Below are positions 1 to 39,433 of a stretch of 39,433 nucleotides of DNA, piece after piece (positions within the stretch are counted from its first letter, which is position 1; each line of letters opens with the position of its first letter). The translations under genes were made by a program, and so were the position numbers. Origin of the DNA: a virus (taxonomy: Duplodnaviria; Heunggongvirae; Uroviricota; Caudoviricetes); IMG/VR virus record IMGVR_UViG_2597489870_000003; one strand, written 5' to 3'. The notes under the pieces were generated by a model. The model was given only the letters and a program-made list of their open reading frames with translations, ran no database searches and had not been told where the DNA came from.

Positions 1-549
1 ATGCAATTTAATATCCCTACGTTGCTTACACTGTTCCGTGTCATCCTTATCCCATTCTTTGTATTGGTCTTTTATCTGCCTGTCACCTGGTCGCCGTTTG
101 CCGCCGCGCTCATTTTCTGCGTCGCGGCGGTGACTGACTGGTTCGATGGTTTTCTGGCACGCCGCTGGAACCAGAGTACCCGGTTTGGTGCTTTCCTTGA
201 CCCTGTAGCAGATAAAGTTCTCGTGGCAATCGCCATGGTGCTGGTAACCGAGCATTATCACAGCTGGTGGGTGACCCTACCGGCGGCAACGATGATCGCC
301 CGTGAAATTATTATTTCTGCGCTACGCGAATGGATGGCGGAGTTGGGTAAACGCAGTAGCGTGGCTGTTTCCTGGATTGGGAAAGTGAAAACCACTGCCC
401 AGATGGTGGCGTTGGCCTGGCTGCTGTGGCGTCCGAACATTTGGGTTGAGTACGCCGGTATTGCACTTTTCTTTGTGGCTGCGGTACTGACTCTGTGGTC
501 AATGTTGCAATATTTGAGCGCTGCGCGTGCAGATTTGCTTGATCAGTGA
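1..549 (+). CDS. pgsA: Phosphatidylglycerophosphate synthase (CDP-diacylglycerol--glycerol-3-phosphate 3-phosphatidyltransferase)
   Basis: 182-aa ORF matching enterobacterial PgsA end to end as recalled; followed by the glyW-cysT-leuZ tRNA cluster as in E. coli. Confidence 0.95.
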
Positions 550-700
550 TCGTTTCGGCGTAATTTTCAGCAAACGATCAAAAGTGGTGAAAAATATCGT
601 TGACTCATCGCGCCAGGTAAGTAGAATGCAACGCATCGAACGGCGGCACTGATTGCCAGACGATAATAAAATCAAGTGATTAACTGATTGCTTGATGAAT

Positions 701-776
<76 letters not shown>

Positions 777-830
777 GTTTAAAAGACATCGGCCTCAAGC
801 GGATGTCTGGCTGAAAGGCCTGAAGAATTT

Positions 831-904
831 GGCGCGTTAACAAAGCGGTTATGTAGCGGATTGCAAATCCGTCTAGTCCGGTTCGACTCCGGAACGCGCC
901 TCCA
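831..904 (+). tRNA. cysT: tRNA-Cys (anticodon GCA)
   Basis: GGCGCGTTAACAAAGCGG...TTGCAAATCC...GGTTCGACTCCGGAACGCGCCTCCA; 74 nt. Confidence 0.95.
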
Positions 905-916
905 CTTTCTTCCCGA

Positions 917-1003
917 GCCCGGATGGTGGAATCGGTAGACACAAGGGATTTAAAATCCCTCGGCGTTCGCGCTGTGCGGGTTCAAGTCCCGCTCCGGGTA
1001 CCA
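917..1003 (+). tRNA. leuZ: tRNA-Leu (anticodon TAA), long variable arm
   Basis: GCCCGGATGGTGGAATCGGTAGACACAAGGGATTTAAAATCCC...GGGTTCAAGTCCCGCTCCGGGTACCA; 87 nt. Confidence 0.93.
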
Positions 1004-1045
1004 TGGGAAAGATAAGAATAAAATCAAAGCAATAAGCAGTGTCGT

Positions 1046-1070
1046 GAAACCACCTTCGGGTGGTTTTTTT
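1046..1070 (+). terminator. Rho-independent terminator of the tRNA operon
   Basis: GAAACCACCTTCGGGTGGTTTTTTTG: GC stem with TTCG loop followed by T-run. Confidence 0.8.
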
Positions 1071-1543
1071 GTATTTGTATTTTGTTAAATGGCGGTAAAG
1101 TGGCGATGGTGTGGCGATATGCAGAAATAATGATAGTACACGTCTGTTTAAACTCTAAGGGTGAAGCAAAACTCTCCTGCAACTCATCTGCATTTCGCAT
1201 ATTGAACTAGGGCCTTGGTTAAACCAAAGTTTTTTCTGGGATCTTCCCACTCAACTTCATTTTTCCTCCTACCATCCACCAAAAGGTGTCTGCGCTACTC
1301 TATCTTTTTTAATCTGACAACATCCTGAGAAAAAGACAAATTCGTTAGATTTACTGTCTTTCTGCTGCCTCGAATGCTGATGTCTGCAGCACTGATAATA
1401 ACTCTATCTCTTTGATATAGATCTTTTTTTTGATGAATTGCACGGCATATTATCGTGATTGCACCTTCTTGTTAAAGGTGTTGTACTCCTCATCTCGATT
1501 TTATGATGTGGGCTATGATTGGTTAGTAATAGAGTGTATCGGT

Positions 1544-1825
1544 ATGCGATGTGGTTTATTAATGGCAATCTGCCTTTGTTTGGTATCTTTTAGTGGGTAT
1601 GCAGCAACAGGAAAGTCAGATGCTCAGATCAAGAAAGAAATAATTAAAGAATCCATTGAATCTTATCCAGGCAATTGTGCGTGTCCGTATAATCATGCAA
1701 GGAATGGTAGTAGATGTGGTGGACGCAGTGCATATAGCCGTACTGGAGGGTATGACGTGGTATGTTATGAAAGAGATGTTACCGATGAAATGATCCGGCA
1801 ATGGAAGCAGGAGAATGCTGAGTAA
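1544..1825 (+). CDS. Hypothetical small secreted Cys-rich protein (islet gene)
   Basis: ORF in AT-rich islet; internal Met followed by hydrophobic signal-like segment (MRCGLLMAICLCLVSFSGYAA) and Cys-rich mature part (CxCPYN...RCGG...VCYE). Start codon uncertain; track ORF begins at 1430. Confidence 0.4.
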   Translation: MRCGLLMAICLCLVSFSGYAATGKSDAQIKKEIIKESIESYPGNCACPYNHARNGSRCGGRSAYSRTGGYDVVCYERDVTDEMIRQWKQENAE

Positions 1826-1892
1826 TCTCTTTTAACTGATTTGTTGTGCGAGCATTTTGTGCAGTTAACAGCTCACTAGCTAGTGAGAGTTC

Positions 1893-1935
1893 CAAAAAGA
1901 AACCCCGCAGTTTTTACGCTGCGGGGTTGTTATTC
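1893..1935. terminator. Bidirectional hairpin terminator between the islet ORF and the hok transcript
   Basis: CCCCGCAG-loop-CTGCGGGG stem flanked by an A-run (plus side) and T-rich stretch; sits between convergent units. Confidence 0.5.
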
Positions 1936-2014
1936 ATGCCAATGAGATAGGGTGCCTTATCGGCCTTACCCTAGCAACCGATTGACGGGGAGTTGCCTCC
2001 CCGTCGCGGTTTCC

Positions 2015-2155
2015 TTACTGCTTACACTGTAAGAACGCCGCAAACTCCGCTCCCCAGAAGCTCATCCGTATTTCACACAGCGAACCGTGCAGCATCCAGA
2101 TGATGAGGATTACCGTCACGCAGAACGTGATGGCCGTAAGCGATTTTTGCGACAT
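2015..2155 (-). CDS. Hok/Gef-family type I toxin (small membrane peptide)
   Basis: 46-aa ORF not in the track (too short), translated by hand: MSQKSLTAITFCVTVILIIWMLHGSLCEIRMSFWGAEFAAFLQCKQ. Single hydrophobic helix, then SLCEIR and E-x-AAFL-x-CK motifs as in HokA/HokC; AAGGAG Shine-Dalgarno 8 nt upstream; hairpin directly after the stop. Confidence 0.65.
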   Translation of the reverse strand: MSQKSLTAITFCVTVILIIWMLHGSLCEIRMSFWGAEFAAFLQCKQ

Positions 2156-2340
2156 AGCGCTTGCTCCTTTGTTGGAGAGGCGCTAACCTATCACTTGCTA
2201 GGTTGACGGGTTAGGGCCTCGGTTAAACAGAAATGTTTTCCGGGGCCTTTCCACATCCGGCCTTCGGGTATTCCCTCCGACCATCAGCCGAAAGGCACCC
2301 GCACGTAATCTATCGCTTTTTTGTTACTCCGGCAATTCTG
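2156..2340. promoter_or_regulatory. Predicted hok mRNA leader (mok/sok control region); antisense Sok RNA expected on the + strand
   Basis: Position and length fit the hok-family architecture (about 430-nt mRNA from about 2330 to the 1900 terminator); candidate + strand promoter TTGACG-N15-TAAACA near 2203-2229. Not verified. Confidence 0.3.
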
Positions 2341-2344
2341 CCTG

Positions 2345-2605
2345 TTAATTCTGAGGTAAAGGCAAACTCATCTGATTGTTTCCCCTGTGTGAAGCTGGCA
2401 GCTCATGCCACGGGATACCTTCTGATGAGTGAACGCCGGAGGCGTGTTTCGATGTGAATTTATGGAAAGCTTCCAGTGTTGAGAAGCATACGCCGCATTC
2501 CAGGTTGTTACACTGGTAATACTTTTGCCGCACGGTGTTTGAATCATTTTCCGGACGACTGGTGCGGATACGGGCAGATGCGCCACAAAGCGGACAACGG
2601 AACAT
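2345..2605 (-). CDS. ogr: Ogr/Delta-family zinc-finger late-gene transcriptional activator
   Basis: N-terminus MFRCPLCG...RTSR...YYQCNNLECG matches P2 Ogr (MFHCPLC...RTSR...HQCQNVNC); four-Cys zinc finger. Confidence 0.85.
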   Translation of the reverse strand: MFRCPLCGASARIRTSRPENDSNTVRQKYYQCNNLECGVCFSTLEAFHKFTSKHASGVHSSEGIPWHELPASHRGNNQMSLPLPQN

Positions 2606-2647
2606 AGCGACCTCCCTTAACGTGGTGCTGCCGCTATTCTAAGTTGC

Positions 2648-3492
2648 TCACTCTGTTTCCGCTATCCATTCCGGGATTTTTGCCTCAAGCTCAAGCTGCG
2701 TGGTAAAGCCGCTGTTATCAATGGTGTGCCCGGCTTTTGCAATAATCCAGTCCTGATTATCAATCTCGCTTTTAAATCCTGTTACCGTGCCATGCATTTC
2801 GGGGTAGAGTTCTGCTCGTCCACGTGCCAGCGTGATGGAGAATGATGCGGCTCCGCGTTGTAGTTGTTGCCACTTTGCCGCCGCTGCGCGTCTTGCTGCC
2901 TGCTCGTTCTGATAAGTCTTGCGTAACACAAACACATTGCCTTCCGCGCCTTCCATATAATCACCTTCACGGCTGCTGCTTTTCTCTTTTTTCGGTTTTG
3001 GCGGTTTGCGGCGTTTCACGCTGACTTTTTTCTTTTTCCCGTAATTAAGATCAAGCCAGTAAGCGCGTACCCCCGTATACGCTTCGCGGTCAGCAATGCG
3101 GAACTGATGGCGATCGCCGCTGCTGCGTGTGATGGCGAACGATGGCAACGGCTGGCCCTGTGCGTTCACGCCACCGCCGGGCATGATGAATAACAGATTG
3201 CCGCTTTTTACCGTGGTGATTGCGCCCAGCATTTCCGCCATGCGCGTAAGGAAGGACATGTCGCTTTCTTCGGTCTGGTCGGCGTGGTCGATTTCGATAT
3301 CCATCAGCATTTCGCTGATTTGCGGTTTCAGACCATACCGATGAGCGATGGCGGATACCACACGCTCAACGGTCACATCATGCCAGGACACCTCACGTTT
3401 AACGTTAAATTCATCCCGAAAATCTGCGCTTCTGGCTGAAACAGTCAGCCTGTCCGGCGGTCCTTCGTGAGCGATTTCATCAACAATGTAAG
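2648..3492 (-). pseudogene. P2 gpD-like tail protein (late control D), C-terminal portion, separated from its N-terminus by IS30
   Basis: Translation ...SARSADFRDEFNVKREVSWHDVT...KRRKPPKPKKEK...EGDYMEGAEGNVF...FTTQLELE matches the P2 gpD C-terminal region; reading frame runs unbroken up to the IS30 boundary. Confidence 0.85.
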
Positions 3493-4713
3493 TGTAGATT
3501 CAAGTGGTCAACGCAACAGTTATGTGAAAACATGGGGTTGCGGAGGTTTTTTGAATGAGACGAACATTTACAGCAGAGGAAAAAGCCTCTGTTTTTGAAC
3601 TATGGAAGAACGGAACAGGCTTCAGTGAAATAGCGAATATCCTGGGTTCAAAACCCGGAACGATCTTCACTATGTTAAGGGATACTGGCGGCATAAAACC
3701 CCATGAGCGTAAGCGGGCTGTAGCTCACCTGACACTGTCTGAGCGCGAGGAGATACGAGCTGGTTTGTCAGCCAAAATGAGCATTCGTGCGATAGCTACT
3801 GCGCTGAATCGCAGTCCTTCGACGATCTCACGTGAAGTTCAGCGTAATCGGGGCAGACGCTATTACAAAGCTGTTGATGCTAATAACCGAGCCAACAGAA
3901 TGGCGAAAAGGCCAAAACCGTGCTTACTGGATCAAAATTTACCATTGCGAAAGCTTGTTCTGGAAAAGCTGGAGATGAAATGGTCTCCAGAGCAAATATC
4001 AGGATGGTTAAGGCGAACAAAACCACGTCAAAAAACGCTGCGAATATCACCTGAGACAATTTATAAAACGCTGTACTTTCGTAGCCGTGAAGCGCTACAC
4101 CACCTGAATATACAGCATCTGCGACGGTCGCATAGCCTTCGCCATGGCAGGCGTCATACCCGCAAAGGCGAAAGAGGTACGATTAACATAGTGAACGGAA
4201 CACCAATTCACGAACGTTCCCGAAATATCGATAACAGACGCTCTCTGGGGCATTGGGAGGGCGATTTAGTCTCAGGTACAAAAAACTCTCATATAGCCAC
4301 ACTTGTAGACCGAAAATCACGTTATACGATCATCCTCAGACTCAGGGGCAAAGATTCTGTCTCAGTAAATCAGGCTCTTACCGACAAATTCCTGAGTTTA
4401 CCGTCAGAACTCAGAAAATCACTGACATGGGACAGAGGAATGGAACTGGCCAGACATCTAGAATTTACTGTCAGTACCGGCGTTAAAGTTTACTTCTGCG
4501 ATCCTCAGAGTCCCTGGCAGCGGGGAACAAATGAGAATACAAATGGGCTAATTCGGCAGTACTTTCCTAAAAAGACATGTCTTGCCCAATATACTCAACA
4601 TGAACTAGATCTGGTTGCTGCTCAGCTAAACAACAGACCGAGAAAGACACTGAAGTTCAAAACACCGAAAGAGATAATTGAAAGGGGTGTTGCATTGACA
4701 GATTGAATCTACA
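3493..4713 (+). mobile_element. IS30 insertion sequence (1221 bp)
   Basis: Left end TGTAGATTCAAGTGGTCAACGCAACAG, right end ...CAGATTGAATCTACA; flanked by 2-bp direct repeat AG (3491-3492 and 4714-4715). Confidence 0.95.
3555..4706 (+). CDS. insI: IS30 transposase
   Basis: 383-aa ORF matching IS30 transposase as recalled (N-terminal HTH, DDE motif region). Confidence 0.95.
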   Translation: MRRTFTAEEKASVFELWKNGTGFSEIANILGSKPGTIFTMLRDTGGIKPHERKRAVAHLTLSEREEIRAGLSAKMSIRAIATALNRSPSTISREVQRNRGRRYYKAVDANNRANRMAKRPKPCLLDQNLPLRKLVLEKLEMKWSPEQISGWLRRTKPRQKTLRISPETIYKTLYFRSREALHHLNIQHLRRSHSLRHGRRHTRKGERGTINIVNGTPIHERSRNIDNRRSLGHWEGDLVSGTKNSHIATLVDRKSRYTIILRLRGKDSVSVNQALTDKFLSLPSELRKSLTWDRGMELARHLEFTVSTGVKVYFCDPQSPWQRGTNENTNGLIRQYFPKKTCLAQYTQHELDLVAAQLNNRPRKTLKFKTPKEIIERGVALTD

Positions 4714-4986
4714 AGTGCCTTTTTCTGTCAGCGGTTCTCCTTTCCAGCCAATGAGAACCGTCAGGCGCGCGCCCCGTGCCCGTGGCGGTAGCAGCAACTG
4801 ACCATCCGCATCATCCAGCGTGATGGTGAGCTGGTCCGCCTCAAATCCCCGGTTGTCGGTCAGTGACAGGCTCATCAGGCGCTCTGCCACGCCTGACAGC
4901 GTTTTACCCTCCGCGAGAATATCAAAATCCGGCATTTTTACGGGGTCTGTGCCCTGACTGAGCAATTGCATGGTGGTGTCGGTCAT
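4714..4986 (-). pseudogene. P2 gpD-like tail protein, N-terminal portion (upstream of IS30)
   Basis: MTDTTMQLLSQGTDPVKMPDFDILAEGK...LSLTDNRGFEADQL...IGWKG matches the gpD N-terminus; in frame with the C-terminal part once IS30 and one AG copy are removed. Confidence 0.8.
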
Positions 4987-5143
4987 CTGCTCCCTCCCTG
5001 TGCGGCATGGTCGCATGTGCGTGCGGAGGGGGTTACTGCTTTTTGTTGTCGCCGTGGCGGGAGAACGGCGCAGGGGTGAGATTACGCGCGTGGTGGGTGA
5101 TGATTGTTGCCGAATCATTTAACGGATACAAGGGGCTGAAGCT
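4987..5143. promoter_or_regulatory. Divergent intergenic region between D (-) and FI (+); presumed late promoters
   Basis: 157-bp gap between divergent gene starts, GC-rich with dyad symmetry (CGCCG...CGGCG); no clean TGT-N12-ACA Ogr box found. Confidence 0.3.
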
Positions 5144-6328
5144 ATGAGTGAAACTCGTTTTCATGGTGCCCGTGTTACGGAAAATACCGACCTGGTAACA
5201 GCGATTAACGATGTTGATTCCAGCGTTATCGGTATCGTGGCAACGGCGGATGATGCGGACGCGAAGCTGTTCCCGCTGAACAAGCCCACACTGCTGACCC
5301 GCGTCAATGACGTGCTGGGAAAATGCGGGACAACGGGGACGCTTTATCGTGCGCTTAAGGCCATCGCAGACCAGGTGAGCACAAAGGTGATCGTCGTTCG
5401 CGTGGCTGAACACAAAGAAGAAGACGGAAAAACGCAGGATCAACTGGTTATCGGTGGTTCTGAATCTGACGGCAGCTATACGGGGATGTATGCGCTGCTT
5501 GTTGCAGAGCAGGATGAAAGCATCGGATACCGTCCGCGTATTCTGGCCGCGCCGGAGCTGGACACGGAGGCGGTAACAAAATCCCTGTGCGTGATTGCGG
5601 GTAAACTGCGCGCGTTTGTGTATGCCTCATGTCACGGCTGTAACACGATGGCTGAGGCGATTACCTACCGCCAGAAATTCAACGAACGTGAGGTGATGCT
5701 CTTATGGCCGGACTTCATCGCCTACAACCCGAAAAGTGGCAAAAACGAAACGTTCCCCGCGCCTGCCTATGCGTGCGGCCTTCGTGCGTACATTGACCAT
5801 GAGCAGGGCTGGCACAAATCGCTGTCCAACGTTCCTGTTAAAAATGTGCTGGGAATGTCCAGGCATGTGTTCTGGTCGTTGCAGGCCGAAGACAGTGATG
5901 CCAACAGCCTCAACAACAAAGAAATCACGACCATTATTCGTCGCAACGGGTTCCGCTTCTGGGGCAACCGCACACCGGAAACGAACGCCTACATCTTTGA
6001 GGTGTATACCCGAACCGCACAGGTGCTGGCTGATTCAATTGCAGAAGCGCAGTTTGAAACCATCGACAGTCCACTGACGCCTGCGAACGTGAAGGATGTT
6101 ATCAGTGCCATCAGGGCAAAACTGGATTCACTGGTTACTGCCGGGAAACTGATTGGCGCGGAGTGCTGGTATGACGTGGTGGATAACAGCACCACGGATT
6201 TACGTCAGGGGCGTGTGCGTATTCGCTACAAATATACGCCTGTTCCGCCACTGGAAGACATGGAGCTTTACCAGACGTTTACTGATGAATACTTTGAACC
6301 TGCATTTGCGGTGCTGGGAGGTGCCTGA
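5144..6328 (+). CDS. Tail sheath protein (P2 gpFI-like)
   Basis: 394 aa; matches P2 FI along its length (ADDADA..FPLNKP, LRAF.Y, WPDF.A, GLRA.IDHEQGWHK.LSNV, RRNGFRFWGNRT, YTPVPPLE). Confidence 0.93.
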   Translation: MSETRFHGARVTENTDLVTAINDVDSSVIGIVATADDADAKLFPLNKPTLLTRVNDVLGKCGTTGTLYRALKAIADQVSTKVIVVRVAEHKEEDGKTQDQLVIGGSESDGSYTGMYALLVAEQDESIGYRPRILAAPELDTEAVTKSLCVIAGKLRAFVYASCHGCNTMAEAITYRQKFNEREVMLLWPDFIAYNPKSGKNETFPAPAYACGLRAYIDHEQGWHKSLSNVPVKNVLGMSRHVFWSLQAEDSDANSLNNKEITTIIRRNGFRFWGNRTPETNAYIFEVYTRTAQVLADSIAEAQFETIDSPLTPANVKDVISAIRAKLDSLVTAGKLIGAECWYDVVDNSTTDLRQGRVRIRYKYTPVPPLEDMELYQTFTDEYFEPAFAVLGGA

Positions 6329-6840
6329 TGGCTGTGCCAAAACATCTTCGCTTTTTTACGCTGTTTGTGGATGGTGAAAACGAAGTGGGTAAGGTGACGT
6401 CCGTCACTCTGCCTAAGCTGACGCGCAAAACCGACAGCTACCGGGGTGGTGGCATGATGGGTGCGGTAAGTATTGATCTCGGTCTGGACGACTCCGCGCT
6501 TGATGCGAGCTTTGTCATGGGGGGCGCAGTTCGTGAGCTGTTCCTGAAGTATGGCGGCACGATTGACGGCACGCTGCTGCGTTTTGCGGGTGAATACTAC
6601 ACCGATGCAGAAAGCGACCTGTATGAAGTCGAAATGCGCGGACGTGTGACGGAAATTGATATGGGGGAAGCCAAACAGGGCGAAGCCACATCACACACTT
6701 ACGCCATTAAAAACACCTACTACAAGCTGAGTGTTAACGATCGCCCGTTGTGGGAGATTGACCTGCTGAACTTCATTTACCGGAAGGACGGCAAGGACAT
6801 TGTGCCCGATCGCATCCGTTCCGCGCTTGGGCTTGGCTGA
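6328..6840 (+). CDS. Tail tube protein (P2 gpFII-like)
   Basis: 170 aa, start overlaps FI stop (ATGA); FII-like size and position. Confidence 0.85.
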   Translation: MAVPKHLRFFTLFVDGENEVGKVTSVTLPKLTRKTDSYRGGGMMGAVSIDLGLDDSALDASFVMGGAVRELFLKYGGTIDGTLLRFAGEYYTDAESDLYEVEMRGRVTEIDMGEAKQGEATSHTYAIKNTYYKLSVNDRPLWEIDLLNFIYRKDGKDIVPDRIRSALGLG

Positions 6841-6894
6841 TAAGTAATATGCAGGCGGCGCAGTGCGTCGCCTCTGACTGAAAGGAGTTTCCTG

Positions 6895-7260
6895 ATGAAA
6901 GAGACGAAAAACATCGATACCGAAAACACGGTCGTTGCTGACACTGTGAAAGAAACCAGTGAGCGTGGCGTAAAACTTACCCAACCAATTGAGCGAGGCG
7001 GCGAAAAAATCACGTATGTGGAGATCACCGGAGCTATTGAGCAGGCTGGATCTCTGCGAGATTTGTCGTTGTCTGATGTGCTGAATCTGAAAGCGGAATC
7101 CATGTTTACGCTGCTGTCACGCGTGACATCACCGCGACTGGATGAAGTGACGATCAAAAAAATGGCATCCCGTGACTTTATTCAGTTATGTGTGGTTGCC
7201 GTAAATTTTTTGAGCGGTGCGGACTCTGGCGGGAAGAACGAACAGGCGACGGAAGCCTGA
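6895..7260 (+). CDS. Tail assembly chaperone (P2 gpE-like)
   Basis: Position between tube and tape-measure genes; contains slippery TTTTTTG heptamer at 7206-7212. Confidence 0.8.
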   Translation: MKETKNIDTENTVVADTVKETSERGVKLTQPIERGGEKITYVEITGAIEQAGSLRDLSLSDVLNLKAESMFTLLSRVTSPRLDEVTIKKMASRDFIQLCVVAVNFLSGADSGGKNEQATEA

Positions 7261-7424
7261 TCACGGTTGTGTGCTTTGAGCACATAGAAGACTTTGTGGC
7301 AGATATTGCCGTTATTTTTAACTGGTCGCCCGCCGAAATCTTCATGATGACGCCCGGCGAAGTGGTTAGCTGGCGTGAGCGGGCGGCACTTCGCAGCGGG
7401 AATGCAGACAATGAAGACTCTTGA
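6895..7424 (+). CDS. gpE+E' -1 programmed frameshift product (tail assembly chaperone, extended form)
   Basis: Zero-frame codons AAT TTT TTG give slippery heptamer T TTT TTG; the -1 frame stays open from 7212 to the stop at 7422-7424 and overlaps the tape-measure start. Confidence 0.6.
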
Positions 7425-10218
7425 TATCCGGGTCGCTTTCAGCGCCGTTGACAGGCTGACCCGGCCTGCCGAAAACGCCCGCCGCCTGATGGGGCAGTTT
7501 GGTGACTCCATCCAGCGAACGCAGGGGGCGATCAAAAATCTCGAGCGTCAGGCGCGTTCATTTGAGCGCGCCCGCGACGCTGTCAGTAAAGCGGATGCGG
7601 GTATCGTGAAAGCACGACGCCAGCTTAACGCCCTTAATCAGTTACAACGCACGGGTACAGTGCTCAGCGAAAAGCAACAAAAGCTGATGCAGCAGTTAAG
7701 CACCCGGCTTGAACGCCTGAATGAATCGCGCATACGGGAAATTCAGAAAATGCGGGAGCTTGGCGGAGAGCTGAAACGCCACGGCATTTCCCTGACAGGC
7801 AGCGATAACACCATTCAACAGGCCATCAGGCGCACCGAACAGTACAACAACCAGCTTGAACGCGAACGGCAGTCGCTTGCGCGTGTAACGCGGGCGCGTG
7901 AGCGGTATTCGCGTGCGCAGGAAACAGCGGGAAAACTGAAAACAGGTGGTGTACTGGCAATTGGTGCGGCAGCGGCGGGCGGCTATGCTGCCGGGCGTTT
8001 TTTGCAGCCCGCAATCGGGTTCGGGAAAGAGATGTCCCGCGTTCAGGCGCTGACGCGAATCGACCAGAACAGCCCGCAGTTTAAGGCGCTGCGTGAGCAG
8101 GCGTTAAAACTTGGCTCTGAAACGCAGTTCACCGCAGGCGATGCCGCCAGTGGGCAGGCATTTCTTGCAATGGCTGGCTTCACACCGCAGGCCATTCAGG
8201 CTGCGCTTCCCGGCGTGTTGAGCATGGCAACGGCTGGCGGTATGGATCTCGGCGAGACGGCGGATATTGGCTCAAATATCCTGACGCAGTTCGGCCTTTC
8301 TGCTGACCAGATGGACCGGGTCGGTGACACACTCACTGCAGCGTTTACCCGTACCAACACTGACCTTCGCGCACTGGGCGAAACCATGAAATATGCCGGT
8401 CCGGTGGCGGGTAAGCTGGGAATATCGCTGGAGCAGGCTGCAGCGATGGCTGGCGTGCTGGCGAATATGGGTATCAGAGGGAGTGATGCCGGGACGGCAA
8501 TGCGTGCCAGCCTGGCTCGTCTGGCATCACCGCCAAAGGCAGCAGCAGAGGCGCTGAAAGAGCTGGGCGTGTCCGTTTCTGACGCGAACGGCAAAATGCG
8601 CCCGATGGAAGATCTGCTGGCTGACCTTTATAAAGCCACCCGCAAATACGGGGAAGTTGACCGGGTATCGTTCTTTAAGGATATTGCCGGAGAAGAGGCT
8701 TTCACATCATTTATGGCCCTCGTTGATGCGGCAGGTGACGGCTCCTTACCCAAACTGAGAAAAGAACTTGAAGGCGCGCGCGGTGAGGCTGAACGCACAG
8801 CAAAGGTTATGGCCAACAACCTTGACGGCGATCTGAAATCACTCGGCAGTGCATGGGAAGGGGTGCGCATCCGCATTGCAGATCTGATTGACGGTCCGCA
8901 GCGTTCTGTCACGCAGTGGCTCACGCGGGTGGTATCGAAGGTGACGGCGCTGGCGCAGGCCCATCCGGCACTGACGCGCCAGCTACTGGTTGCAGGCGGT
9001 GCTCTGCTGGCAATGACTGCAACCATAGGCTCGTTGTCGCTGGCTATTGGTGTGCTTGCTGGCCCACTGGCAAAACTGCGTCTTGGTTTTTCCCTCCTGA
9101 CCGGATCATTGAATGTTGTCAGGGTTCTGCCTGCATTATGGGGAATGGTGACGGGTTCCATTTCGTTACTGGGAGGCGCTATCGGGGCGCTGTTCAGTCC
9201 GGTCGGATTGATTGCTGCTGCGTTTGTGGCTGCGGCGGTTCTCATCTGGAAATACTGGGAACCCATCAAGGCGTTTTATGCAGGGGTGTTCAGTGGGATT
9301 ATGGAACGGCTGGCTCCGTTGCGCGAAACCTTTGAACGGTTTGGCCCTGTTTTTGACGCAATCGGAAGCGGGATCAGCCAGGTGTTTAACTGGTTTAAAT
9401 CGCTGCTGTCACCGATGGAGTCCAGTAAGGAAACGCTGGATAAATGTACCAGTGCTGGCGAGATATTCGGTAACGTTCTTGGCGGTGCGTTACAGCTTGT
9501 TCTGACACCTGCAAAAATGCTACTGGATACGCTGGCGTGGATACTTGAAAAACTTGGCGTCCTTCCGGATGAAGCTGAAAGGGCGCGCAAGAAAATCGAA
9601 GACGCACAGCGTGCGGCCATTCTTCAGGACAAGGTTGCCTTGCTTCAGGGGGACCTGGCGAAAATCAATCCGCCGAAGCCTGTGGAAAATGGCAATGGCA
9701 CCGGAGGTGATAAACCCAAAGACAACAAACCACTCACAGACAGCAATACCGGTACGCTACGCAGACTCAGCAAAATTGCTGATAACACAGGTAAGCTGGT
9801 TGATGAGACGAAAAAACGCATTGGCCCCGGTGATATTGTCTTTAAGAACCTGCCCCGCGCACTTGCTGTTCGTGGGGAGTGGCAGGAGCGGAAGATTGCG
9901 CAGGTCAGTAAGCCTGCCCCCGCAATTACTATCACACCCGTGGTTCCGGCTCCGCTGCCTCCGGCGCTGGTCCCTGTTGTTGCGGCCAGCTCCCGCCCGG
10001 TGGCGGAGGCTATACGATCGCCAGTGGCATCAGTTCCTGCAAATTCCCGTAACCGGGAGCCTGTTGCCTCCGGATTTGGCGGTGAAATTCATGTTCATCT
10101 GCATAACGTTGTTACACAGAATCCCCGCGAACTGGCGAAACTGGTCGGTGAAATGGTCAGGGCAGAAATGGAACGGCGCGTCCGTGCCGGACGTGGCAGT
10201 TTTTACGATAAAGATTGA
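7411..10218 (+). CDS. Tail tape measure protein (P2 gpT-like)
   Basis: About 935 aa, coiled-coil N-terminus, Gly/Ala-rich hydrophobic central segment, position after E/E'. Start could be 7375, 7402 or 7411. Confidence 0.9.
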   Translation: MKTLDIRVAFSAVDRLTRPAENARRLMGQFGDSIQRTQGAIKNLERQARSFERARDAVSKADAGIVKARRQLNALNQLQRTGTVLSEKQQKLMQQLSTRLERLNESRIREIQKMRELGGELKRHGISLTGSDNTIQQAIRRTEQYNNQLERERQSLARVTRARERYSRAQETAGKLKTGGVLAIGAAAAGGYAAGRFLQPAIGFGKEMSRVQALTRIDQNSPQFKALREQALKLGSETQFTAGDAASGQAFLAMAGFTPQAIQAALPGVLSMATAGGMDLGETADIGSNILTQFGLSADQMDRVGDTLTAAFTRTNTDLRALGETMKYAGPVAGKLGISLEQAAAMAGVLANMGIRGSDAGTAMRASLARLASPPKAAAEALKELGVSVSDANGKMRPMEDLLADLYKATRKYGEVDRVSFFKDIAGEEAFTSFMALVDAAGDGSLPKLRKELEGARGEAERTAKVMANNLDGDLKSLGSAWEGVRIRIADLIDGPQRSVTQWLTRVVSKVTALAQAHPALTRQLLVAGGALLAMTATIGSLSLAIGVLAGPLAKLRLGFSLLTGSLNVVRVLPALWGMVTGSISLLGGAIGALFSPVGLIAAAFVAAAVLIWKYWEPIKAFYAGVFSGIMERLAPLRETFERFGPVFDAIGSGISQVFNWFKSLLSPMESSKETLDKCTSAGEIFGNVLGGALQLVLTPAKMLLDTLAWILEKLGVLPDEAERARKKIEDAQRAAILQDKVALLQGDLAKINPPKPVENGNGTGGDKPKDNKPLTDSNTGTLRRLSKIADNTGKLVDETKKRIGPGDIVFKNLPRALAVRGEWQERKIAQVSKPAPAITITPVVPAPLPPALVPVVAASSRPVAEAIRSPVASVPANSRNREPVASGFGGEIHVHLHNVVTQNPRELAKLVGEMVRAEMERRVRAGRGSFYDKD

Positions 10219-10224
10219 GGAGTC

Positions 10225-10719
10225 ATGGCCATGATGATGATCTACGGCATGTTTGTTTTTGAGCTGCGCACATTGCCGCATCAGCAGTTACAGCAAAACA
10301 AAAGCTGGCGGCATGTGAAAAATGAGCGCGTAAACCGCTCAGCAAGCTGGCAGTATATCGGTGCAGGTGATGATCGCATCGTGCTTTCTGGCGTGCTTTA
10401 TCCTGAAATTACAGGTGGCGAAGTGTCGCTTTCGCTGCTGACCACGCAGGCATATACAGGACGCCCCTGGCCTCTGATTGATGGTGTCGGGCAGATTTAC
10501 GGCATGTATGTCCTGACCGGAACGAATACGACCCGTTCCGAGTTTGATCGCTACGGTAAGGCGAAAAAGATAGAATTTTCACTGACACTTGAACGCTGTG
10601 ATGAGGATTTGCGGGAGCGCCTGCAATCCTCATCATTCAGCGATATGCTGTCCGGCTTCAAAGATAAGGTGACATCATCTCTTAACAGCGCGGCCAGTTC
10701 AGTTAAAGGGATGTTCTGA
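10225..10719 (+). CDS. Tail protein (P2 gpU-like)
   Basis: 164 aa; MAMMMIYGMFVFELRTLPHQQLQ... matches the gpU N-terminus. Confidence 0.85.
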   Translation: MAMMMIYGMFVFELRTLPHQQLQQNKSWRHVKNERVNRSASWQYIGAGDDRIVLSGVLYPEITGGEVSLSLLTTQAYTGRPWPLIDGVGQIYGMYVLTGTNTTRSEFDRYGKAKKIEFSLTLERCDEDLRERLQSSSFSDMLSGFKDKVTSSLNSAASSVKGMF

Positions 10720-10726
10720 TTTAACA

Positions 10727-10765
10727 CAAAAACCGCTAATGGTCAGATTAGCGGTTATTTTGTTT
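10727..10765. terminator. Bidirectional terminator between gpU (+) and invertase (-)
   Basis: AAAAACCGCTAATGGTCAGATTAGCGGTTATTTTGTTT: stem flanked by A-run and T-run. Confidence 0.7.
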
Positions 10766-11342
10766 CCTGACTCTTCTCAATTGTTCCGCTTGGTTCTCCT
10801 GCGGGGTGGTAACGATAAATCGTCGATATACCAATGCCGTAAATTATTGCCAGTTGTTTTCTGTCGTGACCGTTTTTAATCAGCCTTGCTATTTGCTCAT
10901 GCTGTTCTTTTGTCAGCTTCGGTCGACGTCCGCCTGTGCGCCCCCGTGCGCGCGCTGCCGCCAGTCCGGCCAGTGTACGTTCAACAATTAATTCACGTTC
11001 CATTTCAGCCAGGGCCCCCATCACGTGGAAGAAAAAACGCCCCATTGGAGAAGATGTATCTATGCTGTCGGTCAGACTGCGAAAATTAATCCCTCGCTCC
11101 CGTAGTTCCCCGACGAGAGAAATCAGATGTTTCATGCTTCGCCCGAGGCGATCCAGTTTCCAGACAACCAGCGTGTCACCTTTTTGAAGGCGCTTTAAAG
11201 CGCGTTTTAATCCCGGTCGGTCTGTCTTTGTCCCGCTTAATTTATCTTCAAATATCTGTTCACATCCTGCACAAACAAGAGCGTTTCGTTGCAGGTCTGT
11301 ATTCTGGTCATTTGTTGATACCCTTACATAGCCAATCAGCAC
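10755..11342 (-). CDS. Serine recombinase, DNA invertase (Gin/Pin/Cin/Hin family)
   Basis: VLIGYVRVSTNDQNTDLQRNAL...VWKLDRLGRSMKHLISLV...C-terminal HTH (IGISTIYRY); catalytic Ser in the VRVST motif. Likely GTG start at 11342 (track ORF starts at a TTG at 11360). Confidence 0.92.
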   Translation of the reverse strand: MLIGYVRVSTNDQNTDLQRNALVCAGCEQIFEDKLSGTKTDRPGLKRALKRLQKGDTLVVWKLDRLGRSMKHLISLVGELRERGINFRSLTDSIDTSSPMGRFFFHVMGALAEMERELIVERTLAGLAAARARGRTGGRRPKLTKEQHEQIARLIKNGHDRKQLAIIYGIGISTIYRYHPAGEPSGTIEKSQETK

Positions 11343-11396
11343 ACTGAATCTCCCGTCCAAAAGCGCAAATCATGCCATGCAGGCCAGAAACGGCCA

Positions 11397-11422
11397 TTAT
11401 CTAAAACCTCGGTTTACAGGAA
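11397..11422. repeat. gix/hix-like 26-bp inversion crossover site (proximal to invertase)
   Basis: TTATCTAAAACCTCGGTTTACAGGAA; inverted partner at 14324-14349; close to the Gin/Hin crossover-site consensus. Confidence 0.85.
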
Positions 11423-11446
11423 ACGGTAAACAGGGCCAGGAACGCC

Positions 11447-12283
11447 GTGCAAAAGAATGGCGATACCTTGTCCGGTGGGCTTACTTTTGAAAACGACTCA
11501 ATCCTTGCCTGGATTCGAAATACTGACTGGGCGAAGATTGGATTTAAAAATGATGCCGACAGCGATACTGATTCATACATGTGGTTTGAAACAGGCGACA
11601 ACGGCAATGAATATTTCAAATGGAGAAGCAAACAAAGCACCACAACAAAAGACCTGATGACGCTGAAATGGGATGCACTAAATATTCTTGTTAATGCCGT
11701 CATTAATGGCAGCCTTGGAGTTGGTACGACGAATGCGTTAGGTGGTAGCTCTATTGTTCTTGGTGATAATGATACCGGATTTAAACAGAATGGAGACGGT
11801 ATTCTTGATGTTTACGCTAATAGTCAGCGAGTATTCCGCTTTCAGAATGGAGTTGCTATTGCTTTTAAAAACATTCAGGCAGGTGATAGTAAAAAAATCT
11901 CGCTATCCAGCTCCAACACCTCCACAAAGAATGTAACGTTTAATTTATGGGGTGCTTCAACCCGTCCAGTAGTTGCAGAGTTAGGCGATGAGGCAGGATG
12001 GCATTTCTATAGCCAGCGAAATACAGATAACTCGGTAATATTTTCTGTTAACGGTCAGATACAGCCCAGCAACTGGGGGAATTTTGATTCACGCTATGTA
12101 AAAGATGTTCGCCTGGGTACGCGAGTTGTTCAATTGATGGCGCGTGGTGGTCGTTATGAAAAAGCCGGACACGCAATTACCGGATTAAGAATCATTGGTG
12201 AAGTAGATGGCGATGATGAAGCCATCTTCAGACCAATACAAAAATACATCAATGGCACATGGTATAACGTAGCACAGGTGTAA
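11447..12283 (+). CDS. Alternative tail-fibre C-terminal (receptor-binding) cassette, currently unfused
   Basis: The frame stays open back into the crossover site (...LGLQETVN encoded at 11407-11430), so inversion would fuse it in frame to the constant N-terminal part of the fibre gene. Confidence 0.8.
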   Translation: MQKNGDTLSGGLTFENDSILAWIRNTDWAKIGFKNDADSDTDSYMWFETGDNGNEYFKWRSKQSTTTKDLMTLKWDALNILVNAVINGSLGVGTTNALGGSSIVLGDNDTGFKQNGDGILDVYANSQRVFRFQNGVAIAFKNIQAGDSKKISLSSSNTSTKNVTFNLWGASTRPVVAELGDEAGWHFYSQRNTDNSVIFSVNGQIQPSNWGNFDSRYVKDVRLGTRVVQLMARGGRYEKAGHAITGLRIIGEVDGDDEAIFRPIQKYINGTWYNVAQV

Positions 12284-12286
12284 ATT

Positions 12287-12814
12287 ATGCAGCATTTAAA
12301 AAATATTAAGTCAGGAAATCCAAAAACAAAAGAGCAATATCAGCTAACAAAGAATTTTGATGTTATCTGGTTATATACAGAAGACGGTAAAAACTGGTAT
12401 GAGGAAGTAAATAGCTTTCAGGAAGACACCATAAAGATTGTTTACGACGAAAATAATATTATTGTTGCCATAACCAAAGATGCCTCAACGCTTAATCCCG
12501 AAGGCTTTAGTGTCGTTGAGATTCCAGATATAACAGTCAATCGTCGTGCCGATGATTCAGGGAAGTGGATGTTTAAGGACGGAACTGTGGTTAAGCGGAT
12601 TTATACAGCAGACGAACAGCAACAACAGGCCGAATCACAAAAGGCCGCATTGCTTTCCGAAGCTGAATCAGTCATCCAGCCACTGGAACGCGCTGCCAGG
12701 CTGAATATGGCAACAGACGAGGAGCGCACACGACTGGAAGCATGGGAACGCTACAGTGTTCTGGTCAGCCGTGTGGATACGGCAAATCCTGAATGGCCAC
12801 AAAAGCCTGAATAA
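12287..12814 (+). CDS. Tail fibre assembly chaperone (alternative copy, gpG/U'-like)
   Basis: 175 aa; about 60% identical to the oppositely oriented paralogue at 12843-13376 ([22 protein letters not shown]...). Confidence 0.85.
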
Positions 12815-12842
12815 AAATTAAGGCCCGCTATCGGGCCTTGTC
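12815..12842. terminator. Bidirectional terminator between the two convergent fibre-assembly genes
   Basis: AAGGCCCGCTATCGGGCCTT hairpin. Confidence 0.6.
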
Positions 12843-13376
12843 TCATTCAGGTTGTTCGGGAAATGTTACTGGCAGGCTGGAAGTGTCTGTAGATTCGACT
12901 TTCTGCGCAAAGAGTATCCACTCTGTTAATTTTTGTTTACTCTCGTCGGAAATGATGCCCAGCCGTAGCTGTGAGTCCCATAACTGGGTTTTATCCCTGA
13001 CAAGTTGCAACAGGCTTTGCTTTTCATTCTCTGCCTGCTGCCTCTGCTCTTCCCCGGTATAAGTTCGCTTTATCACTACGCCATCTTTGAACATCCATTT
13101 ACCCGAAATATCAGCCCGGCGATTTGCTGTAATATCAGGTAATTCAACGACGCTTGCGCCTTCTGGATTAATTGCTGAAACATCCTTTTCAATACAAATA
13201 ATAACGCCGTTACGGTCATAGACCATTTTCAACGTATCAGGCTGAAAGTTCTTTTGTTCCTCATACCAGTTTTTTCCATCATCTGAATAAAGCCATTTGA
13301 TGTTAAATTGTTTCGTTAGCTGGTATTGCTCTTTTGTTTTAGGGTTGCCAGCAGTAATGTTTTTTAAGTGCATCAT
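12843..13376 (-). CDS. Tail fibre assembly chaperone (P2 gpG-like), active orientation
   Basis: 177 aa directly downstream of the fibre gene. Confidence 0.88.
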   Translation of the reverse strand: MMHLKNITAGNPKTKEQYQLTKQFNIKWLYSDDGKNWYEEQKNFQPDTLKMVYDRNGVIICIEKDVSAINPEGASVVELPDITANRRADISGKWMFKDGVVIKRTYTGEEQRQQAENEKQSLLQLVRDKTQLWDSQLRLGIISDESKQKLTEWILFAQKVESTDTSSLPVTFPEQPE

Positions 13377-13378
13377 AA

Positions 13379-15736
13379 TTAAATACTCCCCGCGTTATAC
13401 CACCTTCCATTAATGCAATACTGAATTGGCCTTGCCTGAGTTGTATCAATTAATTCATCACGGTTTCCGTTAACTGAACCCGTAACGACATAACCTGACC
13501 TGTCAGACCAGCCGGGACCATTCCATGTCTGAACAGATGACAGACCGCCCAGGCGAATACCTGTAATAAACCTTGAGTTACATTCTGCCTGCGTATATGC
13601 ACCAACATCCCCCGCAGAGGGTTTGCGGGTTGTGGTGTAAAACTCTGACCAGTTAGCTTCAAAGCCATAACCATCACGCGCTGAACGATAAAAGATACCG
13701 CCGTTTTTATAATTCACGCGGAACTGTACAGCAGGGCAACTCCCCGCATTCATATTAAAGTGGAGGATTAATGTCGATGCGCCACTGATATCTGCATCAT
13801 AAACGCCGCTATTCCAGTTCCAGCCAACAGCTTTATCATTTGCAACCCTGCTTCCTGTTTGCCCTAAAGCAAATGCAGGCTGCTGGTTTTTCGTGTTGTA
13901 GTCTCGTCGCCAGCCAGGAGCATAAGCATCACCATGATTAATATAGGTGAATTGAGCGTTAGTAATTCCGCCACCGCTGGATGTACTCGGCGTAGTAACG
14001 CGTATGGTCATTGCGCCGCGAGTGCCAATAACTTCCACCACAGCACCTGCAAGACAAATATTTCCGCAACCTGTATCTGTAATGACCTTATTGTTTGCAT
14101 AAGCCCATGAGCCTTTGCACATCCAGTAAGGATGGTTAAATGCCCCCTGACTCTCCAGCCACGAAATGAATTGTGCGGTTGTCCAGGTCTGACTATCGCC
14201 ACCAATATTCAGCCATGCGCTATATGCGCGGCAGGCACCAATATTTTTGGTGAAGGTATCTTTTCCTGGAATATCTGCGCCGTTCTGTTTTTTCTGTAAT
14301 GCACCAGAAGCCTGATTTACCGTTTCCTGTAAACCGAGGTATTCGATAACAGCGGCAACGGTCGATTTCGCAAGAATATCCCGCCCGACTTTTGTCAGGG
14401 TTGCCAGGCTGGCGACATCATTCCCCGTAAAATACGGAAACTTGTCTGCCGCAGTAGCAAGCCCGGCCAGCGCCGTCAGGGTGGCATCTTTCGGTTGCTT
14501 ACCCGCAAGCGCTTTAGTCATGGTGGTCGCAAAATTCGGGTCGTTTCCCAGCGCCGCCGCTAACTCGTTCAACGTATTCAGTGCGTCAGGCGACGAGTCT
14601 ACAAGTGCGGCAATCGCGGCCATCACATAAGCCGTGCTTGCGATCTGAGTATTATTAGTCCCTTTTGGCGTTGTTGGCGTTCCGGTCAGTGCAGGACTGT
14701 TTAAGGGCGCTTTCTTGTTCGTTTCATCCATTACCGCCTTAACAGCTTTTGGCGTCGCAGCCAGCGTTTCAGATGTGCTGTTAGTGGCGCTACTGAGCTG
14801 AACTATCCCTTTTCGTGCCGTCGTTGCGTCCTGAGCGGTATATTTTGCGTTAGCAAGGTCATATGCGGCCTTTACTGCTTTCGGCGTTGCAGCCAGCGTT
14901 TCAGATGTGCTGTTAGTGGCGCTACTGAGCTGAACTATCCCTTTTCGCGCAGTGGTAGCGTCCTGTGCGGTGTATTTGCCATTAGCCAGGTCATATGCCG
15001 CCTTAACAGACTTTGGCGTTGCCGCAAGCGTTTCAGACGTGCTGTTGGTGGCGCTACTGAGCTGAACTATCCCTTTCCGCGCAGTGGTTGCGTCCTGTGC
15101 GGTGTATTTGCCATTAGCCAGGTCATATGCTGCCTTAACAGCCTTAGGTGTCGCAGCCAGCGTTTCAGATGTGCTGTTAGTGGCGCTGCTAAGTTGAACA
15201 AAGCCTTTTGCGGTCAGCGAGGCGTCCGGGTGACGTCGTGACTGTTCATGCTCTTTCAGTTTGTCATCCACGTAATCCACTGTGGCCATTACCATGGTGT
15301 TATCCACGGTAAGCGCCATAGTGGCAGTGCTGGATACGGTCAGAATGGTGCGAAATGTTTGTGCACGTCCTGACCCTTCGGCAACGGTTGGCTTGTAACT
15401 TTCGGCAGTATTGCCTACTGCGATTAAATCGCCGTGCTCATCAAACACACCAATTTCCCGGATCCAGAATCCGCCCGTTTCAGGAGGAATAACCAGCTCT
15501 GCAATAATGCGGTTCTGATGTGTTGCGTCCAGGATGACGCGATTAACAGTGTGTCGCCACACCTCATGCACAAGACGGGTCTGCTTACTGTCTGGCGAGG
15601 GCAACGTGCCGCCGCCGTCACCCACGGCCATATGAGTCAGGCGGACCGGTTTACCATCTGGTGTGGCTGCCTGCGCTAATTTTTTTTCACCCGTATCGGT
15701 GATAACGGTTTTAAATTTTCGTGTTGTGGTACTCAT
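13379..15736 (-). CDS. Tail fibre protein (P2 gpH-like) with invertible C-terminal domain
   Basis: 785 aa; N-terminus MSTTTRKFKTVITDTGEKKLA...MAVGDGGG matches P2 H; four 44-aa tandem repeats; crossover site lies inside the gene at 14324-14349. Confidence 0.93.
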   Translation of the reverse strand: MSTTTRKFKTVITDTGEKKLAQAATPDGKPVRLTHMAVGDGGGTLPSPDSKQTRLVHEVWRHTVNRVILDATHQNRIIAELVIPPETGGFWIREIGVFDEHGDLIAVGNTAESYKPTVAEGSGRAQTFRTILTVSSTATMALTVDNTMVMATVDYVDDKLKEHEQSRRHPDASLTAKGFVQLSSATNSTSETLAATPKAVKAAYDLANGKYTAQDATTARKGIVQLSSATNSTSETLAATPKSVKAAYDLANGKYTAQDATTARKGIVQLSSATNSTSETLAATPKAVKAAYDLANAKYTAQDATTARKGIVQLSSATNSTSETLAATPKAVKAVMDETNKKAPLNSPALTGTPTTPKGTNNTQIASTAYVMAAIAALVDSSPDALNTLNELAAALGNDPNFATTMTKALAGKQPKDATLTALAGLATAADKFPYFTGNDVASLATLTKVGRDILAKSTVAAVIEYLGLQETVNQASGALQKKQNGADIPGKDTFTKNIGACRAYSAWLNIGGDSQTWTTAQFISWLESQGAFNHPYWMCKGSWAYANNKVITDTGCGNICLAGAVVEVIGTRGAMTIRVTTPSTSSGGGITNAQFTYINHGDAYAPGWRRDYNTKNQQPAFALGQTGSRVANDKAVGWNWNSGVYDADISGASTLILHFNMNAGSCPAVQFRVNYKNGGIFYRSARDGYGFEANWSEFYTTTRKPSAGDVGAYTQAECNSRFITGIRLGGLSSVQTWNGPGWSDRSGYVVTGSVNGNRDELIDTTQARPIQYCINGRWYNAGSI
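14324..14349. repeat. gix/hix-like 26-bp inversion crossover site (inside tail fibre gene)
   Basis: TTCCTGTAAACCGAGGTATTCGATAA, the inverted partner of 11397-11422 (23 of 26 positions). Confidence 0.85.
14719..15246. repeat. Four tandem 132-bp coding repeats within the tail fibre gene
   Basis: AGCGTTTCAGA(T/C)GTGCTGTT(A/G)GTGGCGCT recurs at 14763, 14895, 15027 and 15159; encodes repeated QDATTARKGIVQLSSATNSTSETLAATPKAVKAAYDLANGKYTA. Confidence 0.9.
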
Positions 15737-15738
15737 GC

Positions 15739-16269
15739 TTAATCGTCCGGATAAATGGTAATGACTTCACCGTCGTAAGTTGCTGCCGCCGCGAAAATAT
15801 CCCCCGGAATTTCCTGAATGATATTCAGCCCTGTCATGTGGCGGCTGACTGGGCGGGCATCAGCAATCAACCGCTCCATTTCCAGATACATTTCCTCCGT
15901 CACGCCACTGTCCAGCGTGCCGACTTCAACGGTAAATGTTCCCGGTTCTCCGCCGAATTCCCACCACTCAGACACGCGAATGAGGTATCCCAGCGGCTCA
16001 ATGGCCCGGCGCAGTGCGCTGATGGTTCCCTTGTGTCGGTGTATCAGCCATGCATCACGAATAACCTGTCGCTTTGTCTCTTCCGGCCAGTTGCGATCCC
16101 AGCGGTCAACGGAAAATGCCCAGGCGAGATAAGGCAGCAGATGCACCGGGCAGGTGTCCGGTGACCACAGCGTGTTGAGGTCTACCGGGATGTCTGTAAT
16201 GCGCGCTCCGACAGCTTCGGCGCAACGCATGAAACTGCTGGCTGATGGCGGTAACAGTGAATTACTCAT
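15739..16269 (-). CDS. Baseplate assembly protein (P2 gpI-like)
   Basis: Size and position between J and H; start uncertain (track ORF extends to 16302). Confidence 0.8.
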   Translation of the reverse strand: MSNSLLPPSASSFMRCAEAVGARITDIPVDLNTLWSPDTCPVHLLPYLAWAFSVDRWDRNWPEETKRQVIRDAWLIHRHKGTISALRRAIEPLGYLIRVSEWWEFGGEPGTFTVEVGTLDSGVTEEMYLEMERLIADARPVSRHMTGLNIIQEIPGDIFAAAATYDGEVITIYPDD

Positions 16270-17158
16270 TACGCCCACCTTCGCTGATGGTGAATGACTC
16301 ACAGCGCGCCGCCTGTATGTCGCTGATGGCCATATTCTGTGTGGGTTCGATTATCTCCACGCGTTGCACGCCGTGTACATGCAGTGCGGCAGCAATGGCG
16401 GACAACGCCACGTCCTGACCGATAAGCCCCTGTTCAGCCAGCCACTTCCTGAATGACGATTCCGCCGCGGCCAGAATAGGTTCGGATTCCGGGCCGGGGT
16501 AAAAGTACAGTTTTGCATTCAGCCGCCATGTCACGATTCTGGCGCTCTGTACCGTCAGGCGGTCGGCCACCGGGCGGGTATCCTCTGCATTCAGAACGGC
16601 GCGAACGGTATTAAGCAACGCCTCCGTTGCTGTGCCGTCGCCTTCAGTGGACAGAATGGAAACCGTCACATTTGCCGGAGACGGACTGATAGCCCGCGCA
16701 TCACGCACCAGACCGCTGGCGCTGCGGGCAAAATACTCGTATGCGCCTGACGGGCCAGCAACGCTCAGGCCGTCATACGCCCGTTGCGCCCGCAGTCTCA
16801 GCGAGGTGTCGCTCTCCATCACCGCGTCGGTGGTATCCGTTGCCGGAGTGATGGTCAGGCGCTTTGTGTTCATATTGCCCGCGAGGTTGTCCAGGTCTGT
16901 CCCGGCGCTGTGGCTTAACATGCAGGCGCGTGCCCCCTCATTGACCCGCTGGCGTAACAGCATTTCACGAAACGCTGTTGTCTGGGCGATAACGTTCAGG
17001 GGTTCCGATTCCAGCTCCAGCGCGGCGGAGACGGCTTCACGCTGTTCGGCGGGATAGGACGCAATCATCATGGCCTTTGTGTCAGCCAGAATTGCCTCAA
17101 AGTCAGGCTCCGCGATGATGGCGGGTTCCGGTAACTGGGAAAGGTCAACGGCAGGCAT
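16262..17158 (-). CDS. Baseplate protein (P2 gpJ-like)
   Basis: 298 aa; position and size match P2 J. Confidence 0.85.
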   Translation of the reverse strand: MPAVDLSQLPEPAIIAEPDFEAILADTKAMMIASYPAEQREAVSAALELESEPLNVIAQTTAFREMLLRQRVNEGARACMLSHSAGTDLDNLAGNMNTKRLTITPATDTTDAVMESDTSLRLRAQRAYDGLSVAGPSGAYEYFARSASGLVRDARAISPSPANVTVSILSTEGDGTATEALLNTVRAVLNAEDTRPVADRLTVQSARIVTWRLNAKLYFYPGPESEPILAAAESSFRKWLAEQGLIGQDVALSAIAAALHVHGVQRVEIIEPTQNMAISDIQAARCESFTISEGGRNE

Positions 17159-17161
17159 GAT

Positions 17162-17512
17162 TTACTCCCTCAGCGTGATGGTTAATTCAACATTCTGCAT
17201 GGTCTGCATGACAGTGCCCGACAGCGTCACCCCGGCGCGGCCTCCCGCTTTCCAGACAACGTCGATGGCATCCAGGGCAATGCGGGGTTCCCATCGTGTC
17301 AGCGCAATCACGGCAGCACTCATGCATTGCAGACGCGTGGTGTTATTCATGGGTTCGTCAATCAAATCAGGCACAAGGCTGCCATATTCCCGTCGCATAA
17401 CCCGGCTTGCCAGCGGGGTGGTCAGGATATCCCTGACTGACTGTTTCAGGTGCTCCATATCGTTCAGGTTTCCCGTCCCGTCCGGATTCATTCCTGTGTA
17501 GCGGGTTGTCAC
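17162..17512 (-). CDS. Baseplate wedge protein (P2 gpW-like, gp25-like)
   Basis: 116 aa; MTTRYTGMN... resembles the gpW N-terminus. Confidence 0.85.
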   Translation of the reverse strand: MTTRYTGMNPDGTGNLNDMEHLKQSVRDILTTPLASRVMRREYGSLVPDLIDEPMNNTTRLQCMSAAVIALTRWEPRIALDAIDVVWKAGGRAGVTLSGTVMQTMQNVELTITLRE

Positions 17513-18090
17513 TGCGGGCCTCCTGTCGAATCGCTGCCGCCTTTCACGCCACCGTGTTTATGCGTATGCACGGTAATGCCGTTTGAGGTGAAGTTGCCGC
17601 CGCTGTGCGTGATATTGCCGCTCATCTTTCCTCCTTTTGTGACGTCAAGCGTCGCCGTTCTCAGAAGGTCTGTGCATTCCACGACGGGCGTGTCCAGTGT
17701 CACGCTGACGGATGCCTGCAGGGTGGCTGTTTTCATGCCGCTGGCGCTCAGTGCGCCTGCGTCCGCGTCGTAGCGGAACACCGCGCCGTCCGGCGCGCTG
17801 ATCACGATTTCTTTCAGGCTTTTGCCGGGTGCCGGATTGGCATCACTCCACAGGCTGCCAATTATCATGGCGGTTTCCGGGTTGCCGCCAATGCAGGCAA
17901 TTACCACCTGTTCGCCGGGTGATGGCGGCAGCCACACATTGAAGGCTCCCGCGCGCGTGGTGTTCCAGCGCAACCAGCCTGTTTCCAGTTCGCCGCTGCG
18001 AACGCGCACGCGCCAGGACTTCTCATCAACTTCAGAGATGATCCCGGTGCGGATGATATTGCTCAGCAGTCGCATGAGTTCTGCGCTCAC
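17509..18090 (-). CDS. Baseplate spike protein (P2 gpV-like)
   Basis: 193 aa; conserved position and size. Confidence 0.85.
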   Translation of the reverse strand: MSAELMRLLSNIIRTGIISEVDEKSWRVRVRSGELETGWLRWNTTRAGAFNVWLPPSPGEQVVIACIGGNPETAMIIGSLWSDANPAPGKSLKEIVISAPDGAVFRYDADAGALSASGMKTATLQASVSVTLDTPVVECTDLLRTATLDVTKGGKMSGNITHSGGNFTSNGITVHTHKHGGVKGGSDSTGGPQ

Positions 18091-18731
18091 CGTACAGCCT
18101 CCGCAATCCGGCCCAGCACCGTGTTATAAATCAGGTGCTCATCTGCCTGGCTGATACCCAGCAGCTCACGTACCGGGTAATCGGTGAAAATGCCCGGCGC
18201 AACCTGATCGCGCTCACCGAACTGATGAACGCGGGCAATACGTGCGGCCACGCCGCTGTAACCCACCGTCACACCGGAAGCATCTGCACGGGCTTTCAGG
18301 TAGCGGGCGGTGCGCAGTTTTACGAACATGGGGACGCGCCTGGTGCTGTCCTGGTTGATGCGCCGGGTGCGTATTTCCAGAAAGCGGTCGATGTCATCCC
18401 GGTAAAACGTGCGGATATTGTTTTTATCCTCATCCCACCCGGTAATGGTTCGCCCGTATTTCCCCGTGTCGTGATGCCAGTTTTTCAGCGTGCGTGCTTC
18501 GTTATTCCAGATAAAGCGAATGCGTTCCTGTATCCGGGTTACGCGGCGTCTGCGTGGTGTCCACGCGGTCCCGTCCGGCGCTTTCTGTGACCGGATACGC
18601 GCCTGCTGGGCGCGGCGTAAATCCTGTGCCAGCTTTCTGGCGATGTTATTGATGGCCTGCTGATTCAGGCTGTCGCGGATGGCCTCAAAGGTTTCATCCA
18701 CGCGGGTGAATGCCTTATCCATCGCTTTCAC
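18087..18731 (-). CDS. Tail completion / virion morphogenesis protein (P2 gpS-like)
   Basis: C-terminal ARIARVHQFG...RELLGIS motif typical of gpS family; the N-terminal extent is uncertain. Confidence 0.75.
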   Translation of the reverse strand: MKAMDKAFTRVDETFEAIRDSLNQQAINNIARKLAQDLRRAQQARIRSQKAPDGTAWTPRRRRVTRIQERIRFIWNNEARTLKNWHHDTGKYGRTITGWDEDKNNIRTFYRDDIDRFLEIRTRRINQDSTRRVPMFVKLRTARYLKARADASGVTVGYSGVAARIARVHQFGERDQVAPGIFTDYPVRELLGISQADEHLIYNTVLGRIAEAVR

Positions 18732-19182
18732 CCCACGTCACATCCTGGAATACATGCGACCAGTCGCCTTCGGAAGAGGGCAGGCGGGGTTTTGGCTCCG
18801 GCAGGTGTTCTGCCTGCGGTGTGCCCTGACTGCTGCGCGTGATGCGAACGCGTTCCCGCAGGGGGAGCGTAAACAGGAGATCGGCGCTGTCATCGTCATT
18901 GATAACGGCGGAGAATTTGATGTCCTGATTACGCTCAGGGTTGAGCAACAACTGTGGCTGATTTTCGGATAACCACGCCAGCAGCGGCAGCGTGAGGTCG
19001 TCCAGCTCCCCGGCGTAATCCATGACAAACATCACCATCTGATAGCGGTAAGCAAACGAGGGCGTTTCTCCGGTCGTTTCAATGTTGCCGCTCTCCACGA
19101 AAATGGTGAATTTTTCCGGGTTGGCCTGACACCATCGGCATGAACGGGTCATGGCTTCACGCAGGGAATCAGTTTTCAGCAT
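18715..19182 (-). CDS. Tail completion protein (P2 gpR-like)
   Basis: 155 aa, same size as P2 R; conserved position. Confidence 0.8.
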   Translation of the reverse strand: MLKTDSLREAMTRSCRWCQANPEKFTIFVESGNIETTGETPSFAYRYQMVMFVMDYAGELDDLTLPLLAWLSENQPQLLLNPERNQDIKFSAVINDDDSADLLFTLPLRERVRITRSSQGTPQAEHLPEPKPRLPSSEGDWSHVFQDVTWGESDG

Positions 19183-19459
19183 GGTTGTTGTCCTCGTTGT
19201 TCAGTCGTTGCAGCCTGCGCTGTTCCAGTAATTCAATGGCCCGTTTATCCGCGTTACAGGTTTCCAGTGCATCCAGAAGGCGGTCGCCCCATATACCGAG
19301 ATTTCCCCATGTGGGAGTGTCAGGGAAGGGGGGAGGCGTTACCGGTATGGTCAGCGTCTGCGGTATAAGCCGGACTGACGGCGCTGGCCGTGGCGCGTTC
19401 TGCGTGCCTGCGCAACCTGTCAGTAAAACGAGCGTCAGGCAAAGCGTGGGCGCATTCAT
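19169..19459 (-). CDS. Outer-membrane spanin lipoprotein (LysC/Rz1-like), embedded in the lysB reading frame region
   Basis: MNAPTLCLTLVLLTGCAG lipobox signal followed by Pro-rich segment; out-of-frame overlap with the i-spanin gene. Confidence 0.7.
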   Translation of the reverse strand: MNAPTLCLTLVLLTGCAGTQNAPRPAPSVRLIPQTLTIPVTPPPFPDTPTWGNLGIWGDRLLDALETCNADKRAIELLEQRRLQRLNNEDNNHAEN

Positions 19460-19727
19460 CTTTTGCAATATCGTTGCGTAGCTGTTCACGTCTGGCCTCT
19501 CCGTCCTGATTGCGTTGCTGATTTTCCGCGCGGAGTTGTGCCAGCACCTGCTGCATATCCTGTACCCCGGCGCTGATGATATTCAGGGTGTCGACGGTAC
19601 TTTTCAGGGTGCTGGCCTGCGCTTCGTTTCTGGCGTTCTCCCGGCCCAGTGACCACGACAGACGCATGGATGCTCCCCAGGCGGCAATCAGAAGAAAAGC
19701 GACGCCCAGCGTGGGCCAGAGCTTCAT
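19320..19727 (-). CDS. Inner-membrane spanin (LysB/Rz-like)
   Basis: N-terminal TM helix (MKLWPTLGVAFLLIAAWG) followed by a charged coiled-coil region; start inferred inside the longer track ORF. Confidence 0.7.
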   Translation of the reverse strand: MKLWPTLGVAFLLIAAWGASMRLSWSLGRENARNEAQASTLKSTVDTLNIISAGVQDMQQVLAQLRAENQQRNQDGEARREQLRNDIAKDECAHALPDARFTDRLRRHAERATASAVSPAYTADADHTGNASPLP

Positions 19728-20116
19728 GCCGGATAAACTCCGTACGGTAACTGAAAATGCGGTCCGTCTTTCAGGGTCTTCCAGTCGCCGCCCCATTCCA
19801 CCGGAATATTCAGTTCCCGGCTGGCCTGTCTGAATGCTGCTGCGATTTTTTCGTACAGCGGCCATTCCCATGACACCTGGCTGCCGATATAAGCCACAAC
19901 ATCCACGGCATGCCCCGTAAGGTGGCGGCTGTTCATGGTCTGGCTCTTACCCGTGGCCACAAGTTGCTTCTGGCGGTAACGGCTGCGCAACCCTTCGGTG
20001 ATACCAAAATCCACTTCCGAGATTTCCAGTGCCCGTCGGGTCACTTTCACCAGATTAGGATTTACGCCCTGCAAATTCTTTTCGCTCCGGCTGCTGAATT
20101 TAAATGTGTTGCTCAT
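19724..20116 (-). CDS. Endolysin, peptidase M15-like (L-alanyl-D-glutamate / D-Ala-D-Ala peptidase family)
   Basis: 130 aa in the lysis cassette; SRHLTGHAVDV and downstream W/D motifs resemble M15 zinc peptidases. Confidence 0.7.
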   Translation of the reverse strand: MSNTFKFSSRSEKNLQGVNPNLVKVTRRALEISEVDFGITEGLRSRYRQKQLVATGKSQTMNSRHLTGHAVDVVAYIGSQVSWEWPLYEKIAAAFRQASRELNIPVEWGGDWKTLKDGPHFQLPYGVYPA

Positions 20117-20436
20117 TCGTCCTTCTCCTTCACCCTGCGATTAAAGGCCGCAATAACCTTGTCGCGTGCTTTCTCTGCACCCATAAAACCGATTGATGCG
20201 CCGATAAACGTCACGGCATCTTCAGGAAACCCGAAGAAGCGCAACGACCCGGCCACGGCCATGGCAAGAACGCCGCACGCCAGCGATCCCGTTACGGTCT
20301 GAACCAGTGTTCGTCCGTCATAAAGACTCATCAGCGCGGAAATGCTGACCGCCGCGCCTACTGCATACACCGTTGGCAGGTGGTCAAAGAGCCACGCAAT
20401 AACCTGCTCTGTGATCCCTGTTTGAATGGTGCTCAC
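20113..20436 (-). CDS. Holin (P2 gpY-like position)
   Basis: About 107 aa with three hydrophobic segments; GTG start 2 nt after the gpX stop, GGGGGA Shine-Dalgarno; the track ORF N-terminal extension is rejected. Confidence 0.65.
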   Translation of the reverse strand: MSTIQTGITEQVIAWLFDHLPTVYAVGAAVSISALMSLYDGRTLVQTVTGSLACGVLAMAVAGSLRFFGFPEDAVTFIGASIGFMGAEKARDKVIAAFNRRVKEKDE

Positions 20437-20438
20437 TG

Positions 20439-20639
20439 CTACTCCCCCCACAACTGAATCATTTCTCGTTTCTTCTTCTCCGGCTCTGGCATCTCCACGT
20501 CCTGCCCGGCGTCCAGAAATACCTGCTGGCAGAGTCCGGGGTTGGCATCCAGCACCTTTTCGGTGACGCCCTGCGTCGTGCCGTAGTACCGGAAACAGAG
20601 CGAATCCACGGTGTCGCCTTCCAGTGCCTTTACTTTCAT
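20439..20639 (-). CDS. Tail protein X (P2 gpX-like, LysM-type)
   Basis: MKVKALEGDTVDSLCFRYYG... matches the gpX N-terminus. Confidence 0.85.
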   Translation of the reverse strand: MKVKALEGDTVDSLCFRYYGTTQGVTEKVLDANPGLCQQVFLDAGQDVEMPEPEKKKREMIQLWGE

Positions 20640-21133
20640 CAGCACAACTCCGCAAAGATTCGCGGGCGGCACAGAATGTCAGAGATGGCCCAGCTCACAT
20701 CACGCCACAAATCCGATGTCTGTATATCCAGTGCGTCCGCCCTGCGGTCGCCCTTGTCCGTTGTGTCCGCATCGCGGTAACGCTCCAGAATCAGGGCGCG
20801 TGTGGCGGTATAAACAGCATTGCGCCAGTGCCAGAGATTGACGCTTTCTCCGTTAATTACGGATGCCGGAACATCGGCCAGCGTCAGATGGCCAGCCGCC
20901 TGCTGTTCCTGCTGCCACGCTTCCAGCTCGCGGGTAACGTGTGCCACTGCCCCGGTGGCGGTATGCAGCAGGCGGGAGGTGGTCACACGGCCCGGCAGTC
21001 GTATCGCCAGACGCAGCTCACGCAGCACAATATCCGGCCAGAATGCACCCGCTGAAATACGGGTATCACCATCATCGGTATCGGTGATGTCGTCCTCTGC
21101 GGGTCTTGGTTCAGTTCTGGCAACCATACTCAT
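20639..21133 (-). CDS. Head completion / stabilisation protein (P2 gpL-like)
   Basis: 164 aa; conserved position after terminase small subunit gene. Confidence 0.8.
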   Translation of the reverse strand: MSMVARTEPRPAEDDITDTDDGDTRISAGAFWPDIVLRELRLAIRLPGRVTTSRLLHTATGAVAHVTRELEAWQQEQQAAGHLTLADVPASVINGESVNLWHWRNAVYTATRALILERYRDADTTDKGDRRADALDIQTSDLWRDVSWAISDILCRPRIFAELC

Positions 21134-21236
21134 GGGGGTTCACTCCTGAAAAAAATCGGGCGGTGGGTGCGCGGTGTAAACGGTCACGGAGTCAAACCGG
21201 AACACCGCGCACGCCGCCCGCTGACGGGGTCAGTCG

Positions 21237-22037
21237 TTAACCGCGCTTCGCCTTCTGCGTCGCGGTGGTTTTTCGTGTTGCAGGCTTCCGCGTTGTCTTT
21301 TTACTTTTGCTGCTTTCGTCCTGCGCCTGCGGTGTGCTGGCATCTTCTGGTGCGGCTGCGGAATCGGCTTTTTTCAGGGCGCGGGAAAGGGTTGCAATCT
21401 CGCGTTTCACACCTGCGTTCGGGTTCAGGTGCATCGCTTCGCGCAGCAGCTTCAGTGATGAGGCCATGCTGTCCGCATCGGTCAGGCCACGGCGGGCAAA
21501 GGCGCACGCTTTGCATAATTTGGCGCGCACTTCGTCCGGCATGTCCTGGTCGGTGACAATCTCCCGGAGGGTGTCCAGTGGTTCGATAAAGGCGGACAAA
21601 TCCGCGTCGGCATCCGTCCCGGCCTGCGTCAGTACCGGATTACAGATTTCTTCGGTCAGTACCGTGGCAGCAGTACGGCCAAAGTTATCCGGCATGATGA
21701 GGTTGTGATGGACCACATACGCGCCGATACGCAGCGCAAGCGGAAGATCGCCACAGTCAATCGCCCACACCATCAGCGTGGCAATCACTTCATCCTGCTG
21801 CCCGCCGTCAGCCTCCAGCGTTCCCTCAATCCAGCCGGAAAAATCCGGCAACAACTCTTTTTTGATGGCGGCTTTCGCGCTTCTGGCCTGTACGCCCTTA
21901 AGCCGGGCTTGTGCCAGACGCAGACGATACAGCACCTCTTCATGCGCGGTACGCGCGGCATGGTCCACGCCTTCATTCGCCCGGCCTGCGCGCTGTGCCA
22001 TCACGTTCTGCCAGTGTTGCTGTGCAGGAGTAATCAT
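21237..22037 (-). CDS. Terminase small (endonuclease) subunit (P2 gpM-like)
   Basis: 266 aa; conserved position; basic Lys/Thr-rich C-terminal tail. Confidence 0.8.
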   Translation of the reverse strand: MITPAQQHWQNVMAQRAGRANEGVDHAARTAHEEVLYRLRLAQARLKGVQARSAKAAIKKELLPDFSGWIEGTLEADGGQQDEVIATLMVWAIDCGDLPLALRIGAYVVHHNLIMPDNFGRTAATVLTEEICNPVLTQAGTDADADLSAFIEPLDTLREIVTDQDMPDEVRAKLCKACAFARRGLTDADSMASSLKLLREAMHLNPNAGVKREIATLSRALKKADSAAAPEDASTPQAQDESSKSKKTTRKPATRKTTATQKAKRG

Positions 22038-22082
22038 TTTTTCTCTCCGTTACAGGCGGGCATGATGCCCGCCGTGAGTTGA

Positions 22083-23135
22083 TTAGCTGTCGGCGAACTT
22101 CAGGCCAGTGACCATCGCGCACTTGCCATAGTCTTCAACGACATAAGCGTCATTGATGGACTGGTAGGTGGCGATGCGGTTGTATTCCGGTTCGTCTTTC
22201 ATCAGACGACGCATTGAACCTTTCTGCCAGTAAATCGACAGGTTGTTGAACGAGGTGATCAGCATCGTTGAATCCGGGAAGAACGGCGCAAGGAACACGC
22301 CCAGCCCGCCAATGGTGCGCGATGACAGAATGAGCTGCCCGGCGAGTAATTCCGCATTAGGATTCTGGCCGCTGATGCTGTTCAGCACGGGCAGACGCAG
22401 CGAGTTAAACAGGTTGCGCCCCATAATCACCACGAGGTCGTCAGCTTCCTTGTGCCATTCATCCAGCAGGGATGAGCGCGCGTCCTGTACCAGTGCATCA
22501 GCGTTCGCATACTTACCCGCGTGCGCCACGGTGTTGTCCATGTTACGGGAGGTCAGCGTCACGTCATTCATAACGCGTTCGCTGGCGTCGGTTCTGATGT
22601 GCTCCAGCCACCCCACGTTAACGTCCTGAAGCAACTTGTTGGTGCTGAAGTTGGACTCATCCGCGTGAGACGTGCCGTTGAAACCGATCATGATGCGGTC
22701 AAGTGCCACCTGTCGGGCAATCTGTGCGCTGATGCGGGACTGAAAATCAGGGTGTGCCGCCCAGGCATCAAGCTGCGGATATGAAATAAACGTGTCGTAG
22801 TTCACCTGTTCGCACTGGTATTTGCGGTTTTTCAGATCAACCACATTATTCGGGTTACGGCGTTTTGTGCCGTCATAACTGGTATTCGTGCGCGCAATCG
22901 GCCCGGTGGTATCCAGGAGGATTTTTTCGCCTTTCTGGTCGGTCACGCCGATCACGTTAATTCTTTTTGTAAATTCGGTGCTTTCCTTTGAGGCGTTTTC
23001 AAAACGCTGCTGTACCGAGGGTTCCACGGTAAATCGCGATACCAGTGCGGAAACCGGGATATTGTTAAGCGACGCCTGCTGCGCCATATAGCAACCCAGC
23101 TTGTTGCGGGTAATATCTGACATCACCAGATTCAT
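22083..23135 (-). CDS. Major capsid protein (P2 gpN-like)
   Basis: 350 aa; matches P2 N in size and in motifs (NGT, VGWL, ADALV.DA, LS.YWQ). Confidence 0.9.
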   Translation of the reverse strand: MNLVMSDITRNKLGCYMAQQASLNNIPVSALVSRFTVEPSVQQRFENASKESTEFTKRINVIGVTDQKGEKILLDTTGPIARTNTSYDGTKRRNPNNVVDLKNRKYQCEQVNYDTFISYPQLDAWAAHPDFQSRISAQIARQVALDRIMIGFNGTSHADESNFSTNKLLQDVNVGWLEHIRTDASERVMNDVTLTSRNMDNTVAHAGKYANADALVQDARSSLLDEWHKEADDLVVIMGRNLFNSLRLPVLNSISGQNPNAELLAGQLILSSRTIGGLGVFLAPFFPDSTMLITSFNNLSIYWQKGSMRRLMKDEPEYNRIATYQSINDAYVVEDYGKCAMVTGLKFADS

Positions 23136-23158
23136 AAAAAATTTGCTCCTTTGTCTTA

Positions 23159-24028
23159 TCAGAAGTCAGCCAGCTGGTCGGAGGCTGCGCCCGTTGCGGT
23201 GAACCGGTTCTGCGGATCGCCGTCCTGCGTGCGCAGTTTTTCCTTCAGTGCTGTCAGCTCTGTGGTCAGTGACGTGATTTTCTGGCGGTCCTGCTGATGG
23301 CGGGTTTCCAGCACATTAAAACGGTCGATAATGTCGGCCTGTGACGTTGCGACGCCTTCCACCGCTTCCTGAATACGGGAAAAACTGGCGTCATCCGCTT
23401 TGCGGCCACGACCAATAATCCCCATTACGCGGTTAAACCACTGGGTGCCTTCTTCCTGGCGTTGTTCTGCCATTTCGATGATTTCAGACTCGATGGCTTC
23501 GGAGATAAGCGGTGCTTCACCCTGGATACTGTTGAACGTCATCACCGCCTGACGTTGCTGTGCCGTGAATTTCAGGCGCTCAGTGCCCAGGCTTGCCGGG
23601 GTGTCGGTCATCGCCAGCCCGACCAGATAGGCGCGCCCGTTAACGGAGAACTGCGGGTGCAGTTCGATACTGGAATAGATTTTCTTGCCGTCAGCGACAA
23701 GCTGCTTCATGCGCTCGGTCGGTTCGATTTCTGCATACAGCGCAGTACGTCCGGCCAGCGGGCCTTCCGTAATATCTTCCGTACTCAGCGCGGTGACATC
23801 GCCCATTGCGGAAAATTCGCTTGACGGGCATGGCGAGAGATAGTGCTCAACGTTCACGCGGGCAGCGTAAACATCCGGGTTGAAGTTCTCGGCGGCTTCA
23901 CGCAGATGTACCGGGCTGATTTCGCGGCCATCAACAGTTGATCCGGAGACAGCCACGCGAAACTTTTTGCGGGATGTCTTTTTTTCATTAGCCATAGTTT
24001 TTGCCCCTCTGACTGGTTCTTCAGTCAT
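23159..24028 (-). CDS. Capsid scaffolding protein (P2 gpO-like)
   Basis: 289 aa; conserved position upstream of the capsid gene. Confidence 0.88.
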   Translation of the reverse strand: MTEEPVRGAKTMANEKKTSRKKFRVAVSGSTVDGREISPVHLREAAENFNPDVYAARVNVEHYLSPCPSSEFSAMGDVTALSTEDITEGPLAGRTALYAEIEPTERMKQLVADGKKIYSSIELHPQFSVNGRAYLVGLAMTDTPASLGTERLKFTAQQRQAVMTFNSIQGEAPLISEAIESEIIEMAEQRQEEGTQWFNRVMGIIGRGRKADDASFSRIQEAVEGVATSQADIIDRFNVLETRHQQDRQKITSLTTELTALKEKLRTQDGDPQNRFTATGAASDQLADF

Positions 24029-24149
24029 GATGGCAAAGCGTAACAGGCTGATACAAAGGGCTTTTGTTGTAAGAAAACGGCCAGAACAGGGGGTTAAGGA
24101 GAAAGGTTTCGCGCGCGGGTAATCTTCCTGTAATTACTCAGGGGGAGCA
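24029..24149. promoter_or_regulatory. Divergent late promoter region between O (-) and P (+)
   Basis: 121-bp gap between divergent late operons as in P2; exact promoter elements not resolved. Confidence 0.4.
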
Positions 24150-25901
24150 ATGATTCAGGACGCTTTTGTGCGCCAGCGTGCGCGGCAACTTTACTGGCAG
24201 GGTTATCCGCCCGCAGAAATATCACGTCTGATGGGAATAAACCCGAACACGGTTTATGCGTGGAAAAAACGCGACCAGTGGGATGAAACGCCACCCGTGC
24301 AGCGTGTCACGCAGTCCATCGATGCGCGCCTCATCCAGCTTACTGAAAAACAGAATAAAACAGGCGGTGACTTTAAGGAAATAGACCTGCTGACCCGGCA
24401 GCTTAAAAAGCTGCATGATGGCCAGCCGGATGTGATGGCCGCAGGAAAGAAAGGCCGGGCGAAAAAACTCAAAAATCATTTCACGCCGGAACAGATTGCC
24501 GCACTGCGGGAAAAAATCATCAGCAGGCTGGAGTGGCATCAGCGGGGCTGGTTTGACTCCCTGACACTTTGCAGGGAAGCCGGGATACGTAACAGGATGA
24601 TCCTGAAATCCCGACAGATTGGGGCGACCTGGTATTTTGCACAGGAAGCTCTGCTGATGGCGCTGCGTGACGATGTGGCGCAACCTTACCAGCGTAACCA
24701 GATTTTTTTGTCTGCGTCGCGTCGTCAGGCGTTCCAGTTCAAAAGCATTATTCAGAAGGCCGCGGCTGAAGTTGATGTGGAGCTGAAAGGGGGCGATAAA
24801 ATCATCCTCTCCAACGGCGCAGAGCTACATTTTCTCGGCACTTCTGCTGCGTCGGCACAGTCCTATACGGGCAATTTTTATTTTGATGAATTTTTCTGGG
24901 TCAGTCGCTTTGCTGAACTGCGCAAGGTGGCTGGCGCTATGGCAACCCTCAGCGGACTGCGGCGCACCTACTTCTCCACGCCATCCACCGAAACGCACGA
25001 GGCATACGCCTACTGGAACGGCGACCGCTGGAACGAGAAAAAGGCCACGCATAAACGCCAGCGTTTTTCTGTGGACTGGAAAACGCTGCATAACGGGCTT
25101 ATCTGCCCTGACCGGACGTGGCGGCAAATTGTCACGCTGGAAGATGTGGTTAATCACGGCTGGAAACACACCGATATTGACGAAATTCGTGATGAAAACA
25201 CCGAAGACGAGTTCCGCAATCTCTATATGTGTGAGTTTGTCCGCGAAGGGGAATCGGCATTTAACCTGAATATCCTGATTGGCTGCGGTGTTGACGGATA
25301 CGACGACTGGAAAGACTGGAAACCTTTTGCTCCCCGCCCGATGGGGAATCGTCCGGTATGGATTGGGTATGACGCAAACGGCAGCAGTGGCAACGGCGAC
25401 AGCGGCGCTGTGTCCGTGGTGGTTCCTCCGGCTGTTCCTGGTGGCCGTTTTCGAACGGTGGAGACGCGACGCGTTCAGGGGCTGGAGTTTGAAGAACAGG
25501 CCAGAGTCATTGAAGAGTTCACGTGTCGCTACAACGTGGAACACATCGGCATTGATGTGACGGGCGGGAACGGGGAGGCTGTTTATCAGATAGTGAAACG
25601 GTTTTTCCCTGCTGCTATTCCGTACACCTTCACGCTGTCATCAAAACGGTCGCTGGTACTGAAAATGCTGCAAATAATGCGTGCCGGGCGGTGGGAATAC
25701 GATCGCGCCGAACGCGAGCTGGTCGCGGCCTTTAACGCCGTGCGTAAGGTGAAAACACCGGGCGGCTTTATCACTTACGAAACGGACCGTGCGAGGGGGA
25801 TCAGCCACGGCGACCTTGCGTGGGCAACCATGCTTGCTGTCATTAACGAACCAATTGGCGGCGAAGGAGAAAACGAGCGTTTTACGGTTATGGAGTTCTG
25901 A
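24150..25901 (+). CDS. Terminase large (ATPase) subunit (P2 gpP-like)
   Basis: 583 aa; conserved size and position. Confidence 0.9.
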   Translation: MIQDAFVRQRARQLYWQGYPPAEISRLMGINPNTVYAWKKRDQWDETPPVQRVTQSIDARLIQLTEKQNKTGGDFKEIDLLTRQLKKLHDGQPDVMAAGKKGRAKKLKNHFTPEQIAALREKIISRLEWHQRGWFDSLTLCREAGIRNRMILKSRQIGATWYFAQEALLMALRDDVAQPYQRNQIFLSASRRQAFQFKSIIQKAAAEVDVELKGGDKIILSNGAELHFLGTSAASAQSYTGNFYFDEFFWVSRFAELRKVAGAMATLSGLRRTYFSTPSTETHEAYAYWNGDRWNEKKATHKRQRFSVDWKTLHNGLICPDRTWRQIVTLEDVVNHGWKHTDIDEIRDENTEDEFRNLYMCEFVREGESAFNLNILIGCGVDGYDDWKDWKPFAPRPMGNRPVWIGYDANGSSGNGDSGAVSVVVPPAVPGGRFRTVETRRVQGLEFEEQARVIEEFTCRYNVEHIGIDVTGGNGEAVYQIVKRFFPAAIPYTFTLSSKRSLVLKMLQIMRAGRWEYDRAERELVAAFNAVRKVKTPGGFITYETDRARGISHGDLAWATMLAVINEPIGGEGENERFTVMEF

Positions 25902-26947
25902 TGAGCAGAAAAAATAAAAAAGTGCGCATGAGTTCACGCATTGATCTCGCTGATGCGCTCAGGAAAGAATCATCGCTCAGTGCATTCACATTTGATGGTC
26001 CTTATCGCCTGACCGGGCATGACCTGCTGGACAATATGTACTGTGCTGATAACGGGCGGTGGTATGAAACCCCGGTGGACTGGTACGGTCTGGCAAGAGC
26101 TGCCCGGCAAACGTCCTGGCATCAGTCTGCGCTTTACTTTAAGCGTAATGTATTGCTCGGTTGCTACATCCCGCACCCGCTGCTTTCCCGGCAGGATTTC
26201 TCGGCGCTGACGCTGGACTGGTTTGTGTTCGGTAACGCATTCCTTGAGCTTCGAAGCAATATGCTCGGCGAACCGCTTAAATTACGGCACGCCCTGGCGA
26301 AATACATGCGACGCGGAAGCGATCTTGAATCATGGTGGTATGTGCAGGATGGCAAGGATGCGTTTCAGTTTCGCCCTGGCAAAGTGTGCCACCTGATGAA
26401 TCCTGACATTAACCAGGAAATCTACGGCATGCCGGAATATCTCGGCGCATTACTCTCGGCCAGCCTGTCTCATTCGGCGGACATGTTCAGAAAACTGTAT
26501 TACGACAACGGATCCCACGCCGGGTGCATCATCTACATCGGTGCAGCGCAGGTAAACCGCGAAAGCATGGACTCCCTGAAAGAAACATTACAGGGTGCAC
26601 GTGGTGGTGGTGCATTTAAAAACGTGCTCATTCATGCGCCCAACGGGGGCAAAGAGGGGGTGCAAATTTTGCCGTTCCAGCAGATCACCGCAAAAGATGA
26701 GTTCATGAATGTTAAGGCGGCATCCCGTGATGATGTGCTGGCTGCGCACCGTGTTCCGCCGCAACTGATGGGGGCGATGCCGGGCGAAAAAAGTGCGTTT
26801 GGTGATGTGGAGAAGGCCGCGCGGGTTTACGCAATTAACGAGCTGATGCCCGTTATGGAGGCCATGAAGCACATCAATGACTGGCTTGGCGAAGAGGTGA
26901 TCCGTTTTAACTCTTATGCTCTTCTTGATGAAAAAACAGCCCCGTGA
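25901..26947 (+). CDS. Portal protein (P2 gpQ-like)
   Basis: 348 aa; start overlaps the P stop; hairpin terminator CAGCCCCGTGATGGGGCTG at its 3' end. Confidence 0.9.
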   Translation: MSRKNKKVRMSSRIDLADALRKESSLSAFTFDGPYRLTGHDLLDNMYCADNGRWYETPVDWYGLARAARQTSWHQSALYFKRNVLLGCYIPHPLLSRQDFSALTLDWFVFGNAFLELRSNMLGEPLKLRHALAKYMRRGSDLESWWYVQDGKDAFQFRPGKVCHLMNPDINQEIYGMPEYLGALLSASLSHSADMFRKLYYDNGSHAGCIIYIGAAQVNRESMDSLKETLQGARGGGAFKNVLIHAPNGGKEGVQILPFQQITAKDEFMNVKAASRDDVLAAHRVPPQLMGAMPGEKSAFGDVEKAARVYAINELMPVMEAMKHINDWLGEEVIRFNSYALLDEKTAP

Positions 26948-27122
26948 TGGGGCTGTCCTTTTTACCAGAGCTGAACCATTTTCTGGGTGCCGTCAGGCTT
27001 GAGATTATCAATTTCAGAGAAAACGTAATATTGAATGGCTTCACAAACGGTGGTGTAGGGTGAATTACCTTCTTTAAGTGGCACGATATTATTATTAACG
27101 CGAACCTGGTAATGACTCCAAC

Positions 27123-27626
27123 TTATTGATAGTGTTTTATGTTCAGATAATGCCCGATGACTTTGTCATGCAGCTCCACCGATTTTGAGAACGACAGCGA
27201 CTTCCGTCCCAGCCGTGCCAGGTGCTGCCTCAGATTCAGGTTATGCCGCTCAATTCGCTGCGTATATCGCTTGCTGATTACGTGCAGCTTTCCCTTCAGG
27301 CGGGATTCATACAGCGGCCAGCCATCCGTCATCCATATCACCACGTCAAAGGGTGACAGCAGGCTCATAAGACGCCCCAGCGTCGCCATAGTGCGTTCAC
27401 CGAATACGTGCGCAACAACCGTCTTCCGGAGCCTGTCATACGCGTAAAACAGCCAGCGCTGGCGCGATTTAGCCCCGACGTATCCCCACTGTTCGTCCAT
27501 TTCCGCGCAGACGATGACGTCACTGCCCGGCTGTATGCGCGAGGTTACCGACTGCGGCCTGAGTTTTTTAAATGGCGGAAAATCGTGTTGAGGCCAACGC
27601 CCATAATGCGGGCGGTTGCCCGGCAT
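27123..27626 (-). CDS. insB: IS1 transposase InsB reading frame (expressed as InsAB' by frameshift)
   Basis: 167-aa ORF matching IS1 InsB as recalled. Confidence 0.93.
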
Positions 27627-27820
27627 CCAACGCCATTCATGGCCATATCAATGATTTTCTGGTGCGTACCGGGTTGAGAAGCGGTGTAAGTGAACTGCAG
27701 TTGCCATGTTTTACGGCAGTGAGAGCAGAGATAGCGCTGATGTCCGGCGGTGCTTTTGCCGTTACGCACCACCCCGTCAGTAGCTGAACAGGAGGGACAG
27801 CTGATAGAAACAGAAGCCAC
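27545..27820 (-). CDS. insA: IS1 InsA (transposition inhibitor / N-terminal part of transposase)
   Basis: 91-aa ORF with [23 protein letters not shown]... zinc-finger N-terminus. Confidence 0.93.
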
Positions 27821-28790
27821 TGGAGCACCTCAAAAACACCATCATACACTAAATCAGTAAGTTGGCATCATCACCCGCGAACCTGTATTTCATCGTTATA
27901 CATTGCGATCGAAAGAGGAGTATGCACGAAGGCGACTTCGCCAGGTGTGTCGTCAACCACTGTCTCAATGCTGAAAATCAGTTTTCGCTCATCATTGCCG
28001 CCCCTTGCTTTGGGGGTAGCGGCAGGGATCTGAGATAAAGGCATTCTGCGAAATCCTTCGGCTGCTTCCAGTCCGCATGAAACGTAATGCTGGCGATTAC
28101 CGTCGCTATCTGTCCAGGTCTGTGATGGCAGCTCCAGCGAGATTTCATAAGCATCAACAATGCCCTGGGCAAGGCGTACAAGCGGGGTCAGATCTTCATT
28201 GCGGCGAAAGCTCTCCTTTACCTGCTCCCGTTTTTCTCTTAACTGCTTGTAATTAATGACCATAAGACAGCCTCCATTGATTTCTTTGCTCGTATTTTGC
28301 ACTTACGAAGTATGGTCGGCAAGGTGCCGTATCGCTGACGCGCTTCGCTTGTCTGCTGCTTCGCCGGGGCATAAAAAATTTATGCCCCGACTCTCCAGCT
28401 CCTGTATCAATCAGATAATTTCACGACGCCTTCCAGTTTATCGCCACCATCGACGGTCAGACTCTTACGCAATCCCACCACGTTGACTGTATGTTCTCGC
28501 TGCCTCAGTGCGATTTTGACGGCCTTACCTTTCACCCCATCAAATCAAAAGCCCTCACGCCTTTTTCATGCTCAGCGTGAGAAATATGGCCATTCTGTTG
28601 TGTCTCTGCGACATCGTTCAGGGAATGCTATTTACCCCCTGAAACGCGGGCTGTTCCCCCGTCACCTGCGCGTAGAAAAAACGCGTTTTTTGTGCACGTA
28701 CGGATCCTTGACGGATCCAGCCGCCACGCGGGCCGGAAGTACAAAAAGTCGTTCAAAAAAATTGTGCAAACTTGTGCACTATCGTGCAAA

Positions 28791-28815
28791 CAAAAAAAGC
28801 GCCTTATCGGCGCTT
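28791..28815 (-). terminator. Rho-independent terminator downstream of the 89-aa ORF
   Basis: On the minus strand: AGCGCCGATAAGGCGCT followed by TTTTTTT. Confidence 0.7.
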
Positions 28816-28823
28816 CAAAAATA

Positions 28824-29093
28824 TCAATTGTTGCTGTGTATTAATCGCCAACCACGAACATATGCTTCATAAGCATCTCTGTGCCTTACAGTTCCAGCCT
28901 GGCTAAACGGAATGTTAGCTAAAACTAAATCATTCTGAGCCATAGCGCGTCCTTCAAGCGCATCTTTTATGCCTAGCTCAAAAGCACAGGCAGCGCATTT
29001 GTGCCGACCTTCTTGTCCTTGATATTCAGGGAGAGACAGAAATGTTGGGTTATAACGATGAGGGTTCTTGCAAATACCTGTTTTAGCCCGCAC
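28824..29093 (-). CDS. Hypothetical 89-aa Cys-containing protein (accessory gene near packaging site)
   Basis: GTG start with GAGGT Shine-Dalgarno; Cys cluster (C8, C33, C36); own promoter and structured leader; no family recognised. Confidence 0.5.
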   Translation of the reverse strand: MRAKTGICKNPHRYNPTFLSLPEYQGQEGRHKCAACAFELGIKDALEGRAMAQNDLVLANIPFSQAGTVRHRDAYEAYVRGWRLIHSNN

Positions 29094-29330
29094 TTTATTT
29101 ACCTCATAGGAAAAATATGCGTGCCTTTACAGAGGTGCGTGTAAGCAATAAAATATACGACGCACATTTTGATTTACTTCGGAAGGCACGCATATCAGGT
29201 TAAGTGAGTCCGACCGAGTTCTACGCCCCAATAGTTGCTGCTATTGGGGCGTTTTGCATGGACAATGCCGCGCAATTATCTTGTCGCTCACAATGCGAAC
29301 GATCTTACAAAAAGGCACATTACTGTCAAG
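29094..29330 (-). promoter_or_regulatory. Sigma70-like promoter plus roughly 200-nt structured leader of the 89-aa ORF
   Basis: Minus strand TTGACA (29329-29324), 16-nt spacer, TAAGAT (29307-29302); leader contains a 10-bp-stem hairpin (29224-29251) and a 13-bp inverted repeat ATATGCGTGCCTT/AAGGCACGCATAT whose distal arm is followed by TTTTT just before the ribosome-binding site. Confidence 0.45.
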
Positions 29331-29457
29331 ATAATTGATCGTTTTAATCGATAGATAATAGACAATCTATTTGTTTAACAGATCGATTATTGAAGTAAGT
29401 GCGCCAAATGGAATGATACTGTTTCTATAAATGTGAGCATTTTTCGCGCAGATGCTT

Positions 29458-29769
29458 TTACCCAGGAAATAACGCCCGGATATTCCCAGCCATCTGGCTG
29501 GTTATCTTAGCCACTGGTGCAGACTGTGCTTCAAACTTTTTTGAGCTGATTTGTGTCACAGGTAACATCTCATCATCAGCCCATGCGGCCAGTCGGTAAG
29601 CCTCTGCCGGATTCGTCTTCAGAAGTGCCAGCCCGGCCAGAAAAGCCACGCGTTGGCCGCTTTTGCGGGCTTCTGGTGTAAGGCTGTCCAGCCAGGCGCA
29701 TGCTTCTCCTTCGTTCTTGACGGCAGCTGGCTTCAGATAGAAACTTATTCTTCTGGTTGGTGTCGTCAT
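29458..29769 (-). CDS. parR: ParR/StbB-like centromere-binding adaptor protein
   Basis: 103 aa directly downstream of the parM-like gene; resembles R1 ParR as recalled (R.I.F.L.P...LDS.P...R...A.LAGLAL...NP, C-terminal NI..LFP). Confidence 0.7.
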   Translation of the reverse strand: MTTPTRRISFYLKPAAVKNEGEACAWLDSLTPEARKSGQRVAFLAGLALLKTNPAEAYRLAAWADDEMLPVTQISSKKFEAQSAPVAKITSQMAGNIRALFPG

Positions 29770-29773
29770 TGGT

Positions 29774-30733
29774 TTACTCCTTGTTCATTGCGTACAGCCC
29801 ATTAACCAGAGCAAACTGTGGCACCCCGTCCGCGATGAAAGTCGCATTAACTCCGCAGGCTTCGCGGATAGCGGGTGCCACAATCTCCGCCCCTCCACCG
29901 ACAACCATCACCCGCCCGTAACCGGAAAAACCCGCCAGCGCGCGGATCACTCGTTGTTTCAGTGTCTCCTCCTTTTCACGAATAACCGCCATCAGGCTGT
30001 TGTAATGCGCGTCATTGTGAATGTGCTGGCGCAGCCAGGCTTCATCGTGACGGTGCTCAATAATGGTATTGGCGATGTGGTGACTGGTACGCATACCGTT
30101 AGTGGCCATCACCGACAGCACGGCATCAGCCATCAGGGAAACGCCTACGTTTGGATCGCAAAACACCTGGCTGATACCTGCCAGCTGCCCCTGAACCTTT
30201 GCCACATCCAGCGTGGTTCCGCCCAAATCCACAATCAGCAGGGATTCAAACGGACTCATGTCAGCCAGTGCCTTAAAGCCAGCCGGAATGGATTCAGGCA
30301 TAACCCGTACGTTACGGATAGTGAATGCTTCGCCGTTCTGGTACTCCACCGGGCGCATGACGTTCGCTTTTTTGCGGTTGATGTTGGCCATGTCCGGCTG
30401 TGCGTTTGTGTCGAAATACTCGCTCAGTGGCAGGGTGACAACCACATCCACCTCCTGTGGCGTGATGCCTGATTTGACCAGCGCGTGATGAATGGCGATT
30501 ACATTCACATCGCTGTACTGGTATTGCGTGTCAGTCGTCTGGACAAAACGATCGCTGACCGGATCAAAGCCATAGCGCACGCCATCAAGCATGTAGTTCG
30601 CGGGATGCGTGCCACCGAACGGCGCAGACCATTCCGACTTGAAGCTGTTCGGGCTGATGGCGTTGCGGCGTTCGCCGTTCTCAGTCCATGCCAGCTTGAT
30701 GTTGGTGGAGCCGTCGTCGATACAAATTTTCAT
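29774..30733 (-). CDS. parM: ParM/StbA-like actin-fold partition ATPase
   Basis: 319 aa; IDDGSTNIKL.W, ISPNSFK.EW, YSDVNV.A.HHAL, PESIPAG, DLGGTTLD, GGGAE, LVNG.Y motifs match plasmid R1 ParM/StbA as recalled. Confidence 0.85.
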   Translation of the reverse strand: MKICIDDGSTNIKLAWTENGERRNAISPNSFKSEWSAPFGGTHPANYMLDGVRYGFDPVSDRFVQTTDTQYQYSDVNVIAIHHALVKSGITPQEVDVVVTLPLSEYFDTNAQPDMANINRKKANVMRPVEYQNGEAFTIRNVRVMPESIPAGFKALADMSPFESLLIVDLGGTTLDVAKVQGQLAGISQVFCDPNVGVSLMADAVLSVMATNGMRTSHHIANTIIEHRHDEAWLRQHIHNDAHYNSLMAVIREKEETLKQRVIRALAGFSGYGRVMVVGGGAEIVAPAIREACGVNATFIADGVPQFALVNGLYAMNKE

Positions 30734-30880
30734 GTCGATTTTCCTTATGTTGGTTAATTAACCGTTTACGGGATTTTTAAATCCCGCTTTCGCCTGTTTT
30801 GTGCGCGCTTCATATATCGCGGCGCGTTTTTTGCTCATTTACGGGATTTGTGGATCCCGTTTCTGTCTGTTTTTTGTTTC
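30734..30880. promoter_or_regulatory. parC-like centromere/operator: two 39-bp direct repeats with internal palindromes flanking the putative parM promoter
   Basis: TTTACGGGATTTTTAAATCCCGCTTTCGCCTGTTTTGTG (30765-30803) and TTTACGGGATTTGTGGATCCCGTTTCTGTCTGTTTTTTG (30838-30876); the second overlaps the 3' end of gene A. Confidence 0.55.
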
Positions 30881-33617
30881 CACTGGTCAGGCCACCCTGC
30901 AGCAGGTCTGCTTTGCGGCTGGCGCGTTCAGTGGTTTCACTGATTCTCTGTGCGTGCTCTGCGTCGCGGATGGCGCGCAGCATGTCAGAAAGCACGGTAA
31001 CGGGTGTTTTCATGGTGTTCTGATCCTGCTGAAGTGCGGATGCCAGGCGTGCGGCGGCTTCGGGGTCTGATGCCCCCAGCTGTGCCAGATAGCTGGCGAC
31101 CGGGTTATGGCGGATCTCCGTGCTGCTTACGCCGTGATTACGGCTCAGGTGCTGCCAGAGCTGCGTGATTCGGCTGTCCGGGCGGGTATCCGGTTTGCGT
31201 ACAATTTCATATCCCTGCGGTGCAATGATGCTGCCGTCAACGTACAGGCTGCCGCCCCGTAGCAGGTGCTGCATCTGCTGTTCACCGATATGCAGGCCGA
31301 GAGATTCGGCAGACTCCCGCCATTCTTTAGCGAGTAATTCGTGGTTATCAGGCAAAGGCCGCTGCTGTTTGCGGCTCTGTGTCCAGCTCTGCATTTCATC
31401 ACTGCTGTTTTTTGCCTGTTTGTCACGAAGCGAACGCATCAGCGCCCGGCGTTCGTGCCGTTTCAGTGAGCGCATCCATTCGTTCACTTCAACGCCGTCA
31501 GGAAGCTGCGGCCACGGTGCTGGCCGTTCTTTCGACTGTTCTGTCCCGCTGTTGCCTGTTTCCTGTACACGGGGACAGTTATTGCCACGAGTCCAAGGGG
31601 CGGCAGGGCCGCCCTGAAGGTCAAAACCATTTTCGCGGGCGCTGTCTTCCGCTTCCGGTTTGCGTCTTACCAGCTTCCAGTTATCCGGATGCGTGCACAC
31701 ACGGGAAGACTCCCCGATGAGTGGTGACCAGATCCCGTAAATCTGTACGCTCTGTTCGCCGTAATCGTTCAGCTCATCTGCGAGGTCGTAGGCGGTGCGA
31801 ATCAGGTAGTCTTTGCGTGGAACAAGTACGCCGCCCTGTTTCTCTATGTAGGTGGCAAAACATCCTGCATCAGCGGCAGCGAGTACCGCATCCATTGCGT
31901 CATCCTTCAGCCGTTGCGGGCCTTCCGGGTTGCGTGCCATCTGGCTGGCAAGGCGGCGGAGTTCACGCCACACCTGACGGGAGGGGATGCCAAAGAACTG
32001 GAACTGGCGGACCCGGTGAAGGCGCGCCCAGCCGATGGCGCGTTCCACGCTCTCGGCCATTGATTTTCCGGTTTCGTGGTCAACGCGTGGCTTGCCCGTT
32101 TTCTGGTCGATGCCATCCACGGCGCGGCTGTCCAGGTTCTTTCCGATGTAGGTGGCGATGTAGCTGGTTGGTGTGCCTTTTGAGCCGTCTACGTACTCCG
32201 CCTTAAAACGCGGAGTTATGTCATCGCCCAGCTCGTGGCGGTCTTCCTGAATGGCAATATCGCAGACGTGGGACACGATGGTTTCAATCTCGTCCGGATG
32301 TGCAAAGACCATCATATGCCAGTGCACGGTGCCGTCATGGTGAGGCTCCACCGTGCGGATGCCATACCAGCGCAGGCCGTCGCGGTTCAGTTTCTTGCGG
32401 ACCGCCGCAAAAAACGTGTTAACCAGGTAATCGCTGGAGTCGCGCATGGTGGCCCCGTTCCATTTGGGATTCGGATGACCGTTCTCTGTTGTGGCGTGGT
32501 ATTTTGACGGGCAGGTGACAGTCAGAAACACCGCTTTGTCGCCACGGGCTTCGGCCAGAAGTTCCAGCCCCTTCATGGTGGCCATCATTTCTGCCTTACG
32601 GTGAACCGGGTTACTTACTCCCGCGTAATACACTGTCTCGAGATCAATCGTGAACCCGTCTTCGTTTTCCAGCATGAAACTTTTCAGGAAATCGCGTGTT
32701 TTCTCGCGCTGTGCGCGAAACTCGCTTAACGCGTCCTGGCTCAGATAGGGTGATGTTTTTCTGGAAACCAGACAGGCGGCGCGGAGTTGTTCTTCTCTCC
32801 ACTCGCAACGTAACAGCCACAATTTGCGTTTCCACCATTCCGCACAGGTCAGGCGAAGGATTGCGCCCGGTAACAGTTCCGTATCCGGATCGCTCTTGTT
32901 CAGGGCTTCGTAATGTGGCGGCATGATGTGCAGGCGTAATGCGATACGGGCCAGCATCCGGTAAGCCTTCAACATTACATCCATGGTCAGCTCGCCATCT
33001 CTGGCACCAAAGCCATCGCAGAGTGTTTCGAAGGTGCTGCTGAACATCGCCGCCGTCATGGTGGCCAGCGTCTGTATCTGGTGCTTGTTGAGCTGCGGCA
33101 GGTAAAGCAAATCGTCCAGGCGTTCGCGCCCGGCAAGGGAGCGATAACCCGGTGTCAGCCAGCGCCCGTCAGTGCGATCCAGACGTTCGAATATTTTGCG
33201 CAGGGTCCCGCGCGCGTAGCGTTCAGCCTGCTGGTTCTTTTTACCTTTCTGGCGGTCAGATTCCTGTTTTTTGCGCAGGAAGGAGAGGTGGCGAATAAGC
33301 GGATCGCGCAGATAGGATGGCAGCAGGCGCAGCGAGGCCATGGCTTCATCCACCGCGCCGCGTACCTGCTTTCTGGCGTCTCCTGCCAGTGTGATGGTTT
33401 TGTCCTGTTTTTCCTGTGCGTCCAGGCTTTTATTAATCAGGTTGCCCAGCGGCGTGGCGGAGAACGCCGCATCAGCCATTTCCTGGCAGCGCTCGTTCTC
33501 TGCCCGGTAGGCATCCAGCCAGGAGGAAAGCGCGGATTCAGGAGCGGGGATCCCCGTTCCTTCACGCCCCACTGCGTGGCGCGGTTGCTGCCAGTCCCTG
33601 ATGTACTCTGCCGTCAT
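30810..33617 (-). CDS. Replication initiation protein (P2 gpA-like rolling-circle nickase)
   Basis: 935-aa ORF; central ...TVTCPSKYHATTENG...HDGTVHWHMMVF... resembles the gpA nicking domain (HUH and catalytic Tyr region); position upstream of the accessory slot. Confidence 0.85.
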   Translation of the reverse strand: MTAEYIRDWQQPRHAVGREGTGIPAPESALSSWLDAYRAENERCQEMADAAFSATPLGNLINKSLDAQEKQDKTITLAGDARKQVRGAVDEAMASLRLLPSYLRDPLIRHLSFLRKKQESDRQKGKKNQQAERYARGTLRKIFERLDRTDGRWLTPGYRSLAGRERLDDLLYLPQLNKHQIQTLATMTAAMFSSTFETLCDGFGARDGELTMDVMLKAYRMLARIALRLHIMPPHYEALNKSDPDTELLPGAILRLTCAEWWKRKLWLLRCEWREEQLRAACLVSRKTSPYLSQDALSEFRAQREKTRDFLKSFMLENEDGFTIDLETVYYAGVSNPVHRKAEMMATMKGLELLAEARGDKAVFLTVTCPSKYHATTENGHPNPKWNGATMRDSSDYLVNTFFAAVRKKLNRDGLRWYGIRTVEPHHDGTVHWHMMVFAHPDEIETIVSHVCDIAIQEDRHELGDDITPRFKAEYVDGSKGTPTSYIATYIGKNLDSRAVDGIDQKTGKPRVDHETGKSMAESVERAIGWARLHRVRQFQFFGIPSRQVWRELRRLASQMARNPEGPQRLKDDAMDAVLAAADAGCFATYIEKQGGVLVPRKDYLIRTAYDLADELNDYGEQSVQIYGIWSPLIGESSRVCTHPDNWKLVRRKPEAEDSARENGFDLQGGPAAPWTRGNNCPRVQETGNSGTEQSKERPAPWPQLPDGVEVNEWMRSLKRHERRALMRSLRDKQAKNSSDEMQSWTQSRKQQRPLPDNHELLAKEWRESAESLGLHIGEQQMQHLLRGGSLYVDGSIIAPQGYEIVRKPDTRPDSRITQLWQHLSRNHGVSSTEIRHNPVASYLAQLGASDPEAAARLASALQQDQNTMKTPVTVLSDMLRAIRDAEHAQRISETTERASRKADLLQGGLTSGNKKQTETGSTNPVNEQKTRRDI

Positions 33618-33623
33618 AGTGAT

Positions 33624-33989
33624 TTACTTCGTTATGCCATTCAGGGTGTCGCGGCAGACTGTAGCCAGCCGCTGAATTTCCAGCACGGTGTCTTCTGTGT
33701 CGGCATGGCGATGTGTGATGCGGATGCTGTCGGCAATCACATCGACGATTGCAGAGGATGGGCGCTGGTAAATGCCAATAACGGACGGGGTGCCACCTTC
33801 AATGCGGTAAAGCCTGTAATTTCCCTCGTGGCTGTCAATCATGTAGCGACCATCAATAACAATCTTTCCGTCAGCGAGCTGCGGTACAGGCAGGGATTTC
33901 AGGTACATGTCATAACGTTCACGCACGCGAACGGCAAGATCACGTTCTGTGTTGAGCAGGTATTCAAGAAAGTCGTTGGCGAGAATCAT
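33624..33989 (-). CDS. Hypothetical phage early protein
   Basis: 121-aa ORF immediately upstream of A in the early operon. Confidence 0.5.
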   Translation of the reverse strand: MILANDFLEYLLNTERDLAVRVRERYDMYLKSLPVPQLADGKIVIDGRYMIDSHEGNYRLYRIEGGTPSVIGIYQRPSSAIVDVIADSIRITHRHADTEDTVLEIQRLATVCRDTLNGITK

Positions 33990-34061
33990 TGCGGCAATCC
34001 TCTTGTTACAGATGTGCGAAGGCCTCCCGCCGCAAGGTGCAGGAAAGGCCCGGAACAGGAA

Positions 34062-34292
34062 TTAATGGAGTTTGTTTTGCTGCTGGATGAGCTGCTGAAG
34101 CTCGCGCAGATCATCCGCCAGATAACTGAAAACAGCGGATGAATAGAGGTTTGAAAGTTCGCAGCTACGCTCATGCAGCATATTGATGTGCATGATTTGC
34201 GCGACGCGTGATGCGCGGGAATGTCTGCGGTTGATTTCAGTCTGGATGTGACGACGCTCCGCGATAGCGCGGTGCTGTTTGCGGTTTGCCAT
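34062..34292 (-). CDS. Hypothetical small basic phage protein
   Basis: 76-aa ORF, Arg/His-rich. Confidence 0.4.
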   Translation of the reverse strand: MANRKQHRAIAERRHIQTEINRRHSRASRVAQIMHINMLHERSCELSNLYSSAVFSYLADDLRELQQLIQQQNKLH

Positions 34293-34614
34293 GGTGTGGC
34301 CTCTACGTGTGTAAGTTTTGAAAACTCACCATCCAGAGCTGCGAAACTGTGGGTGGCGAGACGTACGAGGTTCGCAGTACCGGCAAACGCAGAACCCGGC
34401 CCGACCGAAGTCGGCCCCGTACGCCCCACCATAATTCTGATGCGAAAAAGACGTGGCGATACAGTACGCACAAAAAAACCGCTGGCGCGGTTGTGCGCTA
34501 CGTTTGTCAGCGGGCTGCGAAACCCGGCACCCGTTTTATGAGGTGCAGCGGAAATGTAACCTGACTGATTGCGGCATGGCAAGCGGTTTTTTTGTGTGTG
34601 CATGTTCTGGTTTC

Positions 34615-34914
34615 TTAGTGGTTCAGAAAAAAATCAAAAACCTTGTCAATGCGTTGCAGCAGCTCTTGCTGTATTGCTTCCGGCGTTTCCGGTTCGCCTG
34701 GCGCCTCCAACGTCGCGCAGAAATCCTCGATTTCATGACGGAGCGTCAGGCGAATGGCGAGAGGTGTGGTTCTGGCGTGCTCCAGCTCATCCAGCAGCGC
34801 CAGCACAGCAGACGGCGAGAGCATTGCGCGAAACGCCAGTAATTTTTGAGGCGTTGCCATTCGTTGCAGGTCAGTCGCCAGTTCGCGTAATTCCTTGTGG
34901 TTGATGGCGCTCAT
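34615..34914 (-). CDS. Hypothetical phage early protein
   Basis: 99-aa ORF, start overlaps the upstream gene stop. Confidence 0.5.
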   Translation of the reverse strand: MSAINHKELRELATDLQRMATPQKLLAFRAMLSPSAVLALLDELEHARTTPLAIRLTLRHEIEDFCATLEAPGEPETPEAIQQELLQRIDKVFDFFLNH

Positions 34915-35156
34915 GCTCTGGCTTCCTTCAGTAGCTGGTTAAACATGTTGGTAAGTGGATTGCCACACCCGAACGGCATCGGGTTTATCTGGTAAGAAAA
35001 GCGACCGCCTGTTTTGCGCTCTTTTCTTATGACTGAACCGCTGCGCCAGAGTCGGCGTAACTCCGCATTAATGGCTGTGGTTGGGGTATTCAGTGCTGCG
35101 GCGATTTCTCCACCGCTACACCCCGGATTGGCGGCAATATAGTCCAGAATGGTCAT
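34911..35156 (-). CDS. Hypothetical phage protein, possible winged-helix DNA-binding
   Basis: 81-aa ORF; ...GEIAAALNTPTTAINAELRRLWRSGSV... helix-turn-helix-like. Confidence 0.5.
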   Translation of the reverse strand: MTILDYIAANPGCSGGEIAAALNTPTTAINAELRRLWRSGSVIRKERKTGGRFSYQINPMPFGCGNPLTNMFNQLLKEARA

Positions 35157-35356
35157 CTGCGTGACTCCTGTACCTGTCGGATAAGGTTCACCCGCACCAC
35201 ATTCGTGGCGCAGAAGTAAGTGCCGTCAGTGAGATAGATGTGATGTGCATCCTTTTCTGAACGGTGTTTGTCGATTGTGGTAATCAGGCGTTCGTCGACT
35301 TCGTATTCCCGCCCTCTGGAGGTAAAACGAACGACAGGAAAATGCTTAATTGCCAT
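35153..35356 (-). CDS. Hypothetical phage protein
   Basis: 67-aa ORF, translationally coupled to the next gene. Confidence 0.45.
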   Translation of the reverse strand: MAIKHFPVVRFTSRGREYEVDERLITTIDKHRSEKDAHHIYLTDGTYFCATNVVRVNLIRQVQESRR

Positions 35357-35439
35357 TACGCCTCCTTGGCGTGTGCGAATACCTCCGCGAATGCGGATTG
35401 TTTTTACATTTTCTTATTTAATCTGTGGTTTTATTTGTT

Positions 35440-35556
35440 CTGTTATTCGCCAGTGAAAAAGCGTTCAATCTTTTTTATTGAATGAATAATTCGCATAATC
35501 CCAATAGCGCAGGCCACCGAAATAATCAGAACAAGCCATGAGATAAATATACTCAT
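35440..35556 (-). CDS. Small hydrophobic membrane peptide (37 aa)
   Basis: ORF not in the track, translated by hand: MSIFISWLVLIISVACAIGIMRIIHSIKKIERFFTGE; its ATG overlaps the stop of the upstream gene (ATGA). Confidence 0.4.
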
Positions 35557-35798
35557 GCGATATTCCCCAGCTTATACGGTTCAATATGTTCCCCGCATTC
35601 TGCGGCACAGATCAGCTCGGAAAGTTCGTTAAGTGCATCCAGATCATCAGCGTAAAAAGCTACGTCATACAGACTTCGGATTGCTCTGGTCAATGAGTCA
35701 CGGGCCGCACGTTCAGCATGAGCGCCTGATGCACTTAAGCGAAAATAAAAACGCTCAAGTGCTTTGTTAATGAGAGTTTTATATTCTTTGCCCATCAC
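35553..35798 (-). CDS. Hypothetical phage early protein
   Basis: 81-aa ORF. Confidence 0.45.
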   Translation of the reverse strand: MMGKEYKTLINKALERFYFRLSASGAHAERAARDSLTRAIRSLYDVAFYADDLDALNELSELICAAECGEHIEPYKLGNIA

Positions 35799-35806
35799 AA
35801 CGCCCT

Positions 35807-36094
35807 TTAATCTGCTTTCTGTATTTCAGCTTCTGAATCCATACAAATAATTTCGATATAGGGTTCATCGCCATTAACCTGGCGTGCCTTTTCAGCTTCG
35901 CTAATGATTTCTCGTACGGTCTGGTACGGAAGTTCCACAAGCAGTCGCGTGCCGTTCAGATAAACGTAAGTGGCTTCGTCGGCTCCGTTTTTACCCGCCG
36001 GAGTCACTCCGTCAATAGCGGATGCACGTAATAACAGTTCACCGCGAAAATCAATAAAACGGATAAATACACCTTGTGCATGGTCTTTGGTCAT
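35807..36094 (-). CDS. Hypothetical phage early protein
   Basis: About 96 aa from internal Met (MTKDHAQGVF...); the longer track ORF would overlap the upstream gene. Confidence 0.45.
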   Translation of the reverse strand: MTKDHAQGVFIRFIDFRGELLLRASAIDGVTPAGKNGADEATYVYLNGTRLLVELPYQTVREIISEAEKARQVNGDEPYIEIICMDSEAEIQKAD

Positions 36095-36104
36095 AAAGCA
36101 CCTG

Positions 36105-36455
36105 TTATAAATCAGCCTGTTTAATAAAACTTTGCCCGCGAAGCAGACGATCAACCGTGCGAAGTGCTTCGTATAATGTGAAATCCTGCCCGAACTGATT
36201 GTCGCCACTGCTTAGAGCAAAAATGCGGTTTCCGGTAAACGGATTGCGTGGGCATTTGTGGACCACGATTCCAGCTTTCTCAATCAGCCAGGCATGCTCG
36301 CCGATTTGTTTTACAGCGTGGCCATCCGGTGTTGCGTGCGTCTCGTTCAGGTTATAGCGACTGTTACTACGTGATGCACTGGTAGCGACGTGGTGTACAT
36401 GGCGTTCTACGCCATTACGAAATTTGGAGTATGGATTATTAGCGTTTTTTTTCAT
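36105..36455 (-). CDS. Hypothetical phage early protein
   Basis: 116-aa ORF, His-rich N-terminal region. Confidence 0.45.
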   Translation of the reverse strand: MKKNANNPYSKFRNGVERHVHHVATSASRSNSRYNLNETHATPDGHAVKQIGEHAWLIEKAGIVVHKCPRNPFTGNRIFALSSGDNQFGQDFTLYEALRTVDRLLRGQSFIKQADL

Positions 36456-36476
36456 GATGGTGCTCTGTTCATTGTT

Positions 36477-36680
36477 TTAGCTGTTAGTCAAAGCGTCTTT
36501 TAACATCGCCACAAGGTTTACTTCAGGCTTTTCCATTTTGGCGCGTTTGGGGCGGATAATAATTCGACCGTCAGCCAACATCTTTTTGCATGTATTAAGA
36601 GGGATACCTGTTATCTCTGCATATTTCTGCAGGGATACATAGGGGGCATTCACATTGATATTGATGGTTATACCTGACAT
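36477..36680 (-). CDS. Cox/Apl-like small HTH regulator (putative excisionase / lytic-switch protein)
   Basis: 67 aa with helix-turn-helix (YVSLQKYAEITGIPLNTCKKMLADGRI); second gene of the lytic transcript. Confidence 0.55.
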   Translation of the reverse strand: MSGITININVNAPYVSLQKYAEITGIPLNTCKKMLADGRIIIRPKRAKMEKPEVNLVAMLKDALTNS

Positions 36681-36696
36681 CCCACTAGCCTCTTGA

Positions 36697-36903
36697 TCAG
36701 GAAGATTTGTTTTGTTCTTTCTGGGTTAGTTCTAGGCCGCGAAGGAAGATCATGCGCGCCATGTTAGAGGATGAGCGTTGTTCTTTAGCTGCCATTTCAT
36801 CAATGACGGCTCGCTCCTCGAGGGACAGCCGAAGTGCCAGTCTTGGACCTGTGGCGGTGTTACGCGGAATGCGTGATCTGGTATCGTGAAGAACTTGTTT
36901 CAT
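36697..36903 (-). CDS. Small DNA-binding regulator (Cro/ribbon-helix-helix-like), first gene of the lytic operon
   Basis: 68 aa; divergent from the repressor gene across a 75-bp operator region. Confidence 0.45.
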   Translation of the reverse strand: MKQVLHDTRSRIPRNTATGPRLALRLSLEERAVIDEMAAKEQRSSSNMARMIFLRGLELTQKEQNKSS

Positions 36904-36978
36904 AGTGGTATATTGTGATCATCTAATAGCTCGTGAAATCATTTTGGTATCAAAAAAGATACCTGTCAAGGTTTTTGT
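36904..36978. promoter_or_regulatory. Lysis-lysogeny switch region with divergent promoters and an 18-bp operator palindrome
   Basis: GGTATCAAAAAAGATACC perfect palindrome at 36946-36963 between divergent repressor and cro/cox-like genes. Confidence 0.6.
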
Positions 36979-37383
36979 ATGAAAAATGATATTGGTCAGC
37001 GGTTGCGTGAGGAAAGGGAAAGATTGGGACTTAGTCAAGTTGCCATGAGCGACATTGGTGGAGTCAAAAAGCTAACTCAGCTTAGATATGAGAAAGGAGA
37101 TAGCTTTCCTGATGCTGCGTATTTGGCAGCGCTGTCTCGTTTTGGCCTTGATGTTCAGTATGTTGTGTTGGGAATTCACTCACCTGAAACTTATAACGAT
37201 GATGAGCAGGAGTTGATTACTCGCTTTCGAGCAGCTTCGTTAGATGTGAAAAACGCGGTGATTGGGGCTTTAAAAGGTGCGATCAGTGAAAAGGAAACTC
37301 AGCCATCAGGACGTGAGTTAAATATTTCTGGTGGTAATAACCGTATCGCTGGTCGTGACTATAACGAAACTAAGAGCAGGTGA
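36979..37383 (+). CDS. Immunity repressor, XRE-family HTH (P2 C / 186 cI functional analogue)
   Basis: 134 aa; N-terminal HTH (LREERERLGLSQVAMSD); divergent from the cox-like genes; heads the operon that ends with integrase. Confidence 0.75.
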   Translation: MKNDIGQRLREERERLGLSQVAMSDIGGVKKLTQLRYEKGDSFPDAAYLAALSRFGLDVQYVVLGIHSPETYNDDEQELITRFRAASLDVKNAVIGALKGAISEKETQPSGRELNISGGNNRIAGRDYNETKSR

Positions 37384-37398
37384 TAGTAGGGAGGTGAC

Positions 37399-38049
37399 AT
37401 GGCCGTCAACTCAAACGGTTCAAACAATCGCGTTGCTGGGCGTGATTTTCACGAAAAGAATATTCAGATAGAGCGATATGATGGTTCTCATACCGTCAAT
37501 ATCGCAATCCCTTCGAATAATGATGATGACGATCGCCCTTTGCTTAAGGCTCAGCGTAAGGAGCTAAATAGCTTGGTTGCTGCTATTGCAGAAGCTAGCA
37601 ATACTGAAGCGTTTATTATTTGGCAAAAAGTACATGCGGAGATTGGTGTAGCTGGTATTGATGATATGACAGTAAATCAATATAAAACAGCGGAGAGTTT
37701 TCTGCATGCAATGCTTGAGCGATGTAAAGATCATGATGCCTGTAAGGCTCTTGTAAGTTTATTACTACGTAACAGTGAAGACTGTGGACTTCGACAAAAA
37801 CTTCTGCGGTATTGCCATATCAATTTCGGTACAGGACGTTTAAACGATCTTACTCGTTCTCAGTTACAGTCTGCATTGTCGTGGTTAGAGCAACAATCGG
37901 CATCAAGCCACACAGAGAGTTCGACCTTACCAGAAGTCCGACTTCGTGCTTCAGAATTAATCCAACTTTATCCAAAAGAAATAATATTCTTTATCTGCGT
38001 AGGGGGTTTGGTAGGCGGTGTCATTTCTAGAGCGTTTTTTAATTTGTAA
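37399..38049 (+). CDS. Hypothetical lysogeny-operon protein with C-terminal transmembrane anchor
   Basis: 216 aa; C-terminal hydrophobic helix IIFFICVGGLVGGVISRAFF; N-terminal motif NGSNNRVAGRDFHE echoes the repressor C-terminus SGGNNRIAGRDYNE; AT-rich coding sequence. Confidence 0.55.
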   Translation: MAVNSNGSNNRVAGRDFHEKNIQIERYDGSHTVNIAIPSNNDDDDRPLLKAQRKELNSLVAAIAEASNTEAFIIWQKVHAEIGVAGIDDMTVNQYKTAESFLHAMLERCKDHDACKALVSLLLRNSEDCGLRQKLLRYCHINFGTGRLNDLTRSQLQSALSWLEQQSASSHTESSTLPEVRLRASELIQLYPKEIIFFICVGGLVGGVISRAFFNL

Positions 38050-38078
38050 TCTTACTTGAGCTAAATTGAGGTAATGAT

Positions 38079-38426
38079 ATGAAAGTTAAAAAGGTTCAAC
38101 TATTAGTTACTTTTTTATCTATGTTTTCTTTTTCCGCCGTCGCAATGCCTTTTAAAACCATTGAACGTGAGAGTTTCAATGGGGTGTGGCCATTTAATAC
38201 TGATGAGGTTCAATTACAGTGTCTTGATGGTAATCCTTATGTAATGAATTTTGACGATAATAAGTTATATGCACTTACAGGTTTGGCTCGAATAAAAGGT
38301 AAAACATTTGGTGCGTTACCGTTAGATAACAATAATCCATTTTGGCTAGATAATGATGCCGCCCCAGGGTTAAAAAAGAGTCTGGGGGATGTCACTAAGG
38401 CTGCATTTGATTTATGTGATAAGTAA
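38079..38426 (+). CDS. Hypothetical secreted/periplasmic protein (lysogenic-conversion candidate)
   Basis: 115 aa; N-terminal signal peptide (MKVKKVQLLVTFLSMFSFSAVA); two Cys; AT-rich. Confidence 0.55.
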   Translation: MKVKKVQLLVTFLSMFSFSAVAMPFKTIERESFNGVWPFNTDEVQLQCLDGNPYVMNFDDNKLYALTGLARIKGKTFGALPLDNNNPFWLDNDAAPGLKKSLGDVTKAAFDLCDK

Positions 38427-38431
38427 CTAAA

Positions 38432-39433
38432 ATGTCGGTTCGTAAGATTCCATCAGGTAAATGGCTTTGCGAATGTTATCCCTACGGGGCATCGGGAAAA
38501 CGCATTCGTAAACAGTTTGCGACAAAAAGTGAGGCGCTCTCTTATGAGCGCCGTTTAATGAATAGTAGAGTTGGAGACGAGTTTCAAGATGGTTCTGGTC
38601 CTCGTCTTTCTGAGTTGATTGCTCGTTGGTTTGAGATGTACGGTAAAACCTTGTCCTCTGGTGCAGAGCGCAAAGTCAAACTTGAGGCGATTTGTTCCAG
38701 GCTGGGAGATCCATTTGCTTCGCAGTTTGACAAAAATATGTTTGCTACTTATCGGGAAAGAAGGCTATCAGGAGAATGGAATCCCAAGGGGAAGAAAAAA
38801 CTTAGTGAAGCAACCGTTAATCGCGAGCAGTCATATCTACATGCTGTTTTTGCCGAACTGAAGCGCCTTGGGGAGTGGTCTGGTGAAAACCCCCTGACTG
38901 GTATTCGCAAGTTTCGTGAGGAAGAAAAGGAACTGGCGTTTCTGTATGTAGATGAGATTGAACGCCTTCTGATTGCGTGTGATGAGTCACGGAATAAAGA
39001 TTTGGGGGTTGTTGTCCGTATTGGGCTTGCGACTGGTGCTCGGTGGAGTGAAGCAGAAGGATTAAAGCAATCTCAAGTACTGCCCGGTCGAATCACATTT
39101 GTTAAAACTAAAGGAAAGAAGAACCGCACTGTACCGATTTCACCTCAATTGCAGGCTATGCTTCCTAAAAAACGAGGAGCGCTATTTTCACCATGTTATG
39201 AGGCTTTTGACGCTGCAATTAAGAGAGCGAAGATCGAGCTTCCTGATGGGCAATTAACTCATGTGCTACGTCACACGTTTGCCAGTCATTTTATGATGCG
39301 GGGCGGAAATATTCTTGTGTTGCAAAAAATACTGGGGCATAGCGATATAAAAATGACTATGCGTTATGCGCATTTTGCTCCAGGTCATTTAGAGGCTGCT
39401 GTTGAATTGAACCCTTTTGACAATAGAGGGTAA
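38432..39433 (+). CDS. Tyrosine integrase (phage integrase family)
   Basis: 333 aa; C-terminal catalytic region ...ARWSE...VLRHTFASHFMMRGGNILVLQKILGHSDIKMTMRYAHF... (R...H-x-x-R...Y); stop codon is the last triplet of the window. Confidence 0.93.
   Translation: MSVRKIPSGKWLCECYPYGASGKRIRKQFATKSEALSYERRLMNSRVGDEFQDGSGPRLSELIARWFEMYGKTLSSGAERKVKLEAICSRLGDPFASQFDKNMFATYRERRLSGEWNPKGKKKLSEATVNREQSYLHAVFAELKRLGEWSGENPLTGIRKFREEEKELAFLYVDEIERLLIACDESRNKDLGVVVRIGLATGARWSEAEGLKQSQVLPGRITFVKTKGKKNRTVPISPQLQAMLPKKRGALFSPCYEAFDAAIKRAKIELPDGQLTHVLRHTFASHFMMRGGNILVLQKILGHSDIKMTMRYAHFAPGHLEAAVELNPFDNRG

Follow-up and report, generated by a model that had tools for sequence, protein, structure and literature searches.

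A very probable hok/sok-family type I toxin-antitoxin cassette, apparently without mok, carried as cargo of a P88-like prophage in leuZ

The best-described relative of the locus considered here is hok/sok (parB) of plasmid R1, which encodes a small Hok-family membrane toxin on an mRNA of approximately 400 nt. In the R1 mRNA the 5' tac element has two mutually exclusive partners, an arrangement described as the hok mRNA switch (PMC9841398); these partners are the 3' fbi element and an upstream ucb box, and a stable hairpin lies upstream of the 3' tail that is trimmed. Moreover, R1 makes Hok only if mok is translated as far as the hok ribosome-binding site (PMC9841398; PMC4147584), and toxicity is lost when mok carries stop codons upstream of hok (PMC9841398). 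Loci of this family are also borne on prophages, e.g. hokW-sokW on the Stx2 prophage Sp5 of E. coli O157:H7 Sakai, an experimentally characterised type I toxin-antitoxin (TA) system that is RNase III- and Hfq-dependent (PMC8621323). According to a preprint, hok genes show enrichment in prophages, and toxicity was seen for 42 of the 45 Hok homologues assayed (bioRxiv 10.1101/2025.08.07.668861). Two other described loci are relevant for the comparison, hokA/sokA of E. coli K-12, which IS150 disrupts and for which an in-frame mokA is annotated, and gp52 of phage P88 with its counterparts in other members of Xuanwuvirus (PHROG 251), which are situated downstream of ogr and D.

We report the computational analysis of such a locus in a 39,433-nt stretch of viral DNA (IMG/VR record IMGVR_UViG_2597489870_000003; hereafter the window), and we put the probability at roughly 0.85 that the region holds a hok/sok-family type I TA cassette with its structure intact, which a P88-like (P2-like, Xuanwuvirus) prophage in leuZ carries as accessory cargo. 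With R1 it has in common the small Hok-family toxin, the length of the mRNA, the pairing of a 5' tac with a 3' fbi or an upstream ucb box, the stable hairpin that precedes the 3' tail, a candidate antisense promoter facing the hok ribosome-binding site (-10 TA(A/T)CCT and a 17-nt spacer; reconstructed for R1), an antisense RNA made up of a single-stranded tail and one hairpin (predicted in the window) and the conserved leader hairpin GAGGC...GCCUC. It differs from R1 in that the proteins are only 28% identical (52 aa in R1, 46 aa in the window), and in being phage-borne without a mok ORF whereas the R1 locus is plasmid-borne with mok. The closest named Hok is K-12 HokA (43% identity, E = 2e-11), which is also the best NCBIfam match; the two share the C-terminal AAFLxCK and a WM motif preceding the SLCE box, but the window copy is uninterrupted and has no mok. 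The prophage-borne hokW-sokW resembles the window locus in its location, while HokW, with 51 aa, belongs to another Hok cluster (PMC8621323) than the 46-aa type. The label 'MokW-like', under which the window protein family is filed, was for this reason rejected as a statement of identity with the characterised HokW; a relative of the window Hok is the 46-aa type that is encoded near lom in Stx2a phages, which match the cassette at approximately 83%. Finally, the Xuanwuvirus (Peduoviridae) phages P88, P88_4B11, Chuche, Shae_phiSM, 500465-2 and PhiR44_2 carry the same cassette with 94-96% DNA identity, and we found no essential difference between P88 gp52 and the window copy.

The hok coding sequence (2155-2015, minus strand) specifies 46 aa and a stop codon (product MSQKSLTAITFCVTVILIIWMLHGSLCEIRMSFWGAEFAAFLQCKQ). 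That this ORF belongs to the Hok family, as the original prediction had it, was borne out by Pfam PF01848 (HOK_GEF; 30.1 bits, E = 3.7e-7, above the gathering score of 22), for which profile positions 5-42 of 42 aligned to Hok residues 7-44. PHROG 251 ('MokW-like host killing') matched over the full length (82.8 bits, E = 2.5e-23), and the RefSeq entry for the same ORF in E. coli ETEC H10407 is WP_000078920.1, 'Hok/Gef family protein'. In the alignment the peptide has the conserved Hok-family residues C12, T14, L26-C27-E28, E37 and C44, to be read against the published conserved positions C16, T18, L30-C31-E32, E41 and C/Y48 in logo numbering (bioRxiv 10.1101/2025.08.07.668861); five of the residues are invariant across an alignment of seven sequences, HokB, HokC, HokD and HokE among them. 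Two NCBIfam models stayed below threshold, NF007290 (HokA equivalog; 35.8 bits, cut-off 89) and NF007279 (general Hok subfamily; 23.6 bits, cut-off 73). Judged by these scores, the peptide is a Hok-family member, yet not HokA.

For comparison we used 55 aligned loci from E. coli, E. albertii, Salmonella, Klebsiella and phages (54 distinct sequences). Variable sites are fewer in the coding sequence (15 of 138) than in the leader (41 of 145) and the 3' UTR (27 of 65), and within the E. coli group the variable sites of hok comprise 13 synonymous and 2 nonsynonymous positions. Against divergent copies (E. coli, Salmonella and Klebsiella) the dN/dS ratio of the peptide ranges between 0.11 and 0.39. 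By this pattern of substitution the peptide is under purifying selection, and the cassette is therefore probably functional.

The putative hok promoter (2335-2307, minus strand) consists of a -35 element TTGCCG (2335-2330), a 17-nt spacer and a -10 element TAGATT (2312-2307), with G at 2300 (minus strand) as the predicted +1. The -10 element (TAGATT/TAGAAT) stays 6-7 nt 5' of GGGTGCC in 12 of 14 loci taken from different genomic contexts; as in R1, where the hok -10 element TATGAT was mapped by mutation (PMC9841398), it reads TANNNT and is positioned at -12 to -7. Neither this promoter nor that of sok (see below) was picked up by a sigma-70 consensus promoter scan, and both match the consensus weakly; they were assigned on the basis of position, conservation and comparison with R1. 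The full-length hok mRNA is predicted to run from 2300 to approximately 1895 (minus strand), i.e. approximately 405 nt. The hok-type transcript that had been proposed is thus supported with respect to its promoter and its tac/fbi and tac/ucb pairings, while its length was corrected from the approximately 430 nt first suggested.

Three other elements of this transcript were found as anticipated. Specifically, the Shine-Dalgarno (SD) sequence AAGGAG (2169-2164, minus strand) is positioned 8 nt before the hok ATG, a hairpin follows the stop codon (2006-1983, minus strand; perfect 9-bp stem GACGGGGAG/CUCCCCGUC), and a two-way intrinsic terminator occupies 1893-1928 (both strands), with a G+C-rich hairpin at 1901-1928 and a T-run after it on each strand. 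The post-stop hairpin (helix 16) has 9 pairs that are 99.8% paired among the 55 loci, 5 of them with compensatory changes, and it is the likely 3'-protecting stem of a processed hok mRNA; its role in stopping exonucleases is drawn by analogy from R1 (PMC9841398). The terminator, for which the minus-strand tail after the hairpin is TTTCTTTTT, closes both the hok mRNA (minus strand) and the transcript of an ORF at 1544-1825 (plus strand). Compensatory changes were noted in 7 of the 10 pairs of its stem (helix 19; 55 loci), and in some relatives it has been exchanged for other sequence.

The 406-nt hok RNA has a minimum free energy of -182.3 kcal/mol (z = -6.6 relative to shuffled sequences). Applied to the 55 loci, the full-length fold gives standard pairs in 93.1% of the cells compared to 38-44% when the partners were slid, and changes on both sides were detected at 31 pairs; because the structures come from the sequence of the window, they have an advantage over the slid controls, a bias from which the compensatory changes are free. 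In this fold the mRNA 5' end, the tac element (2300-2286, minus strand; GGGUGCCUUUCGGCU), pairs with the fbi element (1965-1950, minus strand; GCCGAUAAGGCACCC) in a helix of 15 pairs that is 96.4% paired among the 54 distinct sequences, with compensatory changes at 4 pairs. For an RNA shortened as far as the post-stop hairpin, folding is predicted to move tac onto a ucb-like box (2251-2242, minus strand; GAAAGGCCCC), which has its counterpart in the stem that closes the Rfam RF01794 consensus. This alternative helix (extending to approximately 2242-2254) has 12 pairs, 96.9% paired and 4 with compensatory changes, and the tac columns that covary with ucb are the same ones that covary with fbi. 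Two exclusive tac partners, both backed by covariation in the alignment, are the signature of an R1-type hok mRNA switch.

Two additional helices bear on access to the mRNA. A downstream box (1982-1970, minus strand; UUGCUAGG...), resembling the dcb lock, pairs with 2202-2190 in the Sok-target loop to form the long-range helix 7, with 12 pairs that are 85.1% paired and 5 with compensatory changes; as an example, where the window has CCUAGCAA/UUGCUAGG, Salmonella has CCUUCAACAA/UUGUUGAAGG. In the full-length fold the SD is held in a hairpin (2180-2164, minus strand) together with the anti-SD CCUCUCC (2180-2174), and this helix 8 (11 pairs) is 96.5% paired among the 55 loci. The predicted 3'-shortened fold dissolves the anti-SD hairpin and GCGCCUC pairs with GAGGC instead; this opening of the SD without mok comes from minimum-free-energy predictions for an assumed 3' end.

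A candidate sok promoter is located on the plus strand at 2161-2189, with TTGCTC (2161-2166) as the -35 element, a 17-nt spacer and TAACCT (2184-2189) as the -10 element. Its -35 element sits opposite the hok SD, and it is the positional equivalent of TTGCGC-17-TATCCT in the R1-type locus, where the position of the Sok promoter is a reconstruction made in this analysis. Every one of the 55 loci keeps the spacer at 17 nt, and the hexamers are conserved as well, the -10 element being TAACCT in 52 and TATCCT in 3 (Salmonella); the match to the sigma-70 consensus is poor (6 of 12 positions). From this promoter a Sok RNA of approximately 55-60 nt is predicted (2196-2255, plus strand; 3' end uncertain), with a single-stranded 5' tail and a hairpin at 2213-2249 (-24 kcal/mol, z = -3.2). 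The hairpin complements the conserved and covarying helices 5 and 6 of the hok mRNA and is followed by just UUUCC, a tail that is poor for a terminator. Nowhere does the cassette vary more than in the region of the single-stranded 5' tail, as might be expected for a determinant of specificity, and such variability would fit the presence in Salmonella of tandem arrays with two or three of these loci. Accordingly, of the antisense sok gene that had been placed in the leader, a conserved promoter-like site and a hairpin at the expected place were recovered, while the consensus match is weak and Sok has the standing of a predicted gene.

Taken together, these elements suggest how the cassette might operate. 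A weak promoter (TTGCCG-17-TAGATT) would yield the approximately 405-nt hok mRNA, which would be locked in an inert state by the pairing of tac (2300-2286) with fbi (1965-1950), with the second helix (2202-2190/1982-1970) hiding the Sok-target loop and the anti-SD hairpin holding the hok ribosome-binding site. Slow 3' trimming to the post-stop hairpin would strip off fbi and the downstream box, tac would then switch to ucb (2251-2242), and the leader would refold. The refolded RNA would be bound by the short-lived Sok (approximately 2196-2255, plus strand) and destroyed by RNase III; once Sok is no longer made, it would instead be translated into the 46-aa Hok, which would enter the inner membrane and collapse it. 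Unlike in R1, there is no mok, and refolding is predicted to free the hok ribosome-binding site directly. In this scheme the sequence features and RNA pairings are those of the window, while killing and its kinetics are taken from the R1 paradigm, and the 3' exonucleolytic processing and RNase III cleavage are presumed because the 3' hairpin is conserved and by reference to R1 and hokW (PMC9841398; PMC8621323).

With respect to its genomic setting, bases 1-5,345 of the window are 100% identical to the chromosome of E. coli ETEC H10407. An att repeat at 949-1072 (plus strand), comprising the 3' half of leuZ and the 3'ETS-leuZ sRNA, marks the prophage boundary. Homology to K-12 ends at 1072, directly after the 3'ETS-leuZ terminator, and H10407 has a second att copy (124 nt, 96.8% identical) approximately 110 nt past the integrase gene with which the window ends. 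A direct-repeat search within the window gave no att pair because the second copy is just past the window end. Since the K-12 homology stops and an att copy is present beyond the integrase, the prophage begins at 1073. The cassette had been placed between leuZ and the prophage end; on this map it is instead cargo between att and ogr, 820-1,260 nt inside the prophage, and the P88-like phage genomes carry it as well. Homology to P88 and Chuche starts at 1892-1894, and 1073-1893 is the variable cargo slot of this phage.

The gene order in P88-like phages is int, variable cargo, hok, ogr and D, and what lies downstream of the fbi box or the terminator differs from phage to phage; the att-ogr cargo of Chuche, for instance, includes a Com/methyltransferase pair. 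In 77 of the 80 IMG/VR contigs closest in Hok sequence (with the alignment of relatives as the query), ogr lies directly upstream of hok and in the same orientation. A Salmonella P2-like prophage also has the order D-ogr-hok, despite 61% Hok identity, and the same cassette is found away from phage late genes on the Klebsiella chromosome and in the Salmonella tandem arrays. Of 5,426 complete E. coli genomes, 1,549 contain a match to a 496-nt region, as do 198 phage records. The prophage in the window carries an IS30 copy in gene D and an IS1 copy, and because of the IS30 it is probably unable to make functional tails or to spread as a virion.

Which role the cassette may have is less certain than its identity. 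Tentatively, we regard as the most likely one that of an addiction module making it costly to lose the prophage or its att-proximal cargo, and the corrected map, with the cassette as cargo next to att in a prophage that by its IS30 insertion is probably crippled, fits such a role. We consider it unlikely that the cassette has no current role at all.

A role in lysis has been reported for hokW-sokW, where the type I TA system speeds host killing and phage release on induction: deletion of the locus halves the Sp5 yield and Hok appears post-SOS as sokW RNA vanishes (PMC8621323). The position of the window cassette directly downstream of ogr, the late-gene activator, and on the same strand would suit this, since late read-through could raise the level of hok mRNA, and the ogr-hok order in 77 of the 80 related viral contigs and in the Salmonella P2-like prophage points in the same direction. 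The characterised HokW is, however, a different protein of 51 aa (PMC8621323), P2-like phages already have holin, endolysin and lysis regulators, and in the Klebsiella chromosome and the Salmonella tandem arrays the cassette occurs away from phage late genes; in the window, where IS30 in gene D makes functional tails improbable, the role would in any case be moot. On balance a lysis-helper role is improbable.

The leader of the cassette departs from that of R1. The overlapping mok frame foreseen in the original prediction is absent: in all frames of the window leader, no ORF starting with ATG, GTG or TTG reaches the hok SD. The leader ORFs start with ATG at 2284 (28 codons) and at 2256 (21 codons) and have their stops 42 and 35 nt before the hok ATG, respectively. 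An in-frame TAG codon, 30 nt upstream of the hok ATG and within a near-invariant GGTTAG/GGATAG, is present in all 55 relatives. A long leader ORF crossing into hok was found in just 13 of the 55 loci, and these 13 begin at two different ATGs or a GTG as a result of small indels. The ATGs at 2284 and 2256 were rejected as conserved substitutes for mok, as their frames and stops shift among close E. coli relatives, and no leader ATG matching either was identified in the Salmonella and Klebsiella copies. An R1-like plasmid variant (L007) and the K-12 mokA annotation suggest a mok that extends hok in frame; the R1 coordinates put mok in another frame (PMC9841398), and all three frames were therefore checked. 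None of the gene calls in the protein database extends Hok N-terminally, and the position of the R1 mok AUG reads AUA in many copies, or other non-start codons. On the aligned sequences, mok is absent from the window copy and none is conserved in the 46-aa subfamily.

Without mok, Hok might by the R1 rules never be made, and the cassette could then be a silent relic that has lost mok and become untranslatable, like the inactivated K-12 hok loci, persisting by hitch-hiking with the prophage. The missing leader ORF and the conserved TAG 30 nt upstream of the ATG can be read in this way, as can the loss of toxicity upon introduction of stop codons in R1 mok (PMC9841398), the decay of the host prophage (IS30 in gene D plus IS1) and a degenerate second hok leader at 1208-1310, which indicates that hok loci decay in this region. 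This remnant, 900 nt away, retains a -10 region and the first approximately 90 nt (71% identity); as it lacks a hok ORF and a sok promoter region and gave no Rfam match, it was rejected as a second active locus. Against a dead relic stand the constraint on the peptide, which persists across copies without a conserved mok (dN/dS 0.11-0.39; 13 versus 2 sites), the compensatory changes that maintain both mutually exclusive RNA folds, and the invariant spacing of the sok promoter, as a silent toxin would not need a conserved antitoxin promoter. The cassette is, moreover, present in phage Chuche, the record of which was sourced from mud and not from a bacterial genome. We therefore regard a silent relic as quite unlikely. 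Rather, the 46-aa, mostly phage-borne Hok subfamily may possibly have dropped mok, with the tac/fbi/ucb switch gating the hok SD directly by way of the anti-SD hairpin (2180-2164), predicted to melt on tac-ucb pairing, and with Sok mainly triggering decay rather than blocking mok translation; this is a tentative model.

Abortive infection, in which a virulent phage stops transcription, Sok decays and Hok kills the cell to the protection of lysogen kin, is a very doubtful role, and the link to phage exclusion drawn originally is weak: the classical claim of T4 exclusion by R1 hok/sok (summarised in PMC13047441) and the variable nature of the att-ogr cargo in P88-like phages speak for it, but a direct re-test from 2026 detected no protection by R1 hok/Sok from either T4 or T7 (PMC13047441), the neighbourhood of defence systems shows no enrichment of hok genes (bioRxiv 10.1101/2025.08.07.668861), and a PADLOC search gave no match for Hok or its neighbours.

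The cassette is already annotated in RefSeq and phage records, where the protein is named, and its class has already been reported as prophage-enriched, so its value as a discovery is small. The apparent absence of mok is the sole point that a specialist might pursue; the set of 55 loci, with two folds supported by covariation, bears on the generality of the R1 rule that mok is required.

A final observation concerns the annotation of such loci. The Rfam family RF01794, named 'sok', matches the window leader end-to-end at 2300-2145 on the hok-sense (minus) strand (47.3 bits, E = 1.5e-8); the Rfam search proposed for sok and hok elements returned this match with a score under the gathering score of 59. 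Scores for the relatives range between 38 and 57 bits. Run against the R1-type plasmid locus, this model gave 87.2 bits, also on the hok-sense strand, with a match that extends from approximately 2 nt upstream of the inferred mRNA start to the hok ATG. RF01794 hence models the hok leader on the sense strand, and because it also matches the window, the window and R1-type leaders are, by this shared profile, homologous. Annotators who call Sok from RF01794 should bear in mind that the model represents the sense-strand hok leader.

In some relatives of the hok cassette on IMG/VR contigs (L015, L022, L052 and L060), approximately 386 nt of unrelated sequence (position about 3206-3592) separate the fbi box, the 3' element of the hok mRNA, from the usual terminator, while in other relatives, e.g. 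L017, L018 and L033, this terminator is wholly substituted. Since some relatives carry either an insert or a substituted terminator beyond fbi, the conserved cassette stops directly after this element. With respect to the 5' part, the Rfam family RF01794, named "sok antitoxin", matches 2145-2300 (-) in the window and 332-503 (+) in the R1-like plasmid hok locus (L007), and in both cases the span lies on the hok-sense strand, beginning at about the 5' end of the mRNA and reaching the start codon of hok. The match therefore reports the hok strand and not the Sok strand.

At 1208-1310 (-), the -10 region of hok and the initial ≈90 nt of the leader recur as a second, degenerate copy, in which 79 of 111 positions are identical to 2322-2212 (71% identity, E-value 8e-8). 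No hok ORF, sok promoter region or Rfam match was found at 1208-1310, and the copy is probably the leftover of a tandem hok locus, comparable to the Salmonella arrays of two to three copies (L100, L101, L104 and L105). The block of cargo at 1073-1893, which is present in 646 of the 5,426 complete genomes of E. coli, also includes a 93-aa ORF (1544-1825, +) whose product carries a signal peptide and contains several cysteine residues, and the two-way terminator is common to this ORF and hok. The ORF matches PHROG 27544 (E-value 1e-58), a family of unknown function, and no family was assigned to it by Pfam or NCBIfam.

The att repeat (949-1072) contains the entire 3'ETS-leuZ sRNA, and in the E. 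coli H10407 chromosome (L004) its second copy is located just beyond the window end; hence, the lysogen has two copies of the sequence of this sponge RNA. Past the second att copy H10407 carries another integrase-bearing island, so that leuZ is a site of tandem integration of elements.

Adjoining the replication gene A, we identified a gene for a ParM/StbA actin-like plasmid-segregation ATPase (29774-30733, -; Pfam StbA_N 274.6 bits, ParM_N 230.2 bits), which P88-like phages keep at 98% identity and annotated as ParM. Both stability loci of plasmid R1 have homologues in this phage type (ParM/StbA and hok/sok), even though it integrates via an integrase.

Two insertion sequences are present in the prophage. 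An IS30 transposase gene (3555-4706) splits the P2-type tail gene D (-) into two pieces (2648-3391 and about 4714-5118), a break likewise annotated by RefSeq in H10407, and functional tails can therefore probably not be made by the prophage. The second is IS1, with its transposase gene at 27123-27626 (-).

Finally, the region 10755-15736 looks like an invertible host-range switch. Beside a serine DNA invertase gene (10755-11360, -), and in the opposite orientation, are an alternative tail-fibre C-terminus (11447-12283, +) and a chaperone (12287-12814, +). These two are directed towards the tail fibre that is expressed (13379-15736) and the chaperone of that fibre (12843-13376). The expressed tail fibre gene has three repeats with a spacing of 132 nt at 14734-15209.

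Follow-up and report, generated by a model that had tools for sequence, protein, structure and literature searches.

The inverted FI–U tail block of the H10407 prophage follows the normal gene order of a P2-like branch that includes P88

Gene organization of the tail block and its flanks

The window, the whole 39,433-nucleotide stretch analysed here (IMG/VR record IMGVR_UViG_2597489870_000003), matches the ETEC H10407 chromosome at 100%. Genes were placed using the open reading frame list, the annotation of the identical region in the H10407 RefSeq record, Pfam matches and tblastn mapping. On the plus strand, the block at 5144–10719 carries its genes in the order of a P2-type tail (F) operon: FI for the tail sheath (5144–6328; Pfam Phage_sheath_1, Gp18_domIII_N and Phage_sheath_1C), FII for the tail tube (6328–6840; Phage_tube, E = 7.5e-47), the tail chaperone gene E (6895–7260, from frame analysis) with its extended E+E′ form (6895–7424; Phage_P2_GpE on the E′ frame), T for the tape measure (7411–10218; PhageMin_Tail, E = 7e-59) and the tail protein gene U (10231–10719; Phage_P2_GpU, E = 1.4e-38). 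Frame analysis places a –1 slippery site, TTTTTTG, at 7206–7212 and shows the E′ frame to be open as far as 7424.

The flanking genes ogr, D, the invertase, G (12843–13376) and H (13379–15736) all lie on the minus strand, and the opposition of strands that had been predicted from the sequence is borne out by the reading frames, RefSeq, Pfam and tblastn alike. The gene ogr (2345–2605; Pfam Ogr_Delta, E = 5e-14, and RefSeq), encoding the Ogr/Delta zinc-finger activator of late genes, is found 3′ of D, the baseplate hub gene. D itself is split in two by an IS30 element. Its C-terminal part (2648–3492) was mapped by tblastn with residues 89–366 of P88 D at 98.6% identity, the intact P88 protein having the Pfam match Phage_GPD, while its N-terminal 91 codons (4714–4986) are annotated in RefSeq as a pseudogene, ‘phage late control D family protein’, and are collinear with P88 D. 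As predicted, D and FI diverge across a spacer of 157 bp (4987–5143), and U and the invertase converge, with stops at 10719 and 10755.

The IS30 copy (3493–4713, plus strand, 1221 bp) was identified from its terminal inverted repeats and the RefSeq IS30 transposase. It is bounded by a 2-bp AG target duplication (3491–3492 and 4714–4715), D is collinear on either side of it, and its right end at 4713 is 273 bp from the start of D, in keeping with the predicted distance of about 270 bp. H10407 also carries an IS1 element 3′ of Q.

At the other end of the block, a terminator scan of both strands found a hairpin at 10731–10756 with a 10-bp stem and with T runs on either strand. Its energies are –16.1 and –15.7 kcal/mol (z about –4), and it is retained in P88-like loci that have no invertase. 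From its structure, the hairpin may serve as a bidirectional terminator common to U and the invertase. The invertase gene (10755–11342, minus strand; Pfam Resolvase and HTH_7) is of the Gin type, with about 92% nucleotide identity to Mu gin. It adjoins an invertible fibre segment (11397–14349) delimited by gix sites at 11397–11422 and 14324–14349, the only two matches to the gix pattern in the window, against none expected. This segment is flipped relative to P88 between collinear flanks and occurs in both states among genomes, and with its invertase, gix sites and alternative fibre and assembly genes the element truly belongs with the Mu Gin/G segment and the Salmonella Hin-type segments.

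The gene families of the block and of D and ogr match those of the P2 F operon (pF: FI, FII, E, E′, T, U, D, then ogr), including the TTTTTTG site for the E/E′ frameshift and the placement of ogr after D, although protein identity to P2 is only 32–49% for FI, FII, E, T, U and D. In the P2 record V to G, FI to U, D and ogr are all on one strand, confirming the co-directional order that had been assumed for P2, and U and D abut. In the window, by contrast, FI–U is inverted relative to both V–G and D–ogr, and D is uncoupled from U, with a start region of its own; the P2 trait of a D gene directly 3′ of U, on the same strand, co-transcribed from pF and co-directional with V–G, is absent.

Conservation of the order among relatives

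The orientation of FI–U seen here is the normal working order of a P2-like branch that includes phage P88, and not a recent flip. P88 (Xuanwuvirus P88, NC_026014) is collinear with window positions 4713–11400, from D through the invertase, in a single megablast piece at 97.0% identity, and the strands in its annotation agree with those of the window. The Citrobacter phage PhiSM is collinear over the same interval at 95% identity. In both phages H, G, the invertase, U-T-E-FII-FI, D and ogr are on the same strands as in H10407, and the 157-bp spacer and its dyad (described below) are likewise shared. With high identity and collinearity across both junctions, the H10407 prophage belongs to the P88-like group (genus Xuanwuvirus). 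P88, a phage with a contractile tail, forms plaques and has a burst size of 65 (PMC5285337), and PhiSM is reported to be fully functional (PMC6456863), so that related intact phages carry this orientation as their normal functional order. The H10407 copy differs from P88 and PhiSM in having D split by IS30 and IS1 3′ of Q, and from P88 in the opposite state of its fibre segment; it is therefore probably defective.

The same order is widespread. Thirteen phage records each cover at least 80% of the query, and of the 1374 complete E. coli genomes matching a probe that spans D, the spacer and FI, 1357 had it intact. Among more distant phages, the block has the same orientation in the Salmonella phage SEN4 (Senquatrovirus), in the Klebsiella phages of Reipivirus and Reginaelenavirus, in Kp4848-1 and Kp4877-2, and in Serratia KSP20, the record of which is a fragment that leaves the invertase position uncovered. 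SEN4, the Reipivirus and Reginaelenavirus phages and KSP20 have D–FI spacers of 150–160 bp with a TGT-N12-ACA dyad, at protein identities of 63–75% for D and 56–71% for FI; the half-site that reads AGA in H10407 is a perfect ACA in these phages.

In a census of IMG/VR, FI and D were divergent and adjacent in 80 of 80 loci with a D protein 61–99% identical to that of P88. In the GTDB census FI and D were divergent in all 61 loci whose D protein shows 61% or more identity to P88 D, in contrast to the loci with D at 48–53% identity, which had the canonical U–D order in 19 cases out of 19. Simple neighbor-joining trees of D and FI (rooted on P2, no bootstrap) placed the divergent loci in one clade with no canonical locus within it, and this clade extends to prophages of about 25 genera of Enterobacterales. 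No genome with the block in the other orientation was seen among the 80 IMG/VR loci, the 61 inverted GTDB loci and the E. coli probe matches.

Origin of the inverted order

The original prediction left a choice between a lineage-specific arrangement and an inversion of roughly 5.6 kb. The former stands; a local inversion is refuted because the intact relatives P88, PhiSM, SEN4 and KSP20 share the orientation. A flip in the prophage or its close ancestors, driven by the resident Gin-type invertase at pseudo-gix sites flanking FI–U, is very improbable. An active-looking invertase gene does adjoin the block, and comparison with P88 indicates that its own segment does flip, but no gix site is present at the FI–U borders, and degenerate half-sites in the two junctions, a check proposed with the original prediction, are at background (four matches with up to four mismatches, against about 4.6 expected). 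Nor did a search find inverted repeats pairing the two borders; only the repeats of the IS30 termini and of the fibre segment stand out. Moreover, SEN4, Kp4848-1 and Kp4877-2 share the order with no detectable invertase homologue, and detection of the invertase was limited to 12 of the 80 loci in IMG/VR, where some loci are truncated, and to 8 of the 61 inverted ones in GTDB. The FI–U block is not an invertible segment: unlike the Mu Gin/G and Hin segments, it has no flanking recombination sites and was observed in one state only.

The other suggested driver, a rearrangement tied to the IS30 copy in D, either through IS-mediated inversion or through recombination between IS copies, draws on the short distance of 273 bp between the element and the D–FI junction. 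It is even harder to credit, since the IS30 is a simple insertion with its AG duplication intact and D collinear on both sides, no second IS30 end was found at either border of the block, and the element is absent from P88 and nearly all relatives. The gene order is the same, with no IS30, in P88 and in about 1350 E. coli genomes, and the matches to all of these start right at the edge of the element (query base 14). Least credible of all is an artefact of assembly, which had also been raised: both junctions are identical in two complete H10407-type records and collinear in 1357–1358 complete E. coli genomes and 13 phage records, and the independent assemblies in IMG/VR and GTDB show the same order. 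We regard this explanation as excluded because 1357 complete E. coli genomes carry the junction.

A candidate bidirectional late promoter in the D–FI spacer

Late promoters of the Ogr/Delta type have a dyad centred about 55 bp 5′ of the transcription start and a –10 element, with no –35 element. Their activator is encoded in the window as ogr, and the D–FI spacer is a candidate for such a promoter on account of its conserved length, conservation profile and alignment. At 5047–5064, centred on 5055.5, lies the dyad TGTcgccgtggcgggAGA, the proposed Ogr site. It has the form TGT-N12-AGA, with five of the six half-site bases matched and one mismatch to the Ogr/Delta consensus TGT-N12-ACA (as cited in PMC3931495). 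The P2 pF and pO/pP sites likewise have one mismatch (CCA) and five of six matched bases.

Motif searches alone were uninformative. An exact TGT-N12-ACA scan of the window gave four matches, below chance and none at late promoters, and allowing one mismatch gave 178, the number expected by chance; no pV-type dyad was found 5′ of V in the window. The dyad signal emerged only from a position-anchored comparison of the motif among relatives. In 67 unique spacers from relatives, the length ranges from 147 to 161 bp, and a TGT-N12-A[CG]A dyad is present at the corresponding position in 66, with 40 different N12 sequences. Such free variation of the N12 argues that the spacer is probably saturated with changes. 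The compared spacers share descent, and part of their conservation is inherited. Across the 67 spacers the dyad centre is 81.5–88.5 bp from the FI ATG and 64.5–79.5 bp from the D ATG. The former distance is 88.5 bp in the window, compared with about 82.5 bp from the pF site to the FI ATG in the P2 record and 79.5–84.5 bp in canonical relatives.

A profile of 35 non-redundant spacers shows a conserved –10 element on each side of the dyad centre, at +48.5 and –48.5. On the FI side this is GATnAT, at +43.5 to +48.5; on the D side it is TGnAAnnAT, read on the minus strand and ending in a T that lies 48.5 bp from the centre. The corresponding elements of the window would be GATGAT for FI (pF; 5099–5104, plus strand), with a predicted start near 5111, and an extended –10, TGC-GACCAT, for D (5007–5015, minus strand), with a predicted start near 5000. 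The site at 5055.5 is the only one in the window that combines a dyad with a correctly placed –10 on both strands, and its extended motif, TTGTTGT-N12-AGAAC, is present also in the window’s own P–O spacer. The D-side –10, GACCAT, is weak in H10407, and the leader predicted for D, although it includes a Shine-Dalgarno sequence, is short at about 13 nt.

This layout has a precedent in P2, where a single activator site serves the divergent promoters pP and pO, with starts annotated 111 bp apart, or about 55.5 bp to each side of the dyad centre. The window spacer has the same design of one dyad between two divergent genes, serving D and FI and not P and O, although here the starts are predicted, the geometry being read only from the –10 hexamers that are conserved at 48.5 bp to each side of the centre. 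From the conserved motif and its spacing, we predict that the D–FI spacer is a bidirectional Ogr-type late promoter in which Ogr would bind one dyad and activate transcription in both directions. The claim that the late-promoter layout must differ from that of P2 thus finds support in comparative evidence, from both the 67 spacers and the 35-spacer profile.

It is also possible, if rather unlikely, that the order is the lineage norm and D is driven independently of the shared dyad, by a sigma-70 or other promoter of its own or by transcription from within or antisense to FI, in which case the conserved D-side block would have another role. The weak D-side –10 of H10407 would fit such a reading, as would the conserved block GCGCGCGCG at –38 to –30, which has no known role in P2 promoters. 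Scanning the spacer for generic sigma-70 promoters gave no match, which could be set on the same side, but a blank result is to be expected there because P2 late promoters have no –35 element. Weighing against a separate D promoter are the exact symmetry of the –10 elements in the 35 non-redundant spacers, the tight constraint on spacer length and the precedent of a shared site at pP/pO. On balance we lean towards the shared dyad: an ancient inversion may well have rewired the P2 late regulon, capturing the pF site as a two-way promoter for FI–U and D–ogr.

Evolutionary scenario

The gene identities, the orientation and the phylogenetic distribution are best explained by a single ancient inversion, which we infer to be the most parsimonious history. 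One breakpoint would have been 5′ of the pF activator site and the other between the end of U and the start of D, so that pF would have moved along with FI, and D, the last gene of the P2 F operon, would have been left back-to-back with pF. The 157-bp spacer would now function as a single-site, two-way late promoter around the dyad centre at 5055.5, with the predicted starts near 5111 and near 5000 in the geometry of the shared pP/pO site of P2. At the far end, U and its convergent neighbour (the invertase here, G in relatives) would share the terminator hairpin. Taken as a whole, it is highly probable that the order is ancestral and fixed in the clade, that the H10407 prophage inherited it, and that it goes back to one ancient inversion with the proposed consequences for promoter and terminator.

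Significance of the arrangement

The inverted order is an ordinary architecture, and little hangs on the feature as such. In the literature on P88, PhiSM, SEN4 and Serratia PP4, and in papers on Burkholderia P2-like phages and P2-like diversity (2026), the inverted block goes unmentioned; Casjens & Grose 2016, which may describe the order, was outside this set. Within the same scope, no description of a two-way D–FI promoter layout was found.

About a quarter of complete E. coli genomes carry a prophage of the family in which the inverted block is the standard architecture. The orientation of FI–U should be counted neither as a rearrangement nor as a sign of invertase or IS activity. Rather, the relative orientation of FI and D is a clean marker, useful for prophage typing and annotation: it tells a deep clade within Peduoviridae, in which identity to P88 D is 61% or more, apart from canonical P2- and 186-like phages (at most 53%). 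The D–FI spacer is, in turn, a testable and well-constrained candidate for one activator site serving two divergent late promoters. If the two-way reading is true, a single genome would hold a second copy of the pP/pO design, ogr would sit 3′ of an Ogr-dependent promoter on a short D–ogr transcript, and the hub protein D would be expressed apart from the sheath and tube.

Gene layout of the inverted tail block

The window is part of the chromosome of E. coli ETEC H10407 (4700-11400 is 100% identical to NC_017633.1), and in the RefSeq annotation the P2-like prophage within it adjoins pgsA and the tRNA Gly-Cys-Leu locus. Gene identities were assigned by combining the ORF list, Pfam and tblastn mapping. 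The minus strand carries ogr (2345-2605), D in two pieces (2648-3492 and 4714-4986), the invertase gene (10755-11342), G (12843-13376) and H (13379-15736), followed by I, J, W and V. The plus strand carries the tail genes that we call the FI-U block: FI (5144-6328), FII (6328-6840), E (6895-7260), E′ (reached via the slippery site TTTTTTG at 7206-7212 and ending at 7424), T (7411-10218) and U (10231-10719). D and FI start divergently across 157 bp (4987-5143, the D-FI spacer), and U and the invertase gene converge with 35 bp between their stops. In the P2 record, by contrast, all corresponding genes lie on a single strand. ORFs, Pfam, tblastn and the P2 record thus confirm every detail of the original prediction that FI-U opposes its neighbours, with divergent D/FI and convergent U/invertase.

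In content, the FI-U block is a standard P2-type sheath-tube-chaperone-tape-measure-U module, and it departs from the P2 F operon in one defining trait only, the location of D downstream of U. The prophage is an IS-damaged member of the P88-like group (Xuanwuvirus). The H10407 prophage is probably unable to make tails, since D is split by IS30 (3493-4713; 1221 bp, flanked by a 2-bp AG target duplication). In RefSeq, the C-terminal D piece is listed as a separate ‘VgrG/Pvc8 family’ protein. A second element, with an IS1B transposase (27123-27820), closely follows the portal gene Q; in related strains and phages (90-9280, ETEC-2264 and phages 520873 and 503458) an IS100 sits inside the FI-U block instead.

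Distribution of the inverted order

In a megablast of 4700-11400 against phage records, P88 aligned to 4713-11400 as a single collinear piece at 97.0% identity, and 13 records, including Citrobacter phage PhiSM and Xuanwuvirus P884B11, reached at least 80% query coverage. The annotated strands of P88 repeat the pattern of the window (H, G and invertase +; U-T-E′-E-FII-FI −; D +), and its ogr, absent from the annotation, is found at 34476-34733 (+). Both reference phages are functional: P88 is plaque-forming, with a burst size of ~65 and a contractile tail of ~137 nm (PMC5285337), and PhiSM has been described as temperate and fully functional (PMC6456863).

Searching all phage records with FI and D by tblastn, we found the two genes adjacent and divergent in Klebsiella Kp4848-1 (Reipivirus) and Kp4877-2 (Reginaelenavirus) and in Salmonella SEN4/SEN5 (Senquatrovirus), and co-directional in 186, L-413C, P2, ST15-OXA48phi14.1, RsoM1USA and the distant Alux-21. 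When gene strands were mapped in the fetched genomes, these orientations held, and Serratia KSP20 joined the divergent set. Two censuses were then made with a D-protein profile, one of IMG/VR and one of GTDB contigs (one genome per species). In IMG/VR, FI and D were divergent and adjacent in all of the best 80 loci, whose D proteins are 61-99% identical to P88 D. In GTDB, FI(−) lay directly upstream of D in 61/61 loci with D identity of at least 61%, whereas U(+) took that place, giving the canonical order, in 19/19 loci with 48-53% identity. Hosts of the inverted form span ~25 genera of Enterobacterales, including Salmonella, Klebsiella, Enterobacter, Serratia, Erwinia, Pantoea, Pectobacterium, Edwardsiella, Providencia, Morganella, Xenorhabdus, Photorhabdus, Yersinia and Hafnia. 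One 226-kb contig labelled as a Firmicute (‘Vagococcus sp. WN89Y’, NZ_JBQPOM010000071.1) has a D/FI junction of the P88 type (99% protein identity), likely reflecting assembly contamination or mislabelling.

Origin of the inverted order

The alternatives to a lineage-specific arrangement were an assembly artefact or a local inversion driven by IS30 or by the resident serine invertase. The full 6.7-kb stretch occurs in one place in 1358 of 5426 complete E. coli genomes, and a D-spacer-FI probe (4716-5600) matches 1374 E. coli genomes and is intact in 1357 of them; E2348/69 and O157:H7 strains carry the junction. These counts rule out both an artefact and an inversion private to the H10407 prophage. 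IS30 does interrupt D, but D is collinear across it, and nearly all relatives lack the element, with matches that start at its exact edge; the element inserted later, in a simple event, and inactivated D, and the proposed IS30-linked event is rejected.

The invertase has a real substrate nearby. The window holds exactly two gix-consensus matches (11397-11422 and 14324-14349; zero expected by chance), enclosing alternative fibre and assembly genes. Since segment 11397-14349 is flipped between H10407 and P88, with both flanks collinear, it is a Gin-type substrate known in both states, and the active fibre assembly gene of the window is the counterpart of the inactive copy in P88 (96.6% versus 57.6% amino acid identity). 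Unlike the FI-U block, this neighbouring segment is truly a Gin-type system. At the FI-U borders gix half-site matches occurred only at background frequency, no inverted repeat pairing the two borders was found, and no genome compared had the block in the opposite state. An invertase homologue was detected in none of SEN4, Kp4848-1 and Kp4877-2, in only 12 of the 80 best IMG/VR loci (some of them truncated) and in 8 of 61 inverted GTDB loci; even in some P88-like loci of the IMG/VR census, G converges directly on U. Recombination by the invertase at a secondary site is accordingly rejected as the driver.

What stands is the lineage-specific arrangement, common to P88, SEN4, Kp4848-1, Kp4877-2, KSP20 and the census loci. 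Because the inverted loci form one clade in P2-rooted NJ trees of D and FI, with zero canonical loci inside, and more distant relatives keep the canonical order, the simplest reading is one old inversion fixed at the base of the clade. The fibre gene appears to have been exchanged mosaically between the two clades, since the N-terminal part of H (13379-15736) is 72-91% identical to P2 H (L004 12743-13804) whereas for FI, FII, U and D the identity to P2 is only 42-49%.

A putative bidirectional late promoter

P2 late promoters require Ogr and have a TGT-N12-ACA element in common (PMC3931495, citing Christie & Calendar 1985, Julien & Calendar 1995). In the P2 record, a single activator site (3057-3087) is annotated for divergent pP and pO, whose starts (3016 and 3127) are 111 bp apart, or 55.5 bp either side of the dyad, and the pF dyad is centred 82.5 bp from the FI ATG. 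The D-FI spacer contains TTGTTGTcgccgtggcgggAGAAC at 5043-5066 (dyad centre 5055.5); elsewhere in the window, its 12 specified bases recur at this spacing only in the P-O spacer (24064-24087). Among 67 unique IMG/VR spacers between D and FI (147-161 bp, median 154), a TGT-N12-A[CG]A dyad is present in 66, centred 81.5-88.5 bp from the FI ATG and 64.5-79.5 bp from the D ATG; its half-sites are kept while the interior varies freely (40 distinct N12 sequences). As canonical relatives hold the pF dyad 79.5-84.5 bp from FI, pF seems to have moved along with FI.

In a position-anchored profile of 35 spacers with mutual identity <85%, the FI side conserves GATnAT at +43.5 to +48.5 and then GAACTCA from +55.5, and the other strand on the D side conserves TGnAAnnAT with its last T at −48.5. 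The two −10 elements, conserved at +48.5 and −48.5, are therefore equidistant from the dyad centre, and the starts they predict, +55.5 and −55.5, match the spacing in P2 pP/pO. For FI, the predicted −10 is GATGAT (5099-5104, +), which would put the start near 5111 and give a leader of 33 nt; for D it is TGC-GACCAT (5015-5007, −), which would put the start near 5000, with the ribosome-binding site GGGAGGGAG inside a leader of ~13 nt. In a composite scan, 5055.5 was the only window site with a dyad and a correctly placed −10 on both strands. The D-FI spacer would then act as a bidirectional pF/pD late promoter around one dyad, and this comparative evidence supports the expectation that the promoter layout differs from that of P2. 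An alternating GCGCGCGCG block is also strongly conserved on the D side of the spacer in most clade members (alignment-anchored positions −38 to −30 from the dyad centre). We noted no such block in P2 late promoters, and the versions in H10407 and P88 are degenerate (GTGCGTGCG, about 5018-5026).

Downstream of U, a hairpin at 10731-10756 (10-bp stem, T runs on both sides, −16.1 / −15.7 kcal/mol on the two strands, z ~ −4) is kept in P88-like loci without the invertase, and likely terminates both the FI-U transcript and the opposite-strand invertase transcript.

The P-O spacer shares the extended motif TTGTTGT-N12-AGAAC with the D-FI spacer. Its dyad (24068-24085, centre 24076.5) lies 73.5 bp away from the ATG of P and 81.5 bp away from that of O as annotated in RefSeq (23995), a placement that fits a P2-like shared pP/pO site; the O start given by the longest ORF (24028) is probably wrong. 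A search of 17500-19400 for a TGT-N12-ACA-type dyad with a −10 at the right distance found none upstream of V (start 18075). S and V are just 11 bp apart, and V-W-J-I-H-G may be read through from pO.

Other prophage contents and significance

A ParM/StbA actin-like segregation ATPase and its Plasmid_stab_B partner (29458-30733), both also annotated in P88, place plasmid-type partition machinery within an integrating P2-like phage. A hok/gef family toxin gene (2015-2155), likewise in P88, lies between ogr and the prophage end. The right end (36979-39433) is low in GC (41-45%), looks unlike the P88 C/int region and encodes an HTH protein, a DUF2511 protein, a 216-aa protein without a Pfam match and a tyrosine integrase truncated by the window edge.

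Explicit discussion of the inverted order was not found in a non-exhaustive search of the P2-like phage literature, and the order itself is visible in many public annotated records. The inverted FI-U order is an ordinary finding, and the only mildly new element is our own reading of the spacer as a bidirectional pF/pD promoter.

Follow-up and report, generated by a model that had tools for sequence, protein, structure and literature searches.

A probable Gin-type host-range switch in a P2-family prophage of Escherichia coli H10407

The G segment of phage Mu is bounded by 34-nt inverted repeats; the constant part of the fibre gene lies outside it, two convergent cassettes, each made up of a fibre tip and its chaperone, lie inside, and the invertase gene is found just beyond one end and is transcribed away from the segment. 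Recombinases of the same family and crossover sites of the same kind are known from the C segments of P1 and P7 (Cin), the P segment of e14 (Pin), Hin of Salmonella and Fin of Fels-2. In P1 the C segment has inverted repeats that are far longer, and what Hin turns round is a promoter, not a coding end. In culture, P2-like and Mu prophages of E. coli undergo inversions of this kind (PMC4272514), and one such inversion has been confirmed with long reads (PMC9881135).

The DNA analysed here, referred to as the window, is a stretch of 39,433 nucleotides from a P2-family prophage of the ETEC strain E. coli H10407. At 11397–14349 it carries what is very probably a site-specific inversion system of the Gin type that switches phage host range, in a prophage of the Xuanwuvirus/P88-like kind. 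Switches of this type, resembling the Mu G segment, are already well known; the locus matters little as a discovery, and is a classic programmed inversion that was correctly recognised from raw sequence. The G-segment layout proposed for it in an initial annotation was borne out: the constant fibre part is outside the segment, two opposed tip-plus-chaperone cassettes are inside, the invertase gene is just outside and transcribed away, and the 34-nt repeats contain the same 26-bp core as those of Mu. The locus departs from Mu in the constant part of the fibre and in the entire tail module, the genes of which are of the P2 type and not of the Mu type.

Crossover sites and invertase

The arms of the inverted repeat (11397–11430 and 14316–14349) are 34 nt long, differ by two mismatches (94% complementary), and are separated by 2885 nt, so that the invertible segment, 11397–14349, measures 2953 bp. 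This length had been proposed earlier together with 26-bp repeats at 11397 and 14324; the coordinates and the length were reproduced, and the repeat was found to extend to 34 nt. The invertase-proximal gix-type site, TTATCTAAAACC-TC-GGTTTACAGGAA, occupies 11397–11422 on the plus strand, and from there the repeat runs on to 11430. The site internal to the fibre gene, which reads TTATCGAATACC-TC-GGTTTACAGGAA on the minus strand, occupies 14324–14349, and the repeat runs on to 14316. The 26-bp pattern occurs in the window exactly twice, at these positions and in these opposite orientations, compared with an expectation of 0.00 in 100 shuffles.

Alignment of the repeats to Mu gix, a check suggested with the initial annotation, gave one mismatch for the site at 11397–11422 and two for that at 14324–14349, all of them in the outer half-sites. 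Each site consists of two imperfect 12-bp half-sites around a 2-bp core; this core, TC, is the same in both sites and, like the inner half-sites, matches Mu gix exactly. Compared with Mu, the A-tract in the outer half of the fibre-side site carries an A-to-T substitution, which could lower invertase binding; relatives with the same fibre-side half-site occur in both orientations.

The gene beside the segment, at 10755–11342 on the minus strand, encodes a serine DNA invertase of the Gin/Cin/Pin/Hin family, as had been predicted. It starts 54 bp outside the left site, and its transcription points away from the segment. The list of open reading frames begins it with a TTG at 11360, whereas RefSeq (WP_000905056.1) and alignment with Mu gin place the start at a GTG at 11342, which gives a protein of 195 aa. 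This protein contains the Pfam Resolvase (1.3e-50) and HTH_7 (1.6e-13) domains. It shows 86% identity with Mu Gin across 181 aa and 97.9% with the invertase of phage P88; its top PDB matches, at E about 1e-100, are the Mu Gin structures 4M6F and 3UJ3. The catalytic motif YVRVS(9)TNDQ is intact, with VLIGYVRVS(9)T identical to Gin; Ser9, the mutation of which had been named as a finding that would speak against the switch, is present and unaltered. The C-terminal DNA-binding (HTH) domain diverges from that of Gin, with about 49% nucleotide identity beyond nt 420.

In Mu the recombinational enhancer is located in the 5′ part of gin. In its first 200 nt (11143–11342, minus strand) the invertase gene of the window matches Mu gin at 196 positions (98%); the enhancer sequence of Mu has thus almost certainly been kept, and this region presumably holds a Fis-dependent recombinational enhancer (sis). 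A scan of the 5′ part for the degenerate Fis motif gave the same matches in Mu and in the window, the motif being too loose to locate the enhancer.

Alternative fibre C-termini

The fibre gene (ORF 13379–15736, minus strand, 785 aa) crosses the right site at 14324, in agreement with the earlier reading. Its constant N-terminal part, of the P2 gpH type (14350–15736, minus strand), lies outside the segment and contains the Pfam Phage_tail_fib N-terminal domain and four Phage_fiber_2 repeats; at 14734–15199, 3.5 tandem copies of a 132-bp (44-aa) unit were detected with TRF. Over its N-terminal 248 aa (residues 7–254) this part shares 72% identity with P2 gpH, and just upstream of the site the two are nearly identical. 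The number of 44-aa repeats varies, the fibre of phage 503458 being 661 aa long compared with 785 aa in the window.

Inside the segment, the expressed variable C-terminus of the fibre (314 aa; 13379–14323, minus strand) shares 95.9% identity with the variable part of Mu S′; the expressed tail-fibre assembly chaperone (12843–13376, minus strand; Caudo_TAP, 1.3e-33) is 95% identical to Mu U′. Judged by this identity of 95–96%, the active cassette is of the Mu S′/U′ type, equivalent to the G(−) state of Mu.

The opposing cassette is silent. Its alternative fibre C-terminus (11423–12283, plus strand), the frame of which is open from 11405 and which is annotated from a GTG at 11447, is 96.5% identical in amino acid sequence to the C-terminal 286 aa of P2 gpH. 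It was also considered as the variable part of Mu S, and this was rejected at an identity of just 46%. The cognate silent chaperone (12287–12814, plus strand; Caudo_TAP, 9.7e-36) is 94% identical to Mu U and 90% to P2 gpG, and the two chaperones share 55% identity. A terminator-like hairpin (12820–12839, minus strand) separates their convergent genes; it consists of an 8-bp stem with six GC pairs followed by a T-run on the minus strand.

The initial annotation held that the cassette at 11447–12283 is open in frame back into the 11397 site and shares a junction peptide with the active gene, and translations across both sites agree with this. The silent-cassette frame reads ...II*NLGLQETVNRARNAVQKNGD and the active gene ...VIEYLGLQETVNQASGALQ, with the junction peptide LGLQETVN common to both. 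The silent frame is open through the crossover centre; its sole closure is a TAA at 11402–11404 in the outer half-site, which is left behind on inversion. Inversion in silico produces a single uninterrupted fibre ORF of 757 aa. With the two Caudo_TAP genes, this fusion substantiates the proposal of two alternative in-frame C-termini, each accompanied by its cognate chaperone. The RefSeq "hypothetical protein" in the silent cassette is accordingly to be read as an alternative 3′ end of the fibre gene.

In the mechanism proposed, invertase dimers would bind the two 26-bp gix-type sites and, with the assistance of Fis at the enhancer that the invertase gene carries in its 5′ portion, both sites would be cut at the central TC dinucleotide; strand rotation and religation would then leave the 2.95-kb segment inverted. 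We infer the dependence on Fis and the enhancer, the cleavage chemistry and the receptor specificities by analogy with the Mu/P1/Hin paradigm. Because the fibre promoter and the N-terminal 471 codons lie outside the segment, either orientation would join the constant part in frame to one of the two receptor-binding C-termini, with the matching chaperone directly downstream. In the state seen in the window the Mu S′/U′-type pair would be expressed; after inversion the fibre would be essentially P2 gpH, and the chaperone of the gpG/U type. Since one tip is 96% identical to Mu S′ and the other 96.5% identical to the P2 gpH tip, the two orientations are expected to confer different host ranges on the virions. 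With one tip like that of Mu G(−) and the other like that of P2, it would also be possible to predict which hosts an intact relative such as P88 can reach in each state.

Orientations in natural genomes

Among complete E. coli genomes, 100 match the orientation of the window (at least 80% coverage) and 86 match the orientation obtained by inversion in silico. In the prophages of DS26-1 and E2980, which are 99.4–99.6% identical, the outer half-sites TTATCT.. and TTATCGAAT.. stay with the flanks, and everything inward of ...GGTAAA is exchanged, which places the breakpoint within the 24-nt identical core of the sites. The DS26-1 locus encodes the identical invertase protein, WP_000905056.1. The first ~38 kb of the DS26-1 record, including the chromosomal genes tcyJ to pgsA, recur at its end; a single DNA preparation therefore yielded two assembled copies of the locus, one in each orientation. 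A genome with two prophages was considered as an explanation and rejected. The duplicated part contains some 8 kb of chromosomal genes and runs across the start and end of the record, which identifies it as an overlap that the assembly left untrimmed. What an assembly gives for a locus of this type is a consensus snapshot taken from a mixed population, and in the DS26-1 record both states are visible. The initial annotation had allowed that only one orientation might ever be observed; both were found, in the 100 and 86 genomes and in the DS26-1 assembly.

The H10407 assembly has one orientation only, and its chromosome has 10 places similar to the switch region. This single orientation would be expected if the switch were an inherited relic that no longer inverts in H10407, the invertase being silent or the altered fibre-side half-site unbound. 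According to the annotation, gene D is interrupted by IS30, and there is an IS1 close to the portal gene; because of the split gene the prophage is defective. The fibre-side outer half-site departs from Mu at two positions, and P2 keeps a frozen site relic without an invertase. We nevertheless consider a relic improbable: the invertase has an uninterrupted ORF, retains Ser9 and matches Mu in the 5′ region of its gene, and both orientations are known from prophages that share this invertase protein and these two half-sites, with the two found together in the assembly of one isolate. The H10407 switch itself probably still flips. The copy in H10407 is probably unable to make tails, since gene D is split by IS30, and its host-range function is probably moot, since the prophage is defective; what this rules out is a change in the host range of virions from the H10407 copy alone, not the flipping.

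It is very unlikely indeed that the inversion is carried out by RecA-dependent homologous recombination between the 34-nt repeats, with the invertase incidental. Inverted repeats can in principle recombine, and the breakpoint mapping resolves the exchange no further than the 24-nt identical stretch; 24 nt of uninterrupted identity is, however, at or below the minimum for efficient RecA recombination. The near-equal numbers of the two states among the genomes and their mixture in one culture imply frequent flipping, and the repeats are bona fide gix sites next to a Gin orthologue.

That the locus is a true multi-site shufflon or a Min-type system, in which crossover sites and fibre variants would each number more than two, is scarcely credible: a three-site version exists in a P2-like prophage of EPEC (PMC4272514), but here there are just two cassettes between the sites, and a search of the whole 39-kb window with the 26-bp pattern gave no third crossover site at up to three mismatches. 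The name "shufflon" used in the initial annotation has to be dropped, since the R64-type shufflon consists of multiple segments with more than two short repeats acted on by the Rci tyrosine recombinase, whereas the window has a serine recombinase and two sites.

Relatives and prophage context

The Gin-type switch is present as the same module, in the same context, in Escherichia phage P88 and other phages and prophages of Xuanwuvirus (Peduoviridae), such as 503458, 500465-2 and P884B11. Their invertases are 97–99.5% identical to that of the window and their segments about 93% identical; the gene order is the same, with gpU convergent with the invertase, and the records annotate the genes as DNA invertase, tail fiber protein and chaperones. 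The H10407 copy differs from these relatives in its IS30 and IS1 insertions. Parts of the P1 and P7 C segments are 90–96% identical in DNA to the segment in the window. P2 has the same N-terminal fibre domain and the same baseplate and tail genes, but is without an invertase and a second cassette, Z/fun being in that position. Its gpH carries TTATCGAATATCTCGGTTTACAGGAA, a relic of a gix-type site at the same codon position as the fibre-side site in the window.

Gix-mediated cassette exchange between phages is an old hypothesis. The pairing at this locus of P2 gpH/gpG-type and Mu S′/U′-type cassettes, together with the near-intact site kept in P2 gpH, makes exchange in trans conceivable. Tentatively, and with more doubt than confidence, the gix site in the fibre gene may be regarded as a portable junction for cassette exchange between unrelated phages, at which Gin-family invertases of co-resident prophages would move receptor-binding cassettes among P2-, Mu- and P1-type genomes; the locus in the window would then be a captured intermediate.

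The switch had been described as placed in a P2-type tail module. As regards gene content this stands, since the baseplate, fibre, sheath, tube, tape-measure, gpU and gpD genes are all annotated in the window, with a Pfam match of 1.5e-38 for gpU. It does not extend to the order and strand of the gene blocks, which are those of the Xuanwuvirus phage 503458: the FI-FII-E-E′-T-U block is on the strand opposite to V-W-J-I-H-G and D-ogr, whereas in P2 FI-FII-E-T-U-D have the same direction as H and G. Two readings of the FI-to-U block (5144–10719), as another invertible segment and as something generated by the invertase, were rejected; it is without flanking inverted repeats. Because its order is common to phage 503458 and the intact DS26-1 prophage, its orientation is a fixed lineage trait. 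The convergent gpU and invertase genes, which end at 10719 and 10755, are separated by a bidirectional terminator-like hairpin (10731–10756; inverted repeat I6), with a 10-bp stem and T-runs on both strands.

Crossover sites and the cassettes between them

The tail-fibre gene of the prophage, an open reading frame of 785 aa (13379-15736, minus strand), spans the right-hand one of two gix sites. Its constant part (14350-15736, minus strand) and the operon upstream of it lie outside the segment bounded by the sites (11397-14349, 2953 bp); inside are two convergent tip-plus-chaperone cassettes, with a hairpin between them at 12820-12839. A repeat search returned inverted arms at 11397-11430 and 14316-14349, 34 nt each, 94% complementary and spaced 2885 nt apart. 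The initial annotation was right about the presence of these repeats, but not about their length, which it put at 26 bp. In the phage Mu reference (NC_000929, with the G-segment boundaries taken from its annotation), gix at both ends of the G segment is TTATCCAAAACC-TC-GGTTTACAGGAA. In the window, the invertase-side half-site is TTATCTAAAACC... and the fibre-side one TTATCGAATACC.... By this alignment both sites are gix: mismatches to Mu are confined to the outer half-sites, and there are none in the inner half-sites or the central TC. Identity extends over eight more bases beyond the 26-bp site, so that the repeat reaches 34 nt, as it does in Mu.

Within the window the 26-bp pattern has just two occurrences, 11397-11422 (+) and 14324-14349 (-); 100 shuffles gave an expectation of none. 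A multi-site system is therefore unlikely, and the name shufflon given to the segment earlier does not apply to a serine recombinase with two sites only.

The active gene is read through the right site as VIEYLGLQETVNQASGALQ, and the frame of the silent cassette through the left site is II*NLGLQETVNRARNAVQKNGD. The stop codon (TAA, 11402-11404) belongs to the outer half-site and stays behind on inversion. When the constant part was joined in silico to the silent cassette within the site, a single open reading frame of 757 aa resulted. The fibre fusion is thus in frame in either state, as had been proposed for the alternative cassette. The change from TTATCCAAAACC in Mu to TTATCTAAAACC in the window is what creates this TAA, and the silent frame is consequently closed to read-through from the invertase side.

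The active tip (13379-14323) matches the variable part of Mu S' at 95.9% identity and the active chaperone (12843-13376) matches Mu U' at 94.9%, which puts the window in the state equivalent to Mu G(-). For the silent chaperone (12287-12814), identity is 93.7% with Mu U and 90% with P2 gpG. The silent tip (11423-12283) has 46% identity to the Mu S variable part, compared to 96.5% with the C-terminal 286 residues of P2 gpH. The segment is of the Mu type, as first described, but its second cassette is derived from P2.

The constant part is also like P2 gpH, with an N-terminal collar domain followed by Phage_fiber_2 repeats. Gene H of P2 holds a near-intact gix-type site, TTATCGAATATCTCGGTTTACAGGAA (4838-4863 of the P2 record, L007), at codons matching the fibre-side site of the window. 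Taken together, these similarities indicate that the inverted locus would encode essentially the P2 fibre, with P2 gpH as the counterpart of the inverted state. P2, unlike the prophage, has neither an invertase nor a second cassette, and looks like a version frozen in the inverted state that is minus both.

Within the constant part, a 132-bp unit encoding a 44-aa Phage_fiber_2 repeat is present 3.5 times in tandem at 14734-15199. The fibres of close relatives are 661, 760, 785, 788 and 804 aa long, which suggests that repeat copy number varies, altering the length of the fibre shaft.

The invertase

The left site is adjoined by an intact orthologue of Gin, a serine invertase of 195 aa (10755-11342, minus strand; GTG start as in RefSeq and Mu gin) with Resolvase and HTH_7 domains. 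Over 181 residues it shares 86% identity with Gin, and its best matches among solved structures are Gin 4M6F and 3UJ3 (E about 1e-100). The neighbourhood of the nucleophile, YVRVS9TNDQ, is that of Gin, and the catalytic domain differs at few positions only. The Mu enhancer is located in the 5' part of gin. Since the first 200 nt of the two genes are 98% identical, the enhancer sequence is almost certainly kept in the window, as a presumed enhancer. Identity is about 89% when the first 420 nt are compared, and falls to about 49% beyond, in the 3' third of the gene (10755-10922). The invertase is thus a mosaic, with a C-terminal HTH DNA-binding domain from another member of the family. The variant is common to P88 and its relatives (97-99.5% identical).

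In Gin the linking serine is Ser9, and the wild-type enzyme requires Fis (PMC3575834). By the Gin/Hin paradigm, invertase dimers on the two sites would form a synapse with the Fis-bound enhancer, on supercoiled DNA. They would then cut the central dinucleotide, with Ser9 forming phosphoserine links, and religate after a rotation of 180 degrees. Judging by homology, the two states would confer receptor specificities of the Mu G(-) type and of the P2 type.

Both orientations in nature

Both states of the segment occur in nature. When the window and its in-silico inverted configuration were searched against complete E. coli genomes at a coverage of at least 80%, 100 genomes matched the former and 86 the latter. 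Among near-identical prophages, those of H10407, ETEC6, E70, E300010 and one copy in DS26-1 have the orientation of the window; in E2980 (99.6%) and in the remaining DS26-1 copy (99.4%) the segment is inverted. Alignment of eight junctions showed that the flanks and outer half-sites are fixed and that all inward of ...CCTCGGTTTACAGGAAACGGTAAA is swapped, the signature expected of exchange at the site core. Inversion mediated by RecA is unlikely.

In the DS26-1 record (NZ_CP035879.1), every gene of the first ~38 kb recurs at a constant offset in the final ~38 kb. The two copies were considered as separate prophages; this was rejected, as the duplicated stretch includes the chromosomal genes tcyJ, dcyD, tcyL, tcyN, sdiA, uvrY, uvrC and pgsA and tRNAs, and is an untrimmed circular overlap. 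One DNA preparation thus yielded two assemblies of a single locus, with the segment in opposite orientations. DS26-1 and H10407 have an identical invertase protein (WP_000905056.1). The evidence that inversion is ongoing is indirect but strong, and it is unlikely that the segment is an inactive fossil. The public "complete" DS26-1 assembly, with its ~38 kb of untrimmed terminal overlap, also has many frameshifts.

Co-existing orientations at e14 have been detected and confirmed by PCR, and EPEC E2348/69 has inversions in one Mu prophage and two P2-like ones, among them a version with three repeats (Goldberg et al., 2014; PMC4272514). Genes for tail fibres and for their assembly are enriched among programmed inversions, and long reads confirmed an inversion of a Mu-like fibre in an E. 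coli prophage (Milman et al., 2023; PMC9881135). In the records of P88 and its relatives, the genes of the module are named "DNA invertase" and "tail fiber protein". The kind of feature is therefore not new, and effectively it was known in this lineage as well. With the changes made here to the term, the repeat length and the second cassette, the observations and coordinates of the initial annotation were all correct, and its reading as a fibre switch of the Mu G-segment type is supported.

The prophage and its condition in H10407

At 100% identity, the window corresponds to the reverse complement of 2131222-2170654 of the E. coli ETEC H10407 chromosome (NC_017633.1), where the P2-family prophage adjoins pgsA and a tRNA-Gly/Cys/Leu cluster. 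RefSeq genes include those for capsid, terminase, lysis, baseplate (V, W, J, I), fibre, sheath, tube, tape-measure, gpU, gpD and ogr. Its nearest named phages are Xuanwuvirus (Peduoviridae): P88, 503458, 500465-2 and P884B11.

In H10407 the prophage is degraded. Gene D is interrupted by an IS30 (transposase at 3555-4706), which leaves an N-terminal fragment at 4714-4986 and a C-terminal one at 2648-3448 (both minus strand), and an IS1 (27123-27820) adjoins the portal gene. The intact DS26-1 prophage, 99.4% identical, lacks both. The H10407 copy probably cannot produce tails, and the switch there likely flips without effect on the phage. Its invertase could act in trans on segments of other prophages; 10 places on the H10407 chromosome resemble this region.

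The FI-FII-E-E'-T-U block (5144-10719) is on the plus strand, opposite to V-W-J-I-H-G (10755-18090) and D-ogr (2345-4986). As a result, the gpU and invertase genes are convergent, and a 157-bp spacer lies between the divergent genes FI and D. The corresponding genes of P2 share a single direction, whereas here the FI-to-U block is reversed. A search for inverted repeats flanking 5144-10719 found none. Xuanwuvirus phage 503458 and the intact DS26-1 prophage have the same gene order; the reversal is a fixed rearrangement of the lineage, which implies that gene D has its own late promoter.

The genome also has plasmid-like maintenance functions: ParM-type segregation genes and a partitioning/stability gene beside the replication endonuclease gene (29458-30733, minus strand), and a Hok/Gef toxin gene beyond ogr (2015-2155, minus strand).

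Follow-up and report, generated by a model that had tools for sequence, protein, structure and literature searches.

Among the described actin-type partition systems, the type II (ParMRC, or StbA/StbB) modules of R1, R100 and their relatives (IncF, IncI-gamma/K) serve theta-replicating low-copy plasmids, and the R1 adaptor ParR acts as an autorepressor. Related machines are also found on elements that are normally integrated. In the SXT/R391 integrative and conjugative elements (ICEs), expression of SrpMRC is restricted to the activated state, in which the system keeps the excised, replicating circle stable (Carraro et al. 2015, PMC4489591); in the prophage CGP3, AlpAC is switched on early and the excised prophage circle does not replicate efficiently without it (Donovan et al. 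2015, PMC4446434). In P2-like phages, 'StbA + Plasmid_stab_B' has been listed at the gpA–gpQ locus in about a fourth of the phages, with a suggested function in plasmid maintenance (Rousset et al. 2022, PMC9122126). The SXT/R391 and CGP3 precedents run counter to the preliminary description of the locus analyzed here, which had argued that an integrative prophage has no obvious need for a type II segrosome.

The DNA analyzed (the window, 39,433 nucleotides) derives from the E. coli ETEC H10407 chromosome and carries a P88-like prophage (Xuanwuvirus, Peduoviridae). Every gene from the early region through parR lies on a single strand, and a par cassette (29458–30876, minus strand) is joined to the 3′ end of gene A (30810–33617, minus strand), which encodes a 935-aa rolling-circle replication endonuclease (Pfam Phage_GPA, E 8.1e-129; 'replication endonuclease' in RefSeq). 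All open reading frames of the preliminary description were found at the positions it gave, and the site of tin and old in P2 is, as it had proposed, occupied by a ParM/ParR pair with a plausible parC.

The 319-aa product of parM (29774–30733, minus strand) had been taken for a ParM/StbA actin-like ATPase, and profile searches confirmed this assignment, with matches to StbA_N (PF06406, E 3.3e-82) and the ParM C-terminal domain (PF21523, E 1.6e-68) in Pfam and a full-length match (residues 2–316) to the R1 ParM structures (1MWM group, E 8.5e-93). The nucleotide-binding motifs DDGSTNIK, MPESIPAG, DLGGTT and GGGAE are kept, such that the phosphate-1, catalytic glutamate, phosphate-2 and adenosine motifs are all conserved relative to R1 ParM, as expected of an intact ATPase of the actin fold. 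Furthermore, purifying selection on parM is strong (dN/dS 0.055 at dS 0.08, compared to a higher value of 0.17 for the C-terminal part of gene A), and the gene is intact in 81 of 82 copies; it is broken into fragments in phage 503458. ParM is 98–99% identical in P88, 520873, phiSM and others. Among the best 5000 plasmid records, in contrast, the closest plasmid ParM is 52% identical and 4994 records fall below 60%, and the only phage homologue outside the P88-like relatives in INPHARED is that of D6 (48% identical). Based on these identities, the cassette appears to represent an old phage lineage and no recent capture from a plasmid.

Four nucleotides past the parM stop, parR (29458–29769, minus strand) encodes a 103-aa protein of the StbB/ParR family (Pfam Plasmid_stab_B, PF10784, E 9.8e-24), in agreement with the earlier designation as a ParR-like adaptor. 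It can be aligned with the R1-type and IncI-gamma/K ParR proteins at 26–28% identity, and its tail (GNIRALFPG) resembles that of IncI-gamma/K ParR (NNIKNLFPDDE). The two ends of the protein are conserved and the linker between them is hypervariable, as indicated by dN/dS values of 0.11–0.12 for the N-terminal domain, 0.5–1.4 for the linker and 0.03–0.23 for the C-terminal tail. This pattern is that of an adaptor directly 3′ of parM with a predicted N-terminal DNA-binding domain and a predicted C-terminal ParM-binding tail. A sequence search retrieved no solved structure homologous to ParR. An AF2 model of the monomer, of low confidence (mean pLDDT 58.7), left residues 1–10 unstructured and residues 62–85 disordered and placed helices at residues 20–29, 32–52 and 54–61 and a C-terminal helix at residues 86–100; the model is compatible with a strand-helix-helix arrangement, although a monomer cannot show the dimeric ribbon of a ribbon-helix-helix protein. 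ParR allele class did not covary with parC sequence, a result that is uninformative because the N-terminal strand predicted to read the DNA (RRISFYLKP) does not vary.

The two palindrome-containing 39-bp repeats of the preliminary description are real and constitute the candidate parC. Repeat 1 (30838–30876, minus strand; containing CGGGATCCACAAATCCCG) combines direct and inverted repetition and is embedded in the terminal ~22 codons of gene A, whereas repeat 2 (30765–30803, minus strand; containing CGGGATTTAAAAATCCCG) is intergenic, with 31 nt between its end and the parM start codon. The two direct repeats are 79% identical and 73 nt apart, and each includes CGGGAT-N6-ATCCCG, a type of palindrome found three times in the 39-kb window against 0.2 expected, the third occurrence being an unrelated match. 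Of the related loci open to examination, almost all contain both repeats, with conserved arms and variable spacers. In addition, A/T tracts over positions 30734–30900 are phased at 10.75 bp, a value reached by 28 of 2000 shuffled sequences. Two conserved palindromic repeats upstream of parM would thus be consistent with a type II centromere, in a layout unlike the R1 iterons. The further claim that the repeats flank the parM promoter is not supported, since no sigma-70 consensus promoter was detected between or around them (30734–30900, minus strand), and the upstream repeat falls within the last codons of gene A. By this consensus scan, a ParR-repressed promoter within parC was likewise not found; the scan is compatible with a weak or non-consensus, ParR-autoregulated promoter, which may be active in lysogens.

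Comparison of relatives with and without parMR delimited the cassette as a separate unit, the left boundary of which falls within the 3′ end of gene A. In relatives devoid of parMR, gene A diverges from about position 30895 onward and parC repeat 1 is absent, indicating that parMR and the repeats are inherited together as one indel cassette. Of 5426 complete E. coli genomes, 1264 (roughly a quarter), among them O157:H7, ST131 and ETEC lineages, have the cassette directly beside gene A; as 1438 genomes possess a P88-type gene A, about 12% of these do without it. These genomes and the broken parM of 503458 indicate that the cassette is dispensable for viability. Across related loci parMR is 98–100% conserved, whereas the DNA downstream of parR is common to only 12–15%, so that the cassette is located upstream of the truly variable slot, that is, outside the real hotspot.

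The presence of the module is not new. The gene pair is annotated as ParM and partition protein in P88, 520873, 503458, phiSM and other phages (RefSeq), it has PHROG families of its own (691 and 2515), and the 'putative plasmid partitioning system' of Rousset et al. 2022 (PMC9122126) is the same cassette without structural difference. The assertion that no P2-family partition system is built this way is therefore superseded, the gene set being already annotated in P2-like phages, and the preliminary interpretation as a whole is partly supported. What the present analysis adds are the cassette limits, the location upstream of the variable slot, the selection acting on parM, the ParR domain pattern and the replicon census described below.

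The cargo found in the neighbourhood of the cassette includes toxin-antitoxin pairs and genes for an AAA+/S8 protease, DUF3800 and DUF4760 proteins. In H10407, the first variable slot holds a cargo cassette (28824–29329, minus strand), present in only about 12–15% of related loci, with a promoter-like element (TTGACA-16-TAAGAT, 29329–29302), a leader of ~200 nt and an 89-aa open reading frame (orf89; 28824–29093, minus strand) with a conserved C-H-(H)-C-C motif (PHROG 3941, unknown function). A word-indexed search returned only near-identical orf89 proteins, beyond which an exhaustive search was required. The leader is significantly structured (z = −3.8), as the preliminary description had noted; no Rfam family was found in it at gathering thresholds, and at E ≤ 1 only terminator-like resemblances to ctRNA and sar appeared. 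Opposite the leader lies a candidate cis-antisense small RNA (29126–29257, plus strand) with a promoter-like TTTACA-17-TAAAAT (29126–29154) and a hairpin (29223–29252) followed by TTTT, the predicted transcript being about 95 nt long (29160–29257); its hairpin, A-run and −35 element are kept in a second allele of the orf89 cassette, and it weakly resembles antisense-RNA terminators (Rfam, E ≤ 1). Past orf89, an intrinsic terminator-like hairpin (28796–28816, minus strand) is the top-ranked site of its kind on the minus strand downstream of gene A. A non-coding block between the two variable slots (28330–28800) is conserved in about 98–100% of related loci and includes a 74–76-bp core (28329–28404) common to an otherwise unrelated P2-like element. 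As the P2 cos site has been described between gpA and gpQ (PMC9122126), conservation and position suggest that this block is probably the cos/packaging region; a search with the P2 cos 19-mer gave no match at ≤3 mismatches. In the second slot, the open reading frame reported as IS1-disrupted is indeed split: the 768-bp IS1 (27108–27875, minus strand; 9-bp target-site duplication CGCGAACCT) separates the N-terminal 142 codons (27876–28302, minus strand; PHROG 5091), which form part of the truncated open reading frame at 27871–28302, from a C-terminal remnant (26962–27107) of a gene coding for 187 aa when intact in relatives. Among the loci compared, this insertion is confined to H10407.

Taken together, these results suggest that the locus is probably a functional R1-type (type II, ParMRC) partition cassette, long-standing and near-fixed in P88-like P2-family phages, which adjoins gene A at its 3′ end and works on the circles made by gpA. 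In the proposed sequence of events, ParR dimers would bind the two palindrome-bearing sites, which at a spacing of 73 bp share one face of the helix, and the conserved C-terminal tail of ParR would capture ParM-ATP filaments. As these filaments grow, they would separate or position circular, double-stranded phage genomes, the products of gpA rolling-circle replication after infection or induction. Partition or positioning of gpA-made circular phage DNA during infection or induction is, on our analysis, the most likely function. Expression is probably coupled to that of gene A: the cassette forms the last part of the replication block, which is encoded on one strand, and the scans revealed neither a consensus promoter upstream of parM nor a strong minus-strand terminator between gene A and position 28816. 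The machine would consequently be active when the phage is extrachromosomal and not in the quiescent lysogen. The benefit may lie in an even distribution or positioning of replicating circles, favouring efficient replication and packaging, or in passing the phage on to both daughter cells ahead of integration or lysis. The gain of pushing circles apart in the lytic cycle is not obvious. ParR–parC binding, expression timing and biological benefit are inferred; our literature search returned no study of ParM function in P88, Xuanwuvirus or Peduoviridae and no experiments or expression data on the cassette, including in the EHEC transcriptome and proteome supplements searched for ParM and ParR.

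An extension of this reading, which we regard as unlikely, is that ParMRC provides P88-like phages with a transient heritable episomal phase or that, in lysogens, ParM filaments act on the host chromosome through the chromosomal parC. Were there such an episomal phase, the products of rolling-circle replication would be actively partitioned, and an infected or spontaneously excised cell could divide on with the phage in both daughters before integration or lysis. This would amount to pseudolysogeny, a carrier state stabilised by partition, in a family of phages considered strictly integrative.

That P88-like phages persist outright as low-copy plasmids, as facultative phage-plasmids, is decidedly unlikely, even though the partition system is of bona fide plasmid type and this role was already speculated upon (Rousset et al. 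2022, PMC9122126). A complete P88-like genome has been deposited as a circular plasmid of 34.5 kb (NZ_CP148288.1) and a 26.8-kb Shigella record also exists; however, an assembled circle can simply be an induced replicative form, the phage of NZ_CP148288.1 is integrated in a sister strain (99.9% identity), and the 'plasmid' matches are mostly records of 0.2–1.4 Mb rather than phage-sized circles. The chromosome of the NZ_CP148288.1 strain itself was not among the matches in the E. coli collection. Furthermore, a Pfam search of the window proteins revealed no theta-type plasmid replicon, gpA being the only, rolling-circle, initiator. The replicon census of the 5426 complete E. coli genomes, with 1716 chromosomal places against 2 on plasmids (1704 against 2 in another count), and the integrase, which is intact along with Cox and the repressor, together disfavour a plasmid replicon in lysogens and thus the phage-plasmid lifestyle that the preliminary description had considered.

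A function exerted from the chromosome of the lysogen is quite improbable, whether ParR bound to parC were to serve mainly as a transcriptional regulator or roadblock where gene A ends, or ParMRC were to separate sister prophage loci and thereby host chromosome arms. Chromosome-encoded ParMR with functional parC and unknown role have been documented, and ParABS is absent from enteric bacteria (Ali et al. 2025, PMC12270681). At the present locus, repeat 1 overlaps the gene A stop region, and autorepression by R1 ParR provides a precedent for regulation. Nevertheless, a promoter-like site for lysogenic expression was not found, the chromosomal positions of the prophage differ widely between records, and a purely regulatory role would not hold ParM at so low a dN/dS.

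It is very improbable that the cassette serves in exclusion of, or defence against, competing phages or plasmids with related centromeres (incompatibility). Its position between gpA and gpQ is that of the P2 hotspot (PMC9122126), and the neighbouring cargo described above includes toxin-antitoxin pairs. However, PADLOC found no match for ParM, ParR, orf89 or the truncated open reading frame, cross-incompatibility is unlikely since plasmid ParM proteins are at most 52% identical among the best 5000 records, and our comparison of the A-to-Q interval, which speaks against the defence role raised previously, showed turnover in the real hotspot downstream of parR but a fixed and conserved cassette. 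Finally, it is scarcely credible that the cassette is an inert leftover of recombination between a plasmid and a phage long ago, carried along through its linkage to gene A, for although some relatives lack the cassette and one phage has a fragmented parM, the strong purifying selection on parM and on both functional ends of ParR, with neutral drift in the linker only, the near-universal integrity of parM and the conserved centromere arms contradict it.

The functional cassette favoured here is close to the R1/R100-type modules, with which it shares the gene order parC, parM, parR, an end-to-end alignment of ParM with all nucleotide-binding motifs, and a ParR that falls into the same Pfam family and is conserved in its N-terminal domain and C-terminal tail. 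An A-rich upstream region with phased A-tracts is likewise common to the P88-type cassette and the R1-type and IncI-gamma/K parC regions. Identity to the plasmid pairs is nevertheless only 47–52% for ParM and 26–28% for ParR, and R1 parC consists of ten 11-bp direct iterons, whereas the phage candidate comprises two 39-nt units with inverted symmetry and, unlike R1 parC, has no recognisable internal promoter. The hosts also differ, the phage cassette residing on an integrating, rolling-circle-replicating phage in place of a theta-replicating plasmid. With respect to the previous survey of P2-like phages (PMC9122126), in which the cassette was counted among the hotspot systems, our data locate it outside the variable slot, on the upstream side, and speak against life as a plasmid.

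In lifestyle, the cassette resembles SrpMRC of SXT/R391, as in both cases actin-type partition is found on a normally integrated element with a rolling-circle initiator when excised. The phage pair is, however, a close member of the R1 family, to which SrpM and SrpR are only distantly related, and SrpMRC, the function of which was demonstrated experimentally, belongs to an ICE, whereas the P88-type cassette belongs to a phage and is known from sequence. AlpC/AlpA/alpS of C. glutamicum CGP3, compared by description, similarly combines a prophage-encoded actin-like filament former with a DNA-binding adaptor and upstream binding sites, but belongs to a different actin-like lineage, has another gene order (alpA being co-transcribed with alpC) and operates in a Gram-positive host. 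Knowing how an actin-type segrosome serves a phage that integrates and replicates by rolling circle, be it as an aid to replication or positioning, as a stabiliser of a carrier state or through an effect on the chromosome, would extend the knowledge gained from the SXT/R391 ICEs and CGP3 and would bear on the question of 'genome-encoded ParMs' (PMC12270681).

The cassette made up of parM, parR and the candidate parC repeats is a real, selected R1-family ParMRC module with existing catalogue entries for P2-like phages. The 3-kb region was found by sequence search at 100% identity in the H10407 chromosome (NC_017633.1, ~2.14 Mb), and among sequenced relatives of this P2-family prophage, phage P88 and further Xuanwuvirus phages (Peduoviridae) are the closest. 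The RefSeq gene order reads portal, IS1, two hypothetical genes, 'plasmid partitioning/stability family protein', 'plasmid segregation protein ParM' and 'replication endonuclease', beyond which lie early genes, the repressor and the integrase. All ORFs named in the preliminary description were found in the window, and gene A (30810–33617, minus strand) matches Pfam Phage_GPA (E 8.1e-129). Also upstream of gene A, Rfam C4 antisense RNA (80.4 bits) and isrK Hfq-binding RNA (69.6 bits) matches lie in tandem at 34349–34546 (minus strand), immediately upstream of a small gene (~34062–34292) that is annotated 'derepression protein' in P88, suggesting that this P2-family phage contains an antirepressor module under antisense control in the style of P1/P7 or Gifsy. 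Close to the left window end, a cluster of three tRNA genes occupies 701–1000 (plus strand).

The preliminary description knew of no P2-family partition system built in this way, a statement that does not hold, as the same pair is annotated as ParM or partition protein in P88, 520873, 503458, phiSM, PhiR44_2 and other phages, and forms its own PHROG families (691 and 2515, each labelled 'partition protein'). Moreover, a query comprising the gene A 3' end, parM and parR has matches in 1438 of 5426 complete E. coli genomes, with the three elements contiguous in 1264 of these 1438. The gpA–gpQ locus of P2-like phages was studied by Rousset et al. 2022 (PMC9122126), whose Table S5A gives 'StbA ... 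Plasmid_stab_B' arrangements. No functional study of this cassette was found in the literature, and neither phages nor E. coli prophages come up in a 2025 paper on 'genome-encoded ParMs' (PMC12270681). As a discovery, the cassette is ordinary.

The assignment of the 319-aa protein (29774–30733, minus strand) as an actin-like ParM/StbA ATPase is borne out by matches to Pfam StbA_N (E 3.3e-82) and the ParM C-terminal domain (E 1.6e-68), by end-to-end alignment to R1 ParM among solved structures (E 8.5e-93), and by retention of the phosphate-1 (DDGSTNIK), catalytic (MPESIPAG), phosphate-2 (DLGGTT) and adenosine (GGGAE) motifs. In a comparison set of 80 IMG/VR loci together with H10407 and P88, parM directly follows gene A without exception, and the protein is 98–100% identical and intact in 81 of 82 copies. 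The dN/dS of parM is 0.055 (mean dS 0.08), compared with 0.17 for the last 380 codons of gene A. Among the 5000 best-scoring plasmid records, 4994 encode a ParM of less than 60% identity, the best plasmid match being IncI-gamma/K1 (52%; R1-type ~47%), and the remaining six (at least 95% identity) carry P88-like phage DNA. Phage D6 (48%) carries the sole further homologue among sequenced phages, and close relatives (at least 97%) occur in Escherichia, Salmonella and Citrobacter. These comparisons mark the ParMR lineage as old and phage-specific, as opposed to recently acquired from a plasmid. A 226-kb contig labelled 'Vagococcus sp. WN89Y' (L088, NZ_JBQPOM010000071.1) also encodes a ParM that shares 97% identity with the one of the E. 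coli phage; the Gram-positive label most likely reflects assembly contamination or mislabelling.

The 103-aa protein (29458–29769, minus strand), described as a ParR-like adaptor, indeed matches Pfam Plasmid_stab_B (E 9.8e-24). Across loci L002–L082, discrete ParR alleles adjoin the near-invariant ParM and fall into classes of 100%, 82–86% and 51–56% identity to the window copy. Nearly all of this divergence is located in residues 65–92, a linker that is essentially unconstrained (dN/dS 0.5–1.4); residues 1–64 show a dN/dS of 0.11–0.12, and the C-terminal tail N-I-x-x-[LF]-F-P is conserved again (0.03–0.23). In R1 ParR, a flexible linker joins the DNA-binding domain at the N-terminus to the tail that captures ParM, and by analogy the constraint pattern of the phage protein corresponds to the layout expected of a ParR. 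A low-confidence AF2 monomer places helices at 20–61, disorder at 62–85 and a C-terminal helix at 86–100, and the closest plasmid ParR (IncI-gamma/K) ends in a similar tail, NNIKNLFPDDE.

The two 39-nt direct repeats of the candidate parC (30838–30876 and 30765–30803) were recovered as described, 79% identical and 73 nt apart, and both contain the palindrome CGGGAT-N6-ATCCCG. Three palindromes of this type occur in the window (0.2 expected), of which only the two within the repeats share the AATCCCGTAAA flank. The upstream repeat lies within the final codons of gene A. No sigma-70 consensus promoter was detected between or near the repeats, so that they cannot be said to flank a parM promoter. 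Nearly all loci with sufficient upstream sequence contain the two repeats, with near-invariant palindrome arms and variable spacers and some variable flanks. No association between ParR class and candidate parC sequence was seen in the compared loci, nor would one be expected, given that the N-terminal strand RRISFYLKP does not vary. In relatives with the same gene A type and no parMR (UMNK88 and 2022E04-002), similarity to the window is lost from ~30895–30926 onward, just upstream of the first repeat, and their gene A (921 aa) leads directly to different cargo. Both repeats, parM and parR are thus gained or lost together as a single indel cassette with its left edge inside the gene A 3' end. 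A/T tracts in the 167 bp upstream of parM show 10.75-bp phasing (equalled in 28 of 2000 shuffles), similar to R1-type (16/2000) and IncI-gamma/K parC (7/2000). R1 parC differs in architecture, being composed of tandem 11-bp iterons around a promoter.

Beyond parR, the interval up to the portal gene comprises three segments: variable slot 1 (29457 to ~28800; window DNA present in 12–15% of loci), a conserved non-coding block of 470 bp (28800–28330; 98–100% of P88-like loci) and a smaller variable slot 2 (28330–26948; window DNA in 20%). The two slots vary independently. The block core (28329–28404, 74–76 bp) recurs at the same locus of an otherwise unrelated P2-like element, and cos is located between gpA and gpQ according to Rousset et al. 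(PMC9122126); the block is therefore probably the cos/packaging region. A P2 cos 19-mer was not found. In other loci, slot 1 carries toxin-antitoxin pairs, an AAA+/S8-protease pair, DUF3800, DUF4760, PIN and other cargo. The same AAA-ATPase/S8-peptidase pair directly follows gene A in UMNK88 (L089, no parMR) and follows parR in locus L059 (parMR present), indicating that hotspot cargo is exchanged independently of the par cassette. Slot 1 is the real hotspot, and parMR lies upstream of it without joint turnover. The IS1-disrupted ORF reported earlier is located in slot 2, where IS1 (27108–27875) splits an ORF of 187 aa in relatives (PHROG 5091, no function assigned; intact in ~20% of related loci). 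This clean insertion, with a 9-bp target duplication (CGCGAACCT; 27099–27107 and 27876–27884), is restricted to H10407 among compared loci.

The 89-aa ORF (orf89; 28824–29093, minus strand) is separate cargo outside the par cassette. A promoter-like site of its own precedes it (TTGACA-16-TAAGAT, 29329–29302), and its proposed structured leader was substantiated, as ~200 nt fold significantly better than shuffles (z = -3.84). On the opposite strand, a promoter-like site (29126–29154, plus strand) precedes a hairpin that reads as an intrinsic terminator (29223–29252), giving a candidate antisense span of 29126–29257. In a second allele of this cassette (92 aa, 63% identical), the operator-like palindromes, promoter, hairpin with A-run and antisense -35 element are all preserved, and this conservation suggests control by a cis-antisense RNA. 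The family of widespread small proteins comprises at least 172 clusters at 50% identity, with C8, H12, R30, G41, Q65 and R70 invariant and H31, C33, C36, S64 and H71 near-invariant. The resulting C-H-(H)-C-C pattern, found alongside an SQAG..RH motif, is suggestive of a zinc site. The domain is also fused to DndB-like, WYL, HNH and NOV_C proteins. The confident AF2 model has no match in PDB or BFVD, and orf89 lacks RefSeq annotation in H10407.

There is good support for what the cassette is and for its being functional, and we infer the timing of parMR expression and its benefit. From the early region to parR, gene A included, every gene is on the same strand, no consensus promoter was found upstream of parM, and the top-ranked intrinsic-terminator-like site downstream of gene A on this strand (28816–28796) lies past orf89; on these grounds, parMR would be expressed together with gene A. 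The system would then be active while the phage exists as a circle outside the chromosome, with gpA as the rolling-circle initiator of its replication. Replication of the P2 type produces circles that are monomeric, and filaments of ParM, nucleated by ParR at the two candidate parC sites, would move these circles apart or into position. A role in the lysogen or on the chromosome is also conceivable, but no promoter speaks in its support. Plasmid-prophage maintenance is disfavoured by the replicon census and the integration module: the region matches 1716 chromosomal and 2 plasmid places (1704 and 2 in a second search), the H10407 prophage has an integrase, and other 'plasmid' matches are mostly records of 0.2–1.4 Mb. 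A complete P88-like genome, including int, cox, gene A, parMR and structural genes, makes up one 34,461-bp circular record (L085, NZ_CP148288.1) that was submitted as a non-mobilizable plasmid of an E. coli strain from a cat; this circle may be either a stably kept episome or a replicative form that arose on induction. In a human isolate, a sister strain under the same strain-name scheme, the chromosome carries a copy with 99.9% identity to this record. Taken together, these findings make a regular plasmid lifestyle unlikely and speak against the earlier phage-plasmid reading. A defence or incompatibility role has no support, and the selection measured on parM and parR contradicts the reading as an inert relic.

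The proposed action of the phage ParMRC on replicating circles resembles documented systems on integrated elements, namely SrpMRC of SXT/R391 ICEs, which is expressed on activation only and stabilises the excised replicating circle (PMC4489591), and AlpAC of prophage CGP3, encoded by early genes that the excised phage needs in order to replicate efficiently (PMC4446434).

Follow-up and report, generated by a model that had tools for sequence, protein, structure and literature searches.

The question raised by this locus is what a highly structured, non-coding leader of about 200 nucleotides does for the small prophage gene that follows it. The leader was studied within a window of 39,433 nt, i.e., the whole stretch of DNA analyzed, which is a P88-like prophage of Escherichia coli (Xuanwuvirus, Peduoviridae; P2-family). 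The initial annotation had seen here a strong promoter and a leader that might be an attenuator or riboswitch-like element, or a cis-acting RNA, and had added that the opposite strand could encode a small antisense RNA. We compared the locus with its homologs in other genomes; the region is best explained as a prophage "moron", i.e., a self-contained sense/antisense cassette with its own promoter and terminator.

Genomic setting of the leader and its gene

The leader is the non-coding stretch that separates parR from an ORF encoding an 89-amino-acid protein. Escherichia phage 520873 matches window positions 28700-29800 at 98% identity and has the gene order terminase, portal, opposite-strand "hypothetical" 89-aa gene, parR, parM, replication endonuclease; the order is identical in the O157:H7 strain FRIK944. 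The leader and the 89-aa gene are thereby located in the gap between the replication genes and the portal gene, a gap in which P2-type phages carry variable accessory genes. In P88 and other relatives, the match to the window ends where parR ends, which indicates that the leader and the 89-aa gene are variable cargo. The parts of the cassette on the sense side, and its flanks, are as follows:

28796..28816, minus strand: intrinsic terminator ending the cassette, called by the terminator scan (GAAGCGCCGATAAGGCGCTTT then TTTTGTTT)
28824..29093, minus strand: 89-aa cargo gene with a GTG start, encoding a Cys/His protein (phrog_3941 in PHROGs)
29105..29102 (Shine-Dalgarno sequence, SD, GAGG) and 29093..29091 (GTG), minus strand: TTTTT, then the SD, then the start codon, 3' of the distal repeat arm
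29094..29295, minus strand: predicted 202-nt 5' UTR of the 89-aa gene (fold z = -4.1)
~29295, minus strand: predicted sense transcription start, from the promoter position
29302..29329, minus strand: sense sigma-70-type promoter TTGACA-16-TAAGAT (-35 at 29329..29324; -10 at 29307..29302)
29337..29340, no strand assigned: GATC (about -45), preceding the -35 hexamer of the sense promoter by 7 nt
29341..29400, no strand assigned: AT-rich stretch that precedes the sense promoter and has dyad symmetries (ATCTGTTAAACAAAT; two copies of ATCGAT)
29458-29769, minus strand: parR (Plasmid_stab_B)

The leader and gene were found together at ≥99% identity in 166 of 5,426 complete E. coli genomes (~3%), with the copy being chromosomal in every case. 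Carriers include the ETEC strain H10407, whose copy is 100% identical, many O111 strains, and some O157:H7 strains. On the H10407 sequence NC_017633.1, the predicted sense start falls at ~2141360 (+), the predicted antisense start at ~2141494 (-), and the predicted antisense 3' end at ~2141399. None of these copies carries an RNA annotation and the gene itself is often missed; moreover, spurious ORFs have been called over the leader in several genomes. Elsewhere in the window, at 34349-34436, Rfam identifies a separate, genuine C4 RNA.

Convergent promoters and the predicted antisense RNA

The minus-strand promoter reported in the initial annotation, TTGACA-N16-TAAGAT, lies at 29329..29302 and was recovered by our scan with 10 of 12 consensus matches. 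The leader downstream of it is as highly structured as had been supposed: it folds with a free energy of -71.4 kcal/mol, compared to -54.2 ± 4.2 kcal/mol in dinucleotide shuffles (z = -4.1), and none of the 200 shuffles folded as well. Taken alone, the sense promoter match is not above chance, given that the window scan returned two promoter-like sites versus 2.1 expected in shuffles of an AT-rich stretch. Its weight comes instead from conservation in relatives, since homologous loci contain an equivalent TTGAnn-16/18-TAnnnT sense promoter in the same place.

These homologous loci were those with relatives of the 89-aa protein at 46-63% identity, namely from Providencia, Proteus, Enterobacter, Pantoea, Salmonella, Yersinia, Cronobacter, Arsenophonus, Gilliamella, and Actinobacillus. 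All of the enterobacterial and Gilliamella loci show the same order of parts, with much of the sequence replaced: GATC, sense promoter, 5' hairpin, GC-rich hairpin, long irregular hairpin, SD hairpin, and start codon. The length of the UTR among relatives ranges from 170 to 234 nt. The antisense promoter described below is poorly matched in Actinobacillus and the upstream region is different in Prolixibacter; homologs beyond the Enterobacterales and Orbales are uncertain.

The DNA upstream of the sense promoter also contains conserved features. A GATC located 5-7 nt upstream of the -35 hexamer is present in 22 of 22 leaders, spanning all lineages, and this invariant site at -45 is possibly a site of Dam methylation or of regulator binding. 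E. coli lineages have a further GATC, at 29301-29304 in the window, that overlaps the sense -10 hexamer at its 3' end. The AT-rich dyad region further upstream is ~85% conserved, as judged by eye, in E. coli relatives (L073-L076) in which the leaders have diverged, and it is missing from P88 itself, where the match stops at the end of parR. It may represent a putative operator.

On the opposite strand, our scan detected a second promoter that is absent from the initial annotation. This promoter and the RNA predicted from it are located as follows:

29126..29154, plus strand: antisense promoter TTTACA-17-TAAAAT (scan, 10 of 12 matches)
~29161-29257, plus strand: predicted cis-antisense RNA of ~96 nt, from the antisense promoter and the GC-rich hairpin P2 as predicted terminator

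The antisense promoter sits in the loop enclosed by the 13-bp inverted repeat and faces the GC-rich hairpin P2, 91 nt away; the sense and antisense promoters are thus convergent and 134 bp apart. The RNA that it would produce is perfectly complementary to leader positions ~+39 to +135, and is predicted to fold into ~54 unstructured nucleotides at its 5' end followed by the terminator hairpin. The suggestion that a hairpin read on the plus strand could end a small antisense RNA therefore gains comparative support from the conserved plus-strand promoter 91 nt upstream.

The pattern of conservation carries most of the weight. The enterobacterial and Gilliamella loci that we examined all contain a TTTACA/TTTACT-17-TAnnnT promoter, placed 28-37 nt before the start codon. 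In an alignment of 21 leaders with a mean column identity of 57%, nine of the 12 invariant columns correspond to positions of the antisense promoter. On the sense strand these read GTAAAG (antisense -35) and A...TA (antisense -10 positions T1, A2, and T6); the invariant set is completed by T130 and by two bases of an ATAGG motif adjoining the hairpin. The predicted antisense RNA is 72-82 nt long in most lineages, 141 nt in Yersinia, and 105 nt in the window when calculated with the same script. Its target begins directly 3' of the 5' hairpin; at the other end, 64-72 nt separate it from the start codon in all enterobacterial and Gilliamella lineages. In contrast to this conserved geometry, the sequence of the antisense body differs between lineages; this favors action in cis, where the target co-varies by definition, over a conserved target in trans. 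It is mainly because of this conservation across lineages that we accept the antisense reading: judged from sequence, the predicted RNA probably exists and represses the 89-aa gene.

A different interpretation is that there is no antisense RNA, and that the conserved TGTAAAG and A...TA, together with the hairpins, act in the sense mRNA or in the DNA as a protein-binding, stabilizer, or processing site. Several observations are in keeping with it. On the plus strand, P2 is followed by TTTG, giving a weak U-tract that is short or interrupted (GUUUUG in the window; UUUCCCUUAU in many relatives), and the terminator scan of the window did not call P2 as an antisense terminator. The TGTAAAG lies partly within the 3' arm of the long-range helix P3 described below, and the invariant GATC and conserved upstream dyads indicate that DNA-level elements are present in the cassette. 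However, the invariant bases match the most informative sigma-70 positions, the spacer between them is 17 nt throughout the enterobacterial and Gilliamella lineages, and the antisense -10 positions fall in an unpaired loop. In addition, the pairing partner of TGTAAAG changes between lineages, such that base pairing does not require its invariance. We consider this interpretation unlikely and favor an antisense RNA.

Leader helices and access to the ribosome-binding site

The structured elements of the leader are as follows:

29263..29295, minus strand: helix P1, the 5'-terminal hairpin of the mRNA (weak in the window, z = -0.7)
29223-29234 / 29241-29252, no strand assigned: helix P2, a perfect 12-bp GC-rich stem (ACGCCCCAATAG / CTATTGGGGCGT), from an inverted-repeat search
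29183..29195, minus strand: helix P3, 5' arm (ATATGCGTGCCTT), inside the antisense-RNA target
29115..29127, minus strand: helix P3, 3' arm (AAGGCACGCATAT), overlapping the antisense -35 box and leading into the SD region
29135..29165, minus strand: helix P4, a nested hairpin GTGCGT...ACGCAC (29165..29160 and 29140..29135), whose loop holds the antisense -10 hexamer

Each of the structural elements named in the initial annotation was recovered. The hairpin with a perfect 10-bp stem extends to 12 bp and is P2; the 13-bp inverted repeat with arms ~55 nt apart (29115-29127 / 29183-29195) is P3; the GTGCGT/ACGCAC pair nested within it is P4; and TTTTT does follow the distal arm and precede the ribosome-binding site. 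RNAalifold on MAFFT alignments recovered P2 alone, because the other helices are not aligned by sequence, and we therefore tested P1, P3, and the SD hairpin against shuffles in each lineage separately.

P1, P2, P3, and the SD hairpin recur among relatives. In the 14 lineages examined, folding predicts a P1-type hairpin at the very 5' end of the mRNA, formed from unrelated sequences (mean z = -2.4), with that of the window being the weakest. For P2, compensatory changes were seen at each of its predicted pairs in one relative or more. By our own arithmetic, a perfect inverted repeat of 13 nt such as P3 is expected ~0.005 times by chance in 801 nt. A long-range helix of the P3 type was found in 10 of 10 representative lineages, again formed by unrelated sequences (RNAduplex z = -2.2 to -5.6 versus shuffles): the arms are AUAUGCGUGCCUU / AAGGCACGCAUAU in the window, GAGGUGUCAUCU / AGAUGAACACCUC in a second E. 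coli type, CAGGGUUU / AAAGCCCUG in the Providencia type, and GUGCUUGAAUGUUUU / AAAGCGUUCGGCAC in the Pantoea type. Its layout is maintained across lineages, with the 3' arm beginning in the AAAG of the antisense -35 and the 5' arm lying 55-65 nt upstream, within the antisense target. Given that P3 is stronger than shuffles in all ten lineages tested, the 13-bp repeat represents the form taken by a conserved RNA helix in the window. Finally, relatives have a hairpin whose 3' arm contains the SD (mean z = -2.3); the SD hairpin of the window is the weakest of these (z = -0.6), and the TTTTT of the window aligns with the U-rich loop of this hairpin in relatives.

These findings bear on the proposal that the leader is a metabolite riboswitch or a Rho-independent attenuator, in which the 13-bp stem and TTTTT would form a terminator. 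A strong stem followed by U5 in a leader that folds at z = -4.1 is what had recommended this proposal. However, the 13-bp stem encloses 55 nt and is hence not a canonical terminator, the U-run is the loop of the SD hairpin in relatives, and a sense-strand terminator is neither conserved nor called in the leader by the terminator scan. P2 cannot take its place, since the sequence following it in relatives is T/C-rich on the antisense strand only and A-rich 3' of the helix on the sense strand. With respect to a riboswitch, most of the few invariant positions are on the antisense promoter rather than in a conserved unpaired core of the ligand-pocket type, and much of the leader sequence is replaced between lineages. 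The covariance search for a known element was likewise negative: Rfam searches of the whole window at gathering threshold and of the region at E ≤ 10 returned nothing relevant to the leader, and no family matched it at eight homologous loci. The best scores in the region involved the hairpin only and were 22.1 bits for ctRNA_pGA1 (RF00236; threshold 45) and 22.0 bits for sar (RF00262; threshold 43); known antisense and small RNA families, among them sar, ctRNA_pGA1, C4 (RF01695), and Sok, did not reach the gathering threshold at the leader. A riboswitch or attenuator is accordingly a very remote prospect.

We used folding models to relate the antisense target to translation, with the cost of access calculated as the ensemble free energy needed to open the ribosome-binding site (positions -14 to +3). 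Blocking the antisense target raised this cost in 13 of 14 lineages, with a median rise of ~5 kcal/mol and an increase from 2.8 to 7.2 kcal/mol in the window. Conversely, opening was cheaper with the native target than with shuffled ones in 13 of 14 lineages, and in eight lineages none of 40 shuffles equaled the native sequence. One Yersinia lineage (L098) showed no effect in both analyses. By a cruder measure, the mean unpaired probability of the ribosome-binding site in the window, blocking the target caused little change (0.55 to 0.47).

The basis of this coupling appears to be a shared anti-SD, the segment able to pair with the SD: in the lineages inspected it takes part both in P3, at the 3' end, and in the SD hairpin, and as a result the 5' arm of P3 resembles the SD region in most lineages. 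P3 is thus predicted to compete with the hairpin that hides the ribosome-binding site, with the anti-SD pairing of the window itself being weaker and ambiguous. Mutually exclusive structures, which the initial annotation had envisaged as a terminator and an antiterminator, are not indicated in that form; in folding models they are predicted to act on translation instead, through an anti-SD pairing that the antisense RNA would drive.

Building on the sequence elements, their conservation, and the predicted energetics described above, we infer that transcripts arise from both strands, that the antisense one represses the gene, and that the cargo is harmful if freely expressed. In the proposed mechanism, the sense promoter would produce an mRNA with a leader of ~200 nt that comprises P1, P2, the irregular hairpin of P3 and P4, and a ribosome-binding site that can be hidden. 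In the free mRNA, the 5' arm of P3 would pair with the anti-SD side, leaving the SD cheap to open. The antisense promoter, within the P3/P4 loop, would fire toward the sense promoter and yield the ~96-nt RNA ending at P2. This RNA would capture the 5' arm of P3, for which the best opportunity is during transcription of the mRNA, while the 3' arm is still to be synthesized, and the anti-SD thereby freed would shut the ribosome-binding site. RNase III would likely also cleave the resulting duplex of ~96 bp, which starts right after the 5' hairpin, and separate this protective hairpin from the mRNA. In the lysogen, synthesis of the 89-aa protein would consequently be held tightly in check at the post-transcriptional level.

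The convergent arrangement could also act through transcriptional interference alone, with no role for pairing between the two RNAs. Such interference between convergent promoters is well established in P2/186-type phages, and the face-to-face promoters of the cassette are conserved. Interference would nevertheless leave P1, P3, the SD hairpin, and their coupling to the antisense target unexplained, and as a sole explanation we regard it as highly improbable. The two modes are not mutually exclusive.

Cargo protein, portability, and known systems

PHROGs provided the only assignment of the 89-aa protein, i.e., phrog_3941, listed there as of unknown function. A profile search recovered 1,206 relatives, every one of which is labeled "hypothetical" and lacks a Pfam domain, and searches of Pfam, NCBIfam, PADLOC, toxin, and PDB sequences with the 89-aa protein gave no family match. 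The protein is predicted to be soluble and basic (GRAVY -0.57; pI 9.2), with no transmembrane segment and a maximum Kyte-Doolittle score of 0.58 over 19 residues. Its invariant residues, C8, H12, R13, Q25, R30, H31, C33, C36, A37, S64, Q65, A66, V69, R70, and H71, suggest a zinc site and possibly nucleic-acid binding. A confident structure model was obtained, with a pLDDT of 86.7, and it has no significant structural neighbors. The top Foldseek match, ribosome modulation factor (RMF), was not significant (E = 1.4; TM 0.35/0.50) and was set aside, with an hhalign probability of 1.9%, as was homology to P4 Gop (hhalign probability 0.05%). Membership in the gop-beta-cII defense system was also rejected, since the window has no beta or cII neighbors and these genes lie beside a family member in Gilliamella only.

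Among relatives, as in the window, the cassette is found at accessory positions in every case. It follows cI in the lambdoid prophages of Salmonella, Yersinia, and Cronobacter, i.e., in the "rex" slot between cI and N; it lies between Q and the holin gene in Arsenophonus; and it takes the "gop" slot in Gilliamella, upstream of homologs of P4 beta and cII. A motif scan independent of the 89-aa protein revealed a swap of cargo, in that the promoter-leader-antisense unit is joined at the SD to a 233-aa Bro-N protein in eight of 26 IMG/VR loci, again downstream of cI. A Providencia-type motif scan and a metagenome scan for further cargo returned the Cys protein only. These results indicate that the RNA unit is portable, while normally accompanying the 89-aa gene. 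Two leads on upstream regulation were discarded: the LexA box near the Pantoea-type cassette is part of a divergent umuDC-like operon rather than of the cassette, and the A-rich element that precedes the Pantoea- and Salmonella-type promoters is, by eye, a poor match to LexA or CRP sites.

Such traits invite a narrower form of the best explanation, namely that this is a genuine type I toxin-antitoxin or abortive-infection module, in which the 89-aa protein is the toxin and a labile antisense RNA the antitoxin, and loss of transcription (e.g., through phage takeover) releases translation from a stable mRNA. The cis-antisense RNA predicted in the leader, the sequestered SD, and the stabilizer-like 5' hairpin, which provides a hint of mRNA stability in the 14 lineages examined, all fit this proposal, as does an insulated, stand-alone cassette at defense and accessory hot spots of prophages. 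Likewise, the Gilliamella protein holds the "gop" slot, upstream of homologs of P4 beta and cII, and these two belong to a known defense system. However, type I toxins are typically hydrophobic or membrane peptides of < ~60 aa, and the 89-aa protein is soluble, basic, and lacks a transmembrane segment. It also has no toxin, PADLOC, Pfam, or NCBIfam match and no structural neighbor, is unrelated to P4 Gop, and shares its cassette with a Bro-N protein. Soluble type I toxins exist, i.e., SymE and RalR, meaning that a small hydrophobic toxin is typical rather than strictly defining. Given that the cargo is not a typical type I toxin, we do not file the cassette as a type I system, and consider this proposal possible though unlikely. 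Broader still, and rather doubtful, is the idea of a widespread antisense-gated effector module of prophage hot spots, in which a ~85-aa zinc protein (invariant C8, H12, C33, and C36 plus R/H/Q/S motifs; >1,200 relatives) would be a new type I toxin or abortive-infection effector, the regulator a portable plug-in, and the -45 GATC a sensor of replication or methylation.

If confirmed, the cassette would represent an unannotated RNA family, composed of an antisense RNA and a structured leader, that is absent from Rfam. It would also provide a handle on a protein family of >1,200 members that lacks annotation, fold match, and literature, and whose genes occupy well-known anti-phage and accessory hot spots in P2-like and lambdoid prophages; a literature search found no description of the cassette, the protein family, or the PHROG. 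The cassette reaches prophages of at least eight genera besides E. coli. Existing annotation is corrected in two respects, i.e., the spurious ORFs over the leader and the overlooked 89-aa gene, and the mechanism that we predict is antisense capture of an anti-anti-SD arm.

The predicted cassette resembles several known systems in part. Like hok/sok, it would make a short cis-antisense RNA from a promoter inside the leader of its target, and it has a long structured leader in which long-range pairings would decide access to the SD, and an autonomous existence on mobile elements (plasmids and cryptic prophages for hok/sok). It differs in its cargo, since Hok is a membrane peptide of ~50 aa that is coupled to mok, whereas the cassette encodes a soluble, basic 89-aa Cys/His protein and no mok-like ORF is conserved in the leaders examined; Rfam likewise returned no type I family for the leader. 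The sar-ant system of P22 and c4-ant of P1/P7 provide a parallel in which a prophage antisense RNA restrains a gene that is harmful if untimely, as we infer for the cargo here. The parallel extends to one clade in which the cassette precedes the Bro-N protein, which is antirepressor-like. However, sar overlaps the ribosome-binding site of ant and c4 acts in trans on repeated sites, whereas the target in the cassette ends ~65 nt upstream of the start codon. In the tisB/istR-1 and zorO/orzO systems, as in the cassette, a 5' UTR of ~170-200 nt gives the primary transcript a structured ribosome-binding site, and the regulatory RNA pairs, or in the cassette would pair, far upstream of the SD; those type I systems differ in using divergent sRNAs with ~20 nt of complementarity and small hydrophobic toxins, compared to a predicted cis-antisense complementarity over ~96 nt.

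The proposed mechanism also has a likeness to plasmid systems in which the Inc RNA of IncI-alpha/IncB acts on repZ/repA, and to antisense-induced refolding in general, such as pT181 and pIP501 attenuation, where antisense binding blocks a long-range pairing that favors translation. In the cassette, the corresponding pairing would be that of the 5' arm of P3, which is modeled to sequester the anti-SD. These plasmid systems differ in that they control a replication initiator, using either a leader peptide with an activator pseudoknot or a transcription terminator; the cassette has no leader peptide or sense-strand terminator, and controls accessory cargo. IS10 RNA-IN/RNA-OUT shares with the cassette its convergent promoters on a mobile element and a GATC at the sense promoter, and differs in that RNA-OUT covers the start codon of the transposase. 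The cassette is therefore best read as cis-antisense control of a mobile-element gene, a known kind of system, in which both the RNA and the protein are unannotated.

Candidate regulatory sites around the sense promoter

Several short DNA elements surround the sense promoter of the cassette, i.e., the unit comprising this promoter, the structured leader with its predicted antisense RNA, and the gene for the 89-aa Cys protein:

29337-29340, GATC at about -45 of the sense promoter
29301-29304, second GATC, overlapping the sense -10 hexamer (E. coli types)
29273-29283 / 29327-29337, perfect 11-bp inverted repeat CAATTATCTTG / CAAGATAATTG
29341-29400, AT-rich stretch showing dyad symmetries, namely ATCTGTTAAACAAAT and two copies of ATCGAT

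The upstream GATC is located 5-7 nt upstream of the -35 hexamer in every lineage (22 of 22 leaders). GATC-containing palindromes (GAGATCTC, GTGATCAC) also occur at the predicted start of the antisense RNA in many lineages. The promoters of the cassette may be modulated by Dam methylation or by a GATC-binding factor.

The inverted repeat flanks the sense promoter on both sides, and one of its arms overlaps the -35 hexamer. L075 and L076, the closest of the divergent relatives, do not keep this repeat. Since approximately 0.08 repeats of this kind are expected by chance, it may represent either an operator or a chance occurrence. The AT-rich stretch is approximately 85% conserved, as judged by eye, in the homologous E. 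coli loci L073-L076, far above their diverged leaders, and is missing from P88. This stretch may serve the cassette as an operator.

The 89-aa protein and other features of the window

Residues 25-41 of the 89-aa protein (28824-29093), QGQEGRHKCAACAFELG, are similar to residues 64-81, SQAGTVRHRDAYEAYVRG, and the AlphaFold model shows a short bridge and then a helix in two successive copies; the protein looks like the product of an internal duplication. The other features considered in the window were as follows:

701-773, 831-901, and 917-1000, plus strand, three tandem tRNA genes at the window start (701-1000; Rfam tRNA matches)
27100-28302, region containing an IS1 copy (InsA, 27545-27820; InsB, 27123-27626; both minus strand)
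27871-28302, minus strand, 143-aa ORF adjoining IS1 (phrog_5091)
34349-34436, minus strand, C4 antisense RNA (Rfam match, 80 bits)
34472-34546, minus strand, isrK (Rfam match, 70 bits)

The 143-aa ORF was probably cut off by IS1, since it covers only positions 1-119 of the 164 in the phrog_5091 profile. In Escherichia phage 520873, only 487 bp separate the 89-aa gene from the portal gene. The C4 antisense RNA and isrK (34349-34546), presumably immunity-region RNAs of the P88-like prophage, are unrelated to the cassette.

Leaders, cargo, and neighbors of homologous loci

In the Salmonella locus L096 (~2790-2830), the -10 region of the sense promoter is deleted compared to the Cronobacter copy L107; this cassette may rely on cI read-through or be decaying. 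Gene callers placed spurious ORFs over the leaders of both loci: one of 77 aa in L096, and two in L107, of 65 and 154 aa. The Prolixibacter (Bacteroidota) homolog (L105, 2671-3000) has a different upstream region of ~650 nt with direct repeats GTAATTTAC...ACGCAGTAAT, and its promoter would be of a non-sigma-70 type.

At the Pantoea locus L041 (106-2155), a perfect LexA box TACTGTATATAAATACAGTA lies beside the cassette. We rejected this box as a cassette element, as it is part of the adjoining divergent operon, which comprises a small gene with umuD-like and umuC-like genes.

In eight loci (L113, L116, L119, L123, L127, L129, L130, and L131), the leader cassette is joined at the Shine-Dalgarno sequence to a 233-aa Bro-N domain protein that replaces the Cys protein. 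The L127 copy is part of a lambdoid prophage and is located downstream of cI; RecT and a YqaJ-type exonuclease are encoded further downstream.

In the Gilliamella locus (L100, 3001-4949), a 91-aa family member occupies the exact position that gop has in the P4 gop-beta-cII defense system. Behind it are homologs of beta (PADLOC, 1e-26) and, in convergent orientation, of cII (7e-35).

Follow-up and report, generated by a model that had tools for sequence, protein, structure and literature searches.

A prophage repressor and the membrane protein encoded next to it carry matched, co-evolving motifs, which suggests a previously undescribed two-part switch

Results

Layout of the lysogeny operon

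The window analyzed here is a 39,433-nt stretch of a tailed phage genome (Caudoviricetes; IMG/VR record IMGVR_UViG_2597489870_000003), a P2-like prophage of E. coli. At its end lies a lysogeny operon that faces a divergent early operon, with the following genes and features.

36477-36680: Cox-like product of the divergent early operon (profile matches)
36697-36903: Arc-like product of the divergent early operon (profile matches)
36941-36969, - strand: predicted sigma-70-like promoter, TTGACA-17-CAAAAT, directed toward the divergent early operon (consensus scan only)
36979-37383, + strand: HTH_31/XRE repressor of the immunity type, 134 aa (ORF list, profile matches)
37318-37368, + strand: repressor tail motif LNISGGNNRIAGRDYNE, residues 114-130, followed by the basic end TKSR
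37384-37398, + strand: 15-nt spacer with the in-frame stops TGA TAG TAG and the Shine-Dalgarno sequence GGGAGGTG of orf216 (direct reading)
37399-38049, + strand: orf216, a tail-anchored 216-aa protein, the membrane partner of the repressor (ORF list, phrog_5825, PF27202)
37405-37455, + strand: N-terminal motif of orf216, VNSNGSNNRVAGRDFHE, residues 3-19, predicted disordered
37531-37893, + strand: Flk_N-type helical domain of orf216, residues ~45-165 (profiles, BLASTP, AF2)
37972-38040, + strand: hydrophobic tail anchor of orf216, residues ~192-214 (hydropathy, AF2)
38079-38426, + strand: orf115, a 115-aa signal-peptide protein, DUF2511/YebY-like (ORF list, Pfam)
38432-39433, + strand: tyrosine integrase (Int_N + Phage_integrase), the last gene of the operon, which stops at the window end

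The predicted promoter marks the switch region. All four genes from the repressor to int lie on the + strand with spacers of 15, 29, and 5 nt, and a scan of this operon found no terminator-like sites on that strand. The Shine-Dalgarno sequence of orf216 is strong, far stronger than that of the repressor. The repressor, orf216, orf115, and int are probably expressed in lysogens as one operon. A sequence-only reading of this DNA had proposed such a lysogenic arrangement, with two accessory genes inserted between repressor and integrase; the two ORFs are as it described and co-directional with the repressor, and in P2 the C gene does adjoin int. Position 36979, which it gave as the start of the inserted genes, is where the repressor begins. 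Both genes are AT-rich, as it stated, yet this property is not specific to them, because the entire lysogeny operon is AT-rich (GC3 of 0.36 for the repressor, 0.32 for orf216, 0.28 for orf115, and 0.37 for int, against 0.48-0.68 for the structural genes).

The repressor tail matches the N-terminus of orf216

Profiles and an AF2 model divide the repressor into an HTH domain (residues 1-64), two helices (74-104), and a disordered tail (104-134) modeled with pLDDT < 50, motif segment included. A RecA-cleavable domain is absent. Repressor tails among the homologues end in basic residues. The shared motif, 10 of whose 17 residues are identical between tail and orf216 (pairwise BLASTP E = 2e-5), is where the earlier reading had seen it; in orf216 the segment is likewise modeled with pLDDT < 50.

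Partial duplication had been offered as one origin of the match. The two copies have 30 of 51 nt in common, and 6 of the 10 identical codons are synonymously different. This divergence rules out a recent duplication and, equally, a recent gene conversion, and the synonymous differences argue that the motif is under protein-level selection. A repressor-orf216 read-through fusion was also rejected: three in-frame stops intervene, and the frame relation varies in relatives.

The other proposed explanation, a shared interaction motif, is strongly supported by co-variation of tail and N-terminus. Over eight motif types the cognate pairing scores 388, compared with 221.5 +/- 31, and ranks at the top of 40,320 permutations; seven of eight row and column maxima are cognate. 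Gilliamella illustrates the pattern. Several motif types occur within this genus on near-identical repressor cores (89-99% identity), the tails are only 33-68% identical, and the partner of each repressor tracks its tail. The motif evolves independently of the DNA-binding core. Joint change of tail and partner on cores that remain 89-99% identical disfavors a model of core-receptor mimicry, in which the helical core of the repressor would receive its own tail and the partner would act as a mimic. Motif types A and C are both present in Enterobacterales.

The motif is portable between membrane-protein families, at least five of which, unrelated to one another, begin with it in P2-like and Mu-like prophages of several Proteobacteria. 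At one locus each, a TIR (PF10137) ORF and a PIN_8 ORF run in frame from the motif. As motif-headed effectors these were downgraded, since each is a single instance and each ORF has an internal Shine-Dalgarno sequence and ATG; both could be cargo genes in their own right that lie behind a truncated partner gene.

Like charges (R, R, D, E) abound in the enterobacterial motif and would make in-register stacking awkward. Ten tail and N-terminal peptides matched none of the known amyloid-motif profiles at Pfam E <= 10, and the NVQIG core of the Ralstonia motif type is only loosely like the G-phi-Q-phi-G signature.

orf216 is a tail-anchored protein with an Flk_N domain

The predicted C-terminal anchor was borne out: residues 192-214 hold the sole hydrophobic 17-mer of orf216 (KD 2.15), and the AF2 model places a helix at residues 192-215. 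The body of the protein probably faces the cytoplasm. orf216 matches phrog_5825 (E = 6e-102), and the Pfam domain of its family is PF27202 (Flk_N) by precomputed annotation. BLASTP aligns orf216 with residues 26-146 of E. coli Flk at 28% identity (E = 2e-10), and NCBIfam PRK10715 matches positions 20-149 (E = 8e-16) at 58 bits, far below the cutoff of 353, which falls short of full-length Flk equivalence. Both proteins combine an Flk_N domain with a C-terminal anchor and, probably in orf216, a cytoplasmic orientation. Flk, however, has repeated Flk_N units in about 330 aa and lacks the motif, whereas orf216 has one unit in 216 aa, bears the motif at its N-terminus, and is phage-borne and repressor-linked. 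Conservation of the Flk_N domain is strong and points to a role other than anchoring alone. The first part of the domain, made of three helices, is similar to NinB and to the Red-beta C-terminal domain.

Among 135 representative clusters there are no HTH-Flk_N fusion proteins; one Rha-type protein in this set has only the first Flk_N subdomain in common. No toxin family in Pfam, NCBIfam, or PADLOC matches orf216, and PADLOC models of known defence systems match neither orf216 nor orf115.

Tail-bearing repressors have a conserved partner

Twelve loci from 10 enterobacterial genera keep the order repressor-partner, and their two genes lie 9-17 nt apart. Pseudomonas, Pectobacterium, Brenneria, and Gilliamella show the same order in Mu-like and B3-like prophages. 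In IMG/VR, 72 of 73 tail-bearing repressors are followed by a matching N-terminus (background, 2.4%), and 64 of the 66 complete partners contain a transmembrane segment. The IMG/VR exception, locus L058, scores low; another exception is the Flk_N locus L149, with a repressor that lacks a recognizable motif. Repressor relatives that are tail-less and without the motif have no matching partner, and neither do repressors with other C-terminal domains. Of 5,426 complete E. coli genomes, 504 carry this exact module with its genes intact; in O157:H7 Sakai it is part of prophage Sp13. Across the P2-like and Mu-like contexts examined, no third gene is conserved beside the repressor-partner pair. Antirepressor and 'derepression' genes are present in related prophages. 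Viral-sequence scans with P0186 and P0139 returned no relatives. The literature searched does not describe the module and contains only an incidental locus-tag mention of ECs_2619.

The two genes had been treated as equivalent insertions. In every lineage examined, orf216 is instead the conserved partner of tail-bearing repressors. It comes close to being a conserved gene of the lineage, yet one that is neither structural nor replicative. The proposal that the genes occupy an exclusion or defence position holds for the slot on the int side, which is truly accessory, but not for orf216, which is not free cargo.

The slot before int holds exchangeable cargo

The signal peptide of orf115 is as proposed earlier, with MKVKK, a hydrophobic stretch, and AVA|MP (residues 1-22). 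The protein matches PF10709 (DUF2511) with 28.4 bits (gathering threshold, 21; E = 2.3e-6) and, very divergently, YebY (PDB 7n0j, E = 0.0027). W37, C48, and C113 are conserved with the same numbering as in YebY, where C48-C113 is a disulfide pair. orf115 lies outside the copper-linked yobA-yebZ-yebY context, and its neighbors are orf216 and int. Another DUF2511 protein, MlbQ, has a putative role in lantibiotic self-resistance.

Over 69 loci the slot before int is either empty or filled by one of at least 12 alternative gene sets, whose products include DUF2511, DUF8087, and BRCT proteins, Abi_alpha, a K139-orf2 homologue, and an AAA_15 ATPase. Thus orf115 appears to be ordinary, swappable periplasmic cargo, expressed with the operon and separate from the repressor-orf216 module. 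Its most likely role is at the envelope, where it would serve exclusion or protection.

Vibrio phage K139, of the P2 family, has a comparable layout, cI-orf2-glo-int, with two genes between repressor and int under a lysogenic promoter. K139 Glo is periplasmic with an annotated exclusion role (GenBank) and shows no homology to orf115. The other K139 gene, orf2, has a homologue (33% identity, E = 2e-51) in the cargo slot of prophages related to the present one in Kosakonia and Enterobacter. However, K139 cI is a 215-aa repressor without a tail, and K139 has no Flk_N partner or matched motif. The comparison with rexAB drawn in the sequence-only reading does not extend to homology, as Pfam, PHROGs, and PADLOC give no RexA or RexB relationship for orf216 or orf115. 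Lambda lysogens transcribe cI together with rexA and rexB, accessory genes of which one encodes a membrane protein. The Rex proteins are not known to have a motif in common with CI or to make contact with it.

Discussion

A proposed directly pairing immunity module

We favor a model, to which we assign a probability of about 0.6, in which the repressor and orf216 constitute a two-gene immunity module that pairs directly, and orf115 is independent cargo. The motif copies in the tail and in the partner N-terminus would pair with each other as a homotypic beta-strand zipper, possibly with amyloid-like stacking, and this pairing would physically couple the repressor to the membrane protein. In the version that we prefer, the membrane partner would capture or co-assemble repressor tails and thereby set or switch the free DNA-binding repressor. 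The prophage would gain an input from the membrane that is independent of RecA-type cleavage. The reverse direction of control, in which the repressor would gate the membrane protein, has almost the same likelihood. The Shine-Dalgarno sequence of orf216 is so much stronger than that of the repressor that constitutive 1:1 sequestration would defeat repression; any capture of the repressor must therefore be conditional.

The gene arrangement resembles that of the amyloid-signaling (ASM) pairs, fungal HET-S/NWD2, BASS, and Bab/Agp, in which the motif is also C-terminal in one protein and N-terminal in that of the neighboring gene. Motif length is similar (~17-25 residues there, ~17 here), and both kinds of system show cognate co-variation, a portable motif, and one membrane-targeted partner; Bab/Agp (BASS11) is, like the present module, prophage-borne. 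The proteins that carry the motif differ. The C-terminal copy belongs to a DNA-binding master repressor here and to a Bell/HeLo effector in ASM pairs, and the N-terminal copy to membrane proteins here and to an NLR/STAND or TPR sensor there. The present motif is unmatched by the RHIM, HET-s, and PP profiles (Pfam); the likeness to the amyloid-signaling pairs is one of gene grammar. The enterobacterial motif is unusually charged, and both motif copies are predicted to be disordered as monomers.

A more far-reaching version, which we regard as speculative and rather doubtful, is that P2-like and Mu-like phages of Proteobacteria carry a prion-like lysis-lysogeny or guard switch, made of repressor and membrane protein with a self-templating amyloid-like motif. 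Assembly of the partner N-termini would be nucleated by a membrane event, for example envelope stress, an incoming phage, or the state of a secretion machine, and the growing assembly would draw in repressor tails and turn the prophage on. In reverse, an attack on the repressor would fire the membrane effector.

Alternative explanations

The two-gene arrangement could also be of the abortive-infection, addiction, or toxin-antitoxin (TA) kind, with the repressor gating a membrane effector that is harmful or defensive upon self-assembly through its N-terminal motif. We consider this unlikely. The repressor tail might cap the motif, acting as an antitoxin by mimicry; or a repressor perturbed, for example, by the antirepressor of a competitor or satellite might template the motif through its tail and disable the cell. 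The gene order is that of type II TA systems, with an HTH protein with a disordered C-tail directly upstream, the partner second, and a tiny gap, and pairing is specific and orthogonal in both. In type II systems, however, antitoxin tails are unlike their toxins, whereas here the tail resembles the partner and the HTH protein holds the position of the prophage immunity repressor. Partners are mostly small membrane proteins with one or a few predicted segments, exchanged as effectors are, and the tails diversify fast whereas the core stays constant, as in conflict systems. The grammar of one protein's C-terminus and the next one's N-terminus also drives the abortive-infection pair Bab/Agp of E. 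coli (10.1101/2024.11.07.622273). The TIR (PF10137) and PIN_8 ORFs that continue the motif frame at two loci would fit an effector, but they have their own internal starts and are single instances. Also against harmful effectors are the missing PADLOC match of orf216, the role of chromosomal Flk as a regulator and no toxin (PMC13344023), and the intact module in about 10% of complete E. coli genomes; moreover, a killing effector bound to the phage's own repressor would hurt the phage upon induction.

It is improbable that a third protein of phage or host origin (an antirepressor, protease, or adaptor, for instance) recognizes both ends through the motif as a common tag, with the membrane protein as decoy or buffer. 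Disordered, terminal segments such as these two resemble degrons and docking peptides, the basic residues at the tail ends would suit such a tag, and related prophages do encode antirepressor or 'derepression' functions. Yet the coexistence of several motif types in Gilliamella on near-identical cores, and of types A and C in Enterobacterales, makes a constant host factor unlikely, and no third gene is kept beside the pair in P2-like and Mu-like contexts. Strongly disfavored is the reading of both genes as independent morons, with orf216 as a phage Flk that alters flagellar export or motility and the motif as a functionless leftover of duplication. The 28% identity to Flk residues 26-146 and the tail-anchored topology shared with Flk (PMC13344023, PMC6794478) are what it would explain. 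It is at odds with the co-variation across eight motif types, the synonymous divergence of the copies, the non-Flk membrane partners that bear the same motif, and the loss of the partner wherever the tail is lacking; E. coli Flk has no such N-terminus, and the NCBIfam Flk score stays at 58 bits against 353.

Implications for temperate phages

From the matched, co-evolving motifs we infer binding between repressor and membrane protein, and with it a two-part switch. Its motif types are a natural set of orthogonal pairs. For annotation, the rule follows that the gene right after a tail-bearing repressor belongs to the immunity module, and the next slot, before int, is a cargo hotspot, at times with Abi-type genes, that merits a search for defence systems. 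Motif matching between neighboring genes has so far been known from NLR-type cell-death and abortive-infection systems and would here be extended to a transcription factor; if the prion-like switch were true, it would be the first amyloid-signaling pair with a transcription-factor partner. P2-like and Mu-like prophages are abundant, and their repressors have no RecA-cleavable domain. If true, a protein-level link between repressor and membrane protein would be a new kind of input or output for their lysis-lysogeny switch.

Organization of the lysogeny operon

The window is a P2-like prophage. Its lysogeny region is 97.9% identical to that of Escherichia phage 520873 (Xuanwuvirus) and ~99% identical to ECs_2620 to ECs_2617 of prophage Sp13 in O157:H7 Sakai; the same 1.6 kb are contained (coverage of at least 80%) in 504 of 5,426 complete E. 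coli genomes. Four closely packed ORFs occupy the + strand from 36979 to the window end, with Arc-like and Cox-like genes running divergently from them.

Genes of the lysogeny operon (ORF calls) and the gene that opens the early operon
36979-37383, +, HTH repressor, 134 aa
37399-38049, +, orf216, 216 aa
38079-38426, +, orf115, 115 aa
38432-39433, +, tyrosine integrase
36697-36903, -, Arc-like ribbon-helix-helix repressor (phrog_3431, E = 1e-28), at the head of the early operon, before the Cox-like gene

The gaps from repressor to orf216, orf115, and integrase are 15, 29, and 5 nt; a sequence scan of the + strand of the operon found no terminator-like site, and the ribosome-binding site of orf216 is strong (GGGAGGTG). 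C and int are adjacent in P2, the baseline from which the sequence-only reading had started, and P2 is not known to have the extra Arc-like regulator. In the Sakai annotation, the 36697-36903 stretch carries the 45-aa ECs_2621 on the opposite strand. Both middle genes lie in AT-rich DNA, as had been proposed, but this does not set them apart: the entire lysogeny operon is AT-rich (GC3 of 0.28-0.37 vs 0.48-0.68 in structural genes), with orf115 lowest. In phage 520873 (NC_049344, 3684-5725), orf216 and orf115 are unannotated and each matched only as three pieces, and the integrase is broken into two CDS, which points to frameshifts from sequencing or else to a lysogeny operon that has decayed as a whole.

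orf115 occupies a swappable cargo slot

orf115 encodes a DUF2511 protein that carries a Sec-type signal peptide; its Pfam score is 28.4 bits (cutoff 21), and it falls in phrog_2950. It aligns with the solved structure of YebY, a periplasmic protein whose cysteines form a stabilising disulfide (PMC8689200), and W37 and the C48/C113 pair are kept. Across 69 P2-like loci in which an orf216-type gene is followed by int, the content of the interval is strongly variable.

Content of the slot between the orf216-type gene and int (69 P2-like loci)
DUF2511: 26/69
288-aa BRCT protein: 13/69
291-aa protein, 33% identity to K139 orf2 (E = 2e-51): 10/69
DUF8087: 9/69
VasI-like exported protein: 3/69
Abi_alpha protein and small ORF: 2/69
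AAA_15/AAA_21 ATPase and second ORF: 1/69
Empty: 4/69
Other: rest of the 69

These varied contents bear out the earlier proposal of an accessory-gene position, which is a genuinely swappable slot in the lysogenic operon. orf115 is cargo, and envelope-level exclusion or protection is a reasonable guess at its role. Recognisable defence-type genes occasionally occupy the slot, namely Abi_alpha (PF14337, E = 1.6e-47) with a 113-aa ORF at L029 and the AAA_15/AAA_21 ATPase with a 172-aa ORF at L122 (both IMG/VR loci).

The nearest described arrangement is the annotated cI-orf2-glo-int operon of K139. Its Glo is periplasmic and annotated as "involved in phage exclusion", but is not homologous to orf115. 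K139 orf2 (L215, 2194-3099) is an uncharacterised, BRCT-containing protein of this Vibrio phage lysogenic operon, and full-length homologues (33% identity) occupy the matching operon position in Kosakonia and Enterobacter prophages (L017-L019, 4663-5538).

Elsewhere in the window, the stretch at 26950-30800, bounded by the portal gene (25901-26947) and by gpA, the replication gene (30810-33617), is the classical P2 defence hotspot. It contains several further ORFs without assignment and two assigned ones:
27123-27626, transposase-like ORF (phrog_720)
29774-30733, ParB-like 'partition protein' (phrog_691)

orf216 accompanies the repressor

Unlike orf115, orf216 is not a cargo gene. It is a member of phrog_5825 and of Pfam Flk_N, and E. 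coli Flk matches it at 28% identity (Flk residues 26-146, orf216 residues 45-165). Flk is a cytoplasmic protein with a tail anchor that regulates the flagellar secretion switch (PMC13344023); orf216 likewise has a single hydrophobic anchor, at its C-terminus. It is not a Flk orthologue: its score of 58 bits falls short of the 353-bit cutoff, it contains a single Flk_N unit, and its N-terminus differs. The family is small (135 representative clusters in 1.84 billion proteins) and invariant in architecture, comprising an N-terminal motif, a helical domain, and the anchor. The first three-helix half of Flk_N seems to be a phage module in its own right that is reused widely, because it occurs by itself at the C-terminus of a 270-aa Rha-type phage regulatory protein (P0233) and is matched by PHROG Ant-like families.

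Across 12 loci, drawn from 10 enterobacterial genera, the Flk_N gene is always immediately preceded by the gene of an HTH repressor of 126-134 aa whose C-terminal end reads ...SGxGNR[IV]AGRD[FY]xExKK, at a gap of 9-17 nt, while the gene that follows Flk_N varies. The pair also recurs in transposable prophages of the Mu-like or B3-like kind, which lack an integrase; its neighbours there are transposase, Mor or holin genes, and the prophages come from Pseudomonas, Pectobacterium, Brenneria, Gilliamella, and metagenomic contigs. The pair is therefore a portable immunity module, not a phage-specific insertion. In IMG/VR, where the ORF downstream of a tail-bearing repressor was readable, its N-terminus matches in 72 of 73 cases (background 2.4%), and a hydrophobic segment is present in 64 of the 66 complete partners. 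Repressor relatives lack a matching partner if they stop just past the helical core (118-119 aa) or have a different C-terminal domain; int or an unrelated gene comes next.

Some loci depart from this layout. At L149 (1607-2758), a Flk_N protein with an N-terminal G/N-rich motif follows a 149-aa HTH protein whose C-terminus is without a matching motif, and L058 is a second low-scoring case. In Ralstonia phage YO077_2 (L022, 3350-3703, -), the repressor and a Flk_N-like gene are convergent, not tandem; a zinc-ribbon membrane ORF directly follows the repressor, and the motif NNVQIG has a core that is loosely RHIM-like.

The two motif copies co-vary

In the window, the motif copies of repressor and orf216 are identical at 10 of 17 residues and 30 of 51 nucleotides, with different codons at 6 of the 10 identical residues. 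This divergence rules out a recent duplication and indicates selection at the protein level. A scan of IMG/VR with the back-translated enterobacterial motif matched at least 120 contigs; among the matches listed, C-terminal occurrences are all on HTH repressors of many immunity types (77/77) and near-N-terminal ones all on putative membrane proteins (88/88) of four unrelated families (Flk_N plus anchor, zinc ribbon plus 2-3 TM segments, and two others). Other motif types add further partner families.

The motif varies by lineage, and both copies shift together (tail/partner N-terminus: QQFNGPVGGVTSGDVVN/QQFNGAVKQVAAGDIKN; QIFNGDISGQFAGNQIINN/QEFNGTAQGQFSSRDIINI; NNVQIGSV/GNVQIGKV; VVGQVSSQNIYN/VVGQVAANNIYN). 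For eight motif types, the cognate assignment has the top total score of 40,320 permutations (388 vs 221.5 +/- 31), and best matches are cognate in 7/8. Nature has run a swap experiment in Gilliamella prophages: repressor cores of 89-99% identity carry tails that share only 33-68%, yet every tail is matched by its own partner, in one case a Flk_N protein and in the others a 2-TM protein. Such pairs speak against a constant host factor, and equally against a receptor site within the core of the repressor. AlphaFold models both motif copies within low-confidence, unstructured segments (repressor residues 104-134; orf216 residues 1-23, 25-27, and 34-40).

Interpretation

Matched-motif gene pairs and lysogen-expressed genes beside the repressor are already known in kind. 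Literature searches (family names, locus tag, and amyloid signalling with repressor and prophage) returned no description of this module, and work on P2 hotspots says no more than that a minor defence hotspot lies at some point between integrase and primase (PMC13586616). The gene grammar of the module is exactly that of amyloid-signalling pairs, which include the prophage-borne E. coli Bab/Agp abortive-infection system (10.1101/2020.01.06.895854, 10.1101/2024.11.07.622273). However, neither partner here is an NLR or a Bell-domain protein, the enterobacterial motif is charged, and known amyloid motif profiles gave no match to repressor tails or partner N-termini. We regard the module only as a candidate member of this class, and we consider a real prion-like repressor switch unlikely.

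At two high-GC P2-like IMG/VR contigs (L194, 3020-3997; L195, 3009-4601), a CAP12/Pycsar-type TIR and a PIN_8 domain, respectively, follow in frame after the motif-bearing N-terminus of the repressor's partner. Each is a single instance with its own internal Shine-Dalgarno sequence and ATG just ahead of the domain, ~66-69 codons in, so we left both out of the argument; either may be a cargo gene that landed downstream of a truncated partner or, alternatively, a true motif-effector fusion.

The simplest reading is that the two motif copies pair with each other, physically coupling the repressor to the membrane protein. As to the direction of control, a membrane effector held in check or set off by the repressor is nearly as good a reading as the converse. 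We favour a partner that captures the repressor or co-assembles with it, because all partner families have nothing in common beyond the motif and a membrane segment and because tail-less relatives evidently work as repressors alone. The Shine-Dalgarno sequence of orf216 is strong relative to that of the repressor, which speaks against stoichiometric sequestration of a constitutive kind and favours an interaction that is conditional. By capturing or co-assembling with the repressor, the membrane partner would provide a conditional input to the switch.
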